From Lophium mytilinum (taxonomy: Eukaryota), in contig MU004184.1 of the NCBI GenBank assembly GCA_010093605.1, positions 312,179-360,966 of the forward strand: a stretch of 48,788 nt of DNA. The letters are read 5' to 3'. Positions 1 through 48,788 of this stretch are shown in pieces; positions within the stretch are counted from its first letter, which is position 1; the number at the start of each line of letters is the position of its first letter. A program made the position numbers and the translations under genes. The notes beneath the pieces were generated by a model. The model searched no databases and was not told where the DNA came from. It was given only the letters and a program-made list of their open reading frames with translations.

Positions 1-549
1 CGCGAACCTTCAGCTTCTCTTGCCTCACTCACCAGTCGGCCCAGACGCGCGAGTGAGAAGGACCCCGGCTTCGACGCATGTGTGCACGCGAAAATCATCT
101 TTCTGGCTATGGAGTGTGGCCAGTGTCGAGCCCTCCGTCGTGATATTATTTCCGAGTTGACGGGTTGTCGGAATGGAGCCGGCGGTAAAAAGGACAGATT
201 TCCTTGACGCATCAAGTGAGGTCGAGATGAAGTCGCTGTTCGTCCAGGTCGTTAGGGTTGACATGGTGTTGATGAGTGTAGTAGTCAGAGAGGTGATAAG
301 AGATGAGGAAGTTACTTTGGGTGAAGTCTACAAGCGATCTGACCACGTCGTACGCCGAAAGCTTAGTAAGCGGCCTAAGTTACGTCGTCTTGAACTTCTC
401 CTTCGTTGCACTCGAGGAACTCATCTGTCCCTTTTCCTCATCACTTCGTCAACTTTCCACCCAGTTAAGTCTCACTAGACAACTGAGTGTCCACTCCTGC
501 CATCGACGAGAGGCCTCTGAAGAAAAGTCCGCCACAACCTTCAAATTCG

Positions 550-1101
550 ACCTGAACACCCGCCTCCACTTCCGTTCTCAGCACCAACATCCTCACCCTC
601 ACACCAGAGCCTTGATGACGGCGACGATGAAGCGGAAGAGGAATAGACAGGAACCAGTACCGATCTTTCACGAAGCGCATCATCACCGCCAGTGTCACCA
701 CTCGACATGTCACCAAAGGCAGCCTCCGCTCTCCAGACCACCGACCACCGCCGTCCGAAGCGCCTATCATCCCAGGCTTCCGCTCCTCTTAGCTTTCCAG
801 CTCGACGCAAGTCCAACGATCAGTCTCCGCGTGGCTCAACCAGTTCTCTCCTCCAAGAACATACCATTTGGCCCAAATTGATGATGGAAATGACGACCAG
901 ACGTCTAGCTCCGCGTCCACTAATGCTGGAACTAATGACAATTTCGACAGCCTTAGCGCCGGTACCCAGGCACACCACGTCGAAGACAACGTGTACGCAG
1001 ACCGGTTAGGTATGACAGCGAGTGATGACGAGTTTTTCACCGAGCAGGAGGAGCCACCAGCGGACTCGGTCACAGCGGCGAAGGATTGTTGGTATGACTG
1101 A
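550..1101 (+). pseudogene. Decayed acidic/Ser-Pro-rich hypothetical gene, paralogous to 8067-8907
   Basis: Peptide blocks DDGDDEAEEE*TG, PKAASALQTTDHRRPKRLSSQASA, NVYADRLGMTAS and SDDEFFTEQEEPPADSVTAAKDCWYD* resemble DDNEPDEQWTG, PKTKSALQTRDSYPERFPSQFSA, NMFADQVGTPAS and SDEEFFSEEDDPPSNSVEAAMDYWYD* at 8067-8907. Has an in-frame TAG and frame changes. Confidence 0.5.
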
Positions 1102-1328
1102 GGCCTCTGGGTGAGGACAATGGGAAGGCCGGCGTGACGTTTCTCGCGCTCCCACCAGGTAGATGGAGGGCAAGCGACGAAAAGCCTTCCAGTGAGGAGG
1201 AGTCCCGCGGTCAGAGATCTTAGAAGCCGAGATGGACCAGTTGTATGACCGAGGTCTCTAGGCAAGACGAATGAAACGGTCGGCATGCAATGCGTCGTGT
1301 TGCTTCAGGTCGGTGTTTAGATGCCTGA

Positions 1329-1510
1329 ATGTGCAAATTGCATACACAGCGTTTGGAGATGTCCGAAACCAAGGCTGCTACCGTTAGGAAGCGTTACGAA
1401 GATGAAAAGGCCGCCTATGCTGCCGTACGTCCTCCATTTTCCTACGTACCGATCCGCTTATTGACCTGTAGCAGGGTGCTGATGACGAAGATGAGGTTTC
1501 CGAGTAAACC
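1329..1510 (+). pseudogene. Intron-containing gene fragment of unknown function
   Basis: ORF MCKLHTQRLEMSETKAATVRKRYEDEKAAYAA followed by a candidate intron 1425-1471 (GTACGT...TTGAC...TAG), then QGADDEDEVSE*. Confidence 0.25.
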
Positions 1511-4500
1511 GCAAGCTCTTACGACGCTTGTCCTCCATCCCAACTACTCTCTCTGGTTTCTCTTTATTGCTCTAGCAATATGAAGCTTATACTTACAGAA
1601 CCATTGTGAGTGCGAGGACTCACTCTTGCGATGTCTGCTCTCAGGTTTTGTCTATTGCTGAAGTGTCATTCGGAGTCTCGATGCCGGCGCCACGGATCAG
1701 CAAGTCATTTCTGGTGTCCGGTCGGTTCGAGCCTCGACCAACCTTTGGCATGATTTGTCAAGAAGGGGTGGTGGTGTTACAGATGACTACAAAGAGGCGG
1801 GTTTGGCGATCAGGCTTCCGATGACCATCAAGTGTGAACTTGTATAGATCTCGTCGATGGCCCTCGAAGATATCATTGTGTTCCAGCCTCGTGGATCTCC
1901 TCCAAGCTGGGTAGTAATGAGTATCGGTCGCTATCGCTACCCCCTCGGGGAAGATCCTGCTTCAAGACAAATGCGGCCCAACGCTCCAAGGTCAATGAAT
2001 TAAAGTATTACACTGTCTATGGTCGTCACCTTTCTTTACCTTTCAATTGCTACATCATGAATATGAGTGCGGCTATATTCAAGAAGCGCGCTACTCTCCC
2101 GCAGCGAGAGAGACCGGTCTGGGGTGTTATGCTGATTAGATAACTTCCGAGCCTGGCCCCACGATTGATTGCTCAACTCAGTATCGCTCTCATAGTGACC
2201 AGGTATTTGAGGAGTGGGGGTGGTTGGAACGACCGGTCGTTGCCATTGAACTTGGTCTAGACACCTGCATATGGATACTCAATGAGTAGGAAAAACATGC
2301 CAGGCCCACCAATTTTGGGACAGTCTGGACAGGCATTTGGAGTTCCATTTCGCATATCGCCCTAGCATCTTGGGCTGTTTAGCACAAAATGTAGCATGAG
2401 GAGCAAAGGTCGTCCCCGATACTAGGCATCTCTATTACCAGTATTGATAAGAAGGAAAAGAAATGTTCTCTTCGTGTAAGCGGAAAGCTACAAATGGTGA
2501 GCTCGCTCATCCGGCGTTCCCTTTCTCTGTTTCTGGACGATCCATAACACAGCTTTATCCTAACGATCCGTCTACTGATCGGTGTGACGTGCGTTCAGGG
2601 AGCATGAAGCGGAATGCGGAGCTTTTAGAATCGGTCAGCCTGCGCGAGCCTACTCTCAACTACAGAAGGAAAGAGGAGAGTAGTTCCTGTCGAGTCGGCC
2701 GTGCAATTAGGTCAATGCAGCAGTCGCCATCGATACTGCAGCTTTGCTGGAGGGTCCTTTTCCCGTCATCACGTGTAGGATTTTGCGGAGGCAGATGAGG
2801 GAGCTCCTCCATCTACCATCAGCCCTTTCCGACACCTGATGAGCGATGGGCCTCGTCGAGGCGTTCGGAGGGAAGCTGAGAGGCGGCCAACCTTTGGAGG
2901 AGGAGGTCCAGGAGTCGGCAAGGCCATAGCTGCACGCGGAATGACTCGAATGTAACTTTCGAAAGCATGCAACTACCAGGACCAAGTTTTCACCCTGACC
3001 CGAGGCCAGGGAAAACAACCTCACAGATATAGCCACCCTATAACTCCATCAGTATGGGACAAGGGCCTCCAATGACAGCGAACCTGCGCAATCTAAACCC
3101 CGGCCCAGCCCGGTGGAGCGTCCCCTTTCGCACCTTGAGTCAGATCACCCAACGAAGAATAAAGAGTGCTAGCTCTTCAATTCGTCAACATAGGCACCCA
3201 ATCGAGTCGTTGGTTAGCAGTTGTATGGAAGATCTAGGAACTCTCTCTGAGAGTGCCAAATTACCGATGGCACCACCGGAAGGACTTCAGAAAGAATTAC
3301 TGTCCTCACTTCACACTCGACTTCAGCGTATTCGACATGTACCTAGATGTCCAGCTCCGTCCGTGGACCTGCCACTCATGCTCGATATCGAAACGGCCTA
3401 CCTTAAACTTGATGAAGAGCGACCAGCGCTTGATGCCACAACCGACTTCGACGTCTTGGCCGTCCACCAGATCCAGCATACCAAGGATTGAAGCCACCAC
3501 TTGTTGAATCGGTTGATCCAGTCCTGAGGGCAATTGACGTCCACAGCCGCGTCCAGTTGGAGCCCTGTTTTCAGCGACTCCCTCTCCTAGCTTGAATAAT
3601 TCTCAACGCGCTAATCTACCTGACAACACTTTTTATCCCCTGGAGCCACTCCCTCCCAAAACCGCGATAAACCTGGCTTGGGGACCGCAGGTCTCTCTGC
3701 TTTTAGCCCGACCGGCATTATAGCTGCAAACGGTATTATAAGTAGCTATATTAGATGCATCTCGAGTACGCCGCGGGGTAGCTTGCATTATTAGTTGCGA
3801 AGTCTTTATACCCTTATCTAAAGCTCACACGGAAGCCGATGATTAAGCGAAGCGGCAAGTTCCGTTCATACCGGCGTGTGTTTTCAATAAGCTCATCCTA
3901 GCTTCACCTGCAGCTACCCACTTCTATTCACCAACAGAACCAAGGGCTCTATCACACTGTTCTCGAGCTGGTCAATTATATGGCAAACCGCAAATGAAAA
4001 ACCAAGGCACGAATGAAGCCTTCGCCCAGACGTCCACGAGACTAACACTAAGCAGGACCTTGACAAACTACTTTAAGCCTCACGAATCACGGTCAAAAAT
4101 GTTTCTAGGAGCTACCGTCTCGTTCCATTCCCGGCTAGAGACTACACCCCTCGACGAGTCCCGATATTCGAAGTTTGACGCCCACGGCGTCAATTGCGTG
4201 GCAAAACTCCGCCGGCTTCCGATTCCCGAAAAGTCTTCGGGGCTGTCTCGTCAAGTTTCAGACCTTCTTCGGCTTGATACACGACACCCGACGCTCGGAG
4301 CTCAAGCTGGTATCAAAACGCGCCACATGGATCCGATAGCCTGATAGCTTCGTCGCTTCGGTCCTGACTATTCTCCCAAGGATGGTCCCGGCGCTCATGA
4401 ATCCTGCGTCAGTCCCTTCCATCAGCAAGAGGATACGGCGAGTCACGGTAGATATGGAGAGAACCTTGTTAATCCGTGCGGTTCTGGCGATGCTGGTTCA

Positions 4501-6434
4501 CCCCGCCCTGGCTTTGTGGCCTCAAACACATCTCGAAATGGCCCCGTGTTCCTCGATGCCCCAGGAGATAACACTTGCATCCAGGGAGCACGACTCGGGC
4601 TTGAACAAGCTGGAGTGGTCGACTTAAATATATCTCGCAATGTTGCGGGTCTCATGAGCTCGAGCGGGGAGTATCTGTGTTAACAGAGGATTCCTGCCTC
4701 GCAGCAAAAGAGAGTAGCAGCCACGATGTAGCAGGACATGTTGACCCCAGCAACACACCGAATAAGTCAAGCTCGGCCTTGGGTGGCCATCTGTGGAGGG
4801 CAGGGAGCAGAAGCAGAATACTTTATTGCCAAAGTCACTGCCAACATGCACGCTATCAAGACCGCCACCAACCTGGCTGCTGGTTTGGCTAGCCTCGTCG
4901 CGGCAAGTATGTGGAACTTCCCAGCATTCTTTCGGAACATGACCTCAATGCGTGACGCTCTTTGAAGCAGCTGATGGACTCGGTATGGACTTATATCTTG
5001 CAGATATCAAGAACGAATCTCGCTGGGCTTCTGGTCCGTTGTGCTCTATCCCTTCGATAATTCAACCCACTTACAAGCTCACAGAGTGCACAGCATCGAC
5101 GACCTGTCATGGTCCCCGTCATTGTTCTCCCCATTAGGTGCTCTACCGTCAGGCCTCCGATCCCAGTTATCCCTACCACTCCGCCGGTCGGACTCCCGTC
5201 GGGGGTTCTCCTTCGTCAATCTCAGTCGTCGTTTCACACGTCGTTCCGATTACCGTCCCAGCATTTCCGCCGGCGAGACTCCGCAACCCTCGGCCATGAT
5301 CACTGAACCAGCTCGAGACAGGCTTTTGCCGCGGGACGGCTATGTCCGGTTTGAGTATGAGTTCTTCTTGCCCCAAATGCCATTGACTAACACTACTCAG
5401 ACGCAACGGCTGTCGATCTAATAATGAGAAGGCTTCCGAGGCATGATAGACTATCGATCGGACTTCAAGAAGGTGGCATGACCAACGACCCTGATCCAAC
5501 CACTACCTCTCATCCTACCCAAAGATGAATGGTGACATCTGCTGGCAAACACACATGAGACAAGCGGAATCGGGAGTAGTATTTGAGCAGTTGGAGGCGA
5601 GGGATAGTTTCCGACTTTGGGCCGGACTCCCGTGTATATGAATCGGTGTGCATGACAAGGGGGCGTAGGGTGAAATCGAGGTACTGTATAGAATACATTT
5701 GTAACCTCCCCTCAGCAGCCTCTTTGAACGGTTGTGCAACACCTACCTTGCTTCAACAGTAGCAACTCCAAACTAGGTCGGCTCTTAAGCCAACAATCAC
5801 GACACTGCCTCATGACCTCAGAGAGTATGAGGCTTCCGCACTCTGCTCCCTGCCGCTTGGTTGACATCATGGACGGCATACCGAGGGCCAGTTTCAGCCA
5901 CGCCGTCTTCAGCTTGACGGCACTGGTTCCACTTGTCCGATCCTCGGTCAGTTTGAGAGCGGAACCTGGACATGTCTAGGATGGACTAGGCGAGGAGGTG
6001 GCTCGCTTGCGGCGACAACTTAAACGAGTGAGGTAGGCGGTGGCCTCGGAGTGAAAGATATTGCAAGGTGGACAGATCGAAATACGTCCTCACGAGGTCT
6101 TCCTCCTATCCTGAGCCAAGCTTCTTCGAGGGTGCGAAAGCCTCACCCACCACTTTTACCTTTAGCACAATCTTCAACCAGACTTCCAGTGAGCAGTAGA
6201 GCGAGAACCTGTGCGGCTTTATCGGCCCCAAGGACCTCCACCCCACCTCCGAGCTTCGCCTTGCCTCCTCCATCTTTGTGTGGCAGCTGGACTTCGGGAT
6301 TTCCCCCGGACTTTTTAAGACGCACTTCTCTAGAGTTTGTCACGCCGGTTGATGGCGCTTGGCGTCGCACCGTTCGAGGCCAGTGTACCAGTAATTCCTT
6401 CGCTTGTCCGTTGCGCTTTCGAGGCCCAAATGTA

Positions 6435-6709
6435 TAAAGGGCGCGGCCAAGTGCATATTCCGGTTACATAAGCATCTCACCGAAATATTAAAAGTTGCTT
6501 TGAAGCGCCCAGTATCGATTAATAAGTTTACTTTCTTTGATAATTATTACTAAAGGGCATAGACAGATAAATCTGTCTACTTGGTTCGCAATCGACTATT
6601 GTAGTTGTGGAAGTGCACCTCCTTCAATGTCCCAAAAACTGGTGGTTTTGATGTTCTTCGCCTCGCGTAGCTGGTGGGGTCCGGAATATGCACTTGGCCG
6701 CGCCCTTTG
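6435..6709. mobile_element. Non-autonomous Tc1/mariner-type MITE (275 bp) with 28-29 bp terminal inverted repeats and TA target-site duplication
   Basis: Perfect inverted repeat AAAGGGCGCGGCCAAGTGCATATTCCGG (6436-6463) / CCGGAATATGCACTTGGCCGCGCCCTTT (6681-6708). TA at 6433-6434 and 6710-6711. The terminal T6435 vs G6709 mismatch fits a RIP C->T change. Interior is AT-rich with no transposase. Confidence 0.85.
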
Positions 6710-8066
6710 TAACTGTAAGTTAAGCGTGTTCCCGCGGAGAGAGTCGCTCCCGTCTTCGGCGTACCCTTTGCCGGAAGCAACTTAGTTCCGAGGCAAGACT
6801 GGGTCTTCGTCGACCGTCCTGCCTTCCATGCGTACTTGAATTACGGGCCTCACCGGGTTAACGGAGTAAGGAGCCTTACGTACTATCTAAGGATTAAGGT
6901 GACTACTACCCCAGATGAGGTTAAATAGAGCGCGAACAACATCCTCCTTAGCGCCGCTGATTGGGTCATACTCTCCCGGCTAGCATCGATAGATCCGTCT
7001 CCGGCCAAGAGTCACCGCTTACACCGATGCTTATGCTGAACCCGTCCTAAACTCTAAGCCCTTCGACTCTTAAGTTGAATTCAAGGGGATGCTGCGTTGT
7101 TTTAATGACTAGCGTACGCTTGTCGAAGTGCGGTTTCGGAAGGTATTGTGTACCTACGGCAAGGACAAAGAACTGGAAGGAGGAACTGAAGAGTGATTAG
7201 GGAAGGTGGAGACTAGGGATATAAAAGAGCACGAGCTCTAGTGGACTTTAGAGTCAAACTCTACGCCGGTGAAATAGCGTTGTCGAGGAATGATAATTTA
7301 TATCGTCTAGTTAAATAACATTTTAAACATTCCTAAAGTGTAGTTGACTAAAGATGTGCCTATCTCCTTTGGTACTGCGCCACCCTGCCGAGTCCTATCC
7401 GAATAGACTAACGCGTCTCCAATTCGTATATATGCGGGTAAACTTATTAAAGCGAGTAGAGGCATAGATTCCATTGGGTTTCGAAACTGCGCAACCTAAT
7501 AACGGTACTATATTATACTAAAGACTTATTCTATTTCTTCTATCTACCTAACCACATTTTAAAACTAGTGGCTAACCTGTTCTTTCTGCCCGAAAGGGCT
7601 ACAGGAGGAATAGGAAAAGTAAAGCAGAATTTAATACTGGAAAACCCAACACTGATGTTTCCCACACTCGGCAGCCGTGATGAGTACCCCAAAGCAAGCT
7701 TACTATTACTAACCAGCTAATTAAAGGAGCCACTCCCTCAGACTTTGAACCCTCTTCACCCGCACTAGCCGCCCTTTGGGGGGTAGATGACGTGATATCG
7801 GGCCGAGGGTTGTTCCGCCACTTCATATGACTAGCTGCAGCCTGAAACCTTCTCTCCTTCACCAACCCTCTGTCAGCGCCTTCCTGCCCGGCGAATGATT
7901 TCTGGAATGGAAGTTCCATCCAGAGTTCATAATGGACAGGCCGCGGGCCAAATCACCTGTTGATTCTGAGCAAGACGATCCTCATTTCATTCAGACTCTC
8001 TCCTGTCAAACACCTTTGTAAGCAGACGTACTACGCTCCATACCAGGCCCAGAAGTTGACTTTTTC

Positions 8067-8907
8067 ATGCACCTCAGTGCCAGCGCCCTAGAGCCAGCGT
8101 CAGCACCCGATTTACTACCAAAGACAAAGTCCGCTCTCCAAACTCGCGACAGCTACCCGGAGCGATTTCCTTCCCAGTTCTCCGCTTTTCCAATCCCGAA
8201 ACCCGACACGTGTCCACCAATCAGTCTTCGAACGGCTCATGGATTACCCGTAAGCCACCCCCTCCTCGCTCCTCCTCGCAAGGCCCTGTGCTAACAGAAC
8301 TCACCAGGGCGAGGTCTTCCACCTCACTTCCGTCTGTTGGGTGAGCGGCACAGGTATCGAGGGCATGCCACACGGCCCGTGTCGCTCAGCCCAAACATGT
8401 TCGCAGACCAAGTCGGCACGCCGGCGAGTGCCGAAGATGCTTCAGCAGCGGTCCAGGTTAGATGTGTGTCTCTCACGGAAGTCCCGCCACACGAGTATCT
8501 GGACTTCACCAATGAAGCCAGCAACGCTCTGACCACCAAGCACTTTGCCCGTTACGGTCATGTCTTCCATGCCTTATTGGACCACGACCAGGTTCCACAA
8601 GGTTCTACGCATGACGACAACGAGCCTGACGAGCAGTGGACCGGTGTGGCATCCGCGAGAGAGTAAGTGAACTCTTTACTCTTCACTCATGAATCGAGGA
8701 CTGACACACTTCTCCAGGACGACCTCTTCCTTTTCACCTTTGTTTGTCGGGTGAGCAACACGGGTATCGGGGGCATGCCAGACGGCCCGTGTCTCTCAGC
8801 CTGCAGGCTGCTCTGATACGACGATGAGCGACGAGGAGTTCTTCAGCGAGGAGGATGACCCGCCTTCAAACTCGGTCGAAGCAGCAATGGACTACTGGTA
8901 TGACTGA
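8067..8907 (+). pseudogene. Multi-exon hypothetical gene with an internally duplicated exon; frames disrupted
   Basis: Introns 8250-~8307 (GTAAGC...GCTAAC...CAG) and 8663-8717 (GTAAGT...ACTGAC...CAG). The exons after each intron start with homologous sequence (GRGLPPHFRLLGERHRYRGHATRPVSLS vs GRPLPFHLCLSGEQHGYRGHARRPVSLS). Splice phases do not give one open frame. Confidence 0.5.
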
Positions 8908-9848
8908 GATCTCTGGGGAGAGTGAAACTGGCAGCTTGGGGTGGCTCGTGCTGCACCAACGGAAGGGTACGCGCTGGCGAGCTACGCAGTACCGGGCATG
9001 GGTGGGATGATGACGCCCAGTCCGGACGGGCACTGCTACCCCCAATCCCCAGTCCCAGTACAGAGCCAGGTGTTCAGCTCGGATCAAATTCAAAATTCAA
9101 AACCAAACTCCTCCTCCGTCTTGGCAATTCCCTTGACAATGTGACGTGGGCGACCCTCTTCACGGCCTACAGTTCACCTGCATGACAGTCCTTATGCTGA
9201 CCCATGTTAGAAATAGAGCGAGAAGTGACCCTGCAGGTCCAGCACCTTACTGTGAACACAACCCTTGTCTCAGTAAGCTCGACATAGCTATGCCTCGAGT
9301 GTTCTCAACCAAGTCCATCTACAAATCTCGAACCAGTCTCTCGACCCCACCCGGCAATATTGGAAGATTCCGGAGGATTTGTCAGAGCAATAGAGACAAG
9401 TTGTCGTCGAGAAGCTAGTCTAAGGCCCGTGGGACATGCTGCTCGGTATAATGCTAGCCGTCCCTCAAGGTGGAAGCTTAGGAGTGGAGTCCTAGAGTCA
9501 GGAAACGTCCGCGGGCGATAACAGGATCCTGGAACCCAGTATACTTCCGTGCAAATCATACTTATCTTATGGAATCAGAGCAACCTGACAACGATGGGCC
9601 AGCATCAGGCGTCATATCTTCTCATTGCCGGAGAAGACAGACGTGCTTCGCGTTTAGCTTTTCGAAGCTTAGAGTTGTTGGACGGAACTAGAACTAACGA
9701 AGTCGAGAGTCTCACTTAGTGAGGAAGTATGCTCCGCTGAGGGTGATAAAGACATTAACCGTCCGGACCGCAGTGGGCTGCCTGATGCAGGAATGCGGTC
9801 CAACTTCTCCAATCAACTTCGGTATGTTGGTGGCGACTGCCTCTTTGG

Positions 9849-10478
9849 ATGCTGGGCGATGCATTCCCAGTGAGCTACCATGCCCACCCTCTTTGCACTA
9901 TCTACGATTGGTGGCGAGCAGGGTCTACAAGGTGTTATGGCCGCGGGGATGTTCTACTCCCAATGACACGTTCGGACGGAAAGTATTGCCAGCAGACATA
10001 TTCTTCGGACGCGGTAGAACTCTTGGGTGACTACTCACCGAACGGCTCGCGATTTGGACAACCCGGCCGTCATGACCGTAAAGAAAGTCAAATGCGTGAG
10101 AACAGTAAAGAGGATGCCGTCTCTGGAGACGTAAGATGTCCTTCAGCAAGAGCCGGCAATCCCACGAGCCACCCCAGCTTCGCAGTCTCCTCCGAAGCCT
10201 CTGGACCGAAACCTCGAGAACAAAAGCGGAGGGACAAATGTCTACATCCGAGGTCTTCTTCCAGGCCGTGCGCATCGTTCACTAGCGACAAGAGCGCCCT
10301 ACGCATGGCTCGGATCTTCAAGCGAAAGCCGGCATTCTCGCGAACTATCCCAGCTCCGCGGTCCCTTCGAAGCCTTCGGACCAAGCCTCGAAAACAAGAA
10401 CAGAGGAACGAATGTCTAACGCTAGGGTCTTCTGCTAGGTTTGGGCATAGAGAGGCCAGCGAGAACAGTACTACATAG
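9849..10478 (+). CDS. Hypothetical protein (209 aa), possibly spurious or part of a decayed gene
   Basis: Longest ORF in the interval; no recognisable domain. Confidence 0.2.
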   Translation: MLGDAFPVSYHAHPLCTIYDWWRAGSTRCYGRGDVLLPMTRSDGKYCQQTYSSDAVELLGDYSPNGSRFGQPGRHDRKESQMRENSKEDAVSGDVRCPSARAGNPTSHPSFAVSSEASGPKPREQKRRDKCLHPRSSSRPCASFTSDKSALRMARIFKRKPAFSRTIPAPRSLRSLRTKPRKQEQRNECLTLGSSARFGHREASENSTT

Positions 10479-11599
10479 ATGGCTGATATCCTGGAAGGAT
10501 GCTAGGAACTGGAAAGCGTAATGTAAGGGTGTCTGCAGGGATTGAAGGGGATGCTTCTGCGGGAGTCTTGGAGGGTTCAGAATCCCGTATCAGCCAGGGA
10601 TGAAGGAACGATGTAGACTGGAATAAATACGGCAGATTTGCAAACGCATACTGCAGAACTACATCAATTTTTCACTTCAAAAGTTCTGAAGTTATTGAAG
10701 TAAATCGTGATGATTTTTGGCGAGTTTGTGATGTTGATTGAGTACATGCAGTTCTTTCATACAGAACGTGCTAAAACGACCATTTGGTCCGTTCGGAGGC
10801 GCAGGAGGACCTTGCTATGCACGCGAATTCATTTACCACGCATAAGTAACACCATGAACGCCAGATCGTTCTCAACTTCTACTATACCTCCGCTTGCCTT
10901 ATCGGCGCCTATCGTGCGGAAGCATTCGGGTTTCTATTCAGCACGTCTCCTCTAATAGAGCTTTCGTGTCTCGACTCCATTTTTGAAAACAGCCATCTTT
11001 CAACCTAATCAATTAACCTCTGAAGCCTTAGCCACGCCAGCGCCATTGCTGAGGCCCTCGGGACAGGCCCCATCTTCAGCTATCCGTCCCCATCTGCGAC
11101 AGACCTCTCTCGAGTCCGCGCCTCCAGAACGCACTATACGACCCAAATGCGAAGAATCCATCACAACACCGCGTACTCGAAGTCCACTCGACGCCGAACA
11201 TACTCCGTTTCCACGATGCAACGGTTTGCGCGCACTTCTCGAGAACGAGACGGTGTAAAAGGTTAGGGAAGTTCTCAACAATATCCCCAGAATCATCCCA
11301 CGAAAAGGAAGGCAGCACTCGCGCTTGTCGCGACAGAAAGGCCGCCATGTCCTCGCCTATTCTTCGCGACGTGGGGACGACCATGAGAGATGCTTCGAAG
11401 CACGTTGAGGATACCAGCAAGCGTAGCCATGTTTTTAAACCATACTGCTGTGGAGCCGATATACAATACCAAACCGCGCGGTTTGCCTCCAGCAGCAACA
11501 TTGCCTCGAGCTAGTCACAGCCGATCAAGGCCCTAGCATCCGGCATTCGACCTTTCCGAAAAGCTGTTTTGGCTTTAGGGAGGGCCGGGGCTTTCTACT

Positions 11600-12027
11600 G
11601 TGGACACACTGGAAGGCTCGACGATGGCACCGACGAAGACACTGTCTTCACAGGGACCCTGCGTATGGCGTAGGAAGGTCAGAAAAAAGCGCGACTCGTG
11701 GTACAGACTCTTCGAGACTCGGGGGCATACCGGGACAACGAGTTTGCTAATGAGATGCTGGACTACTGCGATCATCTGCGGGGATCTAGGAAGTTCGCTG
11801 CCGTCGATAGCACCAAGGTGAGCTTCTTTTCCTTACAGCGTCGGTATCCAACCACTGACCTGCCTCCGCGACAGCAACGACCAGTCCGAGCCCAATCCTC
11901 TCCCAGGACCCCAGATCTCCTACAGAGCTATAGATCGCGCACCTTCCCTCGAGCTCTGCAACAACGCCACCGTCTGCACAACGTCGCTCGAGGAAGCCGA
12001 AGCACATTTACAAGAAAATTCGCGTAG
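11600..12027 (+). pseudogene. Intron-containing hypothetical gene fragment
   Basis: Protein-like frame VVQTLRDSGAYRDNEFANEMLDYCDHLRGSRKFAAVDSTK followed by a canonical intron 11818-11874 (GTGAGC...ACTGAC...CAG). Confidence 0.3.
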
Positions 12028-15000
12028 GAAAGCGCTGATGACCATGGTATGGCCGAGCGCACTGCGACCGCTGTGTACAGTAAATTTGTTGCCATCCCAT
12101 TCCACACCTACCCCTACTTCAATGAAGCATAGCCTTTTGGTATTTTATGCTCTAAGATCCCTCCATATACCTCACCCATTCATCCTGTAGACATAGGAAA
12201 GACACATCCTGACATCATATAGTCACCTCATACCAGGCTCTTGACCTCCGCAACCCTTCAACAAAATATAACATTTTCTCCGCCTTTCCTTTCGAAAGGC
12301 TGTGCTGCTGCATGGTATTGATGCTCGACCGCGAGTCCTATACTTCCAATCGCGGCACCCGAGATCAAGCGAGTGGAGTGTTGAACCAAACCCTCCAGAC
12401 CGCCGCAGACGAGCTACTGGAGGCTTTGGAACTTTATAACACGAAACGAGACTGGTGAGACCACACCCTGGTCGATAAAGCTCTGTAGAATCTGGTGACG
12501 GGATCTATGACCTCTCACGTCCGCGGAACAAGATATGCTGGGGTCACGATGGTAAAGGCGCGGGCGTTGGAAAAGACCAGGGAAATCCAGGGGATGAACC
12601 TTGTGAGAAGGGCAAAACAGAGGGGCATGTACGTCTCTGCATCTTCACAGACCTAATTCGCCGTGCCAAATAGATCGAGAGCATAGACTCGGGGTAGACT
12701 ATTCTTCCTGTGTCTGTTTGGACTTCTTGAGTCGATAAAATACTACGTCTCGACCACCACTGAGGGTTCAAATCGGCGATAAGGGTGTTGAACACAATGA
12801 GAACAGGCTGAAATAAGAAGCCTTGGAATTCAGCGATGCTTTGCTTCATATTTCTATCCTCTCGGGCGCTATGCTGCTTCAGCTCGCGGAGCCGCCTCCG
12901 ACTTAACATTCTGACCCCAGCTCCCTCTACTAACCTAAGACCCTCTCCCGATCTGACAAAGTCGATACCAAAGCACATCCCCAGCAAAAGCATTGCTATC
13001 CTCTCCCGTAGGTCCGACGTCATCGTCGGCTTACTCCAAACTGGCCTACGCCTCGACTACCGCAAAGTTACGCCGCAGGGAAGTTTTACCCCAACCTCTT
13101 CGCACTCAAGCTGGAAGCCTCCCGAGCGGGAGCACCTCCCGTACCGCAGCGACTTGCATGCGAGGCAGCGATGTAGAGGGGTAGAAGCAGGCTCGACGCT
13201 GCCTGCGAATCGAAAGTGCACGGTATCAACCACCTAGGTACATCGAAGACAACGAAAAACTTTTCAGGGCGCGATTCAACTGCATACTTTTGAAGCCGGT
13301 ATCGCGCTCTGCACCGTATCTGCGATCGCAACCTATCCCTAGGTGAACGTGACAGACAATCTGGCAGGCGGAAGGACACTCAAGCTCAGGCACCATAGTG
13401 AGTACAGAGCTTCGGGCGGAGGAGAGGAAATTAGTGCTGACAATTAGCGCAGTAGCGTTTACTTCCCGGTACTACCCCCTCATGGCAGCCCTGTGGTCCC
13501 AATTGTTGATGCTAAAGCACGACTATCCTGTCAAGCGCCCATTAAAGCTGAGGAAGACATTCCTGCAACCACTTAGAATTGCTGCTTTGTAGTTTACAAC
13601 CACACATACGATAATGCCTTACGACGACGTTGTTCTTATACGTCGCGCCGAAGCCCGCATCTTCCCAGCCGAACCATCAACGATCAAGTCGCATCATTGC
13701 CGGACCCACCGTGGCATTTCCCAGAACGTTTGAGGTTGGACTCGGCGATAGTGTCCCCAGGTTGCGGTACCTCATCATGCTACGCTTCTAGACAACCGAG
13801 AAAATTTTGTGGATCATGGCGGTCTTGGAGAACTAGAAGGCGGCGAGGAAGACGAGAAGGAATGTGATAAGGGATAGTTACAGGAGTTGTTCTATGCAAT
13901 GGCGCAGACTTTGGTTTCGGAAAAGGCAGCTACGGGCAATAACGGCGGAGTTTCCGGGAGCGTGTTATGAGATTGGAAAATACACCTTCAATGGCCTAGA
14001 AGTGGTTCTATGGATACACCTTCGCAAAAGCTTAGGTTTTTTTGGCAAGTAGGAAGTGAGAGCAGCTATCCCATCCAAGTTCACAGGCGTAGTATACTTG
14101 TATAGGGTAAAACTAATCCAGAAAGTGCGCTCGCTCTGTGCTCTTTCCCACGCTAATGTCTGCTGTCTTACCCACGACTAGGTTTCCCATCCACATGCTC
14201 CTCTAATCATCTACTTACTCCCTTGACTCTTAACGCGGTCACTATACCCGCGAGTCAGATTCATGCCCGTACATCTTCAAGCCTGCTCACCGAGCCAAGC
14301 TCGTAGTTCTGCAAGGCCGGCCACCAAGTTAGATCGGATGGCTGTCCACTACTCTCGCCAGCAGGCTTTGCGCCTCCCTTGACAAGACCCACTCACCTTT
14401 ACACGAAACCTGATCTTTCAATTATGGACTCGAACCGGACAGCCGGGCTCCGCACCATCGACCTCCAATGTTCCAAGATTCTTGCTATCGCCAACTTCAG
14501 CCGCGGTTCCAGATCGCTTCGCACACCACTCACGCCGGCGCCTAGGAAGTGGCCCGCAGCATTGTCCGTCCCATTCACGACCGTTATAGCTCATGGTTTG
14601 CTTCGTGTCCTGTCCTGAAAGACTAAGTATTATCGTGAGGGCTTTTGTGTTGAACTGTAGGTAGTAGGGCGCTCTGAGGAGAGCGAGGCCAATACTGGGC
14701 GACGCAAAAGCGGCGTGCATCTACAAAGGCGTGGAAGAACAGCGCGATGCCGCAGGCAATTTGGAGGGTCTCGCGATCGTCTTACGGGGGTGGGAAAGTA
14801 GGTATGAGTGAGACCAGCAACTTGCCAGGGAAGAGGAATCGGAGGGGTGAACGGATAGATTGTTTGCGTTCCATCAGAGGCGTCCTTCTCGGACAGTGTG
14901 AAAAGGGTATCAGTCGGGTTTGCGCGGAAGGACGAACGGATATCTAGATTGCTGAAATGTAAGCTAGAACGGAGCCCGTGGCGCGGGGAAGAGTGAGATA

Positions 15001-15432
15001 CATAGACATTGGAGTAAGAATGCTCTGCGGGCGCATTCAGTCTAAGCATCTTATAAAGACGTTGTACGGAGTGGCGGGTGCTGAGATCATGGAGAAGGAG
15101 GCGTCTTAATGCTGTCACAGGTGCCATTTTCTCCGTCCGGATGTCCTTTCCTGCGAGCTTTCTCATGCGTCAGCCATCTATCTCTTCGTTGAATGTTGTA
15201 GGTCTCAATTTAGGGAATACGTAATAGTGTTAGTTTCGATAGAGCCCTGTGGTGATCCAACAAGACAGAATGTAGTGAAATGCTAAGCGTAAGAATATGA
15301 CGCGTTCACGTGTGACTGCGCTCAGGGAGATTTTGTGGCCGTGACAACTGCAACAAACAACCTGCTGTTTTCGCCGATGCTTGTATTGAATCAAACCGCG
15401 GGGCGCGGGGCGCGGGGTGTGTGCTGCCTGTG

Positions 15433-15500
15433 CTCACGTGCTGGCTCGCCTGATGTGGCTGGTGCGGGCGTTTGTTTTGGTCTATATATTTGCTATAAAT
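15433..15500 (+). promoter_or_regulatory. U6 (copy A) upstream promoter: CTCACGTG E-box and TATA box
   Basis: CACGTG at 15435-15440 (-78) and TATATATT at 15483-15490 (-30); both are positionally conserved upstream of the second U6 copy. Confidence 0.7.
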
Positions 15501-15512
15501 TCAACGCACTTC

Positions 15513-15615
15513 GCCTTCGGGCATTTGGTCAATTTGAAACAACACAGAGAAGATTAGCATGGCCCCTGCACTAAGGATGACACGCTTTATCAAAGAGTAG
15601 CTTCAAAATTTTTTT
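15513..15615 (+). ncRNA. U6: U6 spliceosomal snRNA, intronless copy
   Basis: GCC-UUCG-GGC 5' hairpin, CATTTGGTCAATTTGAAAC (A box), ACAGAGAAGATTAGCATGGCCCCTGCACTAAGGATGACACGC core (ACAGAGA box, AGC triad, ISL), T7 Pol III terminator at 15609-15615. Confidence 0.98.
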
Positions 15616-15639
15616 AGCTTTTGTTTTGCGCTTAGATGA

Positions 15640-15649
15640 GGTTCGAGCC
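15640..15649 (+). promoter_or_regulatory. Downstream (extragenic) Pol III B box of U6 copy A
   Basis: GGTTCGAGCC ~25 nt after the terminator; the same motif is at the same place after copy B. Downstream B boxes are established for budding-yeast SNR6. Confidence 0.8.
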
Positions 15650-18262
15650 CCGCTGTGGTGACATAATATCTTTTTGCCGATTCCTTTATTTTTTAGGAAC
15701 AGAAGTTTCTTCATGCGCTTAATACATCCTATGTAGAGCACAGTGTATGGTAAAGGATGTATCTAATGCAATAGCCCCTGGATATCAGATAGCTATGGTG
15801 CTTGATGCCGCCGGGCTCTGGTTTTGATGACATCCTCGAATCTAGGAACAGCACGGCATCACTTATAGCCAATGTAGTCGTGGAGAGTCTTCAAACAAGG
15901 CGCTTTGCAATGCTCGTACTGTTTAATAAAATTGAGGCTTGTGGTAGGTCGGCCAAGACGTGTTCAACTAATGTGAGAAGATCGCTTCGGGTGCTGCGTG
16001 CTGTGTATGCTTCTTCGGTCTCAGAGCAGAATTCTACAAGAGGGTCGCGATGCAGGACCGACGTAGTTTGTGAGAGCTCCGGTGTCTTCGTAGCGCCAGG
16101 CGGTAGTCATCTAAATCGCGAGGTTAAGGCTTTTTAGGTAACCACCTATCAGTATTTGCGGCGGTCGCAAGGGGAAGGCAGCCTACCACTCATGGCTGCT
16201 GTATACAGATTCAACAGGCTCCCGTCTCAGTGTGATGTGGTCTATCCATGGTCGAAGACGCTCGAAACCCCAAGAAAGGACCTTACGCGTTTCGCTGCTC
16301 CTATTTGTCATCGCTGATGATGACGCTAAGGGCGCTGTGCTACTCAGTGATAGCGACATCATGGTGGACGTAGGATGTGAGGAGTGACTTTCGATGTTCT
16401 TCGCCACTGCAAGCTGTATGTTCGGGATATCGCAGCAAAGAGCCTTGACCACACCAAGTATTCCCCTAAGCCGTGGCGAAAGTTCCTCACCGACAGAGAC
16501 TCATGCAATGTTTCCCTTTGTTAGCAAGCAGATGGTGGCCTCATAATACAAGTATTTCTTCGCGAAAAGTGTGTCTCTGTTCTTTTTATTGTGGCAACCG
16601 TTGCGCAAGTGGCCTCTGAAAGAACCTGAATACGGAATGCACGCTGAAAGAATAGAAGTTTTATTCCAACTACTTAAGAAAGAGTCTATACCCTAATGTA
16701 GCATACATTGAGTCAGTCGTCTGTAACTCCGGCCTCACGGCGCACCGTTGACCCATTCGAACTCTGAAATCGCTGTGTCCCTCGAGATTGTACACACCTT
16801 GGCGGTAGGGGTTGAAAGGGCATTGGGCTTTTCAAGCGAGTAATTGCTATGGCGAGCAATACATCCTGAAGTTTCGAGGCTTTTGGAGAGCTAGGAGTGA
16901 GTCTTGGCTTATTTTGTAACTATCCTATAACTTTCTTCCGTGTACCACGACCTCTCATTCAATGACTTCGAAATTTGTTCGTTTCCCATCGAAATGATTA
17001 CATACGCAGGGAAGCAGCGGCGGCACTCCACAAGCGGAAGAGAAAGGCCTCGAGACGTAGATGGTGGAATACGGCGGTACCCAAACCGAATTGTCCAGAA
17101 GTGTGTCCAAAAATTCAGTTCCTTGATTGAGGTCCACCAAAAACGGAGCGAGAAGGCGGGTTTTGGAGGCTCAAGACTCGCAAAAGGACTACGCTTCTCC
17201 TATTCCGATATCCTATCAACCATCTCAATCTCCCACTTCAACCAATGTACGTTGTCGAGGGGACCCGGAATAGAGGCGACGAGAAGCAAAAGGTATTCCT
17301 AGAGCATCGAGATCAGTTCCTCCATGAACTTTAAACTTTCGAGAGTCAATCCTCCGATGCGTAAGATGTGGGAGCTGGCTTCTTTTACCAGCTCCCATCA
17401 CTGACTCCGGCATTCCAGGGAGTGGCGAAGAGTGTCTTTCCGCCACCGAGTCTAATCCAAAGTACTGCTCTAGATGTAGAAACGCGGTGTTCGGCTTGCT
17501 TCTGTTCAATCCTGGCCCCATGCCGAACCTTCAAGCCACTGATAGACAAGAAAGATCTATTGGGACCGGGTGACACTCGCCATGGGAGCACCTTATGGAG
17601 GGAGAACCGGGTGGGAGGACTCGGGCTATAGAGATGAGAGCTTCTAGAAGGAGAAGTGCTCACCTCGACGAACGCAGGCTTCATCAATTTTGATTTAATA
17701 TGGATGTCCTTGGAGGAAGCCGGTGCTAACGATTCTGGGCAGTAAATTTCAGAACGATCAAGAGCGAGGCTAGGTCAGTTGCCAGCGACCCGGCGCGGAG
17801 GTGAGGGTCGAGAGAAAGCAACTCGGGATGCTATACCGCGGAGCGAAGAGAACACCAGAGCGAAAGGGCTGAAAGGAGGTAGCATGCGAAAAAGAGAGCA
17901 GAGAGCAAGATGTTCGCATTTTTAGAACGCCCACGGAGGCCTGATAATCCCAGACAGCACCCTCTCCGACCCACTAGGGCTAGCGCGTCATTCCGCCAAG
18001 AAGCTTTTACGCCGAGGAGTAGCCGCTCGAGCGAAGCCGCCCACAGAAGTCGGAGCTCGCTCTCCGTCACTTCGTCAACACCACACCTCTGTCACTACCA
18101 CATGATTGTCCTGATTGATTCACTATTCCTACGCTGTCACACCTCCTGTGCCTCAACGCCAGCAATCAAGAGGCGGAGGAGTATCTTGGAAGCGTAGCCA
18201 TATCGCTTTCAGAGCTGTCTACCGTTGAGGCAGTTCTCAACTTGCAAGATCTAGAGGCTACG

Positions 18263-18864
18263 GTGAGTGTTCGTCTTGTACTCCCCCACTCCCCCTTTGC
18301 AATGATGAGAATAAGCCCAATGGCCTAAAGGTAGCCGTGGCAGGTTCTCGTGATGGCAGTCTTCCAGCCTCAAAGTACTTCCCTTCTTTCCACCCCTCTC
18401 ACCGCCTTCCCTTCCCTTGCCCTTCACACTGCGCGACTGGGATGACTGCTGGATCTTGTAACTCTGCTCGGTCGCCGATGCAAGGCCCCCAATAATCTCC
18501 TCGAATCTTCCTAAATCAACAACGTTTGAAAACTTGCTTTACCTCTCACTCATCAAGAAGTACACTTGCCTAATAAAGTGACTGTTGTAGGATAACCGTC
18601 AGGCGTAAGTGCCCGTCTTATACTCCTCTACTCCCCTACTGCAATGACGAGAACGATTATTTGCCTAAGGGCGGTCATGACGAATTCTCGTGATGGCAGT
18701 CTCTCAGTCTCAGACCGGAATTATTGAACGATCCTGTGACCTGCGCGGCTGTCGAAGCCGGATCAACAATAGCTAATCTTCTTTCTGAATCAACAACATT
18801 TCGAAACTTGCTTTACCCTCCACACATCAAAAAACACACTTGGCTAATCAAGCGAGTGGTGCAG
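18263..18864 (+). repeat. Two homologous long spliceosomal introns (18263-18590, 328 nt; 18605-18864, 260 nt) flanking a 14-nt microexon
   Basis: GTGAGT...CCTAAT...TAG and GTAAGT...GCTAAT...CAG. 5' and 3' parts align (e.g. TTCTCGTGATGGCAGTCT and AAACTTGCTTTACC in both). Splicing both keeps a frame open: ...LQDLEAT-DNRQA-TSFNEASHDFW... Confidence 0.7.
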
Positions 18865-19404
18865 GACTAGCTTCAACGAAGCTTCACACGATTTCTGGCC
18901 CGCAAGTGAATACTCTTGCTCGATTTGGCCCCTCGACTCGAGCGATGAGACACGGAGAGCCCTGTGACTGACTCTCGTGGAGGTGGCCCGTCCTGTCTCT
19001 CCGGAGGCTGGGTGCGTCACCCAACCTCATGACCTGCTCGGTCGGCCACTGTCAACAGAAATGTTCTTCTGATACCTCTCTTTCCTCGCTTGGGACTAGC
19101 ATCTCGTTCGTCCTAGTTCTCATAGCTAGGTGTTATCGATCTTGCAGGGACACACATTGCCCGTTGAAGCGCTCGTTTGCCCGAGAATCATCGGTAGGTC
19201 ACACTTTCCCGTCCTATTTCCCTATTCCTTGTTCTTACGACAAATCAAGCCGCACAGTACCCTTGGTCTGAGGTGGGTCGGACTTAGTCTCGTGAAGGCG
19301 GCCCGGTTCTGCCTGACTCGTGGGGTTGCTACGCTGCCCCGATCTTGTGAACTGTTCTTCAAATCTTCTAAAGATAGATACGCTAACGTTTATGGGACTG
19401 CTAG

Positions 19405-19864
19405 GATCCAATATACCGTCTCGACGACGAACAAGAAGGTCTATACCGAGGAGGAGGGGCGTTTCTTGCTCATGCAGAGGGCCCAACATAACACTGAGAG
19501 GGATGGCATCTGTGAAAAGATCCGGGACGATATTCGCGAGTCGCCACTGCTCTGCCTCGACTGGTTCTCCCTCAGCCGTACGCCCCAGGAAACCAGCCGA
19601 TGATGCATGGCCCTCCTCATTACTATGATCAAGGAATGTGAGCCTCGAAGACCAACGGGCGCAGCCCTGGAAAGAGCGAGGTGAATCGTCGGCGGAAGAA
19701 GAACCTGTTGGAGATCATCACAAGAAGCACTACTTCTCCCACTCCCGTCACCAAGGATATGAGCCTGGGCGAAGACCAACGGTAGGGGTGCTGGGAAGGG
19801 CAAGCGCGCAATCGAAGAGGATGAATCGGAGGAGGAAGAGGATGCTCTAGTCAAAAAAGGCTAA
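19405..19864 (+). pseudogene. isw2: C-terminal (SLIDE domain) fragment of an ISWI chromatin-remodelling ATPase
   Basis: IQYTVSTTNKKVYTEEEGRFLL...EKIRDDIRESPLLCLDWFSLSRTPQETSR*CMALLITMIKECE resembles the fungal Isw2 SLIDE motif (YxVSTTNKKVYTEEEDRFLL...IRESPLFRFDWFFLSRTP). Premature TGA at 19601; acidic tail GKRAIEEDESEEEEDA; no ATPase domain upstream. Confidence 0.85.
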
Positions 19865-21128
19865 GCAAGGGGACCCGCTTCTGAAAGGCAAAATCGGGTT
19901 CATTCCATATCGGAACGCTTCCTTCGGCGAGTGCCGTCAAAGAAGAACCTCAATCGACGCAGGCCGGCCTTTGCGCAGAAATAAACCGTCTCGCGGCATC
20001 GTGGGACTAGAAGAAGTATCTAGACGGTAGGGAGACGCCCAGACACCCAGACCCCCAGACACGCATATGGGAATACTGTCGTCAAACGCTTTTGAGAGTA
20101 CTTCAACGATCGAGGTGGATCAAACCAATCAACCCAACACTACAACCTGCTCTGTGACGGCAAGACGCCTGCTCTCATGCCTTGGCTTTCCCCACCGTTG
20201 TAGCTTTCTCCACATCCGCCTTGTCCATCGCCGTCTCCCACATAACCACCAACCAAGCCACATACATCACCACACCCACGCCTCCGATGGCTACCTCTCT
20301 TGAGCGATCTTCGTCAGACTCGATAAGTCTCTGAGCCTCTGGCGCATGCCCGGCGGAAGATGTTCTAAGCAGTCTTCCTGTCCTAGTGTCGTGCGCTTCG
20401 AAACAAACGGTGGTGTTGGCGATAGGGATATGTATAAAGGCAATGATAGGTCGAGTACTGATATGTAAGGGAGGGATTAGTCTCAGGAAGACAAGTGGCC
20501 TCTACTGCATATTCTGTTTCAGCTTAGTGTATCCGCTTGTAGTATAGAGGATGTAGCTCTCATCAATGCACAGGCAGTTTTCTTCTTCATCCACATCAGT
20601 AGACCATGGATTGATGACAACCCATGTCTTTCGTTAGAGGTAGTCGCGCTTAATCTCCCTAAGACTGAGATCAAAGCTATGAGAGCCATGACCTGTCACT
20701 GAGAAGCTGTTCCACAATATCAAGGTGAAAGCGAAGGGAAATGTCTGGCGCGAAAATGCTACTTCGAAGAAAAGGTTGAACGAGCTGAAAGAAACAACCT
20801 CCAAAGGAACAAGGCTAGTCTTGGGAAGGAGATGACTTTGAATGCCTGAACCTTCATGCTACTCTCTAGCCAAATATGCAATGCTACAAAACCTCCGTGT
20901 CTCAAGACTCATATCCCATCCAGTAGTCTCTCTTCACCTATGAACCCAAGCAGCCAGCTCAGTCAATCATGTGGCCATGTGCGAAGATATCCTAGCAGTC
21001 AGCATCGCCAGAACAATGACATCGCTGAATTAATCCACAGTGGGAGCCTCATCAGGCTCACTTAGTTGTGGCTTTAAAAGAGCCAGCTGGCTAGCGGCAG
21101 TCGCGTCCCGCAAACCCTCAACACAACT

Positions 21129-21611
21129 GTGACGCGACCTCAACCTTTCCACCTCTCAAGCCACTCCGCCTACATTACATCTCGCTTCTCCATCAAGCCA
21201 TCCCCAGTACGAGGGTGCCTTGTCCGACCCTCACCATCATTCCGTTCCACCTTCACTATTGCGCGGAACACTCTCTCCCGAATCGACTCCATCATCTTCG
21301 ACGCCGTCACTCCCGTTGCTGGCATATGCAAGCTATATGAGGCTAACATCCCCGAAATGCTCCAGCGCTAGCTGCCGGCCGGAGAAATAAATGTCTTCAT
21401 CCCCTCCGAACTCGCCCTCGAACAGCTCGAGCCTGCCCATGAGCATTACCACCAGCTCACCGCAGACTCCAGGCGCTCAAAATCGTACGATTGCCCAAAT
21501 ATGGTCCCCACCGAGGTCGGATACAAGAAGTTCACGAATCGAAACACACGCATGGAGACAGGTATCTTCAGTGCGAGCAGTCGGGATGCGGGTGCCATAC
21601 ACGCACGCTGA
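21129..21611 (+). pseudogene. Hypothetical gene broken by a RIP-type TAG
   Basis: Frame continues protein-like across TAG 21369-21371 (EMLQR*LPAGEINVFIPSELALEQLEPAHEHYHQL). Confidence 0.3.
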
Positions 21612-22359
21612 CCTCGCCGGGGCTCCCTTCCAGCTCAAGCATATCAAGCTCGATTCCACAGTTGCCACGAATCTTATTCTATGTTGAAAAGAGTTGGGAA
21701 GGTAGCGAGCTACAATGCGCAATACACAACGTCTCCAACTACAGCCAACGTTGGCAGATGTAATAAAAAGCGCTAGATCAATGCTTTACCTCCACGCAGA
21801 AGTAAGGAACCCGTATGGGAAGTCTTCCTGCTGTGGGTTGGGGGCGGTACCACCCAGATTAGTCAGAGGGACAAGTTCCATCTCCCTGTGATCTGAGGCG
21901 TGTGACACATTTTTCTTTGACCACTACTTGATTCTGAGGTATCGAATTGAGGTCTCGCACATGAGGACTTTCTCGAAGCTTGTCACAACCTTTAGATTTT
22001 GAAATTAGCCGATGTCAAAGCCATTGGAGCCCGAGTTAGCCCCTTGTCTAGTCAACTCATCAGCTGTATATAAAGTAGCAACCCCTCCATTTTCAATCCC
22101 TGTAAGGAAACTTTGCGCATATTCTAAGGGATTTGAAGCCCATCACAATTTACAGATACTGTGCATCAATTCCACCCAGCATCCAAGCCGTTGTCACGCA
22201 GGCATAAAGACTGTCCTCAATCCAAGCCCTAAGAACGCTAGGTGCCTCCCATTGAAGTCCCTCGATGCACTATCGAAACCCCAATGGGAGATGGAGCCCC
22301 GCGCATTGGCACCGTCTAATCATACTTCAGTGTACCCTGGACTCTGCATCAATCATAAC

Positions 22360-22881
22360 CTATCTCCAAAACACTGCCGCAACTCCAGCGAGAACCGTAC
22401 CCAAAATCACGGCCAGGTATTCATAGCGCATCCCCCGATCCATTCCCACCACGCGCGCCTCTCCGTTCCACCAGGTGGGCAGAAGACCTTGCTGTTTGTC
22501 CTTTCCCGCCTCCCAAGCCTTCAGTATCTCATTCACCGCCACCATCAGCTCATCGTCCTCTTGTGGCATGCCGCGGGACATCGGCTGCAGGAACTGGATA
22601 GAGGCCGCATCGCCGGTGTCATTGAGCATCGTAAGCGTGCAGTACGGGCAGGTGCTGTGGCCCAGATCCATCCAGCGTTGTAGGCAAAAGAGGCCCAGGT
22701 CGTGGCCACATTGGGGCCGCACGAGGATGTCGAGATCGAGGTCGAGATGGTCGGCATTGTAGGCGTTCTTAGCGAGCTCGGCGGCGAGGAGGATGCGGTC
22801 GGTCGGGTGGAGGGCGAATGGGTTCTTGCAGATGGGGCAGCTAGACGTAGCGTCTACTGTTGTGAATAGGTGTTCGGACAT
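22360..22881 (-). CDS. RING-finger protein (173 aa) with C-terminal transmembrane anchor; putative E3 ubiquitin ligase
   Basis: CPIC...CGHDLGLFCLQRW...TCPYC RING pattern; hydrophobic tail YEYLAVILGTVLAGVAAVFWR*; intact single-exon ORF. Confidence 0.8.
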   Translation of the reverse strand: MSEHLFTTVDATSSCPICKNPFALHPTDRILLAAELAKNAYNADHLDLDLDILVRPQCGHDLGLFCLQRWMDLGHSTCPYCTLTMLNDTGDAASIQFLQPMSRGMPQEDDELMVAVNEILKAWEAGKDKQQGLLPTWWNGEARVVGMDRGMRYEYLAVILGTVLAGVAAVFWR

Positions 22882-23225
22882 TTTGGTGGTGGTTGAATTA
22901 GGACGGGCGGGATTGGGATGGGTGACGAGGAGGAGTTGGTCCGGTGATGATTTTATGAGGGCGAGTGGTCTTTGAGTAGCAAAGGGGTGCGAGACAGCTT
23001 ACACTTTCACTCAAGGACAAGCCAGTTTCACTACGCCGTGGCCCCAAGGGCGTACACAATGTTGCCGCATTGTGAATGGGAACAGTCAGGAGGCAGGCGC
23101 TTTGCAGGGGGCTAGCTGATACCTCAATAATATCTGTACGAATCACAGTATACGAGTACAGGGTTAGTTTTGGAAACATAGACAATGCAATTGTCTTCGT
23201 CCGTGGTCGTTTTGGTCGGAAAACG

Positions 23226-23556
23226 CTAATTCGCTTCAAGTTTGCGCACGGCTTCGACGCTTTCTATCTTTGCTAGCATCTCGCACAGCCCTCCGCTGCT
23301 GAGAGCATCGTGCATGACTTTGACGCTATCTTCTCCTCTGGCGTCGCGCTTCCCTGCATTGTGATGAAGCTTTAATTCGCTCTTAGGTTGCGCACAGCTT
23401 CCACGCTATCGTGTATGCTAGCGTCGGGCATAATCCTCCCCGCTGATTGCGTGGCGAACGGTTTTGACGCTATCGTTTATGCTAGCGTCGGACACAATCC
23501 TCCTGTCTATTTGGGTCGCCCATGGCCTCGACGCTTTCCCTCTCTGCTAGCGTCGT
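23226..23556. repeat. Degenerate tandem array of five ~64-80 bp units, each with a GACGCT...AGCGTC inverted core
   Basis: Cores at 23256, 23322, 23402, 23466 and 23530 (spacing 66, 80, 64, 64). A higher-order ~146 bp period is visible (TAATTCGCT...TTGCGCAC at ~23227 and ~23373). Confidence 0.75.
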
Positions 23557-24777
23557 ATTTCTGCATGCTGGCACTTGTGTTCATTGTCAACATTGTTGCC
23601 TTGAACGCCCGACTTTGGTGAACATGCGGATCTGCATTCTATCTTTTCATGCCACCGCTTTCCCTGTATCCTACACCTCGTTTCTGCTTTGCGTTCTACC
23701 TGCATTCCTCTTGCATCTCATGCCCTACGTCACCGTGGGCATGTTGCGTGACTAACTGCATCTTTATCTCCCGCTCAAGGGGTGATGTTGCATTCGACTG
23801 ATGAATGGAATTGTATTTGATCATTCGTGACGTAGAGAATACCGTGGTTCATTGGCAGAGCTGACGGTAGTGGAAGAACGCAAGGCCTAGAGATTATTCT
23901 GAGGTGCTTCACGATCCATGCGACCTTATCGTCCCACAAGCAGAACTAGGAAACAATTTCAAGTGGCGGCGAAGGCTTTGACAAACACTGGATCGAGGAT
24001 AAATTGTAAGCGACTAAGACATGGCTTTAAATGAGCTCAATATGGATGTCTTGACAAGCCGGGCCACACCGTCAGAGTTCCCTAACTATTTGGTCTCTTT
24101 GTACATCCCGTACCATCACCCCTAGCGTATCCGTGGCAATCAAAACCTCCGTACCTATAGAATGTGTCGCATGTATAGCCAAGAAGCCGCTGGTGCAAGA
24201 TGAATGTTCAAAATTAAGAACGCCGAGCTCAAGAAAGAAGAGTAGCCTCCTGCGAAGCGTCCAGACTCCCGGCAGATAAGCGTGAGGCTAAGTCCTCGCT
24301 ATGACTACAGTGATGTATCGAAACATAGTAGAAAGTGTGGCAGTACATCTTACCTTTCATTGCCATAGTGAAGAGCGTAGATATCACTGTAGCACGCAAG
24401 TAAGATGACCGGTAGCACTCGTGTGAGGGTATTCTGGGGCTGAAAGTTCGAACAACATTTCTAGAGTTCCGTACTAGCAATTGGGTGCAAGTATAGGCCT
24501 ACCAGCTTGGCGAAAGGGGTGCACATGCAGGGAGACAGGAAGCTTCCCGGACTAGTCACGTGCGAAGTGGGAAGACAGCGCTGGCCGCGTCACTTCACCC
24601 TTCCCTTCCTGTTCCACGACTTTCCGCCAGATTCCACGCCGCCGCCTGTGCCCCTCACCTGCAACCCTCAAGTAAACTGCTCCGTTAAACGGTCTAGCGC
24701 TGATGAGTAAGCGCCAAGACTCTCAAATATTCTGCAGTATATCAACCCGCCCGCCCCCCGACCTTCCTTCCTTTCTC

Positions 24778-25024
24778 AGCTCTCTTGTAAGTTTCCTCCC
24801 CTCTCCCCTCCTTCCAATGTCCATCATCGCTAACAATCTTTGCAGTGCCTTTTGGCTTAGATCAAGTGTAGTATCGGTTCTTCTCAGTTTAATCGCTGGG
24901 ACAGCCCCTACGGGGGTTCCTTCTGATTATCCCATTTTTGGAAACTGTTCCTGGGCCGCTGGGCTTGCCTATGTCCGGGGACACAGTGTCGCTCGTATTG
25001 CACTGCCTCGGGCCGACGCGAACA
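24778..25024 (+). ncRNA. U2: U2 spliceosomal snRNA interrupted by a 59-nt spliceosomal intron (24787-24845); ends approximate
   Basis: Spliced 5' end AGCTCTCTT|TGCCTTTTGGCTTAGATCAAGTGTAGTATC; branch-recognition GTAGTA 24868-24873; stem IIa TCTCAG-TTTAATCG-CTGGGA; stem IIb AGCCCC-TACG-GGGGTT; Sm site ATTTTTG 24934-24940; stem III; loop IV ATTGCAC. Intron GTAAGT...GCTAAC(24829)...CAG. Confidence 0.96.
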
Positions 25025-26199
25025 TTCTTTGTTCAACATCTTTTTCATTGATCTGCTCAGCTTGTCTGGGTCGTCGAAGAAGAAGCATTCGTCCTTTGGT
25101 TCGCCTTTGGCTATGAAGTTCGGAATAATTGCTGGTGTTTGGTGAGCTAGTCAGCGTTTGTTGTTGTTGCTTCCCCTCGCTGGTGCTCCCCGCCATCTCT
25201 TGTTGCTGATCCTGATCGCGACAGACCTTTCTCTGAGCTGCTTCAACATGCTGTGATGCTTCATCGTCATTGCCGTGAGTGCCTTAAGTATTGTGGTACT
25301 GCTGAATGGCGTCCGCACCGATCAAGCTCGCCGCCTCTTCTTCAGCGTCAACAACGTTGACGCGTCTCAACGCGATACGTCACAGCTCACGCGCCGCAGC
25401 TCCGTATTCCGCCTCACCAGAGTTCGAGTCCCTGGTAAGGCACTCAGCCATTCAGCACCATGCAACGGTAATGCGGTCACTCCCCATGACTTTGGCCACG
25501 ACAAGGCTAACACTAGACTTTACCCTCGTAGACCCAAAGCTCTAACATCCTGCGCCGCCGGAAGCTAGAGCTGGAAGTTGAAAACCTCTCCGGACGTTGT
25601 CAGTCCACCAACGACCCAGCACGACGGGAAGCAGTGCGACCGCCTTGGGGCCTTCCCCAGTCGATATGTTGAAGCCCTCCTTTTAAACACTCTGATCAAT
25701 CTCGAGGCCACCGATACTCTTCTCTGCATCCGTATCATCTTTGCCCTCATTCATCCACCCAAGGTGCCGCTGAAGACCTTGCGAAATGCCCTCCTACCGG
25801 GCTTCTCCGCTCCGATGCCAGGTTCGGAGCCGAACCTGTCCAATCGGAGGTCAAAATTCTAGACCCCATCCTCCTACCCTAGAAATTCGAGCATCGTACC
25901 TATCGCCTGGCCTTCTTTCCCGACAGCGACTCCACCTTGAACGCGCGACCGCGCAGATGGCGCGTAGGACCGCCAAAAGAAGAAAAATCTGCGCCCTCCA
26001 AGAGCGAAGAGGCCCACACCATATAGAATGTGTTTGAGGTGGAGCAGCACCTCACCTGTTAGATGAAGGAAGCTCCAGGTTAGTAGCTAATTTTCATTTT
26101 CTCATCCTTTTGCCTCCCGATCGCTCCCACGACCATTCGGTTGCGCGCTTTGGGCTATATCTAACATGGGTATTCGGTGAACGCAGCGATATGAACGTC

Positions 26200-26785
26200 G
26201 AGGAGAGTGAGATGCGGAGTGGCATCTACTGACATGAATAGCTCACTCGACACCCACGGTACCAAAGGCGTAGCCCTCGCCCCCCCTCCTCTAGCGCGCC
26301 CTCTTCCAGCACGACCGGTCGTCCATTTCCCATTCAAACAAGCCTCGAAGCAGTCGCTCATGCTCATCCCATGATTCCACCACGATCCTCCGAGGCGAGC
26401 GAGCCACACATCTAGATCACTCGAACCCAGTCCATCCAAGTGGCGAGAAAGAAACCATCGCGTTAATGGGAGCGATGACTTCACCAAGGAGTCGAGAAGC
26501 CCACCGACGCCGTCATGCCGATCTACCTTTCCTCGGGACATTGAGGATCAGGCTGAAACATATATGAATATCGGACTTGTGAGGCGCCGCCTCGATCTGA
26601 AGACACAGTGGCCGGCTGACTTTGACAGGCGAGGGGGTACTTCCAAAAGGACACGCTGGAGGAATCATACAATAAGTGTGGTGGATAAAAATCGTCCATG
26701 GGTCCCCGATGTTGCGCGAAGAGCCCTGGGAATCTTCATATTTTGGCCACGGCAACACCGCTTGAGGGTAAACTTTCTGTATTGA
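26200..26785 (+). pseudogene. Hypothetical gene remnant
   Basis: Long Ser/Pro/Arg-rich frame with a single internal TGA (~26372) running into ORF 26564-26785; no recognisable domain. Confidence 0.2.
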
Positions 26786-29279
26786 GATGATGGGATCCGC
26801 AGCAGAGCTCTCAATAACGAAAGACGTGTCTACAGATCCCCTACATCTACCTGCCTCGGATGCCGACGGGTAAGCAGTAAGATGGTGGCTTACGGTGTAA
26901 GCCAGGATTCAAGACGATAGGCCAGGCAATCCGGATGCAGCAGTCTACTATAGGAGGTCAAAGAAGCAGATAAGCACACAATTTCCTTAAGCGCGAACTT
27001 AATTGGATGCAACCACATAATTAATTTCTCTTTCTATCCTGCCCGAAGATCGAAAACTCTTTTGATGCTCATAACTGAATAGCCCAGCCAGTGACAAAAC
27101 TACCCGACACGAACGATGACAGCTCAAATCTATTGGGTGCTTACCGTCCGCAGACCCATCTATCTTGATCAGAACCTCTCTCCGAGACGCAAGACCTCGG
27201 CCGCTGTAGCAGGGCCATGAAGATAGGCTCGCCCTATTCCCCCAAAGAACGATATTTCCAGGATGGAGCCTCATCAGAGGAAACTGCTAGCGAATCAAAG
27301 GCACCGGTATAAGGATTCTATGCAGAACTCCCTGTAGGAGTCAGCAGTAGACTTGGGCATGCCCCGATCGGCAGTCCAGTCAAATTCTTTGTGCCTCATG
27401 GCTTTTAAATCGAGGACTAGTCATGTTCTTTTTATTACAGCGTCCACTCAAAGATATTATCCGATCCCTGGTGCGCGTCGCCCGACGGAGGCCCTCCGGC
27501 GCCGACGAGCCTCCGAGATGGATCAATTGAGTACATATCTCTCATCGGCCGGCAGCAAGCACTCCGAGGCGAGTGAGGCGAACGCACAGGATGGGAGACG
27601 GATACATTTTCTCATCGCTTTACCAATCTAGCACGCTTGATGTGAAGAAAGACTATCGGTATGCCCAATGTGAAAGATAGACTTTGCCCATCGGGGATGC
27701 AACTTGCCAGATGTCTTGCACTAGACCCATCAGCAGTCCTTTCCTCGATGTCTTCGTTGCATTCTCACAGCGGTCCCTGGCTATACCATCCTACCAAGCG
27801 ATAAAATGGATGCTGGTATAGATTGGGTTCAACAAGGCTTCAGTCCGGCTGTCCTGATGAGGCTCTCTGAATACAATTCATGATCTGATGATCACAAAAG
27901 AGCGATACGCTCTTCTTTACTTTCATTTCAGTGGGTTCAGGTGAAGTCCACTGACATCTTATAGGCTAGCCACGGTCTCACTACTGTTCGGTTCGAGCCA
28001 GTAAGCTTGCATTCCTGAAGCCATTCCCAGAACTGATGTCGTCTGCCAGGATACCCTCGCTCTGGGTAGTGGTCGCGGCCTCTGTCGTTGCAAACTTTAA
28101 GCACACCGCTTTCTTGGTCACGGAGACCTGCCTTCCCATCTGCGCCATGTCCGGGATGTAGAAAGCTCGCACTCCCAACCTGTCCCCGAAATTAATGTTG
28201 TCAGCTCACTGCCGTGGCATGACTGCGGCCACTGATTTTGCGGTCCTACAGCAAATCGAGTCTCAGTGCTTGGAAACAGTCGACGCCGTCGAGCGCTGGG
28301 CGAGGCGAAGAGCTTGCTAGATCGCATGGGAGTGATAGGTTTTCCAAGCCGAGACAGCCATTTCCCATGCCATGCGCGAGAGGAATAACAACGATTGACG
28401 AAGGTGGACGAACACGATGAATACGGCGATATACTAGACGGACCATTAGAGCAGTCATCTTCAGAATCTGATGAGTTAGGCAATTGAGATCGCATTGACA
28501 TTAAATGTGAGATCTGGATCATGGATGTTTCGGGATATCTCTAGCTCTGAATACCTCGTTTTCCAACCTTATGTATTTGATCGGCATCATGATTTAGCAG
28601 TGACCATGTCTGGAATGACCCGTTACAACATCCTTCTTTCGCGTTTCCTATTAGGCCCAAGTATGATCTCCCCTGAGTCTCGCCATTCCCTGTCGACATT
28701 CTCACTTTTTCTCTAGATAGTACTGACGGCGCTGCCGTTAGCGCGGGCGAAAACGGCGGTAAAGATGTATTGTATAGACGGAACCCTAATAGAGAGCGGA
28801 AGGTTCTCGCGCATACGCGGGTGAGTGGAAGACAGCATCGCGTGTGATGCGGTTGGCATGTTCAAGGATTTCGTAGGGAGAGCCGAAAGGTCGTTGCTGG
28901 GCAGCGAAGCGTAGATAGCTTTCGCGAGAGGAATCTTTCCAATTATTAGACCGTCAGTGGAATACAAGTATAGCGTGTGGCCGGAAATGTGACTGTGTGA
29001 AAAATGAGGGGGACGACCTGTTCAAGGGAGGGCGTCGAAGTAAAGGAAACAGACTCGCGCAGTCATTCAGGGTTTGTCGTGTAGGGTGTGGGAGGGAATC
29101 TTGGAGGTGAACGTGCTGTGCCAGGAGACTGTTGTCTGAAAACCGCTCTCTCTGCTTGCCGTAGCGTTGTTGCCGACGGCGATAAGCTCATACACATTAA
29201 TTGTAGACAACTATTACTACTAGGACATCGTTCCGTACCTTGTTGCCGAAGCTCCGGCGGCGCACGGGACTGTTGTGGT

Positions 29280-29334
29280 CTCACGTGGCACATATACCGT
29301 GCACTGACCATGTCCACGTCTGGGTGTATATATT
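29280..29334 (+). promoter_or_regulatory. U6 (copy B) upstream promoter: CTCACGTG E-box and TATA box
   Basis: CACGTG 29282-29287 (-75); TATATATT 29327-29334 (-30). Confidence 0.7.
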
Positions 29335-29356
29335 TGGTTTAAATTCAACACACTTC

Positions 29357-29509
29357 GCCTTCGGGCATTTGGTCAATTTGAAACAACACAGAGAAGGTAT
29401 GTATCACCCCCCCTAACACTCAGCTTCAAAACTAATATCTTTCAGATTAGCATGGCCCCTGCACTAAGGATGACACGCTTTATCAAAGAGTAGCTTCAAA
29501 AAATTTTTT
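29357..29509 (+). ncRNA. U6: U6 spliceosomal snRNA interrupted by a 49-nt spliceosomal intron (29397-29445)
   Basis: Exons identical to copy A except the 3' A-run (6 vs 4). Intron GTATGT...ACTAAT(29431)...CAG inserted at ACAGAGAAG|ATTAGC. T6 terminator 29504-29509. Confidence 0.98.
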
Positions 29510-29530
29510 GTGTTTTGTTTGGTCAGATGA

Positions 29531-29540
29531 GGTTCGACCC
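29531..29540 (+). promoter_or_regulatory. Downstream Pol III B box of U6 copy B
   Basis: GGTTCGACCC preceded by AGATGA, as in copy A. Confidence 0.8.
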
Positions 29541-30458
29541 GCGCGGAGGGGAAGTGTAAATTCTTTTTTGCTCGTGAATCACTATGATGGCTACAGTGAC
29601 CGTAAAGACTATTGGAAGTCTTATTAGACTTATGGAGAGTCTATTCTGCGTCTTTCCGGGTTTTAATTGCACCTCTTTGAGCCTGGACAGCCTCCATCAA
29701 GGTCAGCTCTATTGGACTGCCTTTTAGTCTCGCCTACCTACGACAGCGCGACGCCCGAAGCTCTGACAGCGCACCGCACTTCACCACCATAATATAGATG
29801 CCTTGTCTCTCTGACAAATCAACTACGCAATAACTGGTCTCATTTCATGTTTTTACTTAGCCCCCAAACTCCATCTCCAAACCTGGACCCTCCTCTCGAA
29901 CTACCACTAGCCGGTAATTTCTATCTATGGAACCTCGCCCGCTGGATGACCGGAACACGTTGAGCATTGACAGTTGCACTGAGGAGTTAGGGTAGGGGCT
30001 TCAACACCACAACTAGTAAACCGAAGTGTATTCTACTGACGCGTTTCCAAAGGCATTCGTACAGCAACTTCGTAGAGACCGACATCTTGCACCCTCTTTT
30101 TCACATTCTCCTCACTTTCGCAAGACCTCTGGCTAGGGCCTCTCACTATCCGAGTTTATACCTGCGGTTCACTACATGGAGTGCGGAACGAAACCGGAGC
30201 GCTGTGAGAGAGAAATGCGGGCGTTATGCGCGGCTTCTTTGCTATGTCCCAACTTCGGACTATTCACAGCTACGCAACGGACTGAGGGCATGAAGCAGGA
30301 AATACGGACGATTCCCGTTCCGCCGGGCTACAACAACCAGGAAGCGGGATTTTCCTCGCCCATGGGTTGACCAGATCCATTCTCATACCTCTGGCAAGGT
30401 CAACAACCCCTCGCAGGGGCCAATAGTCCACCCTCCCAGCCACTCTACCAGCGACAGG

Positions 30459-31347
30459 TTGCGGGTGGGGAAGATCTGCATCATTGGGACAACGGAGACG
30501 GCAAAGATGGAGTCGAGGGGATTGAAGACCATTAAAGATCACAACCTTCAGCGTGCCAGCACACACATCATGCAGCCTCATCTCACAAAGCCCAGCATCC
30601 GTGCATTAAGGTCCAGCCGGGGAGTTGGAAGATATTCCGGGGATACGCTGCCATCTTAAAAGAGATTTTGCTAGAACTTCCATATTGGACACGTGATATT
30701 ACTGGACAATGACGCCTCCCGGTTGTCAATCTGTTCTGGCTTTCCCTTCAAGGTAATATCTACTGCATCAACGTCTGTCCATTTTATCAACGACTGATTT
30801 TGTCCAAAAAATGTGTGTTTTCAGCAGAGATAGTGTACGATGTTGTTTCCGCTATTTAATCGGCGAGCAGTAAGGACAGGGGCTTCACTGCTACCAAAGC
30901 CCCGGTCGCGGCAAAAGCCAGTAAAGATCCTCAGTCTTTCAGCGAAGAAGCTAGTACCGTTTCCTAGAGCATGACCTGCATCAGCTAACAGAATTGCATA
31001 GAAAGCTACCCACCACTACCCTTGACGACTCTGTTCTTTACGACCCTACCATCATTACTTGAGTACTTCAACATCGCCGGGCTACTCCGGCGAGCTATAA
31101 TCGAAGCCGCGCCCTACAACCAGGTAGTTAAAGGGCAACACAGAAGAGACGCGCTGAACAGGTGGCATATCATAAAAAAACCAGACCTCGTCACTTTCCA
31201 AACATTGGAACATCTACCAAGTCATCCATCCGCTATAGCATCGCCAGCGTCTTGAAAAGAACGAAAGAATATCTAGACGCCGACCCTACCACCGCAGTAA
31301 CTATCAGCGCGCGCGAACCTCCCTATAGCGAACAATCCACGGATTAA
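30459..31347 (+). pseudogene. Highly diverged histone H4-like gene remnant with two H4-like segments
   Basis: LTKPSIRALRSSRGVGRYSG (30582) vs H4 ITKPAIRRLARRGGVKRIS; IRCHLK...ILDT*YTG vs TRGVLK...IRDAVTYTE; DVVSAI*SASSKDRGF vs DVVYALKRQGRTLYGF; second block NIGTSTKSSIR (31201) vs NIQGITKPAIR. Candidate introns 30753-30824 and 30954-31001; stops and frameshifts. Confidence 0.45.
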
Positions 31348-31960
31348 ACAGCCCACCAACCTCAAAGCCGCATTATCGAACCAAAAACGGCAGAGAAAGA
31401 AACCAGTGCATCGATCTCGCCAGCCGTATGCTTCGACCCCAACACCAGACCGCGTCTCCTCGTCGCTCGTGCAGACTTGCTGTCTTCTTCTCCCAGCTTC
31501 CAAACCGAGCTCTCGGATAACGGGGTGCGCCCCAACTGCCTTGTCCCCCTCCTGATCGGCCGAATCCGCGTAGCGCATCATACAGATGACCACCGGCAGC
31601 CGCCCGTTCTTCCCTTGCCTACTCTAGGCCTGCAGCTCCTCTCTACGCGTCCTCCACAGCTCCACAGACACCTACCCCATATTCGCCGCCATATCAGCGC
31701 ACATATCAGCGCACCCCTCGCTCTCTCCTCTCCATCTGCTACTGCTGGAGTAGCCTACACCTCACTCACATCAATACGAGCAGACAAGCGCACTACGGAC
31801 TAAATAAGCCTATATTTCTTGAATCGGGAGACGTGGCTGACGAGATCATGATCGGAACTGTGCATCACTCTCTTGCATGAGTCAGAAAGGGAAGATGCAG
31901 ACAGTTCGCGGCGAAAGATGACATCGAAGGATACTGGAAGTCCTGGCTTGGTAGGGGAAT
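31273..31960 (-). pseudogene. RIP-damaged hypothetical gene
   Basis: Frame DMAANMG*VSVELWRTRREELQA*SRQGKNGRLPVVICMMRYADSAD... broken only by TAG codons; short direct repeat ATATCAGCGCAC x2 near 31691-31714. Confidence 0.3.
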
Positions 31961-32452
31961 AAGAGAGAGGCGGACAGTTCGGATGATAGAAGGGGAGGGG
32001 TATCTATGCCGACTCCAAGAGGGGCGCGGCTCCTTTAGAAGGCTCTGCTGTCGTCAGGCTCTGGGGGCTACGGGGGTGTTGTCGGTTTCCGGATTGCGCT
32101 TCCAGGCCGCGAGCGTGATACCGGTGCAACTTTCATCGGCGTCGCCGTGGGAGGTTGGAGTGGGCTATGAAGGGCGATTCTACCTGACCACCGACCCACT
32201 AATCCACGCACCTATGCACTCTTACGGAGGAAAATTGCGCAGAACTCGAAGGGTGCACGGGATGATTCAAAATCTAGCAAGCGCATCGCAGAAAACTAAA
32301 GCGGAAAACGTAAAGTATAGTATAGTTAACCAAGCAGACACGAACATCCAACTCGTTCTCTCAAACAGACATCCAAAGCTCACCCGCATCTCAAACGCAA
32401 CAACCCCACCTCCCCTCCCATTCCGACCTCCCCTTCACCTCCCTCCCCAAAC

Positions 32453-34393
32453 CTAAAACTTCTCCACCCTCCCCTCCGCCACCGCCACCGGATCCTCCTG
32501 CGTCTCAATCACCACCCTCCCATCCACATTCTTAATCGGCCCCGTAAACCACTTCCTCGCCCAAACCGCCCAACTCCCCAACGCAAAAAACAGGATAATC
32601 CCCACCGCAACCGGCGTATAATTCAGCGTCTGACTACTCACCGGATTCGCCGTCGGCAAACAAAAGATAATACTAATAAAGCAGATCCACAACACCGCCA
32701 CCGCCGCGATCGGCCGGCTCGCCATGCCCAGGTTAAACGGGCCCTTGACGAAATTCCCCGGCCACAGCGCGCCGATCATGATGGGTAGCCCGTAGGAGAT
32801 GTACAAGCCTATTGTTGCGATGGAGGTCGCGGCGGCGAACGCCACGGAAGAGCCGAGCGACGGGATCGCGAGGAGGAAAGAGAGGAACGCCGCCAGCCAC
32901 ACCGTCCGCACAGGCGACTTAAACCGCACATCGACCGCATGAAAAAAATGCGGCAGCCCCCCGTCGCGCGCGAAGCCGAACATCATGCGGGAATTGCTGG
33001 TCATAGAAAACAACCCACAATGCCACACGCACACAATAATAAGCGTCATGAGCACAATCGCGCCGTCGGTGCCGAACACGTCGATGAAGATCTGCAGCAC
33101 CGGCTGCCCGACGGCGGAGTCGACGGTGCTATCGAAGTCCTGGATGCTGAAGAGCAGCGCGAGGAGGTAGAAGAAGCCGAAGACGCCGGAGACGATGATG
33201 GAGGTCAGCACGCCGATCGGGGCGCTCCATTCGGCTTTTTTGGTTTCCTCCGAGAGGTGCGCCGAGGCGTCGAAGCCGGTGATGGTGTATTGCGACATTA
33301 GAACGCCGCAGGCGGCGACGTAGGCCGGGGAGGCGCGCACGCTCCACCCCGGGTCGCCGGTGCCGTCGTAGAATTTTTGGAAGACGAAGGAGGCGGGTTG
33401 GTGGTGCGGGGCTTTGGCGAGCACGGCGATGGCGATGGCGGAGACGCCGAGGGAGTGCAGGATGATGGAGGAGTTGTTGAGGTAGCGGAGCACGCTGACG
33501 CCGAAGGTGTTGACGGTGCCGTGGGAGACGAGCAGCGCGGCGTAGATGCCGATGGTGCGGCCGGCCGTGGGCGTGTAGGTGCCGTTGATGGAGGCCAGGG
33601 TGGAGATCAGGCCTGCGCAGCCGAAGGTGATGCCGGTGGTTACGGCGACTTGGCCGAGCAGGTTGAACCAGCCGGTCATCCAGGACCAGAAGGGGGCTTG
33701 GGATGGGGGTGCGAGGATGGCGGACCAGAAGTAGGGGCCGCCGCTGGTGGGGATGGCGGAGACGATTTCGGCCATGCCGAGCCCGACGAAGATGGTCATG
33801 AAGGTTACGATGATCCAGCCCTAGGGGGTGAGCATGTGGTGGAGATATGACAAAGGTCTGACTTACGACGCTCATGACGGCAGGGCCACCAACTGGGAGT
33901 GTTAGCTAATTATCTAAAACTCGAATTGGGAGGCTTACCGGTTAAGCCATAGGAGAAGAGAGTCGTGATACCCGTGACGACACTCTGGCCTGATTAGCAT
34001 TCCTTTGGAATATCTTGAATGCGCCGTCTCTTTTCCAGTCTGTTCACTCTTACGCTTTCCCCTTCCTTATATCTTTTTCTGCAGTGCATCGAAGGATTTC
34101 TTCCTCCCGACCGCGTTGAATAAACAACAAACCGCCATCTTGATCCCGCATCCACGATCCACCACTCCACATCGCCAGAACCACAACTCTGATCTTCGAG
34201 GTACGCGAAAAAGATAATGAGGAAGGAAAACACTCACAATAATCGAAAACGACACCCCAAAATTATGCAACGCGCTCCAGCTCCGATTCAACTCCTGCTT
34301 ATACCCCAGCTCCGCCAACTTATCCTCATCATGCAGCGCAACATCCGCCGCCGTCACACTATTCGTTCTGCGCCTAGCAACCGGGATAGACAT
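32453..34393 (-). CDS. APC-superfamily amino acid/GABA permease (UGA4/GabA-like, ACT family), ~531 aa, 4 exons
   Basis: Exons 34238-34393, 33939-33984, 33867-33892 and 32453-33820 joined by canonical introns (253, 46, 46 nt) give an open frame. Motifs LGYKQELNRSWS..NFGVSFSIIS, GGPAV, AEIVSAIPTSGGPYFW, GFDASAHLSEET, SRMMFGFARDG; many hydrophobic helices. Confidence 0.95.
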
Positions 34394-34479
34394 GATGTTT
34401 CTACCTTTTCACAACGTTCTCTTTCTACTTCTCACCAGGAATATCGTGAATGAGGTCGAAATAAAGCTGCGAGGGGTGC

Positions 34480-34680
34480 CACGGGATAGCAGGACCCAGC
34501 TCCATGTTCCAGCCCCCCTGCCACTGATAGCGTCGTATCGGGCGCCCGCGCTGATAAGCCGGCCCCGCCAATCGCTGCTGCACGCCCCGGTCGCCGGGCC
34601 CGCGTGCGTTTGCCGCGCGTGGTTAGACGGCGCCACGGGGGAATCGAGGGCCTGGGAGGGATGGCGGGAGAGATAAGAGG
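34480..34680. promoter_or_regulatory. Cluster of GATA sites upstream of the permease (candidate AreA/NIT2 nitrogen control)
   Basis: GATAG ~34484 and 34526; GATAAG 34553 and 34672, all within 300 bp of the start codon. Confidence 0.5.
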
Positions 34681-35624
34681 GGGGGAGGCGTCGGTGCATG
34701 CTCTAGATGGGGATGCGCCCGCGATTTGGTTTCATTCGGTGGAGGTGTGGTTTGCGAGCTTGAAAGTCACGTGCGGTAGACGGCTGGGGTTTTGGTTTAG
34801 GGAAGGAGCGCATGGGAGTCGGCTTGATCGAGGTGAGTTGTTCTTCACTGGTTACTTCGCTTCGTGGTTCGCGATCCAGGTAAATAGGGATATCTTCGGT
34901 GGCAGCACGTGATCTTCAGCCCCGCTTCCAATCGGGCCGGCTGGAAGCGGCAAAGCTTCTTTCGACTTCGTCCCGGGAACCCGGAAACCTTTCACGAGCA
35001 TTTCGCGAGCGGTTCAACGGCATCAAGACAGCAGCATCTTACTCTCACGAAACCTTCTTAAATCTCAGAGGGATGGAAAGCCTCACTGAAGCTATGACGA
35101 GCCCTATCGAACGATGCTATCTTCTCCGGTCCCGGAGATACCACGCTTCCTCAACTCCGGTAAACTTTGCTACAGGAAAGGATTGGTATCCATGCTCTCG
35201 CTCTTGGAGCACTCCTCTGCTAGGGATGCCCTTGTGCGCATATTCTCAGCGCATACATTTACGACCTAAATATAATAAGCATTTGCAATATCCTAGGATC
35301 GCGATACCTTAATCATCTTTACCAGCTTACGCCACAAACGATGCCCATATTGTGACTGCGCAACACGGGCATCATCCCAAATGCTTCAAAAGAGCTCCAT
35401 CCGATTACACCTCCCTTGGATCCCCAGTTCAGCATCTTAAACATAAGTTCTCATAAGTACATCTCCGAGGCAACGTGTGTGTGGTAAGCATCTTGCCTAC
35501 CCATCCCTCCTCCCCGTACCGCCCTCAAAACCCCACATTTGAAGGACCAAGCCAGAACTTTGAACATGCTTCCAAGCGACCACTCTACCATCCTATAGCT
35601 AAAACCAGGCTTTCGGACCCCAGC

Positions 35625-36221
35625 ATGTACCCAACACACGCTAGACCATCATCGACGCCATGGCCACTCGTCTCTCCCGCAACACCATCGTAGCCCTAAC
35701 TTTATCCCACCATCCCGATCCCCTAAGTCTCCATTCCCGTCCCCATCGCCCCTGCGCCCAGCCCGAAAACAGATCTCCCCACCCACCCCCCAGCACTCCG
35801 AGAACGGCCGTCGAAATCCCCGCTCCAACCGCCATAGCAGCATCAGCCCACCGATCCGCTCCGCCCTCGCTAGCCTGGGAGCTCGCCCGCATATCGCGAT
35901 CATAGTTCCCTGAGCTGTCGGGTTTCACTCTCTAACTCCAGATCCAGAACAACGCGCTCGCAGCCCGCCCTGGTGGGAGGGGAGTGGGGGAGTAGCGGCA
36001 AAATTGCGCTCTCGGCCTACAATGATGAGACATCGCAGACAGAATCGGGGAGATGTGGGATCGATTGTGAATGGCGCGTCCGCCCGGCCTAGCGAGAGTT
36101 ACGAGGGGATTTGATGCCCCTGAAGTCCACAAGGCTTTGGTTGGGGATTCTTCCTATGCGTTGGAAGAGCTAGTGGGGTAGGGCTAATGAGATCGAATTT
36201 AGGTAGTGCGGTTTGGTCTGA
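35625..36221 (+). pseudogene. Pro-rich hypothetical gene inactivated by RIP-type stops
   Basis: 198-codon frame from ATG to TGA contains eight internal stops, all TAG/TAA, several in Pro/Gln context (PLQPP*QHQP). Confidence 0.4.
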
Positions 36222-37704
36222 GATGTTTAGTGCCCTCTTGCTTGCGCTGCTATGGAAGTAGGAGGTCTTGAGACGGCTGGCTAGATCCTCGGTCTACTCG
36301 ACGGCGACGTGGTACCGTGGATGGGCAGTAGAGTGACTAGCCCGGAGGACTTCTCCTGCGCGTAAGGAATTTGGACCAATTGCGCAGTAGCACCATCGGT
36401 ACGCGTATATCATTTCTTTCCCAGCTCTACAGTATAGACCGAGAAGCTCGATCTTAACACCTAAATCCCGATTCTTGTCTGTGGTGATATGCTACTCGTC
36501 TGTGCGAGTGATATGGGGTTAGCGAGGGTGATATAGAGCTAGCTAGGCTTTCCTGGCCGTCGGGTAGTCGGCTCTCTTGCCGTGCTGCCATTCGTTCAAG
36601 ACTCAATTGCAAGACAACAACTGGTCGAAGCTGGAGAACGTGCCGGGGGTAATGGTTGATAGTACTGAACTTAAAGTTACTGGAAGAGAACTCACTCGCT
36701 GTTGGTAGAGAAAGAACAAGAAGTGAGAAGAAGTCAAGGGTCTACGGTGAAGGGCGGATTCCTTGGAAATGCTCATTGAGGAGTAGGCGGAAAGGGTTAA
36801 TTCACTGTTCACAGCGCGTGTGAGTAGAAGCACGCGGGTGAATTGACTAACCGGGAAGTATGCAATCTAATTTCGAGGGTGCGCACAGAAAGCTGAAGAC
36901 CCTCGGCAAGTTACAGCGTACGCAGAGACTCTTCCATGACCGCCGTATTCGCCTTTCCCTGAGGAATAAAGGTAGCTCAGCAACAACAAGTGAATGAGGG
37001 GAGATGCGATAGTGAGGATATAAGCACTGAAGAAACTATGTCTTAAACTCATCTGCATTAAGCAGTGCCCACACCTAGACACGCACCAGTTCATGACAAT
37101 GTATGTGAAATAACACCACAACACGGTAAAGTCACTTCGATCGCATCAATTGCGTCTCCGTTATCAAAGACGTATTGAACTGAGGTGACTCAGAGCGGCA
37201 TCCCAATGCATATCTACATCCATTTAGAAAACCCCTAATATATCTGCATTACTCCCTAGTAGGCGCACATAGTATTCCTACGTGGCATCTTCTTCAAGCT
37301 TGTCGCCAGACATAGCCCCGCACGCCTCCTCCGCCACGTCATCACGCTCGTCGCCCAACTACTCGACCACCTTCTCGAAGCTGTCCTTGCTTCCGGTCTC
37401 TCACTGCTCGTTCGGGCGCAGACGCGGCCTGAGAGGGTAGGTCGTCTGGACTCGCCTCACAGGAGTGTGGGAATGAAGCCGATCCGGGGGTGCGATCCTC
37501 AATCAGCTGCGGCAGCTATCCCGGTAGCTGGTCTGTGACTGGGATGGAGATACTTGTCGTGGTCCCTGAATCCCTGGAAGCAGGTCGCAGTGCCGAACAA
37601 TTCATCCACAGATTGAGATACGGAATGCGTATCCGCACAACATAAGCAGGGTAGCTGGAGGAAGACTCTAGATGCGCGCTTCGGGATGCATCCGCGTGCG
37701 TCTG

Positions 37705-37835
37705 TGTTGGAAGTTATCAATCTGACGCTCCTGGTCACGTGACTTCCAGAACATGCCGGTTACATATAGACTTCTCCTATAGTATATATAGGTAAGTCCC
37801 CTTAAGTTAAATATAATTAAGAATTTACTTTAATA
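37705..37835 (+). repeat. 5' LTR (~131 bp) of a Ty1/copia retrotransposon
   Basis: Begins TGTTGG, ends TAATA (RIP form of CAACA), contains a TATA-like run near 37785 and is directly followed by GGTTATAAGCC (RIP form of the copia-type PBS GGTTATGAGCC). Confidence 0.7.
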
Positions 37836-40739
37836 GGTTATAAGCCTAGGTACTTTATACCTTTAACCTCTATCTTTACTATATTTAATAGTTATACTAA
37901 TAACTCTCTTATAATATTTACCTAATATAATACTAAAGAGAAGCTAAAAGCTAAAAATTCTACTAAGTATACCTTTTTTTCTATATTCTCCTCTATATAA
38001 AATTTCTAGATAATTTTACTACTATTATATAGAATATAATTTTATATAATAAGCTTAAAAGAGGCTATATATTATTTTATCTATTTCTACTACTTTTTAT
38101 CTTTTTATCTTCTTCTATACTAAAAATACTATCTAATTTATATATTTAACTACTAAATATAAGTATAGCCTAAAAGAGAGCTTTAAGTATAATATAGAAT
38201 ATATATATTATAACTAAATAGAATTACTACTATACTGCTAGCATACTTCTAAATAGTAAGAATAAAACTAAGAAGAAGAAGTTAAAGAATATATATAACT
38301 TAGCTAGTATATATTAAAATAGTAAGGACTTATATAGTAAGAGCTAAAAGAGTAAATAAAGCTCTAAAAAATCTACTTTAGTTATACTAGTTGCACTAGT
38401 TAATAATAATAACTTAGATAATAATAATAACTTAGATAATTTAGATAAAGTAGATAAATATAACTCTAATATATCTATACCGCCGTCTATAGATAATAAA
38501 GATAACTTATTATACCTGCCTAGTAATACTAATATAGACCCTTAGCTATATACTAAGAAAATAACTAGTAAGTATTAGAAATAGAAAGTATTTAAGCTAA
38601 GCCCGCTATAGTAACTAAGTCTATGCTAGATAAATCTACCCTAGGTAGATCTACTCTAGTAGAGTCTACTATTATTTCCGCGCTGTTAGAATACTCTAAT
38701 TAATAAAAACTATAATAGTAGTAACCTAGTTCTATAGGCCTAGGTATAAATTATAGAGAGGAATATTAATATACTACTATAAGAATATACTTAATACTAT
38801 TAATAATAAAATAAGTACTTTTATTTATATCTAAATAGCCCCCTCTACTCTTACCTATAATAATACTTACTAATAATATTAAATAACTTTAACTTAGTCT
38901 TACTAGAGAAGAAATAGAACGCTACTATAAAGCTTTTTAAAGATTAACTAAAACTAAAAGGCCTAAATAACTTTACTAACTAGAATCTCTACTTATAGCT
39001 TTATATAGAAATATATAAGTTTACTACTATTCTTAATAGTACTAAGCCTTAACTAACTACTAGAAATATTACTATTAATATATAGAAGTCTAAAAACTAC
39101 CTTATTTAAATACTAATTCTTAACTATATTAAATAGAAACCGCTCTAACTAATCTATAGAGTAAAGACAGCGTTTAAAATACTATAACGCCTATTACGCT
39201 ACTATACTATTAGAAACGCAACTAAGATAAATAACCTATAGAAAAAGTATCTAGCTATTACCTATAATACTTTAAAATCTATAGATAACTTCTACTAATA
39301 ACTTAAGGTTACTAATACTTAACTTACTACTCTTAACTCTACCTATAAAATGCCTAAATAGTTCTAGAACTTATACTTTCTTAATAGCCTATCTAATGCC
39401 TTTATATTATAGAGAGATAACTTCTTTAGTAATAATAAAGATATTACTAAAGTTAGTTTTAAAATAGATTTTAATAATATTAGAAGTAAAGTAATTACCT
39501 AGAAAGTATAAATATAAGGTAGTAATATATATATTAACTTTATCTAAAATAGTAAGTAAGATAGAAAATTAAAGATAATAGATTAACTTAAGATATAACT
39601 AAAGAAAAAGAATACTTAGTTCTAGAAGTATATTAATACTATTAAACTCTACCTAACTTATAATATAAGTAAAGGGGGGTATAGAAGAGAAAAATATATT
39701 ACTCTAGCCTACTAACTCTATAGATAGAGTATATAATATAGAGGCTTATAAGGTCTAGCTATCCGCGGCTAAGCTAGCTTATAATTAGAAGAATAAGGCT
39801 ATAGATAAAAAGAAAATAGCTTTAAGCGCTAGTAACTAAATAATATAGAAAGTATAAACTTTATAACTATTTTTAAAACTCTACTTCTATTATATAGCTC
39901 TAATATATTATTATATATTATATAAACTATACTAATATCTTTATAGAAATAGAATATAAATAATAAAATATACTCTATACCTAATATAACTATATTAATC
40001 TCTATTCTATAAGATACTATAGTTACTACGCCTTTTCTCCCCTCTAATAATAATATAACCTAGGTATAGTATATTAATAATATACTAGAACTAGTCTTCT
40101 TTATAAAACTAACTATACTATATAGCTAATTCTAATAGTTTATAGACTTAGGCGCCTTAAAATACTATATAGGTAATATTAAATTATTTAAGAGTCTATA
40201 ACTTCTACTATATTCTATAATAGTAATAGGTATAGAAGGAAGATATATTTATAGATATAGTAGAATAGTTAATCTATAAGTAGATATTTATAGAGTAAAG
40301 AAGACTCTAATACTTATAAACATGCTATATATTTTAGGTATTAATTTTAGCCTTATTTCTATTAACTAACTCTATAGTTTAGGCGTCTACTCTCTTATTA
40401 AGAAAGGTATCTTTAAAATTAGATAGAATAATACTAATAAAATTATTATAGTTACTAAAAGCCTAGAACTAAATAACTTATATATACTATATACTATTAA
40501 TTCTATAGAGTCTATCTAGGCTATATAGGTTTTCTATATAGCTATTAAAGAAAATACCGCCTCTATAGATCTATAGCACTATTAGATAGAATATATAAGT
40601 TTAGTGTAGATACTATAACTATAGAAAGTTATAAAAGGTATTAACTTAAAGTCTAAAGGCCTTAAATACTATAAAATCTATTCTTTTACTAAAATATAAT
40701 AATAGAACTTTACTACTAAAGCTACCTATATATTAGTAC
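37705..40739 (+). mobile_element. RIP-degraded Ty1/copia LTR retrotransposon, truncated at the start of integrase
   Basis: Degraded zinc knuckle near 39650; protease VDLGALKYYIG (from DSGAS.H) at 40145; LINMLYILGINFSLISIN*L (from NVLYVPG...LISVSQL) near 40320; DL*HY*IEY (from LWHRRMGH) at 40568 plus a degraded CxxC, i.e. gag-PR-pre-integrase order. Confidence 0.8.
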
Positions 40740-43700
40740 TATTAGGAATTTCTAAATTAAGAAACGCGTAGAGAATACTAGTTACTTATATAACCTTCTA
40801 GAAGACTATATATTTTACTACTCTATAGGCTTTACACTACTCTATAAAAGTTTATCTACTTCTTATATAAAATTTACGCGTAGGCTATATAGATAATTCT
40901 TAATTATAGATAATCTAGTATTATAGGTAATTATTATAGTTAATAACTACTTTATAGTCCTTATAAATATAGCTATCTACCTTCTCTATCTAACCTTTTA
41001 AAACCGCCTAATCCGCCTAGGTTATAGATAGATAGATAATAATATAGATAGAGCCTTATATACTAAATATATAATTATTATATATAGTAGAAAATTTAAA
41101 GTTATACTAGTATATCTAGTTATCCCTTCTTACTACCTCTACTAGAGCTTTATAGTCTATAGTAACTTTATATATATTATAGACTTTATATATTATATAA
41201 ATAGTAATATTTATATATATTTCTAAGAATTATATAACTATTACTAACCTTAATAATTTTAATATTCTAGTAGACTATTAAAGCTAGTAACGCGTGCGCT
41301 AGATATCTAGGCTAGGGAATAGCATATAATATATATATTACGCGTTAGATAGTAGACTATATAGTAATTTAGAATGCATCTAATTATAGTATATATATTA
41401 TAAAATAGAAAGATAATACTAAGTATAAAATAGAGCCTACTTATACTCTATTTACTAATTCTATACTACTATTTCTTATTTCTAATACTCTTAAGTAACT
41501 TAATAACTAGCTATAGGCTTTCTTCTCTAGAATTCTATACCTTAATATAGGTAGCTATAAACTTTTAATATTAGTCTTTATTAAATATAATTATAGTATT
41601 ATTTTTATACTAGCTATATTTATCTTTCTTTATATAGAACCGCTGCCTAAATTATATAAATAAGAGATTAAAAGGGCACCACTTCTAGCAGTTCTTTATC
41701 TTAATACTCTTCTTAGCCTTCCTATAAATTAGAGCTAAGTAGTATAAGTTATTATTAGTAAGGGGCTTTATATTATTAATCTTATTATTTTATAGTTAAT
41801 ATAATTAGTATATTATACTTTAGCTCTCTACCTTATATAATTACTTATACTATCTATAATATCTAATAAAGTATCTCTAAGAGGGGGGCTAGATAGAATT
41901 AAATATAGTAAGAATAAGTACCTAGAGTTAAATAGTTATACTTTACTCTTAATGCGCTTTATTAGTATATATATCTTCTTGCGTTAGTTAATAAAGTTCT
42001 ACTACTAATTCTACTCCTTTACTTCTATTCTTGCTACCCTTGCGGTAAAGGCCTATTATTATTCTAGTATTATATCTTTAGTTAAATCTAATATATTATA
42101 GCGGTTAGGATTATTATATATATTTTTATTATTATCTTCTTTATAGTTTATATACTAACCTACCCGTTTTATAATAAATTCTTACTAGTAGAATAATAGA
42201 TAGTACTTATAGCGTAAGCTAAGTGCCCGCTATTAGGCGAGATATTTATTATAATTTACTACCCTAGCTTATAGTTAGTATAGTCTTATTTAAGGGGGGC
42301 GGTAGTTAATACTAGTAGTAGTAACCCTGTAAATTAGGTTTATACACTTCTAGCCTAAGGTATATTTACTAATAGTATAGTAGAGGTAAGTATATATATA
42401 TATAATAGTATTACCTAAAAAGAGATTAAAAAACTCTTTTAAGTATCTTTATATTTTTAAGGCGTTTATAGACTATTCTATAAAGAGTAGATTTATAACT
42501 ACTACTTAAATAGCCTTAGCTATAAAAATTACTAGTAGCCCCTATAATCTATTAGAATGCTATCTAATACTAGGTTAGTAACTAACTTTAGCTTAGTTTT
42601 TATCTACTCTAAAGAGATAGTTCTAATTCTTTATTAGTGTTAATATAATACTAGTAATATCTAGAGTTATAAAACTAAGACTATAGTATTCTTATATAAT
42701 ATTATAAGTAACCTTTATTATAGTATTATAGAAATAACTAAAAGTATTATAAATCTAGATTATATATTATAATTAGCTATTATATAAGGTTATAGAAGTA
42801 GAAAGAGAGTAATATATCTTCCGCGCGTAAAAAAGGTCTAGAGTAGTAGAAATATTAGCTTAAGTATAGAATAGTTAGTCTTTATAAATATCTATCTATA
42901 TTTATATTAGTACTTACTAAAATATATCTAGCCTAATACTCTTAGTCTAGGCTATAAGGTTATTACTATATTTCCTAATTATATTAGTGCCTAATACTAT
43001 GCTTTTAAGTATCTAATATCTTATTTATTCTTCTACTACTATATATTTTACCTCTATAGTTAGTACTTTAGTATGCCTATCTACGCTATTTTATATCTAA
43101 ATTATTTTACTATATTATTTTATACTAAGAGAGCTAATATAGTTATAGATAGATATACCTCTATCTATACCTAAGAAGCGGCTAGTAGAAGAGAAGAATA
43201 GTAGACCGCTTAATATAAAGGTATTAGACCTAGTTATTTAGTTAATAGCTCTGCGGGCTTCTATTCTAGCCGCTATCTTATCTTAAACTACGGCGGCACC
43301 CTAATAGGTATTTATTAGTATGCACTACTTAGTAGAGTAGCTATAATATATATATAAGCTAATTTTATACTTAAAGTCTATTTATATATAGAAGTTAGTA
43401 TTACTAGATTAAAAAATAGGTATATACCTATTCTTATCCTCTATACTATATTTTCTCTTTCTAGTAAAAAATAAGGTATAGCTAGATAGCTAAGATAATA
43501 TAGTATTACTATTTTAGAATATTCTAGTAGTATATTCTCTTTTACTTATTAAGTTCTATATATTTATTATTAGTTAGTAGGCGTTAGAGTTAAGAGAGCT
43601 AGATGCGTTACTATATTAATTAGCTTTAAGGCAGCGCATTTTTACTTCTTTACTATTTATAGTTATACGTGTTAGCTATATATATATTAATATATACTAT

Positions 43701-45637
43701 AGATAGAATATATAGTATAGTATATTTAAGTTATATAGTAAGTCCCTATTTAGAGTAGAAAGAGATAGTTTTATATTACCTTTTACTATATTTAAGTAGG
43801 TAATATTAAGCCTTACTAAATAATAGATAGGGGGCGTATAGTAAAAGAATATTCTATTTCTTAAGGTAGAGTATAAGAATAATAACTATAAAGAGAAGTA
43901 AAGTAGATTATAATTAAGTAGTATAGAGAGAAGAAAATAAAAAGAGAGTAAGTTGCGCGTTTATTATAATAGAATATAATAGAGCTAGCTAAATATAATC
44001 TATATATATTAACTTAGCGTCTTTAGCTAGTTATATACCTCTTCTCTATTCCCCCCTTAATAAAGCCCTATTATTCTATATAATTAAATACTTCTATCTA
44101 TATAATTACTTCTTCTATTATATTACCTTAGACTAGAGCTTATACTTACGCACTTATATTAACTTCTACTAATTACTATATATGCGCTACTACCTTCTAC
44201 TATTATTTCTAGATAGCATCTTCTATACTATTAAAATAGTAGTTAGTTAAGAGATTATAGACTTTATATTCTATATTATTAGATAGATAGCTAGCTAAGT
44301 TAAAGGCCCTAATAGAGGTATTAATATTATAATACGCAGCTATTCCCTTATTACTAACTTTATTTCTAGTTAGATAATCTACTTAGGCGTAAATAACCCG
44401 CTAGCTATTTTCTCTAGCTATAGTATATATCCCTCTTCTATATTATCTATAATAAACGCCTCTATCTTTACTAACTAAATTATATAACCTTAAGCTATTA
44501 TATTTTTCTCTCTCTTAGTTTAAAATACCCTCTTTACTACTATTTAGGCCTTCTTTCTATAATTCTAGCCCTTTATTAGTTACTATACTATAAGTAGTTA
44601 TATACTATATTATAGAGTACTCCTCTATAGTAGAGAGGTCTCTAGATAAAAGAATAAAAGGGCAGTTTACTAGTAGTAAATTCCCCCCCTATAGAATCTA
44701 TATATCTAGTTAAGATATTTAGCTATATAGCTATACTTTTAGTTTTAATAATAGCTATAGTTTAGATAACTCTATACCGCCTATATATAGAGATATTAAG
44801 CTATTTATATTCTAGTCTAGTAAAATAGTATAAGGTTATAATAAGGCCCTACCTTAGGGTAGTATAGTTCTAGTCTAGTTCTCTTAGTAAGGCGGGCTAT
44901 AGAATAGTCTAATTATAAATTAGGTTAGCTAGATATATAAACTCTTATACTATTTAAGTTCTCTACCTTTTATAGTTCTATACTCTTATTTCTTATATAA
45001 CTTTTATATTCTTTTTAACTTTTTCTATAGCTCTAATCTCTTACTTATTTATTTTATTACGTAGGTATTTATAACTAGTAGAGGCTAATATAGGTATAGA
45101 TAGAAGGATAGTATAGTACTAGCTAGAGTAGATAGGTATAGGGGTATTATCTATCTATATTAGCTATATTAATTAAAATTATTATATATATCTAATATAC
45201 TATTTAGCTAAGGCTTAATAATTAGAGTAATATAGTCTAGTTTTTTTAATAAACTCTAATATACTATTACTATATACTAGTCTACCTTATTCTTAACTAG
45301 AAACTTAAGATTATCTATAATATAGTAATATATAGTTTTATATTCTATATTAAAACTAAATATTATATTTAATCTAGTAATAAGTATACTAAATTTAGAG
45401 GCTAGTATTACTAGTATACTCTTTAGTAGTATAGGTAGTATAAGTTTATATACTAGTATAATATAGGCGGCCTTACTACCTAGCTACTTTACTAATATTA
45501 ACTTTATTTCTATATGCGCTAAACTATAGTAGTATTTAAAGTATAGTAAAGTTCTATTTTATTTAGTAGGCGGAGTATCTATAGAATTAGAATAATAAAA
45601 TGCATTAATATAATCTTATCTTTTCTTATTATAGTTA
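40740..45637. mobile_element. Nested RIP-degraded insertion(s) of unresolved class
   Basis: The copia frame stops abruptly at TATTAGGAA (RIP form of a TGTTGG LTR-like start); no copia integrase or RT motifs were recognised downstream. Confidence 0.45.
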
Positions 45638-46007
45638 NNNNNNNNNNNNNNNNNNNNNNNNNNNNNNNNNNNNNNNNNNNNNNNNNNNNNNNNNNNNNNN
45701 NNNNNNNNNNNNNNNNNNNNNNNNNNNNNNNNNNNNNNNNNNNNNNNNNNNNNNNNNNNNNNNNNNNNNNNNNNNNNNNNNNNNNNNNNNNNNNNNNNNN
45801 NNNNNNNNNNNNNNNNNNNNNNNNNNNNNNNNNNNNNNNNNNNNNNNNNNNNNNNNNNNNNNNNNNNNNNNNNNNNNNNNNNNNNNNNNNNNNNNNNNNN
45901 NNNNNNNNNNNNNNNNNNNNNNNNNNNNNNNNNNNNNNNNNNNNNNNNNNNNNNNNNNNNNNNNNNNNNNNNNNNNNNNNNNNNNNNNNNNNNNNNNNNN
46001 NNNNNNN
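45638..46007. other. Assembly gap (370 N)
   Basis: Run of N. Confidence 1.
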
Positions 46008-48788
46008 CCTAATATATTTATATATTTAAGTATTAGAGATAATTATAAATAATACTCTATTATTAACTATTACTATATAACGGCCCGGTTTATTTATCTA
46101 AATATATACTTAGGCAGTGCTCCCTTTTTTATAATTATTAATATTATTATAGGGCGCTATTATAATGCTTTAGGGCTTTAGCTAATTATATATAGTATAG
46201 AGATACTAATATTATAAGAGTATAGGCCTATACGCCTATTTTAGGATACTCTTATTTAATTTATATAATAGCTAGAACTAGAGATATATACTTTCTCTAG
46301 TAACTTAGATATATTAAAAAGCGTAATAAATATAATAGTATTTTAGAGTATTTTCTAAATTAAGTAGAAAGGTTATAAATAGATAGTATCTAAATTAGCT
46401 ATAGAGTAGTATATAAATATATTATACTATCTTAAAACTAATCTAACTTATCTCTATATCTAATTAGCTATAGTATTAGTAGTATATTAAAATATAAATA
46501 GCTAGAAAAGGCTTAATATTAGTAAGTATATACTTTTCTACCTATTTTCTTTTAGCTAGTATATATATATAGTACTAAATTATACTACTATAGGCCTATA
46601 GTATACTCTAATTTATAGGCTACTCTATTTAAATCTCTTTATTAGGAATATAAGTAAAATTAGATGTATACTATCTACTAATATTCTATAGTCTAGATTA
46701 GAAGGGTAGAATAGAGGGTTTTTATAACCTTTCTATATCTTATAATATATAAGAATATTACTAATAATATATATAGGCCTATAGAGTATTAGCGCTACTA
46801 TATAGATATTTACCTATATAATACTATAGTTTATATTACTAATACTTAGGCCTTAAATTATATTTAAGGCTTATACTACTAATACCTAAGCTTTATAGTA
46901 AGTATATAGTTAAGTAGATTATATTAATATTAAAAATAGGTAGTCTATAGTAGACCTGCTATAGATATAGTATACTTATTAATATAGTAATTACAGGTAT
47001 ATTATAGAAGTAGAAGTTAAAATAGTTTATTTTATAATATCTACTATAGAACTATATATACTATATAATTAGTATATTTAGTAGTTACCTTAGTACTAAT
47101 AGTCTCTTAGTTTTTCTTCTTTTTTAGTATACTTTATATAACCTTATATATAAACTTATTATTATTAACTATATAGAACTAAGCTAGTATATCTACTAGG
47201 TTATTACCCTCTATATAGGTAAGAATAATACTATATATTCTATTAAACCTCTAGTTCTTCTACTATACTTTAAATATAATTTATACCTTAAGGCTAGATA
47301 TAGTTTATAGCTCTATAACTATTACGCATATATATTAAAAAGTAAAGTTAAAGCCTTCTACTTCTCTAGTCTTCTAGTTTATAACTAGAATATTAATAGC
47401 TGCTAGATTATCTTAATTAAGCTTAAAGCCGGTATTAAATTACTTCTATTACTTAACTATTAGTAATAAATATAATTATATAAGCTTTTTAGTTAGTATA
47501 GTCTTTATAATTATCTAGTATTAATTATATTAGTTTATTAAATAATAATTACTAATTATAGATAGAGATAGGTAGTAACTTATAATATAGATAACTAAAT
47601 TAACTATAGGCTCCTTACTAATAATTAGTATCTTCTTCTTCTTAGCTTAAATATATTAAACTATACTATAAATCTTCTTTAGCTTTTCTAAATTAGCTAG
47701 TAGGTTAGTATACTATTTAGTAAGGGTACTCTCTAAGTCTATATAATCTATCTAGCCTATATTTTTAATATCTTCTAGAGTAAAGATTAGATTACTTATT
47801 AAGCTAAGCTCTTTCTATTATATCTTTAATTTAGCTAGCCTAGAAATTAATATAAAAATCTAGGGTAGCCTTCTCTTACTTAAGCCTATTAGAAAGGCGC
47901 CTAGGCTAAAGAAAGGCGGCAGCTTATTAATTACTACTCTATACCTTAGCTATTCTTTATACTTTTCTTTAAGGTCTATATATCTCTCTCTAATAACTAT
48001 ATAGTACTTCTTAATAAAGGGTTTAAAGTAGTCTAAAGTACTAACTATTATCTACTATATAATATAGAGCGGTATATCCCCTAAAAAAAGGCTATCTAGG
48101 CTAAGGCTTATTAGTATTCTATAGATACTTATAGCTATAATTATATTTAATACTCTCTAGAGACGCCTAGATAATTTAGAATTATTCTATAGTTACTGCT
48201 CTTTCTTTATTTTTAAGGTGTAGTAGTAACTTCTAGCCCCTATAAGGTCTCCTTAATTAATATACTAGAGGGTAGAGCCTTAATAAAGAATATTAAACTT
48301 ATCCCCTTTATCTATATTCTCTTTCTCTAACTTCTTATCTAGAAAAGTATTATCTAGGTTATCTTTAATATTAGCGTCTAAGTTAGTTAAATCTACTATT
48401 TAAGTTAGCGTCTATAAACCTCTATATAGTATAACTATTAGATATAATAGAGTTTTAGGGCTGTAGAGAAAAAAAGTCCTACTATAGAATAAGCCTCTAG
48501 GGTAGCTATATAGATTAGCAGCCTTATTAAATACTTTTAAGTTCTAGCCCTAATAAATCTAATTAAGTATATAGTTAATATTTACCTATTTATATATAGT
48601 TAGGCGGAATATATACTAATACTATATAGACTTAATATAGCTAAAAGCTATAATATATAGAGATATATTATTAAATTCTAGATAGAACTTATTAAAAAAA
48701 ACGGCCCTATATATATATATAGGGGTTACTTTATTACTATATAATAGGTTATAGAATATTATAAAGGTCTCTAGTAAGTTTAAATTCT

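Follow-up and report, generated by a model that had tools for sequence, protein, structure and literature searches.

Linked U6 and U2 snRNA genes with putative spliceosomal introns at a filamentous ascomycete-type locus

Described introns and linkage of fungal snRNA genes

Introns in snRNA genes provided early evidence, by way of the reverse-splicing hypothesis, that U6 and U2 lie at the catalytic centre of the spliceosome. In S. pombe, the B box of the U6 gene lies within the intron. This gene is the sole U6 gene of S. pombe, and its intron is immediately adjacent to the AGC triad (PMC5855946). Fungal U6 introns are described as common, with up to four per gene (PMC5855946; PMC7827515, citing Canzler 2016), and intron-bearing and intronless U6 paralogs can coexist (PMC5855946; PMC7827515); such introns are removed by the spliceosome. 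A single U6 homologue is reported for a Nodulisporium species (PMC5569088). In T. reesei, a "U6 promoter with 1st intron" is employed (PMC9518982), and a review calls for intron-bearing U6 genes of fungi to be validated by experiment (PMC5855946). For U2, a yeast case, that of Rhodotorula hasegawae with its intron (Takahashi et al. 1993), is cited in the same review (PMC5855946). With regard to linkage, U1-2 and a U6 of Aspergillus fumigatus occupy adjacent intergenic regions (PMC2377427, Table 1); introns of these linked genes are not discussed in the excerpted text of that source (PMC2377427).

The locus described here lies in a stretch of 48,788 nt, analyzed as a whole and referred to as the window, and comprises two U6 genes (U6a and U6b) with a U2 gene between them. 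As in the fungal U6 introns known from S. pombe (Tani & Ohshima 1989) and other species (Canzler, Stadler & Hertel 2016), the intron of U6b is of the GT..AG type with a branch site and interrupts the most conserved part of U6, from the ACAGAGA box to the AGC triad. Its junction lies 3 nt upstream of the triad (AGAAG|AUUAGC) and not, as in S. pombe, directly beside it (PMC5855946). Neither window copy has its B-box-like element in an intron; in both it follows the terminator. The promoters of both U6 genes resemble, at the level of sequence, the SNR6 type of S. cerevisiae, i.e., TATA at about -30, a T run, and GGTTCGA..CC past the terminator, from which the window genes differ in that the block is placed about 25 nt past the T run. 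The U2 gene is similar to that of Rhodotorula hasegawae in carrying a spliceosomal intron inside the snRNA gene. The Rhodotorula intron is reported to follow shortly after the branch-point recognition sequence, whereas that of the window follows an exon 1 of about 9 nt, at nucleotides 9|10. As in the Pezizomycotina member Aspergillus fumigatus, different snRNA genes occur within a few kb of each other, but the pair there is U1 and U6, whereas the order here is U6-U2-U6 (PMC2377427).

The reading favored here, with a probability of roughly 0.68, is that the locus holds three genuine and probably active snRNA genes, that their introns follow a habit of the lineage, and that their linkage is local and without demonstrated joint function. 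Introns in fungal snRNA genes would accordingly be no device peculiar to this locus, and the cluster as such leaves existing knowledge unchanged. Its interest lies in two arrangements: an intronless and an intron-bearing U6 gene side by side with identical products, and a U2 gene whose 5' end would come into being only when a first exon of about 9 nt has been joined to the second.

The three snRNA genes of the locus

An Rfam scan of the whole window at gathering thresholds returned exactly three matches, U6, U2 and U6, all on the + strand and within a span of 14 kb, in agreement with the three co-oriented genes of the original prediction. U6a (15513-15612) matched RF00026 with 86.5 bits (cutoff 44) and covered model positions 1-105. 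U2 (24836-25027) matched RF00004 with 123.3 bits (cutoff 46) at model positions 1-192, and U6b (29357-29505) reached 55.0 bits in its unspliced form against RF00026 (cutoff 44), with a 49-column insert. A laxer Rfam scan of positions 1-38500 (E up to 0.5) yielded no further RNA genes, and no tRNA genes were found in the window. The source appears to be of the filamentous ascomycete type, and the three genes are read as genuine spliceosomal snRNA genes that are probably active. The features of the two U6 genes are as follows.

15483..15500, + strand: TATA-like block TATATATTTGCTATAAAT, -30 to -13 of U6a, kept in U6b (repeat D3)
15513..15612, + strand: U6a, intronless U6 snRNA gene (RF00026)
15609..15615, + strand: run of 7 T, Pol III terminator-like end of U6a (sequence)
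15640..15650, + strand: B-box-like GGTTCGAGCCC, 25 nt past the U6a T run (sequence)
29327..29344, + strand: TATA-like block TATATATTTGGTTTAAAT upstream of U6b, kept in U6a (repeat D3)
29357..29396, + strand: U6b exon 1, 5' stem-loop through ACAGAGAAG, same letters as U6a
29397..29445, + strand: U6b spliceosomal-type intron of 49 nt, GTATGT ... CTAAC ... ACTAAT ... CAG (49-column Rfam insert, exactly absent from U6a)
29446..29509, + strand: U6b exon 2, AUUAGC to the 3' end, with a final run of 6 T at 29504-29509 (Rfam, sequence)
29531..29540, + strand: B-box-like GGTTCGACCC downstream of U6b (sequence, comparison with U6a)

In a pairwise comparison, the exons of U6b were letter-identical to U6a. 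The segments ACAGAGAAGAUUAGCAUGGCCCCUGC and GGAUGACACGC, which include the ACAGAGA box, the AGC triad and the internal stem-loop, matched the Rfam consensus in both copies; in U6b they become contiguous only once the 49-nt insert between AGAGAAG and AUUAGC, i.e., between the ACAGAGA box and the triad, is removed. In the flanks, similarity between the copies was confined to the TATA region, TCACGTG at -79/-76, and GATGAGGTTCGA.CC past the T run. Segmental duplication was therefore rejected as the source of the similarity, since only the gene and short promoter and terminator blocks repeat. A processed retro-copy was likewise rejected as the origin of U6a because elements outside the transcript, both upstream and past the terminator, were retained. 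The GGTTCGA..CC-type blocks are regarded as B-box-like by their resemblance to the consensus. With an upstream TATA and a T-run terminator, both genes carry signals of the Pol III type, and transcription by RNA polymerase III is predicted for each. The layout of each comprises TATA at about -30, TCACGTG further upstream, the T-run terminator, and the B-box-like element just past it. U6a and U6b would give rise to the same mature U6, for which U6b would first have to shed its 49-nt intron.

The U2 gene between them showed the following features.

24737..24745, + strand: TATA-like GTATATCAA, 40 nt upstream of the A of AGCUC (sequence; spacing as in other U2 genes)
24778..24786, + strand: U2 exon 1, AGCUCUCUU, 9 nt if transcription starts at the A, the presumed start site (comparison with other U2 genes)
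24787..24845, + strand: U2 spliceosomal-type intron of 59 nt, GTAAGT ... GCTAAC, 12 nt, CAG (sequence; same site in one metagenome U2 gene, L030)
24846..25027, + strand: U2 exon 2 with upper stem I, the GUAGUA branch-point recognition sequence and stems IIa-IV (RF00004)
24934..24941, + strand: Sm site AUUUUUGG of U2 (sequence, Rfam alignment)

The intron is flanked by AGCUCUCUU and UGCCUUUUGG, giving the junction AGCUCUCUU / UGCC, and GUAGUA is located at 24868-24873. In the Rfam alignment only the first ~10 model positions were misplaced, into the intron. Apart from one pair of the last stem, mispair marks appeared only in stem I, which the intron interrupts, and the pairing of stem IIa was preserved despite changed letters. 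Joining the exons restored AGCUCUCUUUGCC, which stands uninterrupted at the 5' end of 38 intronless metagenome U2 genes, and also lower stem I (-7.7 compared to -4.4 kcal/mol). Located at nucleotides 9|10 of the RNA, the intron divides both the region of helix II and the 5' side of stem I.

Both introns thus carry GT..AG ends, a 5' splice site (GTAAGT in U2, GTATGT in U6b) and CTAAC, with the branch motif within 10-30 nt of the 3' splice site, and the expectation that two of the three genes bear spliceosomal introns was borne out at the level of these signals. From them, splicing of both introns and activity of the genes would be expected. Transcription of U2 by polymerase II from a TATA-type promoter is predicted. 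Stem I and the 5' end that pairs with U6 could form only once the U2 transcript has shed its 59-nt intron, which follows a first exon of about 9 nt. With the presumed transcription start site, a first exon this short is probably the unusual part of the locus.

The U6 3' stretch AAAGAGUAGCU at 15592-15602 was proposed to be complementary to the spliced U2 5' end, and indeed helix II formed 11 bp with one bulge at -12.7 kcal/mol. In comparison, 500 shuffles averaged -4.4 ± 2.1 kcal/mol, with 2 of the 500 matching the observed energy. The helix I complementarity that had also been put forward is anatomically right. Since such complementarity belongs to the universal design of U2 and U6, it is uninformative as to a special pairing of these copies.

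Introns at the 5' end of U2

The U2 gene was compared with 115 fungal U2 genes from metagenomes, including the 38 intronless genes with contiguous AGCUCUCUUUGCC. The same 13-nt stretch at the 5' end was interrupted by an intron in 16 of the 115 (on 14 contigs), corresponding to 16 of the 54 genes of the AGCUCUCUUUGCC type. These introns occupied six positions, all within the same 7-nt stretch, and every one of them had GTNNGT, CTRAY 10-24 nt before the 3' AG, and a length of 51-66 nt. The intron of L030 interrupts U2 at the very site used in the window. On contig L063, all three tandem U2 copies carried the intron, with identities of 0.58-0.74 between introns compared to 0.85-0.94 for exon 2. 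Recurrence in other organisms with kept signals and diverged sequence was thus observed for U2; for U6 it rests on the literature. In two further genes, L078 and L102, an intron was located just 3' of the branch-point recognition sequence. The spacing from TATA to AGCUC was 37-59 nt in 32 of the 38 genes without an intron; among the 17 with an intron, 7 had a spacing of 38-45 nt. The base preceding AGCUC was a pyrimidine in 55/55 U2 genes.

No description of a 5'-terminal U2 intron was found in the main texts of the literature searched, and an earlier report may exist. It is tentatively proposed, as a possibility that we would not rate as probable, that the U2 intron of the window belongs to a widespread and apparently undescribed class at the 5' end of ascomycete U2 genes and that the G-bearing U2 (see below) is a distinct variant. 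The scatter of the introns on the U2 tree and their differing positions in the near-identical genes L004 and L028 would be signs of a hot spot at which introns have repeatedly inserted or slid. The pattern, which parallels that of U6, is suggestive of one of two processes: introns being reverse-spliced into the 5' end of U2, or selection favoring an intron close to the promoter through which U2 supply is coupled to splicing capacity. If this is true, the capped first exons, of only 5-11 nt, would be among the shortest for any spliceosome. The locus poses a testable question as to the minimum length of a capped first exon in splicing, and it is also of value for annotating fungal snRNA genes correctly, along with the U6 promoters that serve guide-RNA expression.

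Gene status and linkage of the cluster

One base of the U2 gene bears on whether these copies are in use.

24876..24876, + strand: G in place of U, GUAGUAUC-G-GUUCUU (comparison with metagenome U2 genes)

This position is T in 111/111 other fungal U2 rows from the metagenomes and U in 90/90 aligned rows of a second alignment. It falls into the stretch 3' of GUAGUA that is otherwise invariant as UCUGUUCUU; the window has UCGGUUCUU instead, one letter off with the rest retained. We take the position to be otherwise invariant in U2 and normally pseudouridylated. According to our own alignment, it corresponds to U41 in human numbering, which probably pairs with A29 in the branchpoint-interacting stem-loop. 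A29 is counted among the stem positions (PMC13019295). The G could therefore mark the intron-bearing U2 as a functionally distinct variant with altered stability of this stem-loop.

The G also speaks for secondary or decaying copies, i.e., for U2, and perhaps the whole cluster, being a minor variant or incipient pseudogene while the spliceosome draws on canonical U2 and U6 genes elsewhere. The surroundings are of a kind in which decayed copies accumulate: the snRNA genes lie 8.5 kb from an AT-rich block, and the stretch around them has few genes and at least one gene relic. Two context features were noted.

19373..19600, + strand: isolated SLIDE-domain (ISWI C-terminal) fragment between U6a and U2 (PF09111, E 5.2e-16), read as a relic of an ISWI-type remodeller gene
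38000..48788, no strand: AT-rich block with RIP signature, GC 0.14-0.27 (context only)

The GC content is about 0.23 from ~38 kb onward and normal in the preceding 38 kb, and at 40-48 kb the RIP indices were 1.64-1.66 for TpA/ApT and 0.06-0.10 for (CpA+TpG)/(ApC+GpT), so the cluster does lie beside a RIP block as claimed. The 38 kb of normal GC is poor in genes. Among 134 ORFs (at least 85 aa), Pfam matches were limited to an amino-acid permease, a weak RING match and the isolated SLIDE fragment, for which no other ISWI domains were found in 41 + strand ORFs (at least 40 aa) at 16000-21500. Support for describing the region as pseudogene-rich is thin.

Secondary or decaying copies are nevertheless considered unlikely. 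The dinucleotide indices gave no RIP signature in the region 1-36 kb. G24876 is the sole deviation of the window's U2 across 56 columns conserved to at least 95%, and 16 of the 91 rows of the same alignment deviate at least once. Stem IIa is kept by compensating letters; the Sm site, GUAGUA, promoter spacing and intron signals are intact; and both U6 genes are letter-perfect with full flanking elements. In a human orthogonal system, moreover, losses of single stem pairs lowered U2 level and splicing only mildly (PMC13019295). The idea of a variant U2/U6 pair does not hold for U6, in view of the identical exons and the same promoter and terminator modules, and is weakly possible for U2 through G24876, the rest of that gene being canonical.

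Compared to the reading as three genuine genes with local linkage, a selected, co-regulated module would make the supply of U2 and part of U6 dependent on the spliceosome (feedback), with the intronless U6 as a splicing-independent baseline. This has its attraction in the common strand, the 14-kb span and a shared motif, and regulation of U6 levels by splicing has been speculated upon for species with both types of paralogs (PMC5855946). The copies of the motif upstream of the snRNA genes are as follows.

15306..15312, + strand: TCACGTG (E-box-like), ~207 nt upstream of U6a, putative promoter element (motif count)
15434..15440, + strand: TCACGTG, 79 nt upstream of U6a, at a place equivalent to that of U6b and kept between the U6 copies
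24556..24562, + strand: TCACGTG, ~220 nt upstream of U2 (motif count)
29281..29287, + strand: TCACGTG, 76 nt upstream of U6b (motif count, U6 comparison)

TCACGTG occurs 10 times in the window compared to 2.2 expected (0/100 shuffles reached 10); four of the ten precede snRNA genes, and each of the three genes has one on the + strand, by which they could be co-regulated. However, 15 of 59 ascomycete-type metagenome U2 genes also had CACGTG in the 300 nt preceding them, compared to 5% of background 300-nt windows. With unlinked U2 genes carrying it, the motif may be a general promoter feature rather than a mark of the cluster. The similarity of the U6 flanks is limited to promoter and terminator blocks, and neither a U6 (Rfam gathering score) nor any other Rfam RNA was found beside U2 at 46 other fungal U2 loci with flanks of up to 6 kb (383 kb in total). 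For this comparison, 18 of the 26 ascomycete-type loci extend at least 4.5 kb downstream of U2, the U6a-U2 distance of 9.2 kb exceeds the flanks covered, and a multi-intron U6 could score below the cutoff. The 46 loci are also not close relatives (best U2 identity to the window 77-82%, no flank similarity). A blastn search of window positions 16000-29300 against 116 loci gave 132 alignments, all of them inside U2 and none in the flanks.

A selected module is accordingly rated as very improbable, and the self-referential module originally suggested holds only trivially, in that the same can be said of every snRNA gene with an intron, e.g., the sole U6 of S. pombe. It may be reasoned that a handful of genes spread uniformly over a genome of tens of Mb would lie far less closely together than these three, so that "no joint function" is an assumption and not a result. 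The 14-kb linkage would represent a local, lineage-specific arrangement from an old local duplication of U6, with U2 in between and no demonstrated joint function.

That both inserts stay unspliced and inactivate U2 and U6b is scarcely credible, since 5' splice site, branch site and 3' splice site signals are complete and at fungal spacing, U2 retains its exon 1 fragment and promoter spacing, and such inserts recur with diverged sequences but kept signals in 16 other U2 genes, including all three L063 copies.

snRNA genes, introns and the U6 pair

The whole window was searched with Rfam at curated thresholds, and exactly three RNA genes were found, each on the + strand. Two of them contain introns that could be read from the sequence, as the original prediction of three co-oriented snRNA genes had it.

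snRNA genes and introns of the window
15513-15612, +, intronless U6 gene (U6a), 86.5 bits (cutoff 44)
24836-25027 (Rfam span), +, U2 gene, 123.3 bits (cutoff 46)
24787-24845, +, U2 intron of 59 nt, AGCUCUCUU / GTAAGT...GCTAAC(12 nt)CAG / UGCCUUUUGGCUUAGAUC
29357-29505 (Rfam span), +, second U6 gene (U6b), 55.0 bits, alignment split by a 49-column insert
29397-29445, +, U6b intron, AGAGAAG / GTATGT...CTAAC...ACTAAT...CAG / AUUAGC

A laxer Rfam scan of 1-38500 gave no further RNA genes, and no tRNA genes were found in the window. The exons of U6a and U6b are identical in every letter, and the proposal of a variant U2/U6 pair therefore fails for its U6 part. Outside the gene, likeness is limited to three blocks present at both copies.

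Blocks shared by the U6 flanks
-30 to -13, TATA-rich
-79/-76, TCACGTG
about 25 nt 3' of the T-run terminator, GATGAGGTTCGA.CC, which we take to resemble a polymerase III B box

Since U6a has kept elements beyond the transcript, its origin as a retro-copied pseudogene was ruled out. The absence of the intron from U6a represents a precise gain or loss.

The Rfam alignment of U2 showed GUAGUA, the Sm site (24934-24941) and all stems, and a TATA-like element lies 40 nt 5' of the A in AGCUC. The first ten model positions were placed by Rfam in the 3' end of the intron, which accounts for the mispair marks in stem I. Cutting out the intron in silico brought back the two-part stem I (-7.7 vs. -4.4 kcal/mol for the unspliced neighbour sequence). 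It also yielded the predicted pairing of the spliced 5' end with the U6 3' region 15592-15602, an 11-bp helix II of -12.7 kcal/mol (shuffles: -4.4 ± 2.1 kcal/mol, with 2 of 500 matching the observed value). Helix II and helix I pairing is the universal U2/U6 design and does not mark these copies as partners.

Introns in U6 genes have been on record since 1989; according to two articles that summarise a survey of 2016, they occur in many fungi, with up to four per gene, and cluster around the ACAGA box and internal stem-loop, with lineage-specific insertions (PMC5855946; PMC7827515). Passages of the review among these describe intron-bearing U6 genes as lacking experimental validation, propose that mixed U6 paralogs might regulate U6 levels, and cite U2, U1 and U5 introns for one yeast (PMC5855946). 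For Trichoderma reesei, an excerpt reports the use of a U6 promoter 'with 1st intron' (PMC9518982). The snRNA genes of the locus are ordinary, their introns are of a kind already known, and, judged by their sequence, these genes are probably active. The locus is lifted above the routine by U2, with its 5'-end intron class and an odd letter at an invariant position.

A recurrent intron at the 5' end of fungal U2 genes

When a 29-nt core of U2 was searched against the metagenome collection, at least 116 loci with at least 125 matches were returned, and merging duplicates gave 115 metagenome U2 rows among the matches listed.

5' ends of the 115 U2 rows among the matches listed
45 rows, ACCACUCUG, intronless
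38 rows, contiguous AGCUCUCUUUGCC
16 rows, AGCUCUCUUUGCC 13-mer split by a 51-66 nt GT..AG insert
14 rows, other 5' variants
2 rows, too short for classing

The ACCACUCUG-type rows appear basidiomycete-like. One of the 14 other variants, locus L060, has an intron-like end for which no first exon was located. Among the matches listed, the 16 interrupted genes are spread over 14 contigs; measured from the A, their first exons are 5 (one gene), 6 (four), 7 (three), 9 (one, L030, at the same site as in the window), 10 (one) or 11 nt (six) long. All 17 U2 introns (these 16 among the matches listed and that of the window) start with GTNNGT and have CTRAY 10-24 nt before the 3' AG. At L063, all three tandem copies have the intron, with identities of 0.58-0.74 in the intron vs. 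0.85-0.94 in exon 2, a pattern characteristic of real introns with selection on the signals only. The window U2 intron is a member of this recurrent 5'-end class.

In a tree of the 62 ascomycete-type U2 sequences among the matches listed, built on a short alignment with many weak branches, intron-bearing genes were scattered and at least 12 state changes were required; only the class with an 11-nt exon 1 fell mostly into one clade (5/6). The U2 genes of L004, L028 and L060 are nearly identical (clade SH-aLRT 99%, very short branches), yet they differ in the 5' position of the intron (7 and 5 in the two with a located first exon). These site differences suggest that, between close paralogs or species, introns have slid or were gained more than once.

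Such a class would imply very short first exons. A pyrimidine precedes AGCUC in 55 of 55 U2 genes among the matches listed. Of the 38 intronless genes among the matches listed, 32 have a TATA-like motif 37-59 nt upstream; of the 17 intron-bearing genes, the 7 in which a simple pattern detected the motif have it at 38-45 nt. This common promoter geometry argues for a common U2 start site, and we infer an exon 1 of about 9 nt in the window and of 5-11 nt elsewhere. No earlier description of a 5'-terminal U2 intron was found in the literature searched.

GT..AG introns directly after GUAGUAUCU(G), in L078 (~1412, -) and L102 (~301, +), mark a second U2 intron hot spot separate from the 5'-end class, reportedly also the U2 intron site of Rhodotorula hasegawae. 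Local tandem or inverted U2 arrays are frequent in environmental fungal contigs, with three copies in 2.7 kb at L063, three at L016 and two at L022, and with inverted pairs at L033 and L057, in both of which one of the arms is truncated to a copy of ~100 nt.

The variant base at 24876

Right after GUAGUAUC, the window U2 has G at 24876, where U was found in 111 of 111 other rows and in 90 of 90 aligned U2 rows (both among the matches listed). This is its sole deviation across 56 columns conserved to at least 95%, 29 of which are set by the search pattern. The base belongs to an invariant stretch that directly follows the branch-point recognition sequence on its 3' side. By alignment, it would correspond to U41 in human numbering, which is pseudouridylated in human and yeast and likely pairs with A29 in the branchpoint-interacting stem-loop. 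One study gives A29 as a stem position and reports only mild reductions of U2 level and of reporter splicing after single stem-pair losses (PMC13019295); therefore, G at 24876 may be a tolerated variant. Alternatively, it may mark a copy that is minor or decaying, or it may reflect an error in the assembly.

Linkage, upstream motif and genomic surroundings

U6 or any other non-U2 RNA was absent at Rfam gathering scores from all 46 other U2 loci (383 kb of flank; 26 ascomycete-type, 18 of them extending at least 4.5 kb downstream, and 20 other), whose flanks do not span the 9.2 kb that separate U6a from U2, where a multi-intron U6 could fall under the cutoff, and which include no close relative (best U2 identity to the window 77-82%). 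No flank likeness between the window and the metagenome U2 loci was found. By reasoning, two U6 genes and one U2 gene in 14 kb lie far above uniform placement of the few genes per fungal genome, so that a local origin of the cluster is likely. Aspergillus fumigatus likewise has neighbouring snRNA genes, with U1-2 and U6 in adjacent intergenic regions according to an excerpt (PMC2377427).

TCACGTG occurs on the + strand upstream of all three snRNA genes, at 15306 and 15434 (U6a), 24556 (U2) and 29281 (U6b); the window holds 10 copies vs. 2.2 expected, and none of 100 shuffles reached 10. CACGTG lies within 300 nt upstream of 15 of the 59 ascomycete-type U2 genes among the matches listed vs. 5.1% of background windows, about five-fold. 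The motif has the appearance of a promoter element general to snRNA genes, not of a cluster signature, and in these fungi it may be common to snRNA promoters of both Pol II and Pol III. With no U6 beside the 46 other U2 loci and CACGTG also at unlinked U2 genes, the idea of a selected, self-referential module found no support.

The window is AT-rich from ~38 kb on, with strong RIP indices, which bears out the predicted RIP block; no RIP signature was found at 1-36 kb. The non-RIP part is gene-poor, with Pfam matches in 3 of the 134 ORFs that reach 85 aa.

Pfam matches
32456-33820, -, amino-acid permease, nearest Atlas clusters mostly ascomycete
19373-19600 (ORF 19130-19600), +, isolated SLIDE fragment, E 5.2e-16
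RING, weak match

No other ISWI domains were found within ~3 kb on the same strand of the SLIDE ORF, which is probably a gene relic. The description of the region as pseudogene-rich is thus backed by a single clear relic. The ~38 kb of normal-GC, non-RIP DNA (1-38000) contain one clearly intact Pfam-recognisable gene, the permease, and their coding density is unusually low for a filamentous ascomycete. At 18323-18875, two pairs of diverged direct repeats share 76-77% identity at spacings of 340 and 274 nt, which points to duplication of a ~300-nt unit immediately 5' of the SLIDE fragment. A 31-nt inverted repeat (6433-6463 / 6681-6711) is 97% complementary, with arms 217 nt apart. In the RIP block, GC falls to 0.14 at 45550-46052 and each of the six frames stays open over 125-159 codons, which suggests low-complexity sequence with few stops, not a gene.

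Follow-up and report, generated by a model that had tools for sequence, protein, structure and literature searches.

A spliceosomal-type intron within the U6-pairing 5' end of a U2 snRNA gene and most of its paralogues in Lophium mytilinum

The nearest precedent for the gene described here is the U2 gene of Rhodotorula hasegawae, which contains an mRNA-type intron (Takahashi et al. 1993, as cited in the available parts of PMC5855946, PMC2396436 and PMC2586383). As in the present genome, that intron is short and spliceosomal, lies in a fungal U2 gene and occurs beside introns in other snRNA genes. However, Rhodotorula is a basidiomycete, whereas the present host is an ascomycete in which the intron occupies a helix II site after a 9-nt exon and belongs to a multigene family. 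The available text of PMC5855946 lists introns in U6, U2, U5 and U1 and states that the determinants of their insertion are unknown. Fungal U6 introns (S. pombe; Canzler et al. 2016, via the available text of PMC5855946) have canonical signals, unconserved interiors and paralogues with and without introns, like the introns studied here, and up to 20 U6 copies per genome have been reported (PMC5855946). In contrast to U6, which is a Pol III transcript with introns near the catalytic core, the present U2 is a Pol II gene with its intron in the 5' helix II. Helix II, at the U2 5' end, lies away from the catalytic nucleotides. Introns of the fungal U3 snoRNA, as described in the available text of PMC5832005, are likewise short and close to the 5' end of a small RNA that is transcribed independently; they are common in Pezizomycotina, and the 5' half of the first stem-loop contains 133 of the 138. 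Because U3 does not belong to the spliceosome, it involves no self-dependence, and the introns of U3 paralogues are very similar, with no diverged families, unlike those of U2 here. The initial annotation had held that U2 introns are reported much less often than U6 introns. U2 introns are indeed rarely reported: in the available text of PMC5832005, U3 and U6 are the only RNAs said to be interrupted often. Finally, human variant snRNAs (available parts of PMC8457000) form expanded families with changes in branch-reading and U6-pairing sequences, as here. The variants of the present genome differ in that their promoters and 3' hairpins are intact and that the 5' half of some is wholly new.

We analyzed a 48,788-nucleotide stretch of DNA (the window) from L. 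mytilinum, which we take to belong to the Mytilinidiales, Dothideomycetes. One permease exon in the window has 100% identity to a protein from L. mytilinum, and the next of the named matches is from Lepidopterella. The body of a U2 gene in it matches Rfam RF00004 at 24836-25027 with 123.3 bits, against a gathering cut-off of 46, and the Rfam alignment contains the branch-reading sequence, the Sm site and stem-loops IIa, III and IV. Both the promoter and the downstream hairpin are intact at this copy. The gene is composed of the following parts.

24694..24708, + strand: PSE-like upstream element common to the U1, U2 and U4 genes here, with a putative function
24738..24743, + strand: TATA-like box, 40 nt 5' of exon 1
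24778..24786, + strand: U2 exon 1, 9 nt, giving 9 of the 11 helix II pairs; predicted start site
24787..24845, + strand: GT-AG intron of spliceosomal type, 59 nt, with donor GTAAGT, branch site 24829-24834 and acceptor CAG
24846..25027, + strand: U2 exon 2 (Rfam RF00004; 3' end approximate)
Within exon 2, + strand: upper stem I, helix I region, branch-reading sequence 24868-24873, stem IIa/IIb
Within exon 2, continued, + strand: Sm site 24934-24941, stem-loops III and IV
25040..25085, + strand: downstream hairpin, a likely RNase III (Pac1/Rnt1-type) cleavage and termination signal

The surroundings are poor in recognisable proteins, with a Pfam match in 3 of 19 long frames of the window; the match nearest to U2 is a weak RING at 22363-22998 on the minus strand. 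We rejected the possibility that 24778-24850 codes for protein, as the overlapping frames, judged without Pfam, have no evident family.

The exact PSE-like element occurs once in the window. Its core lies 79-84 nt 5' of exon 1 in seven of the nine U2 copies of the genome (84 nt in the window copy) and is also found 5' of many U1 and U4 copies. A TATA-like box, defined by a loose motif list chosen by eye, precedes exon 1 by 35-41 nt in all nine U2 copies; among nine intronless U1 copies it lies 39 nt ahead of the start in six and 43 nt in one, and none was found in two. The agreement in spacing between U2 and intronless U1 therefore places the start at exon 1 and not 3' of the intron. The 9-mer of exon 1 is identical in 9/9 genome copies and in 4/4 metagenome contigs, the bases 5' of it vary, and a sample of 400,000 strand-bases from elsewhere in the genome contains it twice. 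Thus, the very short first exon of about 9-12 nt that had been proposed is retained, with a length that is most likely 9 nt.

The insert has the form of a major-class intron: a GT donor, an RCTRAY branch site 6-36 nt from a YAG acceptor and a length usual in fungi (consensus from the available text of PMC5832005), with GCTAAC at 24829-24834 and 24833 as the branch A. The donor is predicted to pair with the 5' end of the genome's U1 over 6 bp. A pattern of exon end, intron and exon start had one match in the window and 0 in 100 shuffles, a weak control given that the pattern was composed after the site had been seen. A sample of 200 kb from elsewhere in the genome contains 46 intron-like motifs versus 16 ± 4 in shuffles, with a median of 56 nt and GTAAGT as the commonest donor (12/46). 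Because both its length and its donor are typical of these motifs, the window insert is an ordinary intron in form. Its interior has a pyrimidine fraction of 0.86 versus 0.54 ± 0.11, a value reached by 1 of the 46 controls, and pure drift does not explain this excess. The U2 gene is not covered in sequencing run X1, whose contigs extend into the flanks of other U6 loci; the run therefore looks like DNA and speaks neither for nor against splicing. Judged from its sequence, the insert is very probably a spliced intron. The central claim of the initial annotation, that an intron of spliceosomal type interrupts the U6-pairing 5' end of a U2 gene, is supported by the Rfam body, the canonical signals and the 5' end restored on joining the exons.

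The first 13 nt of the joined exons are the same as those of L005, an intronless copy in this genome. By motif search, the uninterrupted exon junction occurs at least 30 times in the available part of supplement 1 of PMC2396436, at least 22 of these being Pezizomycotina U2 entries from 10 species; the acceptor plus exon 2 motif has 0 occurrences in the same part of that supplement. Nucleotides 1-12 of spliced U2 are predicted to form 11 bp with the window U6 at 15513-15612 (-12.7 kcal/mol), versus 9 bp (-9.8 kcal/mol) for unspliced U2 and -4.6 for exon 2 alone, and U2-U6 helix I is predicted to have 7 bp. As 9 U6 pairs precede the intron and 2 come after it, the intron lies inside helix II; it also falls in the internal loop of stem I. 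The earlier placement at the helix II/stem I junction thus identified the right region and is refined to these two elements. It had also been suggested that standard ncRNA annotation would truncate the gene, and it does place the 5' end wrongly: the Rfam match begins inside the intron, takes its last 10 nt as the 5' end and misses exon 1. Therefore, surveys that rely on Rfam-style annotation undercount such introns.

Position 24876 is G in the window copy and T in six of the other eight U2 copies, L008 also having G; therefore, the window copy is not fully canonical in sequence. The G may be left over from a second intron that has been lost, or it may simply be a substitution. The same base lies directly 5' of the second-intron site of L006-L008.

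Nine U2 genes were detected in the genome by Rfam. An intron of 53-117 nt follows the same 9-nt exon in eight of them, and three (L006-L008) have a second intron directly 3' of the branch-reading region. The U2 intron of Rhodotorula is reportedly located directly 3' of the branch-reading sequence; it would then resemble these second introns and not the window intron. GT, RCTRAY and YAG were present in 14/14 U2 introns examined (11 first introns, including 3 from the metagenome, and 3 second introns), a count that is partly circular, as patterns requiring these signals helped to delimit the introns. The branch A lies 13 nt from the intron end in 10 of 11 first introns. Interiors resemble that of the window intron at shuffle level in 10/10 comparisons (p 0.09-0.93), and six canonical copies share 86-95% identity with the window copy in their exons. 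Two copies have weak donors, L001 with GTTCGT and L003 with GTAAAT (U1 duplex -1.0 and -1.6). A U2 tree of 12 genes has one well-supported inner branch out of nine and does not decide the order of intron gain and loss.

L005 (G000:C4:740153-740364) is the sole intronless full-length U2 and the most divergent (branch 0.72). It keeps the branch-reading sequence, the TATA-like box and the hairpin, and its stem I loop matches Coccidioides U2 entries in the available part of the PMC2396436 supplement.

The same arrangement was detected outside this genome. A scan of metagenome contigs for the acceptor and exon 2, which has no denominator and is blind to genes changed in that stretch, returned four contigs (L107-L110), all with the same exon 1 and a 60-nt intron. 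L107 and L110 are 97% identical, with 88% for L109 and 71-77% for L108. The U2 genes of these contigs lie 5' of a translin gene, like copy L001 here; an RPL22-like gene adjoining L109 was not found within 8 kb around L001, and the synteny is thus one-sided. The metagenome translin exons match a Pleopsidium protein at 78/84 residues and this genome at 71/84 (range 61-78, 120 matches); therefore, the contigs are probably not from Mytilinidiales. The proteins of L107-L110 are closer to Acarosporales, Geoglossum and Helotiales than to this genome. The survey of Pezizomycotina U2 genes that the initial annotation had called for thus divides: the site is empty in the at least 22 published entries and filled in four contigs of another ascomycete lineage. 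A distant ascomycete may have inherited the intron from the same ancestor. The intronless entries in the available part of the PMC2396436 supplement are from Eurotiomycetes and Sordariomycetes, so a single old gain requires several losses; both that scenario and repeated gain at one site fit the data.

The available portions of PMC2396436 contain no ascomycete U2 intron of this kind, and we found no published report of a U2 intron at this helix II site in the literature searched. That is limited evidence, because most subscription papers lie outside the literature searched. U2 introns as such were already known from Rhodotorula.

Taken together, we propose the following model. RNA polymerase II would start at about 24778 and produce a capped pre-U2, from which the major spliceosome would remove the 59-nt intron constitutively and probably co-transcriptionally, perhaps helped by the nearby cap. 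The cap-binding complex assists splicing at a cap-proximal donor. The available reference list of PMC2586383 includes a title on this complex and such donors. RNase III would cut the downstream hairpin, Sm proteins would load on the mature RNA, and splicing would bring helix II back to its spacing from stem I/helix I. The intron would be old, predating the multiplication of the U2 genes of this genome and copied by gene duplication. It would persist because only its exact removal is tolerated, so that selection would keep the three signals while the rest drifts. We assign a probability of about 0.72 to this whole explanation, in which the window gene would be a working U2 snRNA gene with a processed product of about 190 nt and the presumed old, near-neutral intron, spread by gene duplication, is likelier than autoregulation. 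The model builds on directly observed gene anatomy, splice signals, conservation pattern, predicted pairing and distribution.

Introns are also present in other snRNA genes of this genome, namely in 4 of the 15 U1 loci read (16 matches), 6/6 U4 and 7/21 U6 loci and in none of the three U5 loci. Those of U1 follow nt 6 (4/15), those of U2 nt 9 (8/9) and those of U4 nt 9 or 13 (6/6), and the first introns of Pol II snRNA genes accordingly lie 6-13 nt from the predicted start. The window itself has two U6 genes (15513-15612 and 29357-29505), of which one lacks an intron and the other has a 49-nt GT-AG intron directly after the ACAGAGA box region, an intron that recurs in the 7 of 21 genome U6 matches. 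The U5 genes L053-L055 have no Pol II hairpin in the 60 nt read, and L054 resembles the U6 genes in its TATA-like box and in a B-box-like motif located downstream; these features suggest that U5 may be transcribed by Pol III.

The shared location of the first introns bears on the best-surviving alternative, which we consider improbable: that the cap-proximal intron is kept as a control feature of Pol II snRNA genes, raising or coupling snRNA output by early recruitment of U1 and the cap complex, through transcription or stability. The position of the first introns of these genes, 6-13 nt from the start, would fit, although 11/15 U1 loci and L005 are intronless and yet keep promoter and hairpin features, and the second introns of U2 and the introns of U6 lie further in. 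Similarly, C/U-rich interiors (mean 0.75 versus 0.54 in controls) and a 16-nt core common to the L008 U2 intron and the U4 introns L059/L061 would speak for such a function, but the best cross-family match of the window intron is a run of 10 pyrimidines (against a small control set of 12 and 46 motifs), and many Pezizomycotina in the available published entries have no intron.

Two proposals on where the introns came from were rejected. A common origin of the window intron with the U1, U4 and U6 introns is undetectable, 10 pyrimidines again being the best match between families. An introner or mobile intron family would have near-identical introns at unrelated sites, and none was found; matches to the window intron do not exceed those 10 pyrimidines, and the 16-nt sharing is confined to L008 and the two U4 introns.

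Since the U2 gene is split by an ordinary intron, most of the U2 in the cell can probably be produced only with the help of U2 itself. The initial annotation suggested possible autoregulation of the U2 level, an idea already raised in print for U6 paralogues (available text of PMC5855946). In such a scheme, splicing stress would lower U2 from eight copies and intronless L005 would form a splicing-independent supply. It is true that every copy with a near-canonical body has the intron and that L005, divergent as it is, keeps its gene features. However, no conserved regulatory sequence or fold was found in the intron, its interiors being at shuffle level, and the signals of the window copy are of strong consensus, as for constitutive splicing. 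Pairing of the branch site with the branch-reading sequence of the same molecule comprised at least one expected pair in only 4 of 11 genes, and masking of the branch site in cis was rejected as inconsistent. Moreover, the loop would be one of positive feedback, which would not by itself hold a level steady, and the intron habit is shared by U1, U4 and U6 genes. Autoregulation is thus disfavoured, and we regard it as quite unlikely.

Least probable of all is that the insert is not removed, the RNA starting 3' of it or keeping it as a helix II/stem I loop, or the copy being silent: exon 1 alone still pairs with U6 (9 bp, -9.8), exon 2 holds all other U2 elements and some among nine or more U2 copies may be silent, but the signals and their spacing are kept while interiors diverged, the TATA-like box lies 40 nt from exon 1 but 108 nt from exon 2, and exon 1 is invariant in 13/13 genes, with promoter and hairpin intact in the window.

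Constitutive removal of an old intron remains our preferred account of the window gene, whose 3' hairpin also leads to a wider set of genes. The pattern of this hairpin has 60 genome matches at 54 distinct sites and 0 in a reversed control, and two-sided changes occur in 7/18 predicted hairpin pairs across 19 sites, the outer pairs being those that the search pattern itself prescribes. Hairpins 3' of snRNA genes are targets of Pac1 in S. pombe (available text of PMC8421224), and by analogy the window hairpin is likely an RNase III cleavage and termination signal. About 20 hairpin-bearing genes have no Rfam family, and an Rfam search of 27 unassigned loci gave weak U1/U2 matches and one U4 only. 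The snRNA-type genes as a whole cluster in a few regions (G000 C4, ~49-463 kb; C1, ~55-532 kb; C23, C19 and C16). Among them, L087, L090, L096 and L106 form a four-gene family of longer genes with snRNA-type promoter features, the hairpin, two shared blocks and no Rfam match; L068, L100, L103, L073 and L071 are short, carry the hairpin and Sm-like sites and could be placed in no Rfam family; L065, L076 and L099 bear the hairpin and several apparent introns; and in L095, L098 and L102 the hairpin lies 3' of tandem repeats with no obvious snRNA body.

Variants of known snRNAs are also present. L009 (G000:C4:273682-273848) is a U2 variant that keeps exon 1 and the intron, has an altered helix Ia and lacks stem IIb. 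Its branch-reading sequence favours GCUAAU-type over ACUAAC-type branch sites (-7.3 to -7.8 versus -0.5 kcal/mol), whereas the window copy has the reverse preference, ACUAAC-type over GCUAAU-type. A pattern search for stem-loop IV returned 12 genome sites, the three additional ones (L062-L064) being U2-derived genes that bear the snRNA hairpin and have a new 5' half. The U2 3' half is preserved in L062 and L063; L064 preserves stem-loop IV, and its nt 11 is followed by an intron-like insert of 53 nt. The U6 copies L027, L029, L030 and L034 have altered ACAGAGA boxes. L067, L077, L084, L097, L050-L052 and L072 are U1-derived or U1-like with changed or extended 5' ends, and L072 has an intron after nt 11; such U1-like variants could read other donor sites. 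We raise, as a tentative and rather unlikely proposal, that spliceosomal RNAs have undergone a hitherto undescribed radiation in this fungus, of which the intron is one sign, and that some variants have been retuned to other splice signals.

These results extend U2 introns from one basidiomycete yeast to ascomycetes. The 5'-end sites of the U1, U2 and U4 introns fit poorly with reverse splicing at the catalytic centre as the origin of snRNA introns; the available part of PMC11146597 discusses reverse splicing and not snRNA genes. With eight paralogues and a distant orthologous locus, gain, loss and function of the intron become testable. The possible snRNA radiation, with about 54 hairpin genes and variants such as L009 recognized by sequence, may be a more surprising lead than the intron itself. 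If it is real, the cell would build either specialised spliceosomes or Sm-class guide RNAs of a new sort, and the balance among the variants could be set by cap-proximal introns.

What the first reader, a model, noticed from the sequence alone, without database searches (positions are those of the whole stretch)
29357..29540. Same U6 gene present with and without a catalytic-core intron
Seen: exons are identical, and the flanks are shared (TATA at -30, AAATTCAACRCACTTC, downstream AGATGAGGTTCGA B box), so this is a DNA-level duplication rather than a retrocopy. The 49-nt intron is a precise presence/absence difference between the ACAGAGA box and the AGC triad. Established: such positions underlie the reverse-splicing model of U6 intron gain. 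Inference: a snapshot of exact intron gain or cDNA-mediated loss. The short homology, broken further by the intron, may have let the duplicate escape RIP.
Basis: partly seen in the sequence, partly recalled or inferred. Interest (0 to 1): 0.8.

Follow-up and report, generated by a model that had tools for sequence, protein, structure and literature searches.

The report
Two U6 genes, one with intron
A filamentous ascomycete carries two copies of the spliceosomal U6 RNA gene 14 kb apart, identical except that one is interrupted by a typical 49-base intron next to the catalytic core, which is a tidy new example of something already known in fungi.

Summary
Rfam finds two U6 genes on the + strand, at 15513-15612 and 29357-29505, with a U2 gene between them. 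Removing 29397-29445 (49 nt: GTATGT, ACTAAT branch site, CAG) makes copy B identical to copy A over 96 of 96 nt.

- The shared flanks are short islands: -35..-1 with a TATA at -30, and about 70 nt after the terminator with a B-box-like GGTTCGA.
- Beyond -40 and +60 the flanks are no more alike than shuffles (z -1.1 and -0.7).
- The shared islands have themselves diverged (5 of 35 upstream), so these are old, selected paralogues and not a fresh snapshot.
- RIP escape needs no help from the intron. The shared unit is about 213 or 262 bp, under the ~400 bp limit.

In 120 metagenomic fungal U6 genes, 27 carry introns at other sites and none at this one. That favours a lineage-specific gain, but no sister genome could be examined.

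Fungal U6 introns, and paralogues of which only some carry them, are already described (Canzler et al. 2016, seen only through a review). Verdict: new member of a known kind, modest interest.

The parts
15483..15489 (+). TATA box of U6-A, 30 nt before the Rfam start
   Evidence: Read. TATAWA starts at -30 in 21 of 85 evaluable metagenomic fungal U6 genes.
15496..15512 (+). Proximal upstream block TAAATTCAACGCACTTC of U6-A
   Evidence: this motif occurs only at the two U6 genes in the window.
15513..15615 (+). U6-A: intronless U6 snRNA gene, a 96-nt body followed by a T7 terminator (15609-15615)
   Evidence: Rfam RF00026, 86.5 bits. T-run position.
15635..15649 (+). B-box-like GATGAGGTTCGAGCC downstream of U6-A
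24836..25027 (+). U2 snRNA gene between the two U6 genes, with no intron
   Evidence: Rfam RF00004, 123.3 bits, model positions 1-192 matched contiguously.
29327..29333 (+). TATA box of U6-B at -30
29340..29356 (+). Proximal upstream block TAAATTCAACACACTTC of U6-B
29357..29396 (+). U6-B exon 1 (40 nt), ending ...ACAGAGAAG
29397..29445 (+). 49-nt spliceosomal-type intron. It starts GTATGT, has an ACTAAT branch motif whose A lies 10 nt from the 3' CAG, has no run of 4 or more T, and is 41% GC.
29446..29509 (+). U6-B exon 2 (AUUAGC... to CAAAA, then two extra A) and the T6 terminator (29504-29509)
29526..29540 (+). B-box-like GATGAGGTTCGACCC downstream of U6-B

Best explanation
These are two functional paralogous U6 snRNA genes of an ascomycete. 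Each has its own SNR6-like RNA polymerase III promoter: a TATA at -30, a conserved proximal block, a T-run terminator and a B-box-like element about 20 nt after it. Copy B carries a bona fide spliceosomal (mRNA-type) intron 2 nt after the ACAGAGA box and 3 nt before the AGC triad. Its precursor must be spliced by the spliceosome, as in Schizosaccharomyces pombe, to give a U6 RNA identical to that of copy A except for two extra A before the U tail. The copies are old paralogues kept alike by selection on the RNA and on the promoter elements. The intron was most likely acquired in the lineage of copy B by the classical route proposed for U6 introns: an excised intron reverse-spliced into U6 RNA sitting in the catalytic centre, reverse transcription, then recombination of the cDNA into one gene copy. 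Shown: gene identity, exact indel, intron signals, extent of flank similarity. Inferred: transcription, splicing, polarity (gain) and the reverse-splicing route.
For: Both copies pass the Rfam U6 gathering score. Removing the insert restores 96 of 96 identical nt. The insert has GTATGT, a CTRAY branch motif 10 nt from CAG, and no Pol III terminator. Its length and signals match the 27 introns found in 120 metagenomic fungal U6 genes (26 are 48-60 nt; one 115-nt call is probably a misparse). Selection: at the upstream divergence of 5 in 35, zero changes in 96 nt has probability 3.7e-7. Promoter motifs are kept at both copies and occur nowhere else in the window, while the wider flanks are unrelated. 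The elements are of the expected kind: TATAWA at -30 in 21 of 85 other fungal U6 genes, and GRTTCRA within 100 nt after the terminator in 13 of 102 against 0 of 105 in an upstream control. Polarity: 118 of 120 metagenomic U6 genes are uninterrupted at this junction, 0 have an intron there, and 2 have one 2 nt or 5 nt further on (L089, L071). Precedent (review PMC5855946, section 14 read): the S. pombe U6 intron is removed by the spliceosome, and fungal U6 introns cluster near the catalytic core, are often species-specific, and occur in only some paralogues.
Against: No whole genome is held, so other U6 copies and a donor intron could not be sought. No sister species was available. The identical exons could reflect gene conversion instead of selection. 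A vs B identity at -35..-1 (30 of 35) is far above the best other fungus (22 of 35), which also fits a small, not very old, DNA copy of a ~210-bp unit. Nothing in the two copies themselves separates gain from cDNA-mediated loss.
Confidence: 0.65

Rival explanations
1. The intron is older than the duplication. Both copies once had it, and copy A lost it exactly by recombination with a spliced U6 cDNA (the classical reverse-transcriptase-mediated intron loss).
For: The loss would be exact and would leave promoter flanks untouched, as seen. U6 is abundant, so cDNA is plausible. The review notes that some fungal U6 introns are shared by related species.
Against: It needs two events (gain, then loss) where one suffices. 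0 of 120 other fungal U6 genes have an intron at this site. No sister genome was examined, so this rests on parsimony alone.
Confidence: 0.25
2. The 49 nt entered copy B at the DNA level, as an introner-like element or as filler DNA at a repaired break, and not through reverse splicing of U6 RNA.
For: There is 2-nt AG microhomology at the junctions. The mechanism cannot be read from a single insertion.
Against: No related sequence was found in the rest of the window or in the 118 loci (best hit 12 nt, E 0.27). At 49 nt it is an ordinary short fungal intron, and introner-like elements are described as longer than regular introns and present in hundreds of copies (abstract of PMC3609843 in the listing). 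The site lies in the part of U6 that sits in the catalytic centre, where U6 introns are said to concentrate.
Confidence: 0.1
3. Copy B is a dead or never-spliced gene copy, and the intron-like insert is an inactivating insertion.
For: There is no expression data. Copy A alone could supply U6.
Against: Exons are 96 of 96 identical while the adjacent promoter-proximal DNA differs at 5 of 35 positions (P = 3.7e-7 if neutral). TATA, proximal block, terminator and B-box-like motif are all kept. The insert carries a complete set of splice signals and no T4 run.
Confidence: 0.05
4. Assembly artefact: one of the two loci does not exist as assembled.
For: The only DNA runs that hold the region (X1 and X2, 0.97 and 0.96 of sampled words) come from one sample and study and may be the source data, so there is no independent confirmation.
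Against: The two loci have unrelated unique flanks. A misassembly would not create a 49-nt insert with full splice signals at a single junction.
Confidence: 0.02

Closest known systems
mRNA-type introns in fungal U6 snRNA genes (S. pombe, Tani & Ohshima 1989; survey of 145 fungal genomes, Canzler, Stadler & Hertel 2016). Known to me only through the review PMC5855946 (passages and section 14 read); the primary papers are not held.
   Same: A short intron with canonical 5' splice site, branch site and 3' splice site sits in a Pol III-transcribed U6 gene, near the ACAGAGA box and AGC triad. The genome has several U6 copies of which only some carry an intron. The reverse-splicing origin is the accepted hypothesis.
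   Different: The exact site (after the G two nt past ACAGAGA) was not seen in my 120 metagenomic U6 genes; the nearest are 2 and 5 nt downstream (L089, L071). I could not check whether it is in the 2016 catalogue. In S. pombe the B block lies inside the intron (review passage), whereas here a B-box-like motif lies downstream of the terminator in both copies.
S. cerevisiae SNR6-type Pol III promoter (TATA at -30, intragenic A block, downstream B block), as described in review PMC5855946
   Same: Both copies have a TATA box at -30, a T-run terminator, and a GGTTCGA B-box-like motif downstream of the terminator.
   Different: The B-box-like motif lies about 20 nt after the T-run. An A block was not examined. 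A 17-nt block at -17..-1 is kept between the two copies (16 of 17) but is not conserved in other fungi (best 22 of 35 over -35..-1). Binding of TFIIIC or TFIIIB is untested.
[quoted passage not shown]
   Same: A filamentous ascomycete with more than one U6 gene and intron-bearing U6.
   Different: I saw no sequences or intron positions of those genes, so sites cannot be compared.

Membership tests
U6 spliceosomal snRNA (Rfam RF00026) | Score at or above the curated gathering score (44 bits) over the full model | tested here: met
   86.5 bits (15513-15612) and 55.0 bits (29357-29505), both matching model positions 1-105.
U6 spliceosomal snRNA (Rfam RF00026) | ACAGAGA box, AGC triad five nt later, 3' U tract | tested here: met
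   All are read directly. The base before ACAGAGA is C in both copies, against T in 115 of 115 other fungal U6 genes.
Spliceosomal (mRNA-type) intron in a U6 gene | GT...AG borders with a fungal 5' splice-site hexamer and a CTRAY branch motif close to the 3' end | tested here: met
   GTATGT; ACTAAT with the branch A 10 nt from CAG; 49 nt.
Spliceosomal (mRNA-type) intron in a U6 gene | Removal restores an uninterrupted conserved U6 sequence | tested here: met
   96 of 96 nt identical to the intronless copy.
Spliceosomal (mRNA-type) intron in a U6 gene | The precursor is transcribed and the intron is excised in vivo | not testable with these tools
SNR6-like Pol III promoter | TATA box about 30 nt upstream and a B block downstream of the terminator | tested here: met
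   The motifs are present at both copies and nowhere else in the window. This is a motif match only.
SNR6-like Pol III promoter | Intragenic A block; binding by TFIIIC and TFIIIB | not tested
   No scan for an A block was made. Binding needs experiments.
Processed retrocopy of U6 | Similarity confined to the transcript, with no shared upstream promoter DNA | tested here: not met
   -35..-1 is 30 of 35 identical (z 17), and 60 nt past the Rfam end scores z 10.
Recent segmental duplication | Flanks alignable well beyond the gene | tested here: not met
   -1000..-41 gives z -1.1 and +61..+1000 gives z -0.7 against 300 shuffles.
Target of repeat-induced point mutation (RIP) | A duplicate over ~400 bp with over ~80% identity (N. 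crassa values quoted in PMC2621366), bearing C:G to T:A changes | tested here: not met
   The shared unit is about 213 or 262 bp. 1 of 5 upstream differences is a transition. The loci lack RIP-type indices, whereas the block at 38000-48788 has them (TpA/ApT 1.66, (CpA+TpG)/(ApC+GpT) 0.08).
Introner-like element | Many near-identical intron copies in the genome, longer than regular introns | tested here: inconclusive
   No copy was found in the window or in the 118 loci. The whole genome is not held.

The most novel reading that the evidence does not exclude
The intron is a young, lineage-specific reverse-splicing insertion at a U6 site not yet catalogued, directly after the nonamer that contains the ACAGAGA box. 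It is preserved next to an unmodified paralogue with the same promoter. This would give a natural before/after pair for the reverse-splicing model. It would also give a system in which part of the U6 supply depends on splicing capacity, the feedback on U6 dosage that the 2018 review raises as a possibility. The 10-nt match between the intron and the 3' end of U6 could then bear on the intron's origin or on precursor folding.
Probability: 0.15. Interest if true: 0.55.

Novelty: new member of a known kind. Interest (0 to 1): 0.3.

Why it matters
U6 introns were early evidence that U6 sits at the catalytic centre and that splicing can run backwards. A genome that keeps an intron-bearing and an intronless copy with identical exons and the same promoter type offers two things. 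First, the 3' tag (A4 vs A6) lets transcripts be assigned to a copy, so one can ask whether a Pol III transcript with a core intron is spliced efficiently and whether it adds to the U6 pool. Second, with sister genomes it could date one insertion or loss exactly. Practically, both loci give complete U6 promoter and terminator units for guide-RNA expression in this fungus. It does not change current understanding, because the phenomenon is already described for fungi.

Tried and rejected
- Whole-genome search: no genome is held for this window. Counting U6 copies and searching for a donor intron were therefore limited to the window and the fetched loci, with no hit better than 12 nt (E 0.27).
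- Expression: the look-up of sequencing runs listed no RNA holder. It listed X1 and X2, guessed DNA, from one sample and study, and X3, guessed RNA, with 0.04 of the words.
Neither misassembly nor splicing could be checked.
- Earlier notes of this scan: three look-ups gave nothing.
- Same-site intron pattern: 0 hits in genome contigs and viral contigs. These collections hold prokaryotes and viruses, so this says nothing about fungi.
- Special structure of the precursor: the fold of pre-U6-B is no more stable than shuffles (z +1.0; 177 of 200 shuffles fold at least as well). The same holds for the mature RNA (z 0.18). Rejected as evidence.
- Intron derived from U6 itself: the only similarity is a 10-nt exact match to the last 10 nt of the U6 body (9 of 2000 dinucleotide shuffles reach it). 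This was noticed post hoc and is kept only as a note. The antisense comparison gave nothing (1498 of 2000).
- Other small RNA genes: ARAGORN found 0 tRNAs. Rfam at E up to 0.1 over 1-38000 found only the same three snRNA genes.
- Literature: Canzler et al. 2016 (PMC4829304) and Takahashi et al. 1993 (PMC360287) are not held. Whether this species or site is already catalogued, and the exact sites of the Rhodotorula and Rhodosporidium U6 introns, remain unchecked. Searches found no paper on this specific site. Their supplements were not examined.
- Organism: only 'Ascomycota' from the amino-acid permease look-alikes. I did not try to name the species.

Full report
WHAT IS THERE

Rfam (cmscan, gathering thresholds) finds three snRNA genes on the + strand of the window.
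- U6 at 15513-15612 (86.5 bits), called copy A here.
- U2 at 24836-25027 (123.3 bits).
- U6 at 29357-29505 (55.0 bits), called copy B here.

A laxer scan of 1-38000 (E up to 0.1) adds nothing, and ARAGORN finds no tRNA.

In copy B the model is interrupted by 49 unaligned bases after ...ACAGAGAAG and before AUUAGC. A script shows:
- exon 1 = 29357-29396 (40 nt);
- insert = 29397-29445 (49 nt);
- exon 2 starts at 29446;
- with the insert removed, the two genes are identical for 96 of 96 nt.

After those 96 nt, copy A reads seven T, and copy B reads two more A followed by six T. The repeat finder independently reports the two halves at spacings of 13844 and 13893, which differ by 49.

THE INSERT IS AN INTRON BY EVERY SEQUENCE CRITERION

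- It starts GTATGT and ends CAG.
- It has an ACTAAT branch motif whose A lies 10 nt from the 3' end.
- It is 41% GC and holds no run of four or more T that could stop RNA polymerase III.
- Exon 1 ends in AG, as does the insert, so the indel has 2 nt of microhomology. Only one of the three equivalent registers gives GT...AG.

In yeast numbering, which I recall and did not take from a call, the site lies between positions 55 and 56. That is two nt after the ACAGAGA box and three nt before the AGC triad.

THE FLANKS

- TATATAT lies at -30 in both copies.
- A 17-nt block directly upstream occurs only at the two genes (2 matches, 0.22 expected).
- A B-box-like GATGAGGTTCGASCC lies about 20 nt after each terminator and occurs only there (2 matches, 0.08 expected).

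But the similarity is an island (local alignment scores against 300 shuffles).

| Region | z-score |
|---|---|
| -40..-1 | 17 |
| first 60 nt past the Rfam end | 10 |
| -1000..-41 | -1.1 |
| +61..+1000 | -0.7 |

Within the island the copies have diverged. Five of 35 upstream positions differ, four of them by transversion. After the T-run, 54 of 70 aligned positions match, with 20 gap columns.

At the upstream rate, zero changes in 96 exon positions has probability 3.7e-7. So both RNA-coding parts are under selection, or are homogenised by gene conversion. Neither copy looks like a decaying pseudogene, and neither is a plain retrocopy.

The pattern fits two readings, and I cannot tell them apart:
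- an old duplication in which only functional elements survive;
- a copy of just a ~210-bp unit that has since diverged.

In favour of the second, A and B are more alike at -35..-1 (30 of 35) than either is to any of 85 other fungal U6 promoters (maximum 22 of 35, median 12 to copy A).

Either way 'snapshot' overstates it: the event cannot be dated from these two copies.

COMPARISON WITH OTHER FUNGAL U6 GENES

One scan of metagenome contigs with a 21-nt stretch of exon 2 returned 118 loci holding 120 U6 instances. Limits of this sample:
- it is unlabelled and contains duplicates (for example L026 and L078);
- it excludes genes with a change or an intron inside those 21 nt.

A spliced aligner of my own recovers the window's intron correctly. 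It finds one GT...AG intron in each of 27 of the 120 instances.

| Site (after mature nt) | Introns found |
|---|---|
| 13 | 1 |
| 21-24 | 13 |
| 30 | 1 |
| 42 | 1 (L089) |
| 45 | 1 (L071) |
| 72-77 | 8 |
| 86 | 2 |

Twenty-six of these introns are 48-60 nt long; one 115-nt call (L062) is probably a misparse. This is an undercount: by eye, L035 and L082 show a further intron-like 3' end upstream, and L048 an uncalled one downstream.

At the window's site (after nt 40), 0 of 120 have an intron and 118 of 120 are uninterrupted:
- 109 carry the exact 18-mer across the junction;
- 8 carry it with substitutions;
- 1 is cut by the contig end but is contiguous over the junction.

Promoter elements of the same kind occur in a minority of these genes.
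- TATAWA starts at -30 in 21 of 85 evaluable genes (36 of 85 anywhere in -45..-1).
- GRTTCRA lies within 100 nt after the terminator in 13 of 102, against 0 of 105 in an upstream control stretch.

This agrees with the review's statement that fungal U6 promoters may or may not have TATA, A and B elements.

GAIN OR LOSS

The outgroup sample says that the ancestral state at this junction is 'no intron'. The intron therefore arose within the window's lineage. One gain in copy B is more parsimonious than a gain before the duplication followed by an exact loss from copy A.

None of the 120 genes is a close relative, though: all 115 in which the base could be scored have T before ACAGAGA, where both window copies have C. 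I put gain at roughly two to one over loss and no higher. The two copies by themselves are equally compatible with either, because both routes pass through a cDNA that recombines within the transcribed region.

MECHANISM

The most likely working is as follows.
- Both genes are transcribed by Pol III from TATA plus B-box-type promoters.
- The copy-B precursor is spliced by the spliceosome. Copy A's product and inherited U6 supply the U6 needed for that.
- The result is a U6 RNA that differs from copy A's only by two A before the U tail.

The S. pombe precedent, a sole U6 gene with an intron removed by the spliceosome, and the reverse-splicing hypothesis come from the review PMC5855946 (section 14 read in full). 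The same section says, citing Canzler et al. 2016:
- fungal U6 introns are concentrated near the catalytic core;
- they have canonical signals and are otherwise unconserved;
- many are often species-specific;
- experimental proof of expression and splicing is still needed;
- species in which only some U6 paralogues have introns might use splicing to regulate U6 levels.

The same review gives an average of 2.3 U6 copies per fungal genome over 145 genomes. So the kind of thing seen here is already in print. I could not read the primary paper or its supplement. I therefore do not know whether this species or this exact site is listed.

RIP

- The window does hold a strongly RIP-like block at 38000-48788: GC 0.23, TpA/ApT 1.66, (CpA+TpG)/(ApC+GpT) 0.08.
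- The two U6 loci show no such signature.
- The shared unit is about 213 bp (A) or 262 bp (B). That is below the '>400 bp and >~80% identity' quoted for Neurospora (PMC2621366, passages).
- The duplicate would therefore escape RIP regardless of the intron.

WHAT COULD NOT BE DONE

- No genome is held.
- The only runs that hold the region are two DNA data sets from one sample, possibly the source.
- Hence there is no independent check of the assembly and no evidence on transcription or splicing.
- The same-site pattern found nothing in the prokaryote and virus collections, which is uninformative for fungi.

SURROUNDINGS

Pfam hits in stop-to-stop ORFs:
- a SLIDE domain (ISWI-type remodeller) at 19130-19600, + strand;
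- weak RING-finger hits at 22363-22998, - strand, all below the curated cut-offs;
- an amino-acid permease at 32456-33820, - strand, whose Atlas look-alikes are mostly Ascomycota.

VERDICT

This is a real, clean pair of U6 paralogues, one with a catalytic-core intron. The copies are old and selected, not freshly duplicated. The intron was probably gained in this lineage, and its polarity and splicing are untested. It is a new member of a known kind, of modest interest.

Noticed in passing
window 15542 and 29386 (the base directly 5' of ACAGAGA in each U6 copy): Both U6 copies read C where 115 of 115 metagenomic fungal U6 genes read T and where the Rfam consensus has U. This is position 1 of the UACAGAGAA nonamer that METTL16 targets for m6A on U6 (PMC8163875, passage). 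U6 m6A might therefore be altered or lost in this fungus, or other canonical U6 copies may exist elsewhere in the genome.
   Followed up: partly
window 29422-29431 versus 15599-15608 and 29492-29501: Intron nt 26-35 (AGCTTCAAAA) equal the last 10 nt of the U6 body, just before the branch motif. Only 9 of 2000 dinucleotide shuffles of the intron reach this score. This was found post hoc, and no structural support came from folding.
   Followed up: partly
window 15513-29509: Three snRNA genes (U6, U2, U6) lie on the same strand within 14 kb, in a stretch with few long ORFs.
   Followed up: no
window ~37750-48788: There is an abrupt switch from about 52% to about 23% GC, with strong RIP-type dinucleotide indices (TpA/ApT 1.66; (CpA+TpG)/(ApC+GpT) 0.08). 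Short overlapping ORFs on both strands lie at 45550-46052.
   Followed up: partly
L015 and L051 (metagenome loci): Each locus holds two U6-like genes in inverted orientation about 300 bp apart. One is normal. In the other, the 5' third is replaced by a GC-rich hairpin-like sequence.
   Followed up: no
L071 and L089 (metagenome loci): These U6 genes have introns 5 nt and 2 nt downstream of the window's site, that is, inside or next to the AGC triad.
   Followed up: partly
L073 and L074 (same metagenome contig, about 2.5 kb apart, opposite strands): Two U6 copies both carry a 50-nt intron after mature nt 76. The intron portions displayed are identical and differ at one base. One copy has TATAGAGA in place of the ACAGAGA box.
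   Followed up: no
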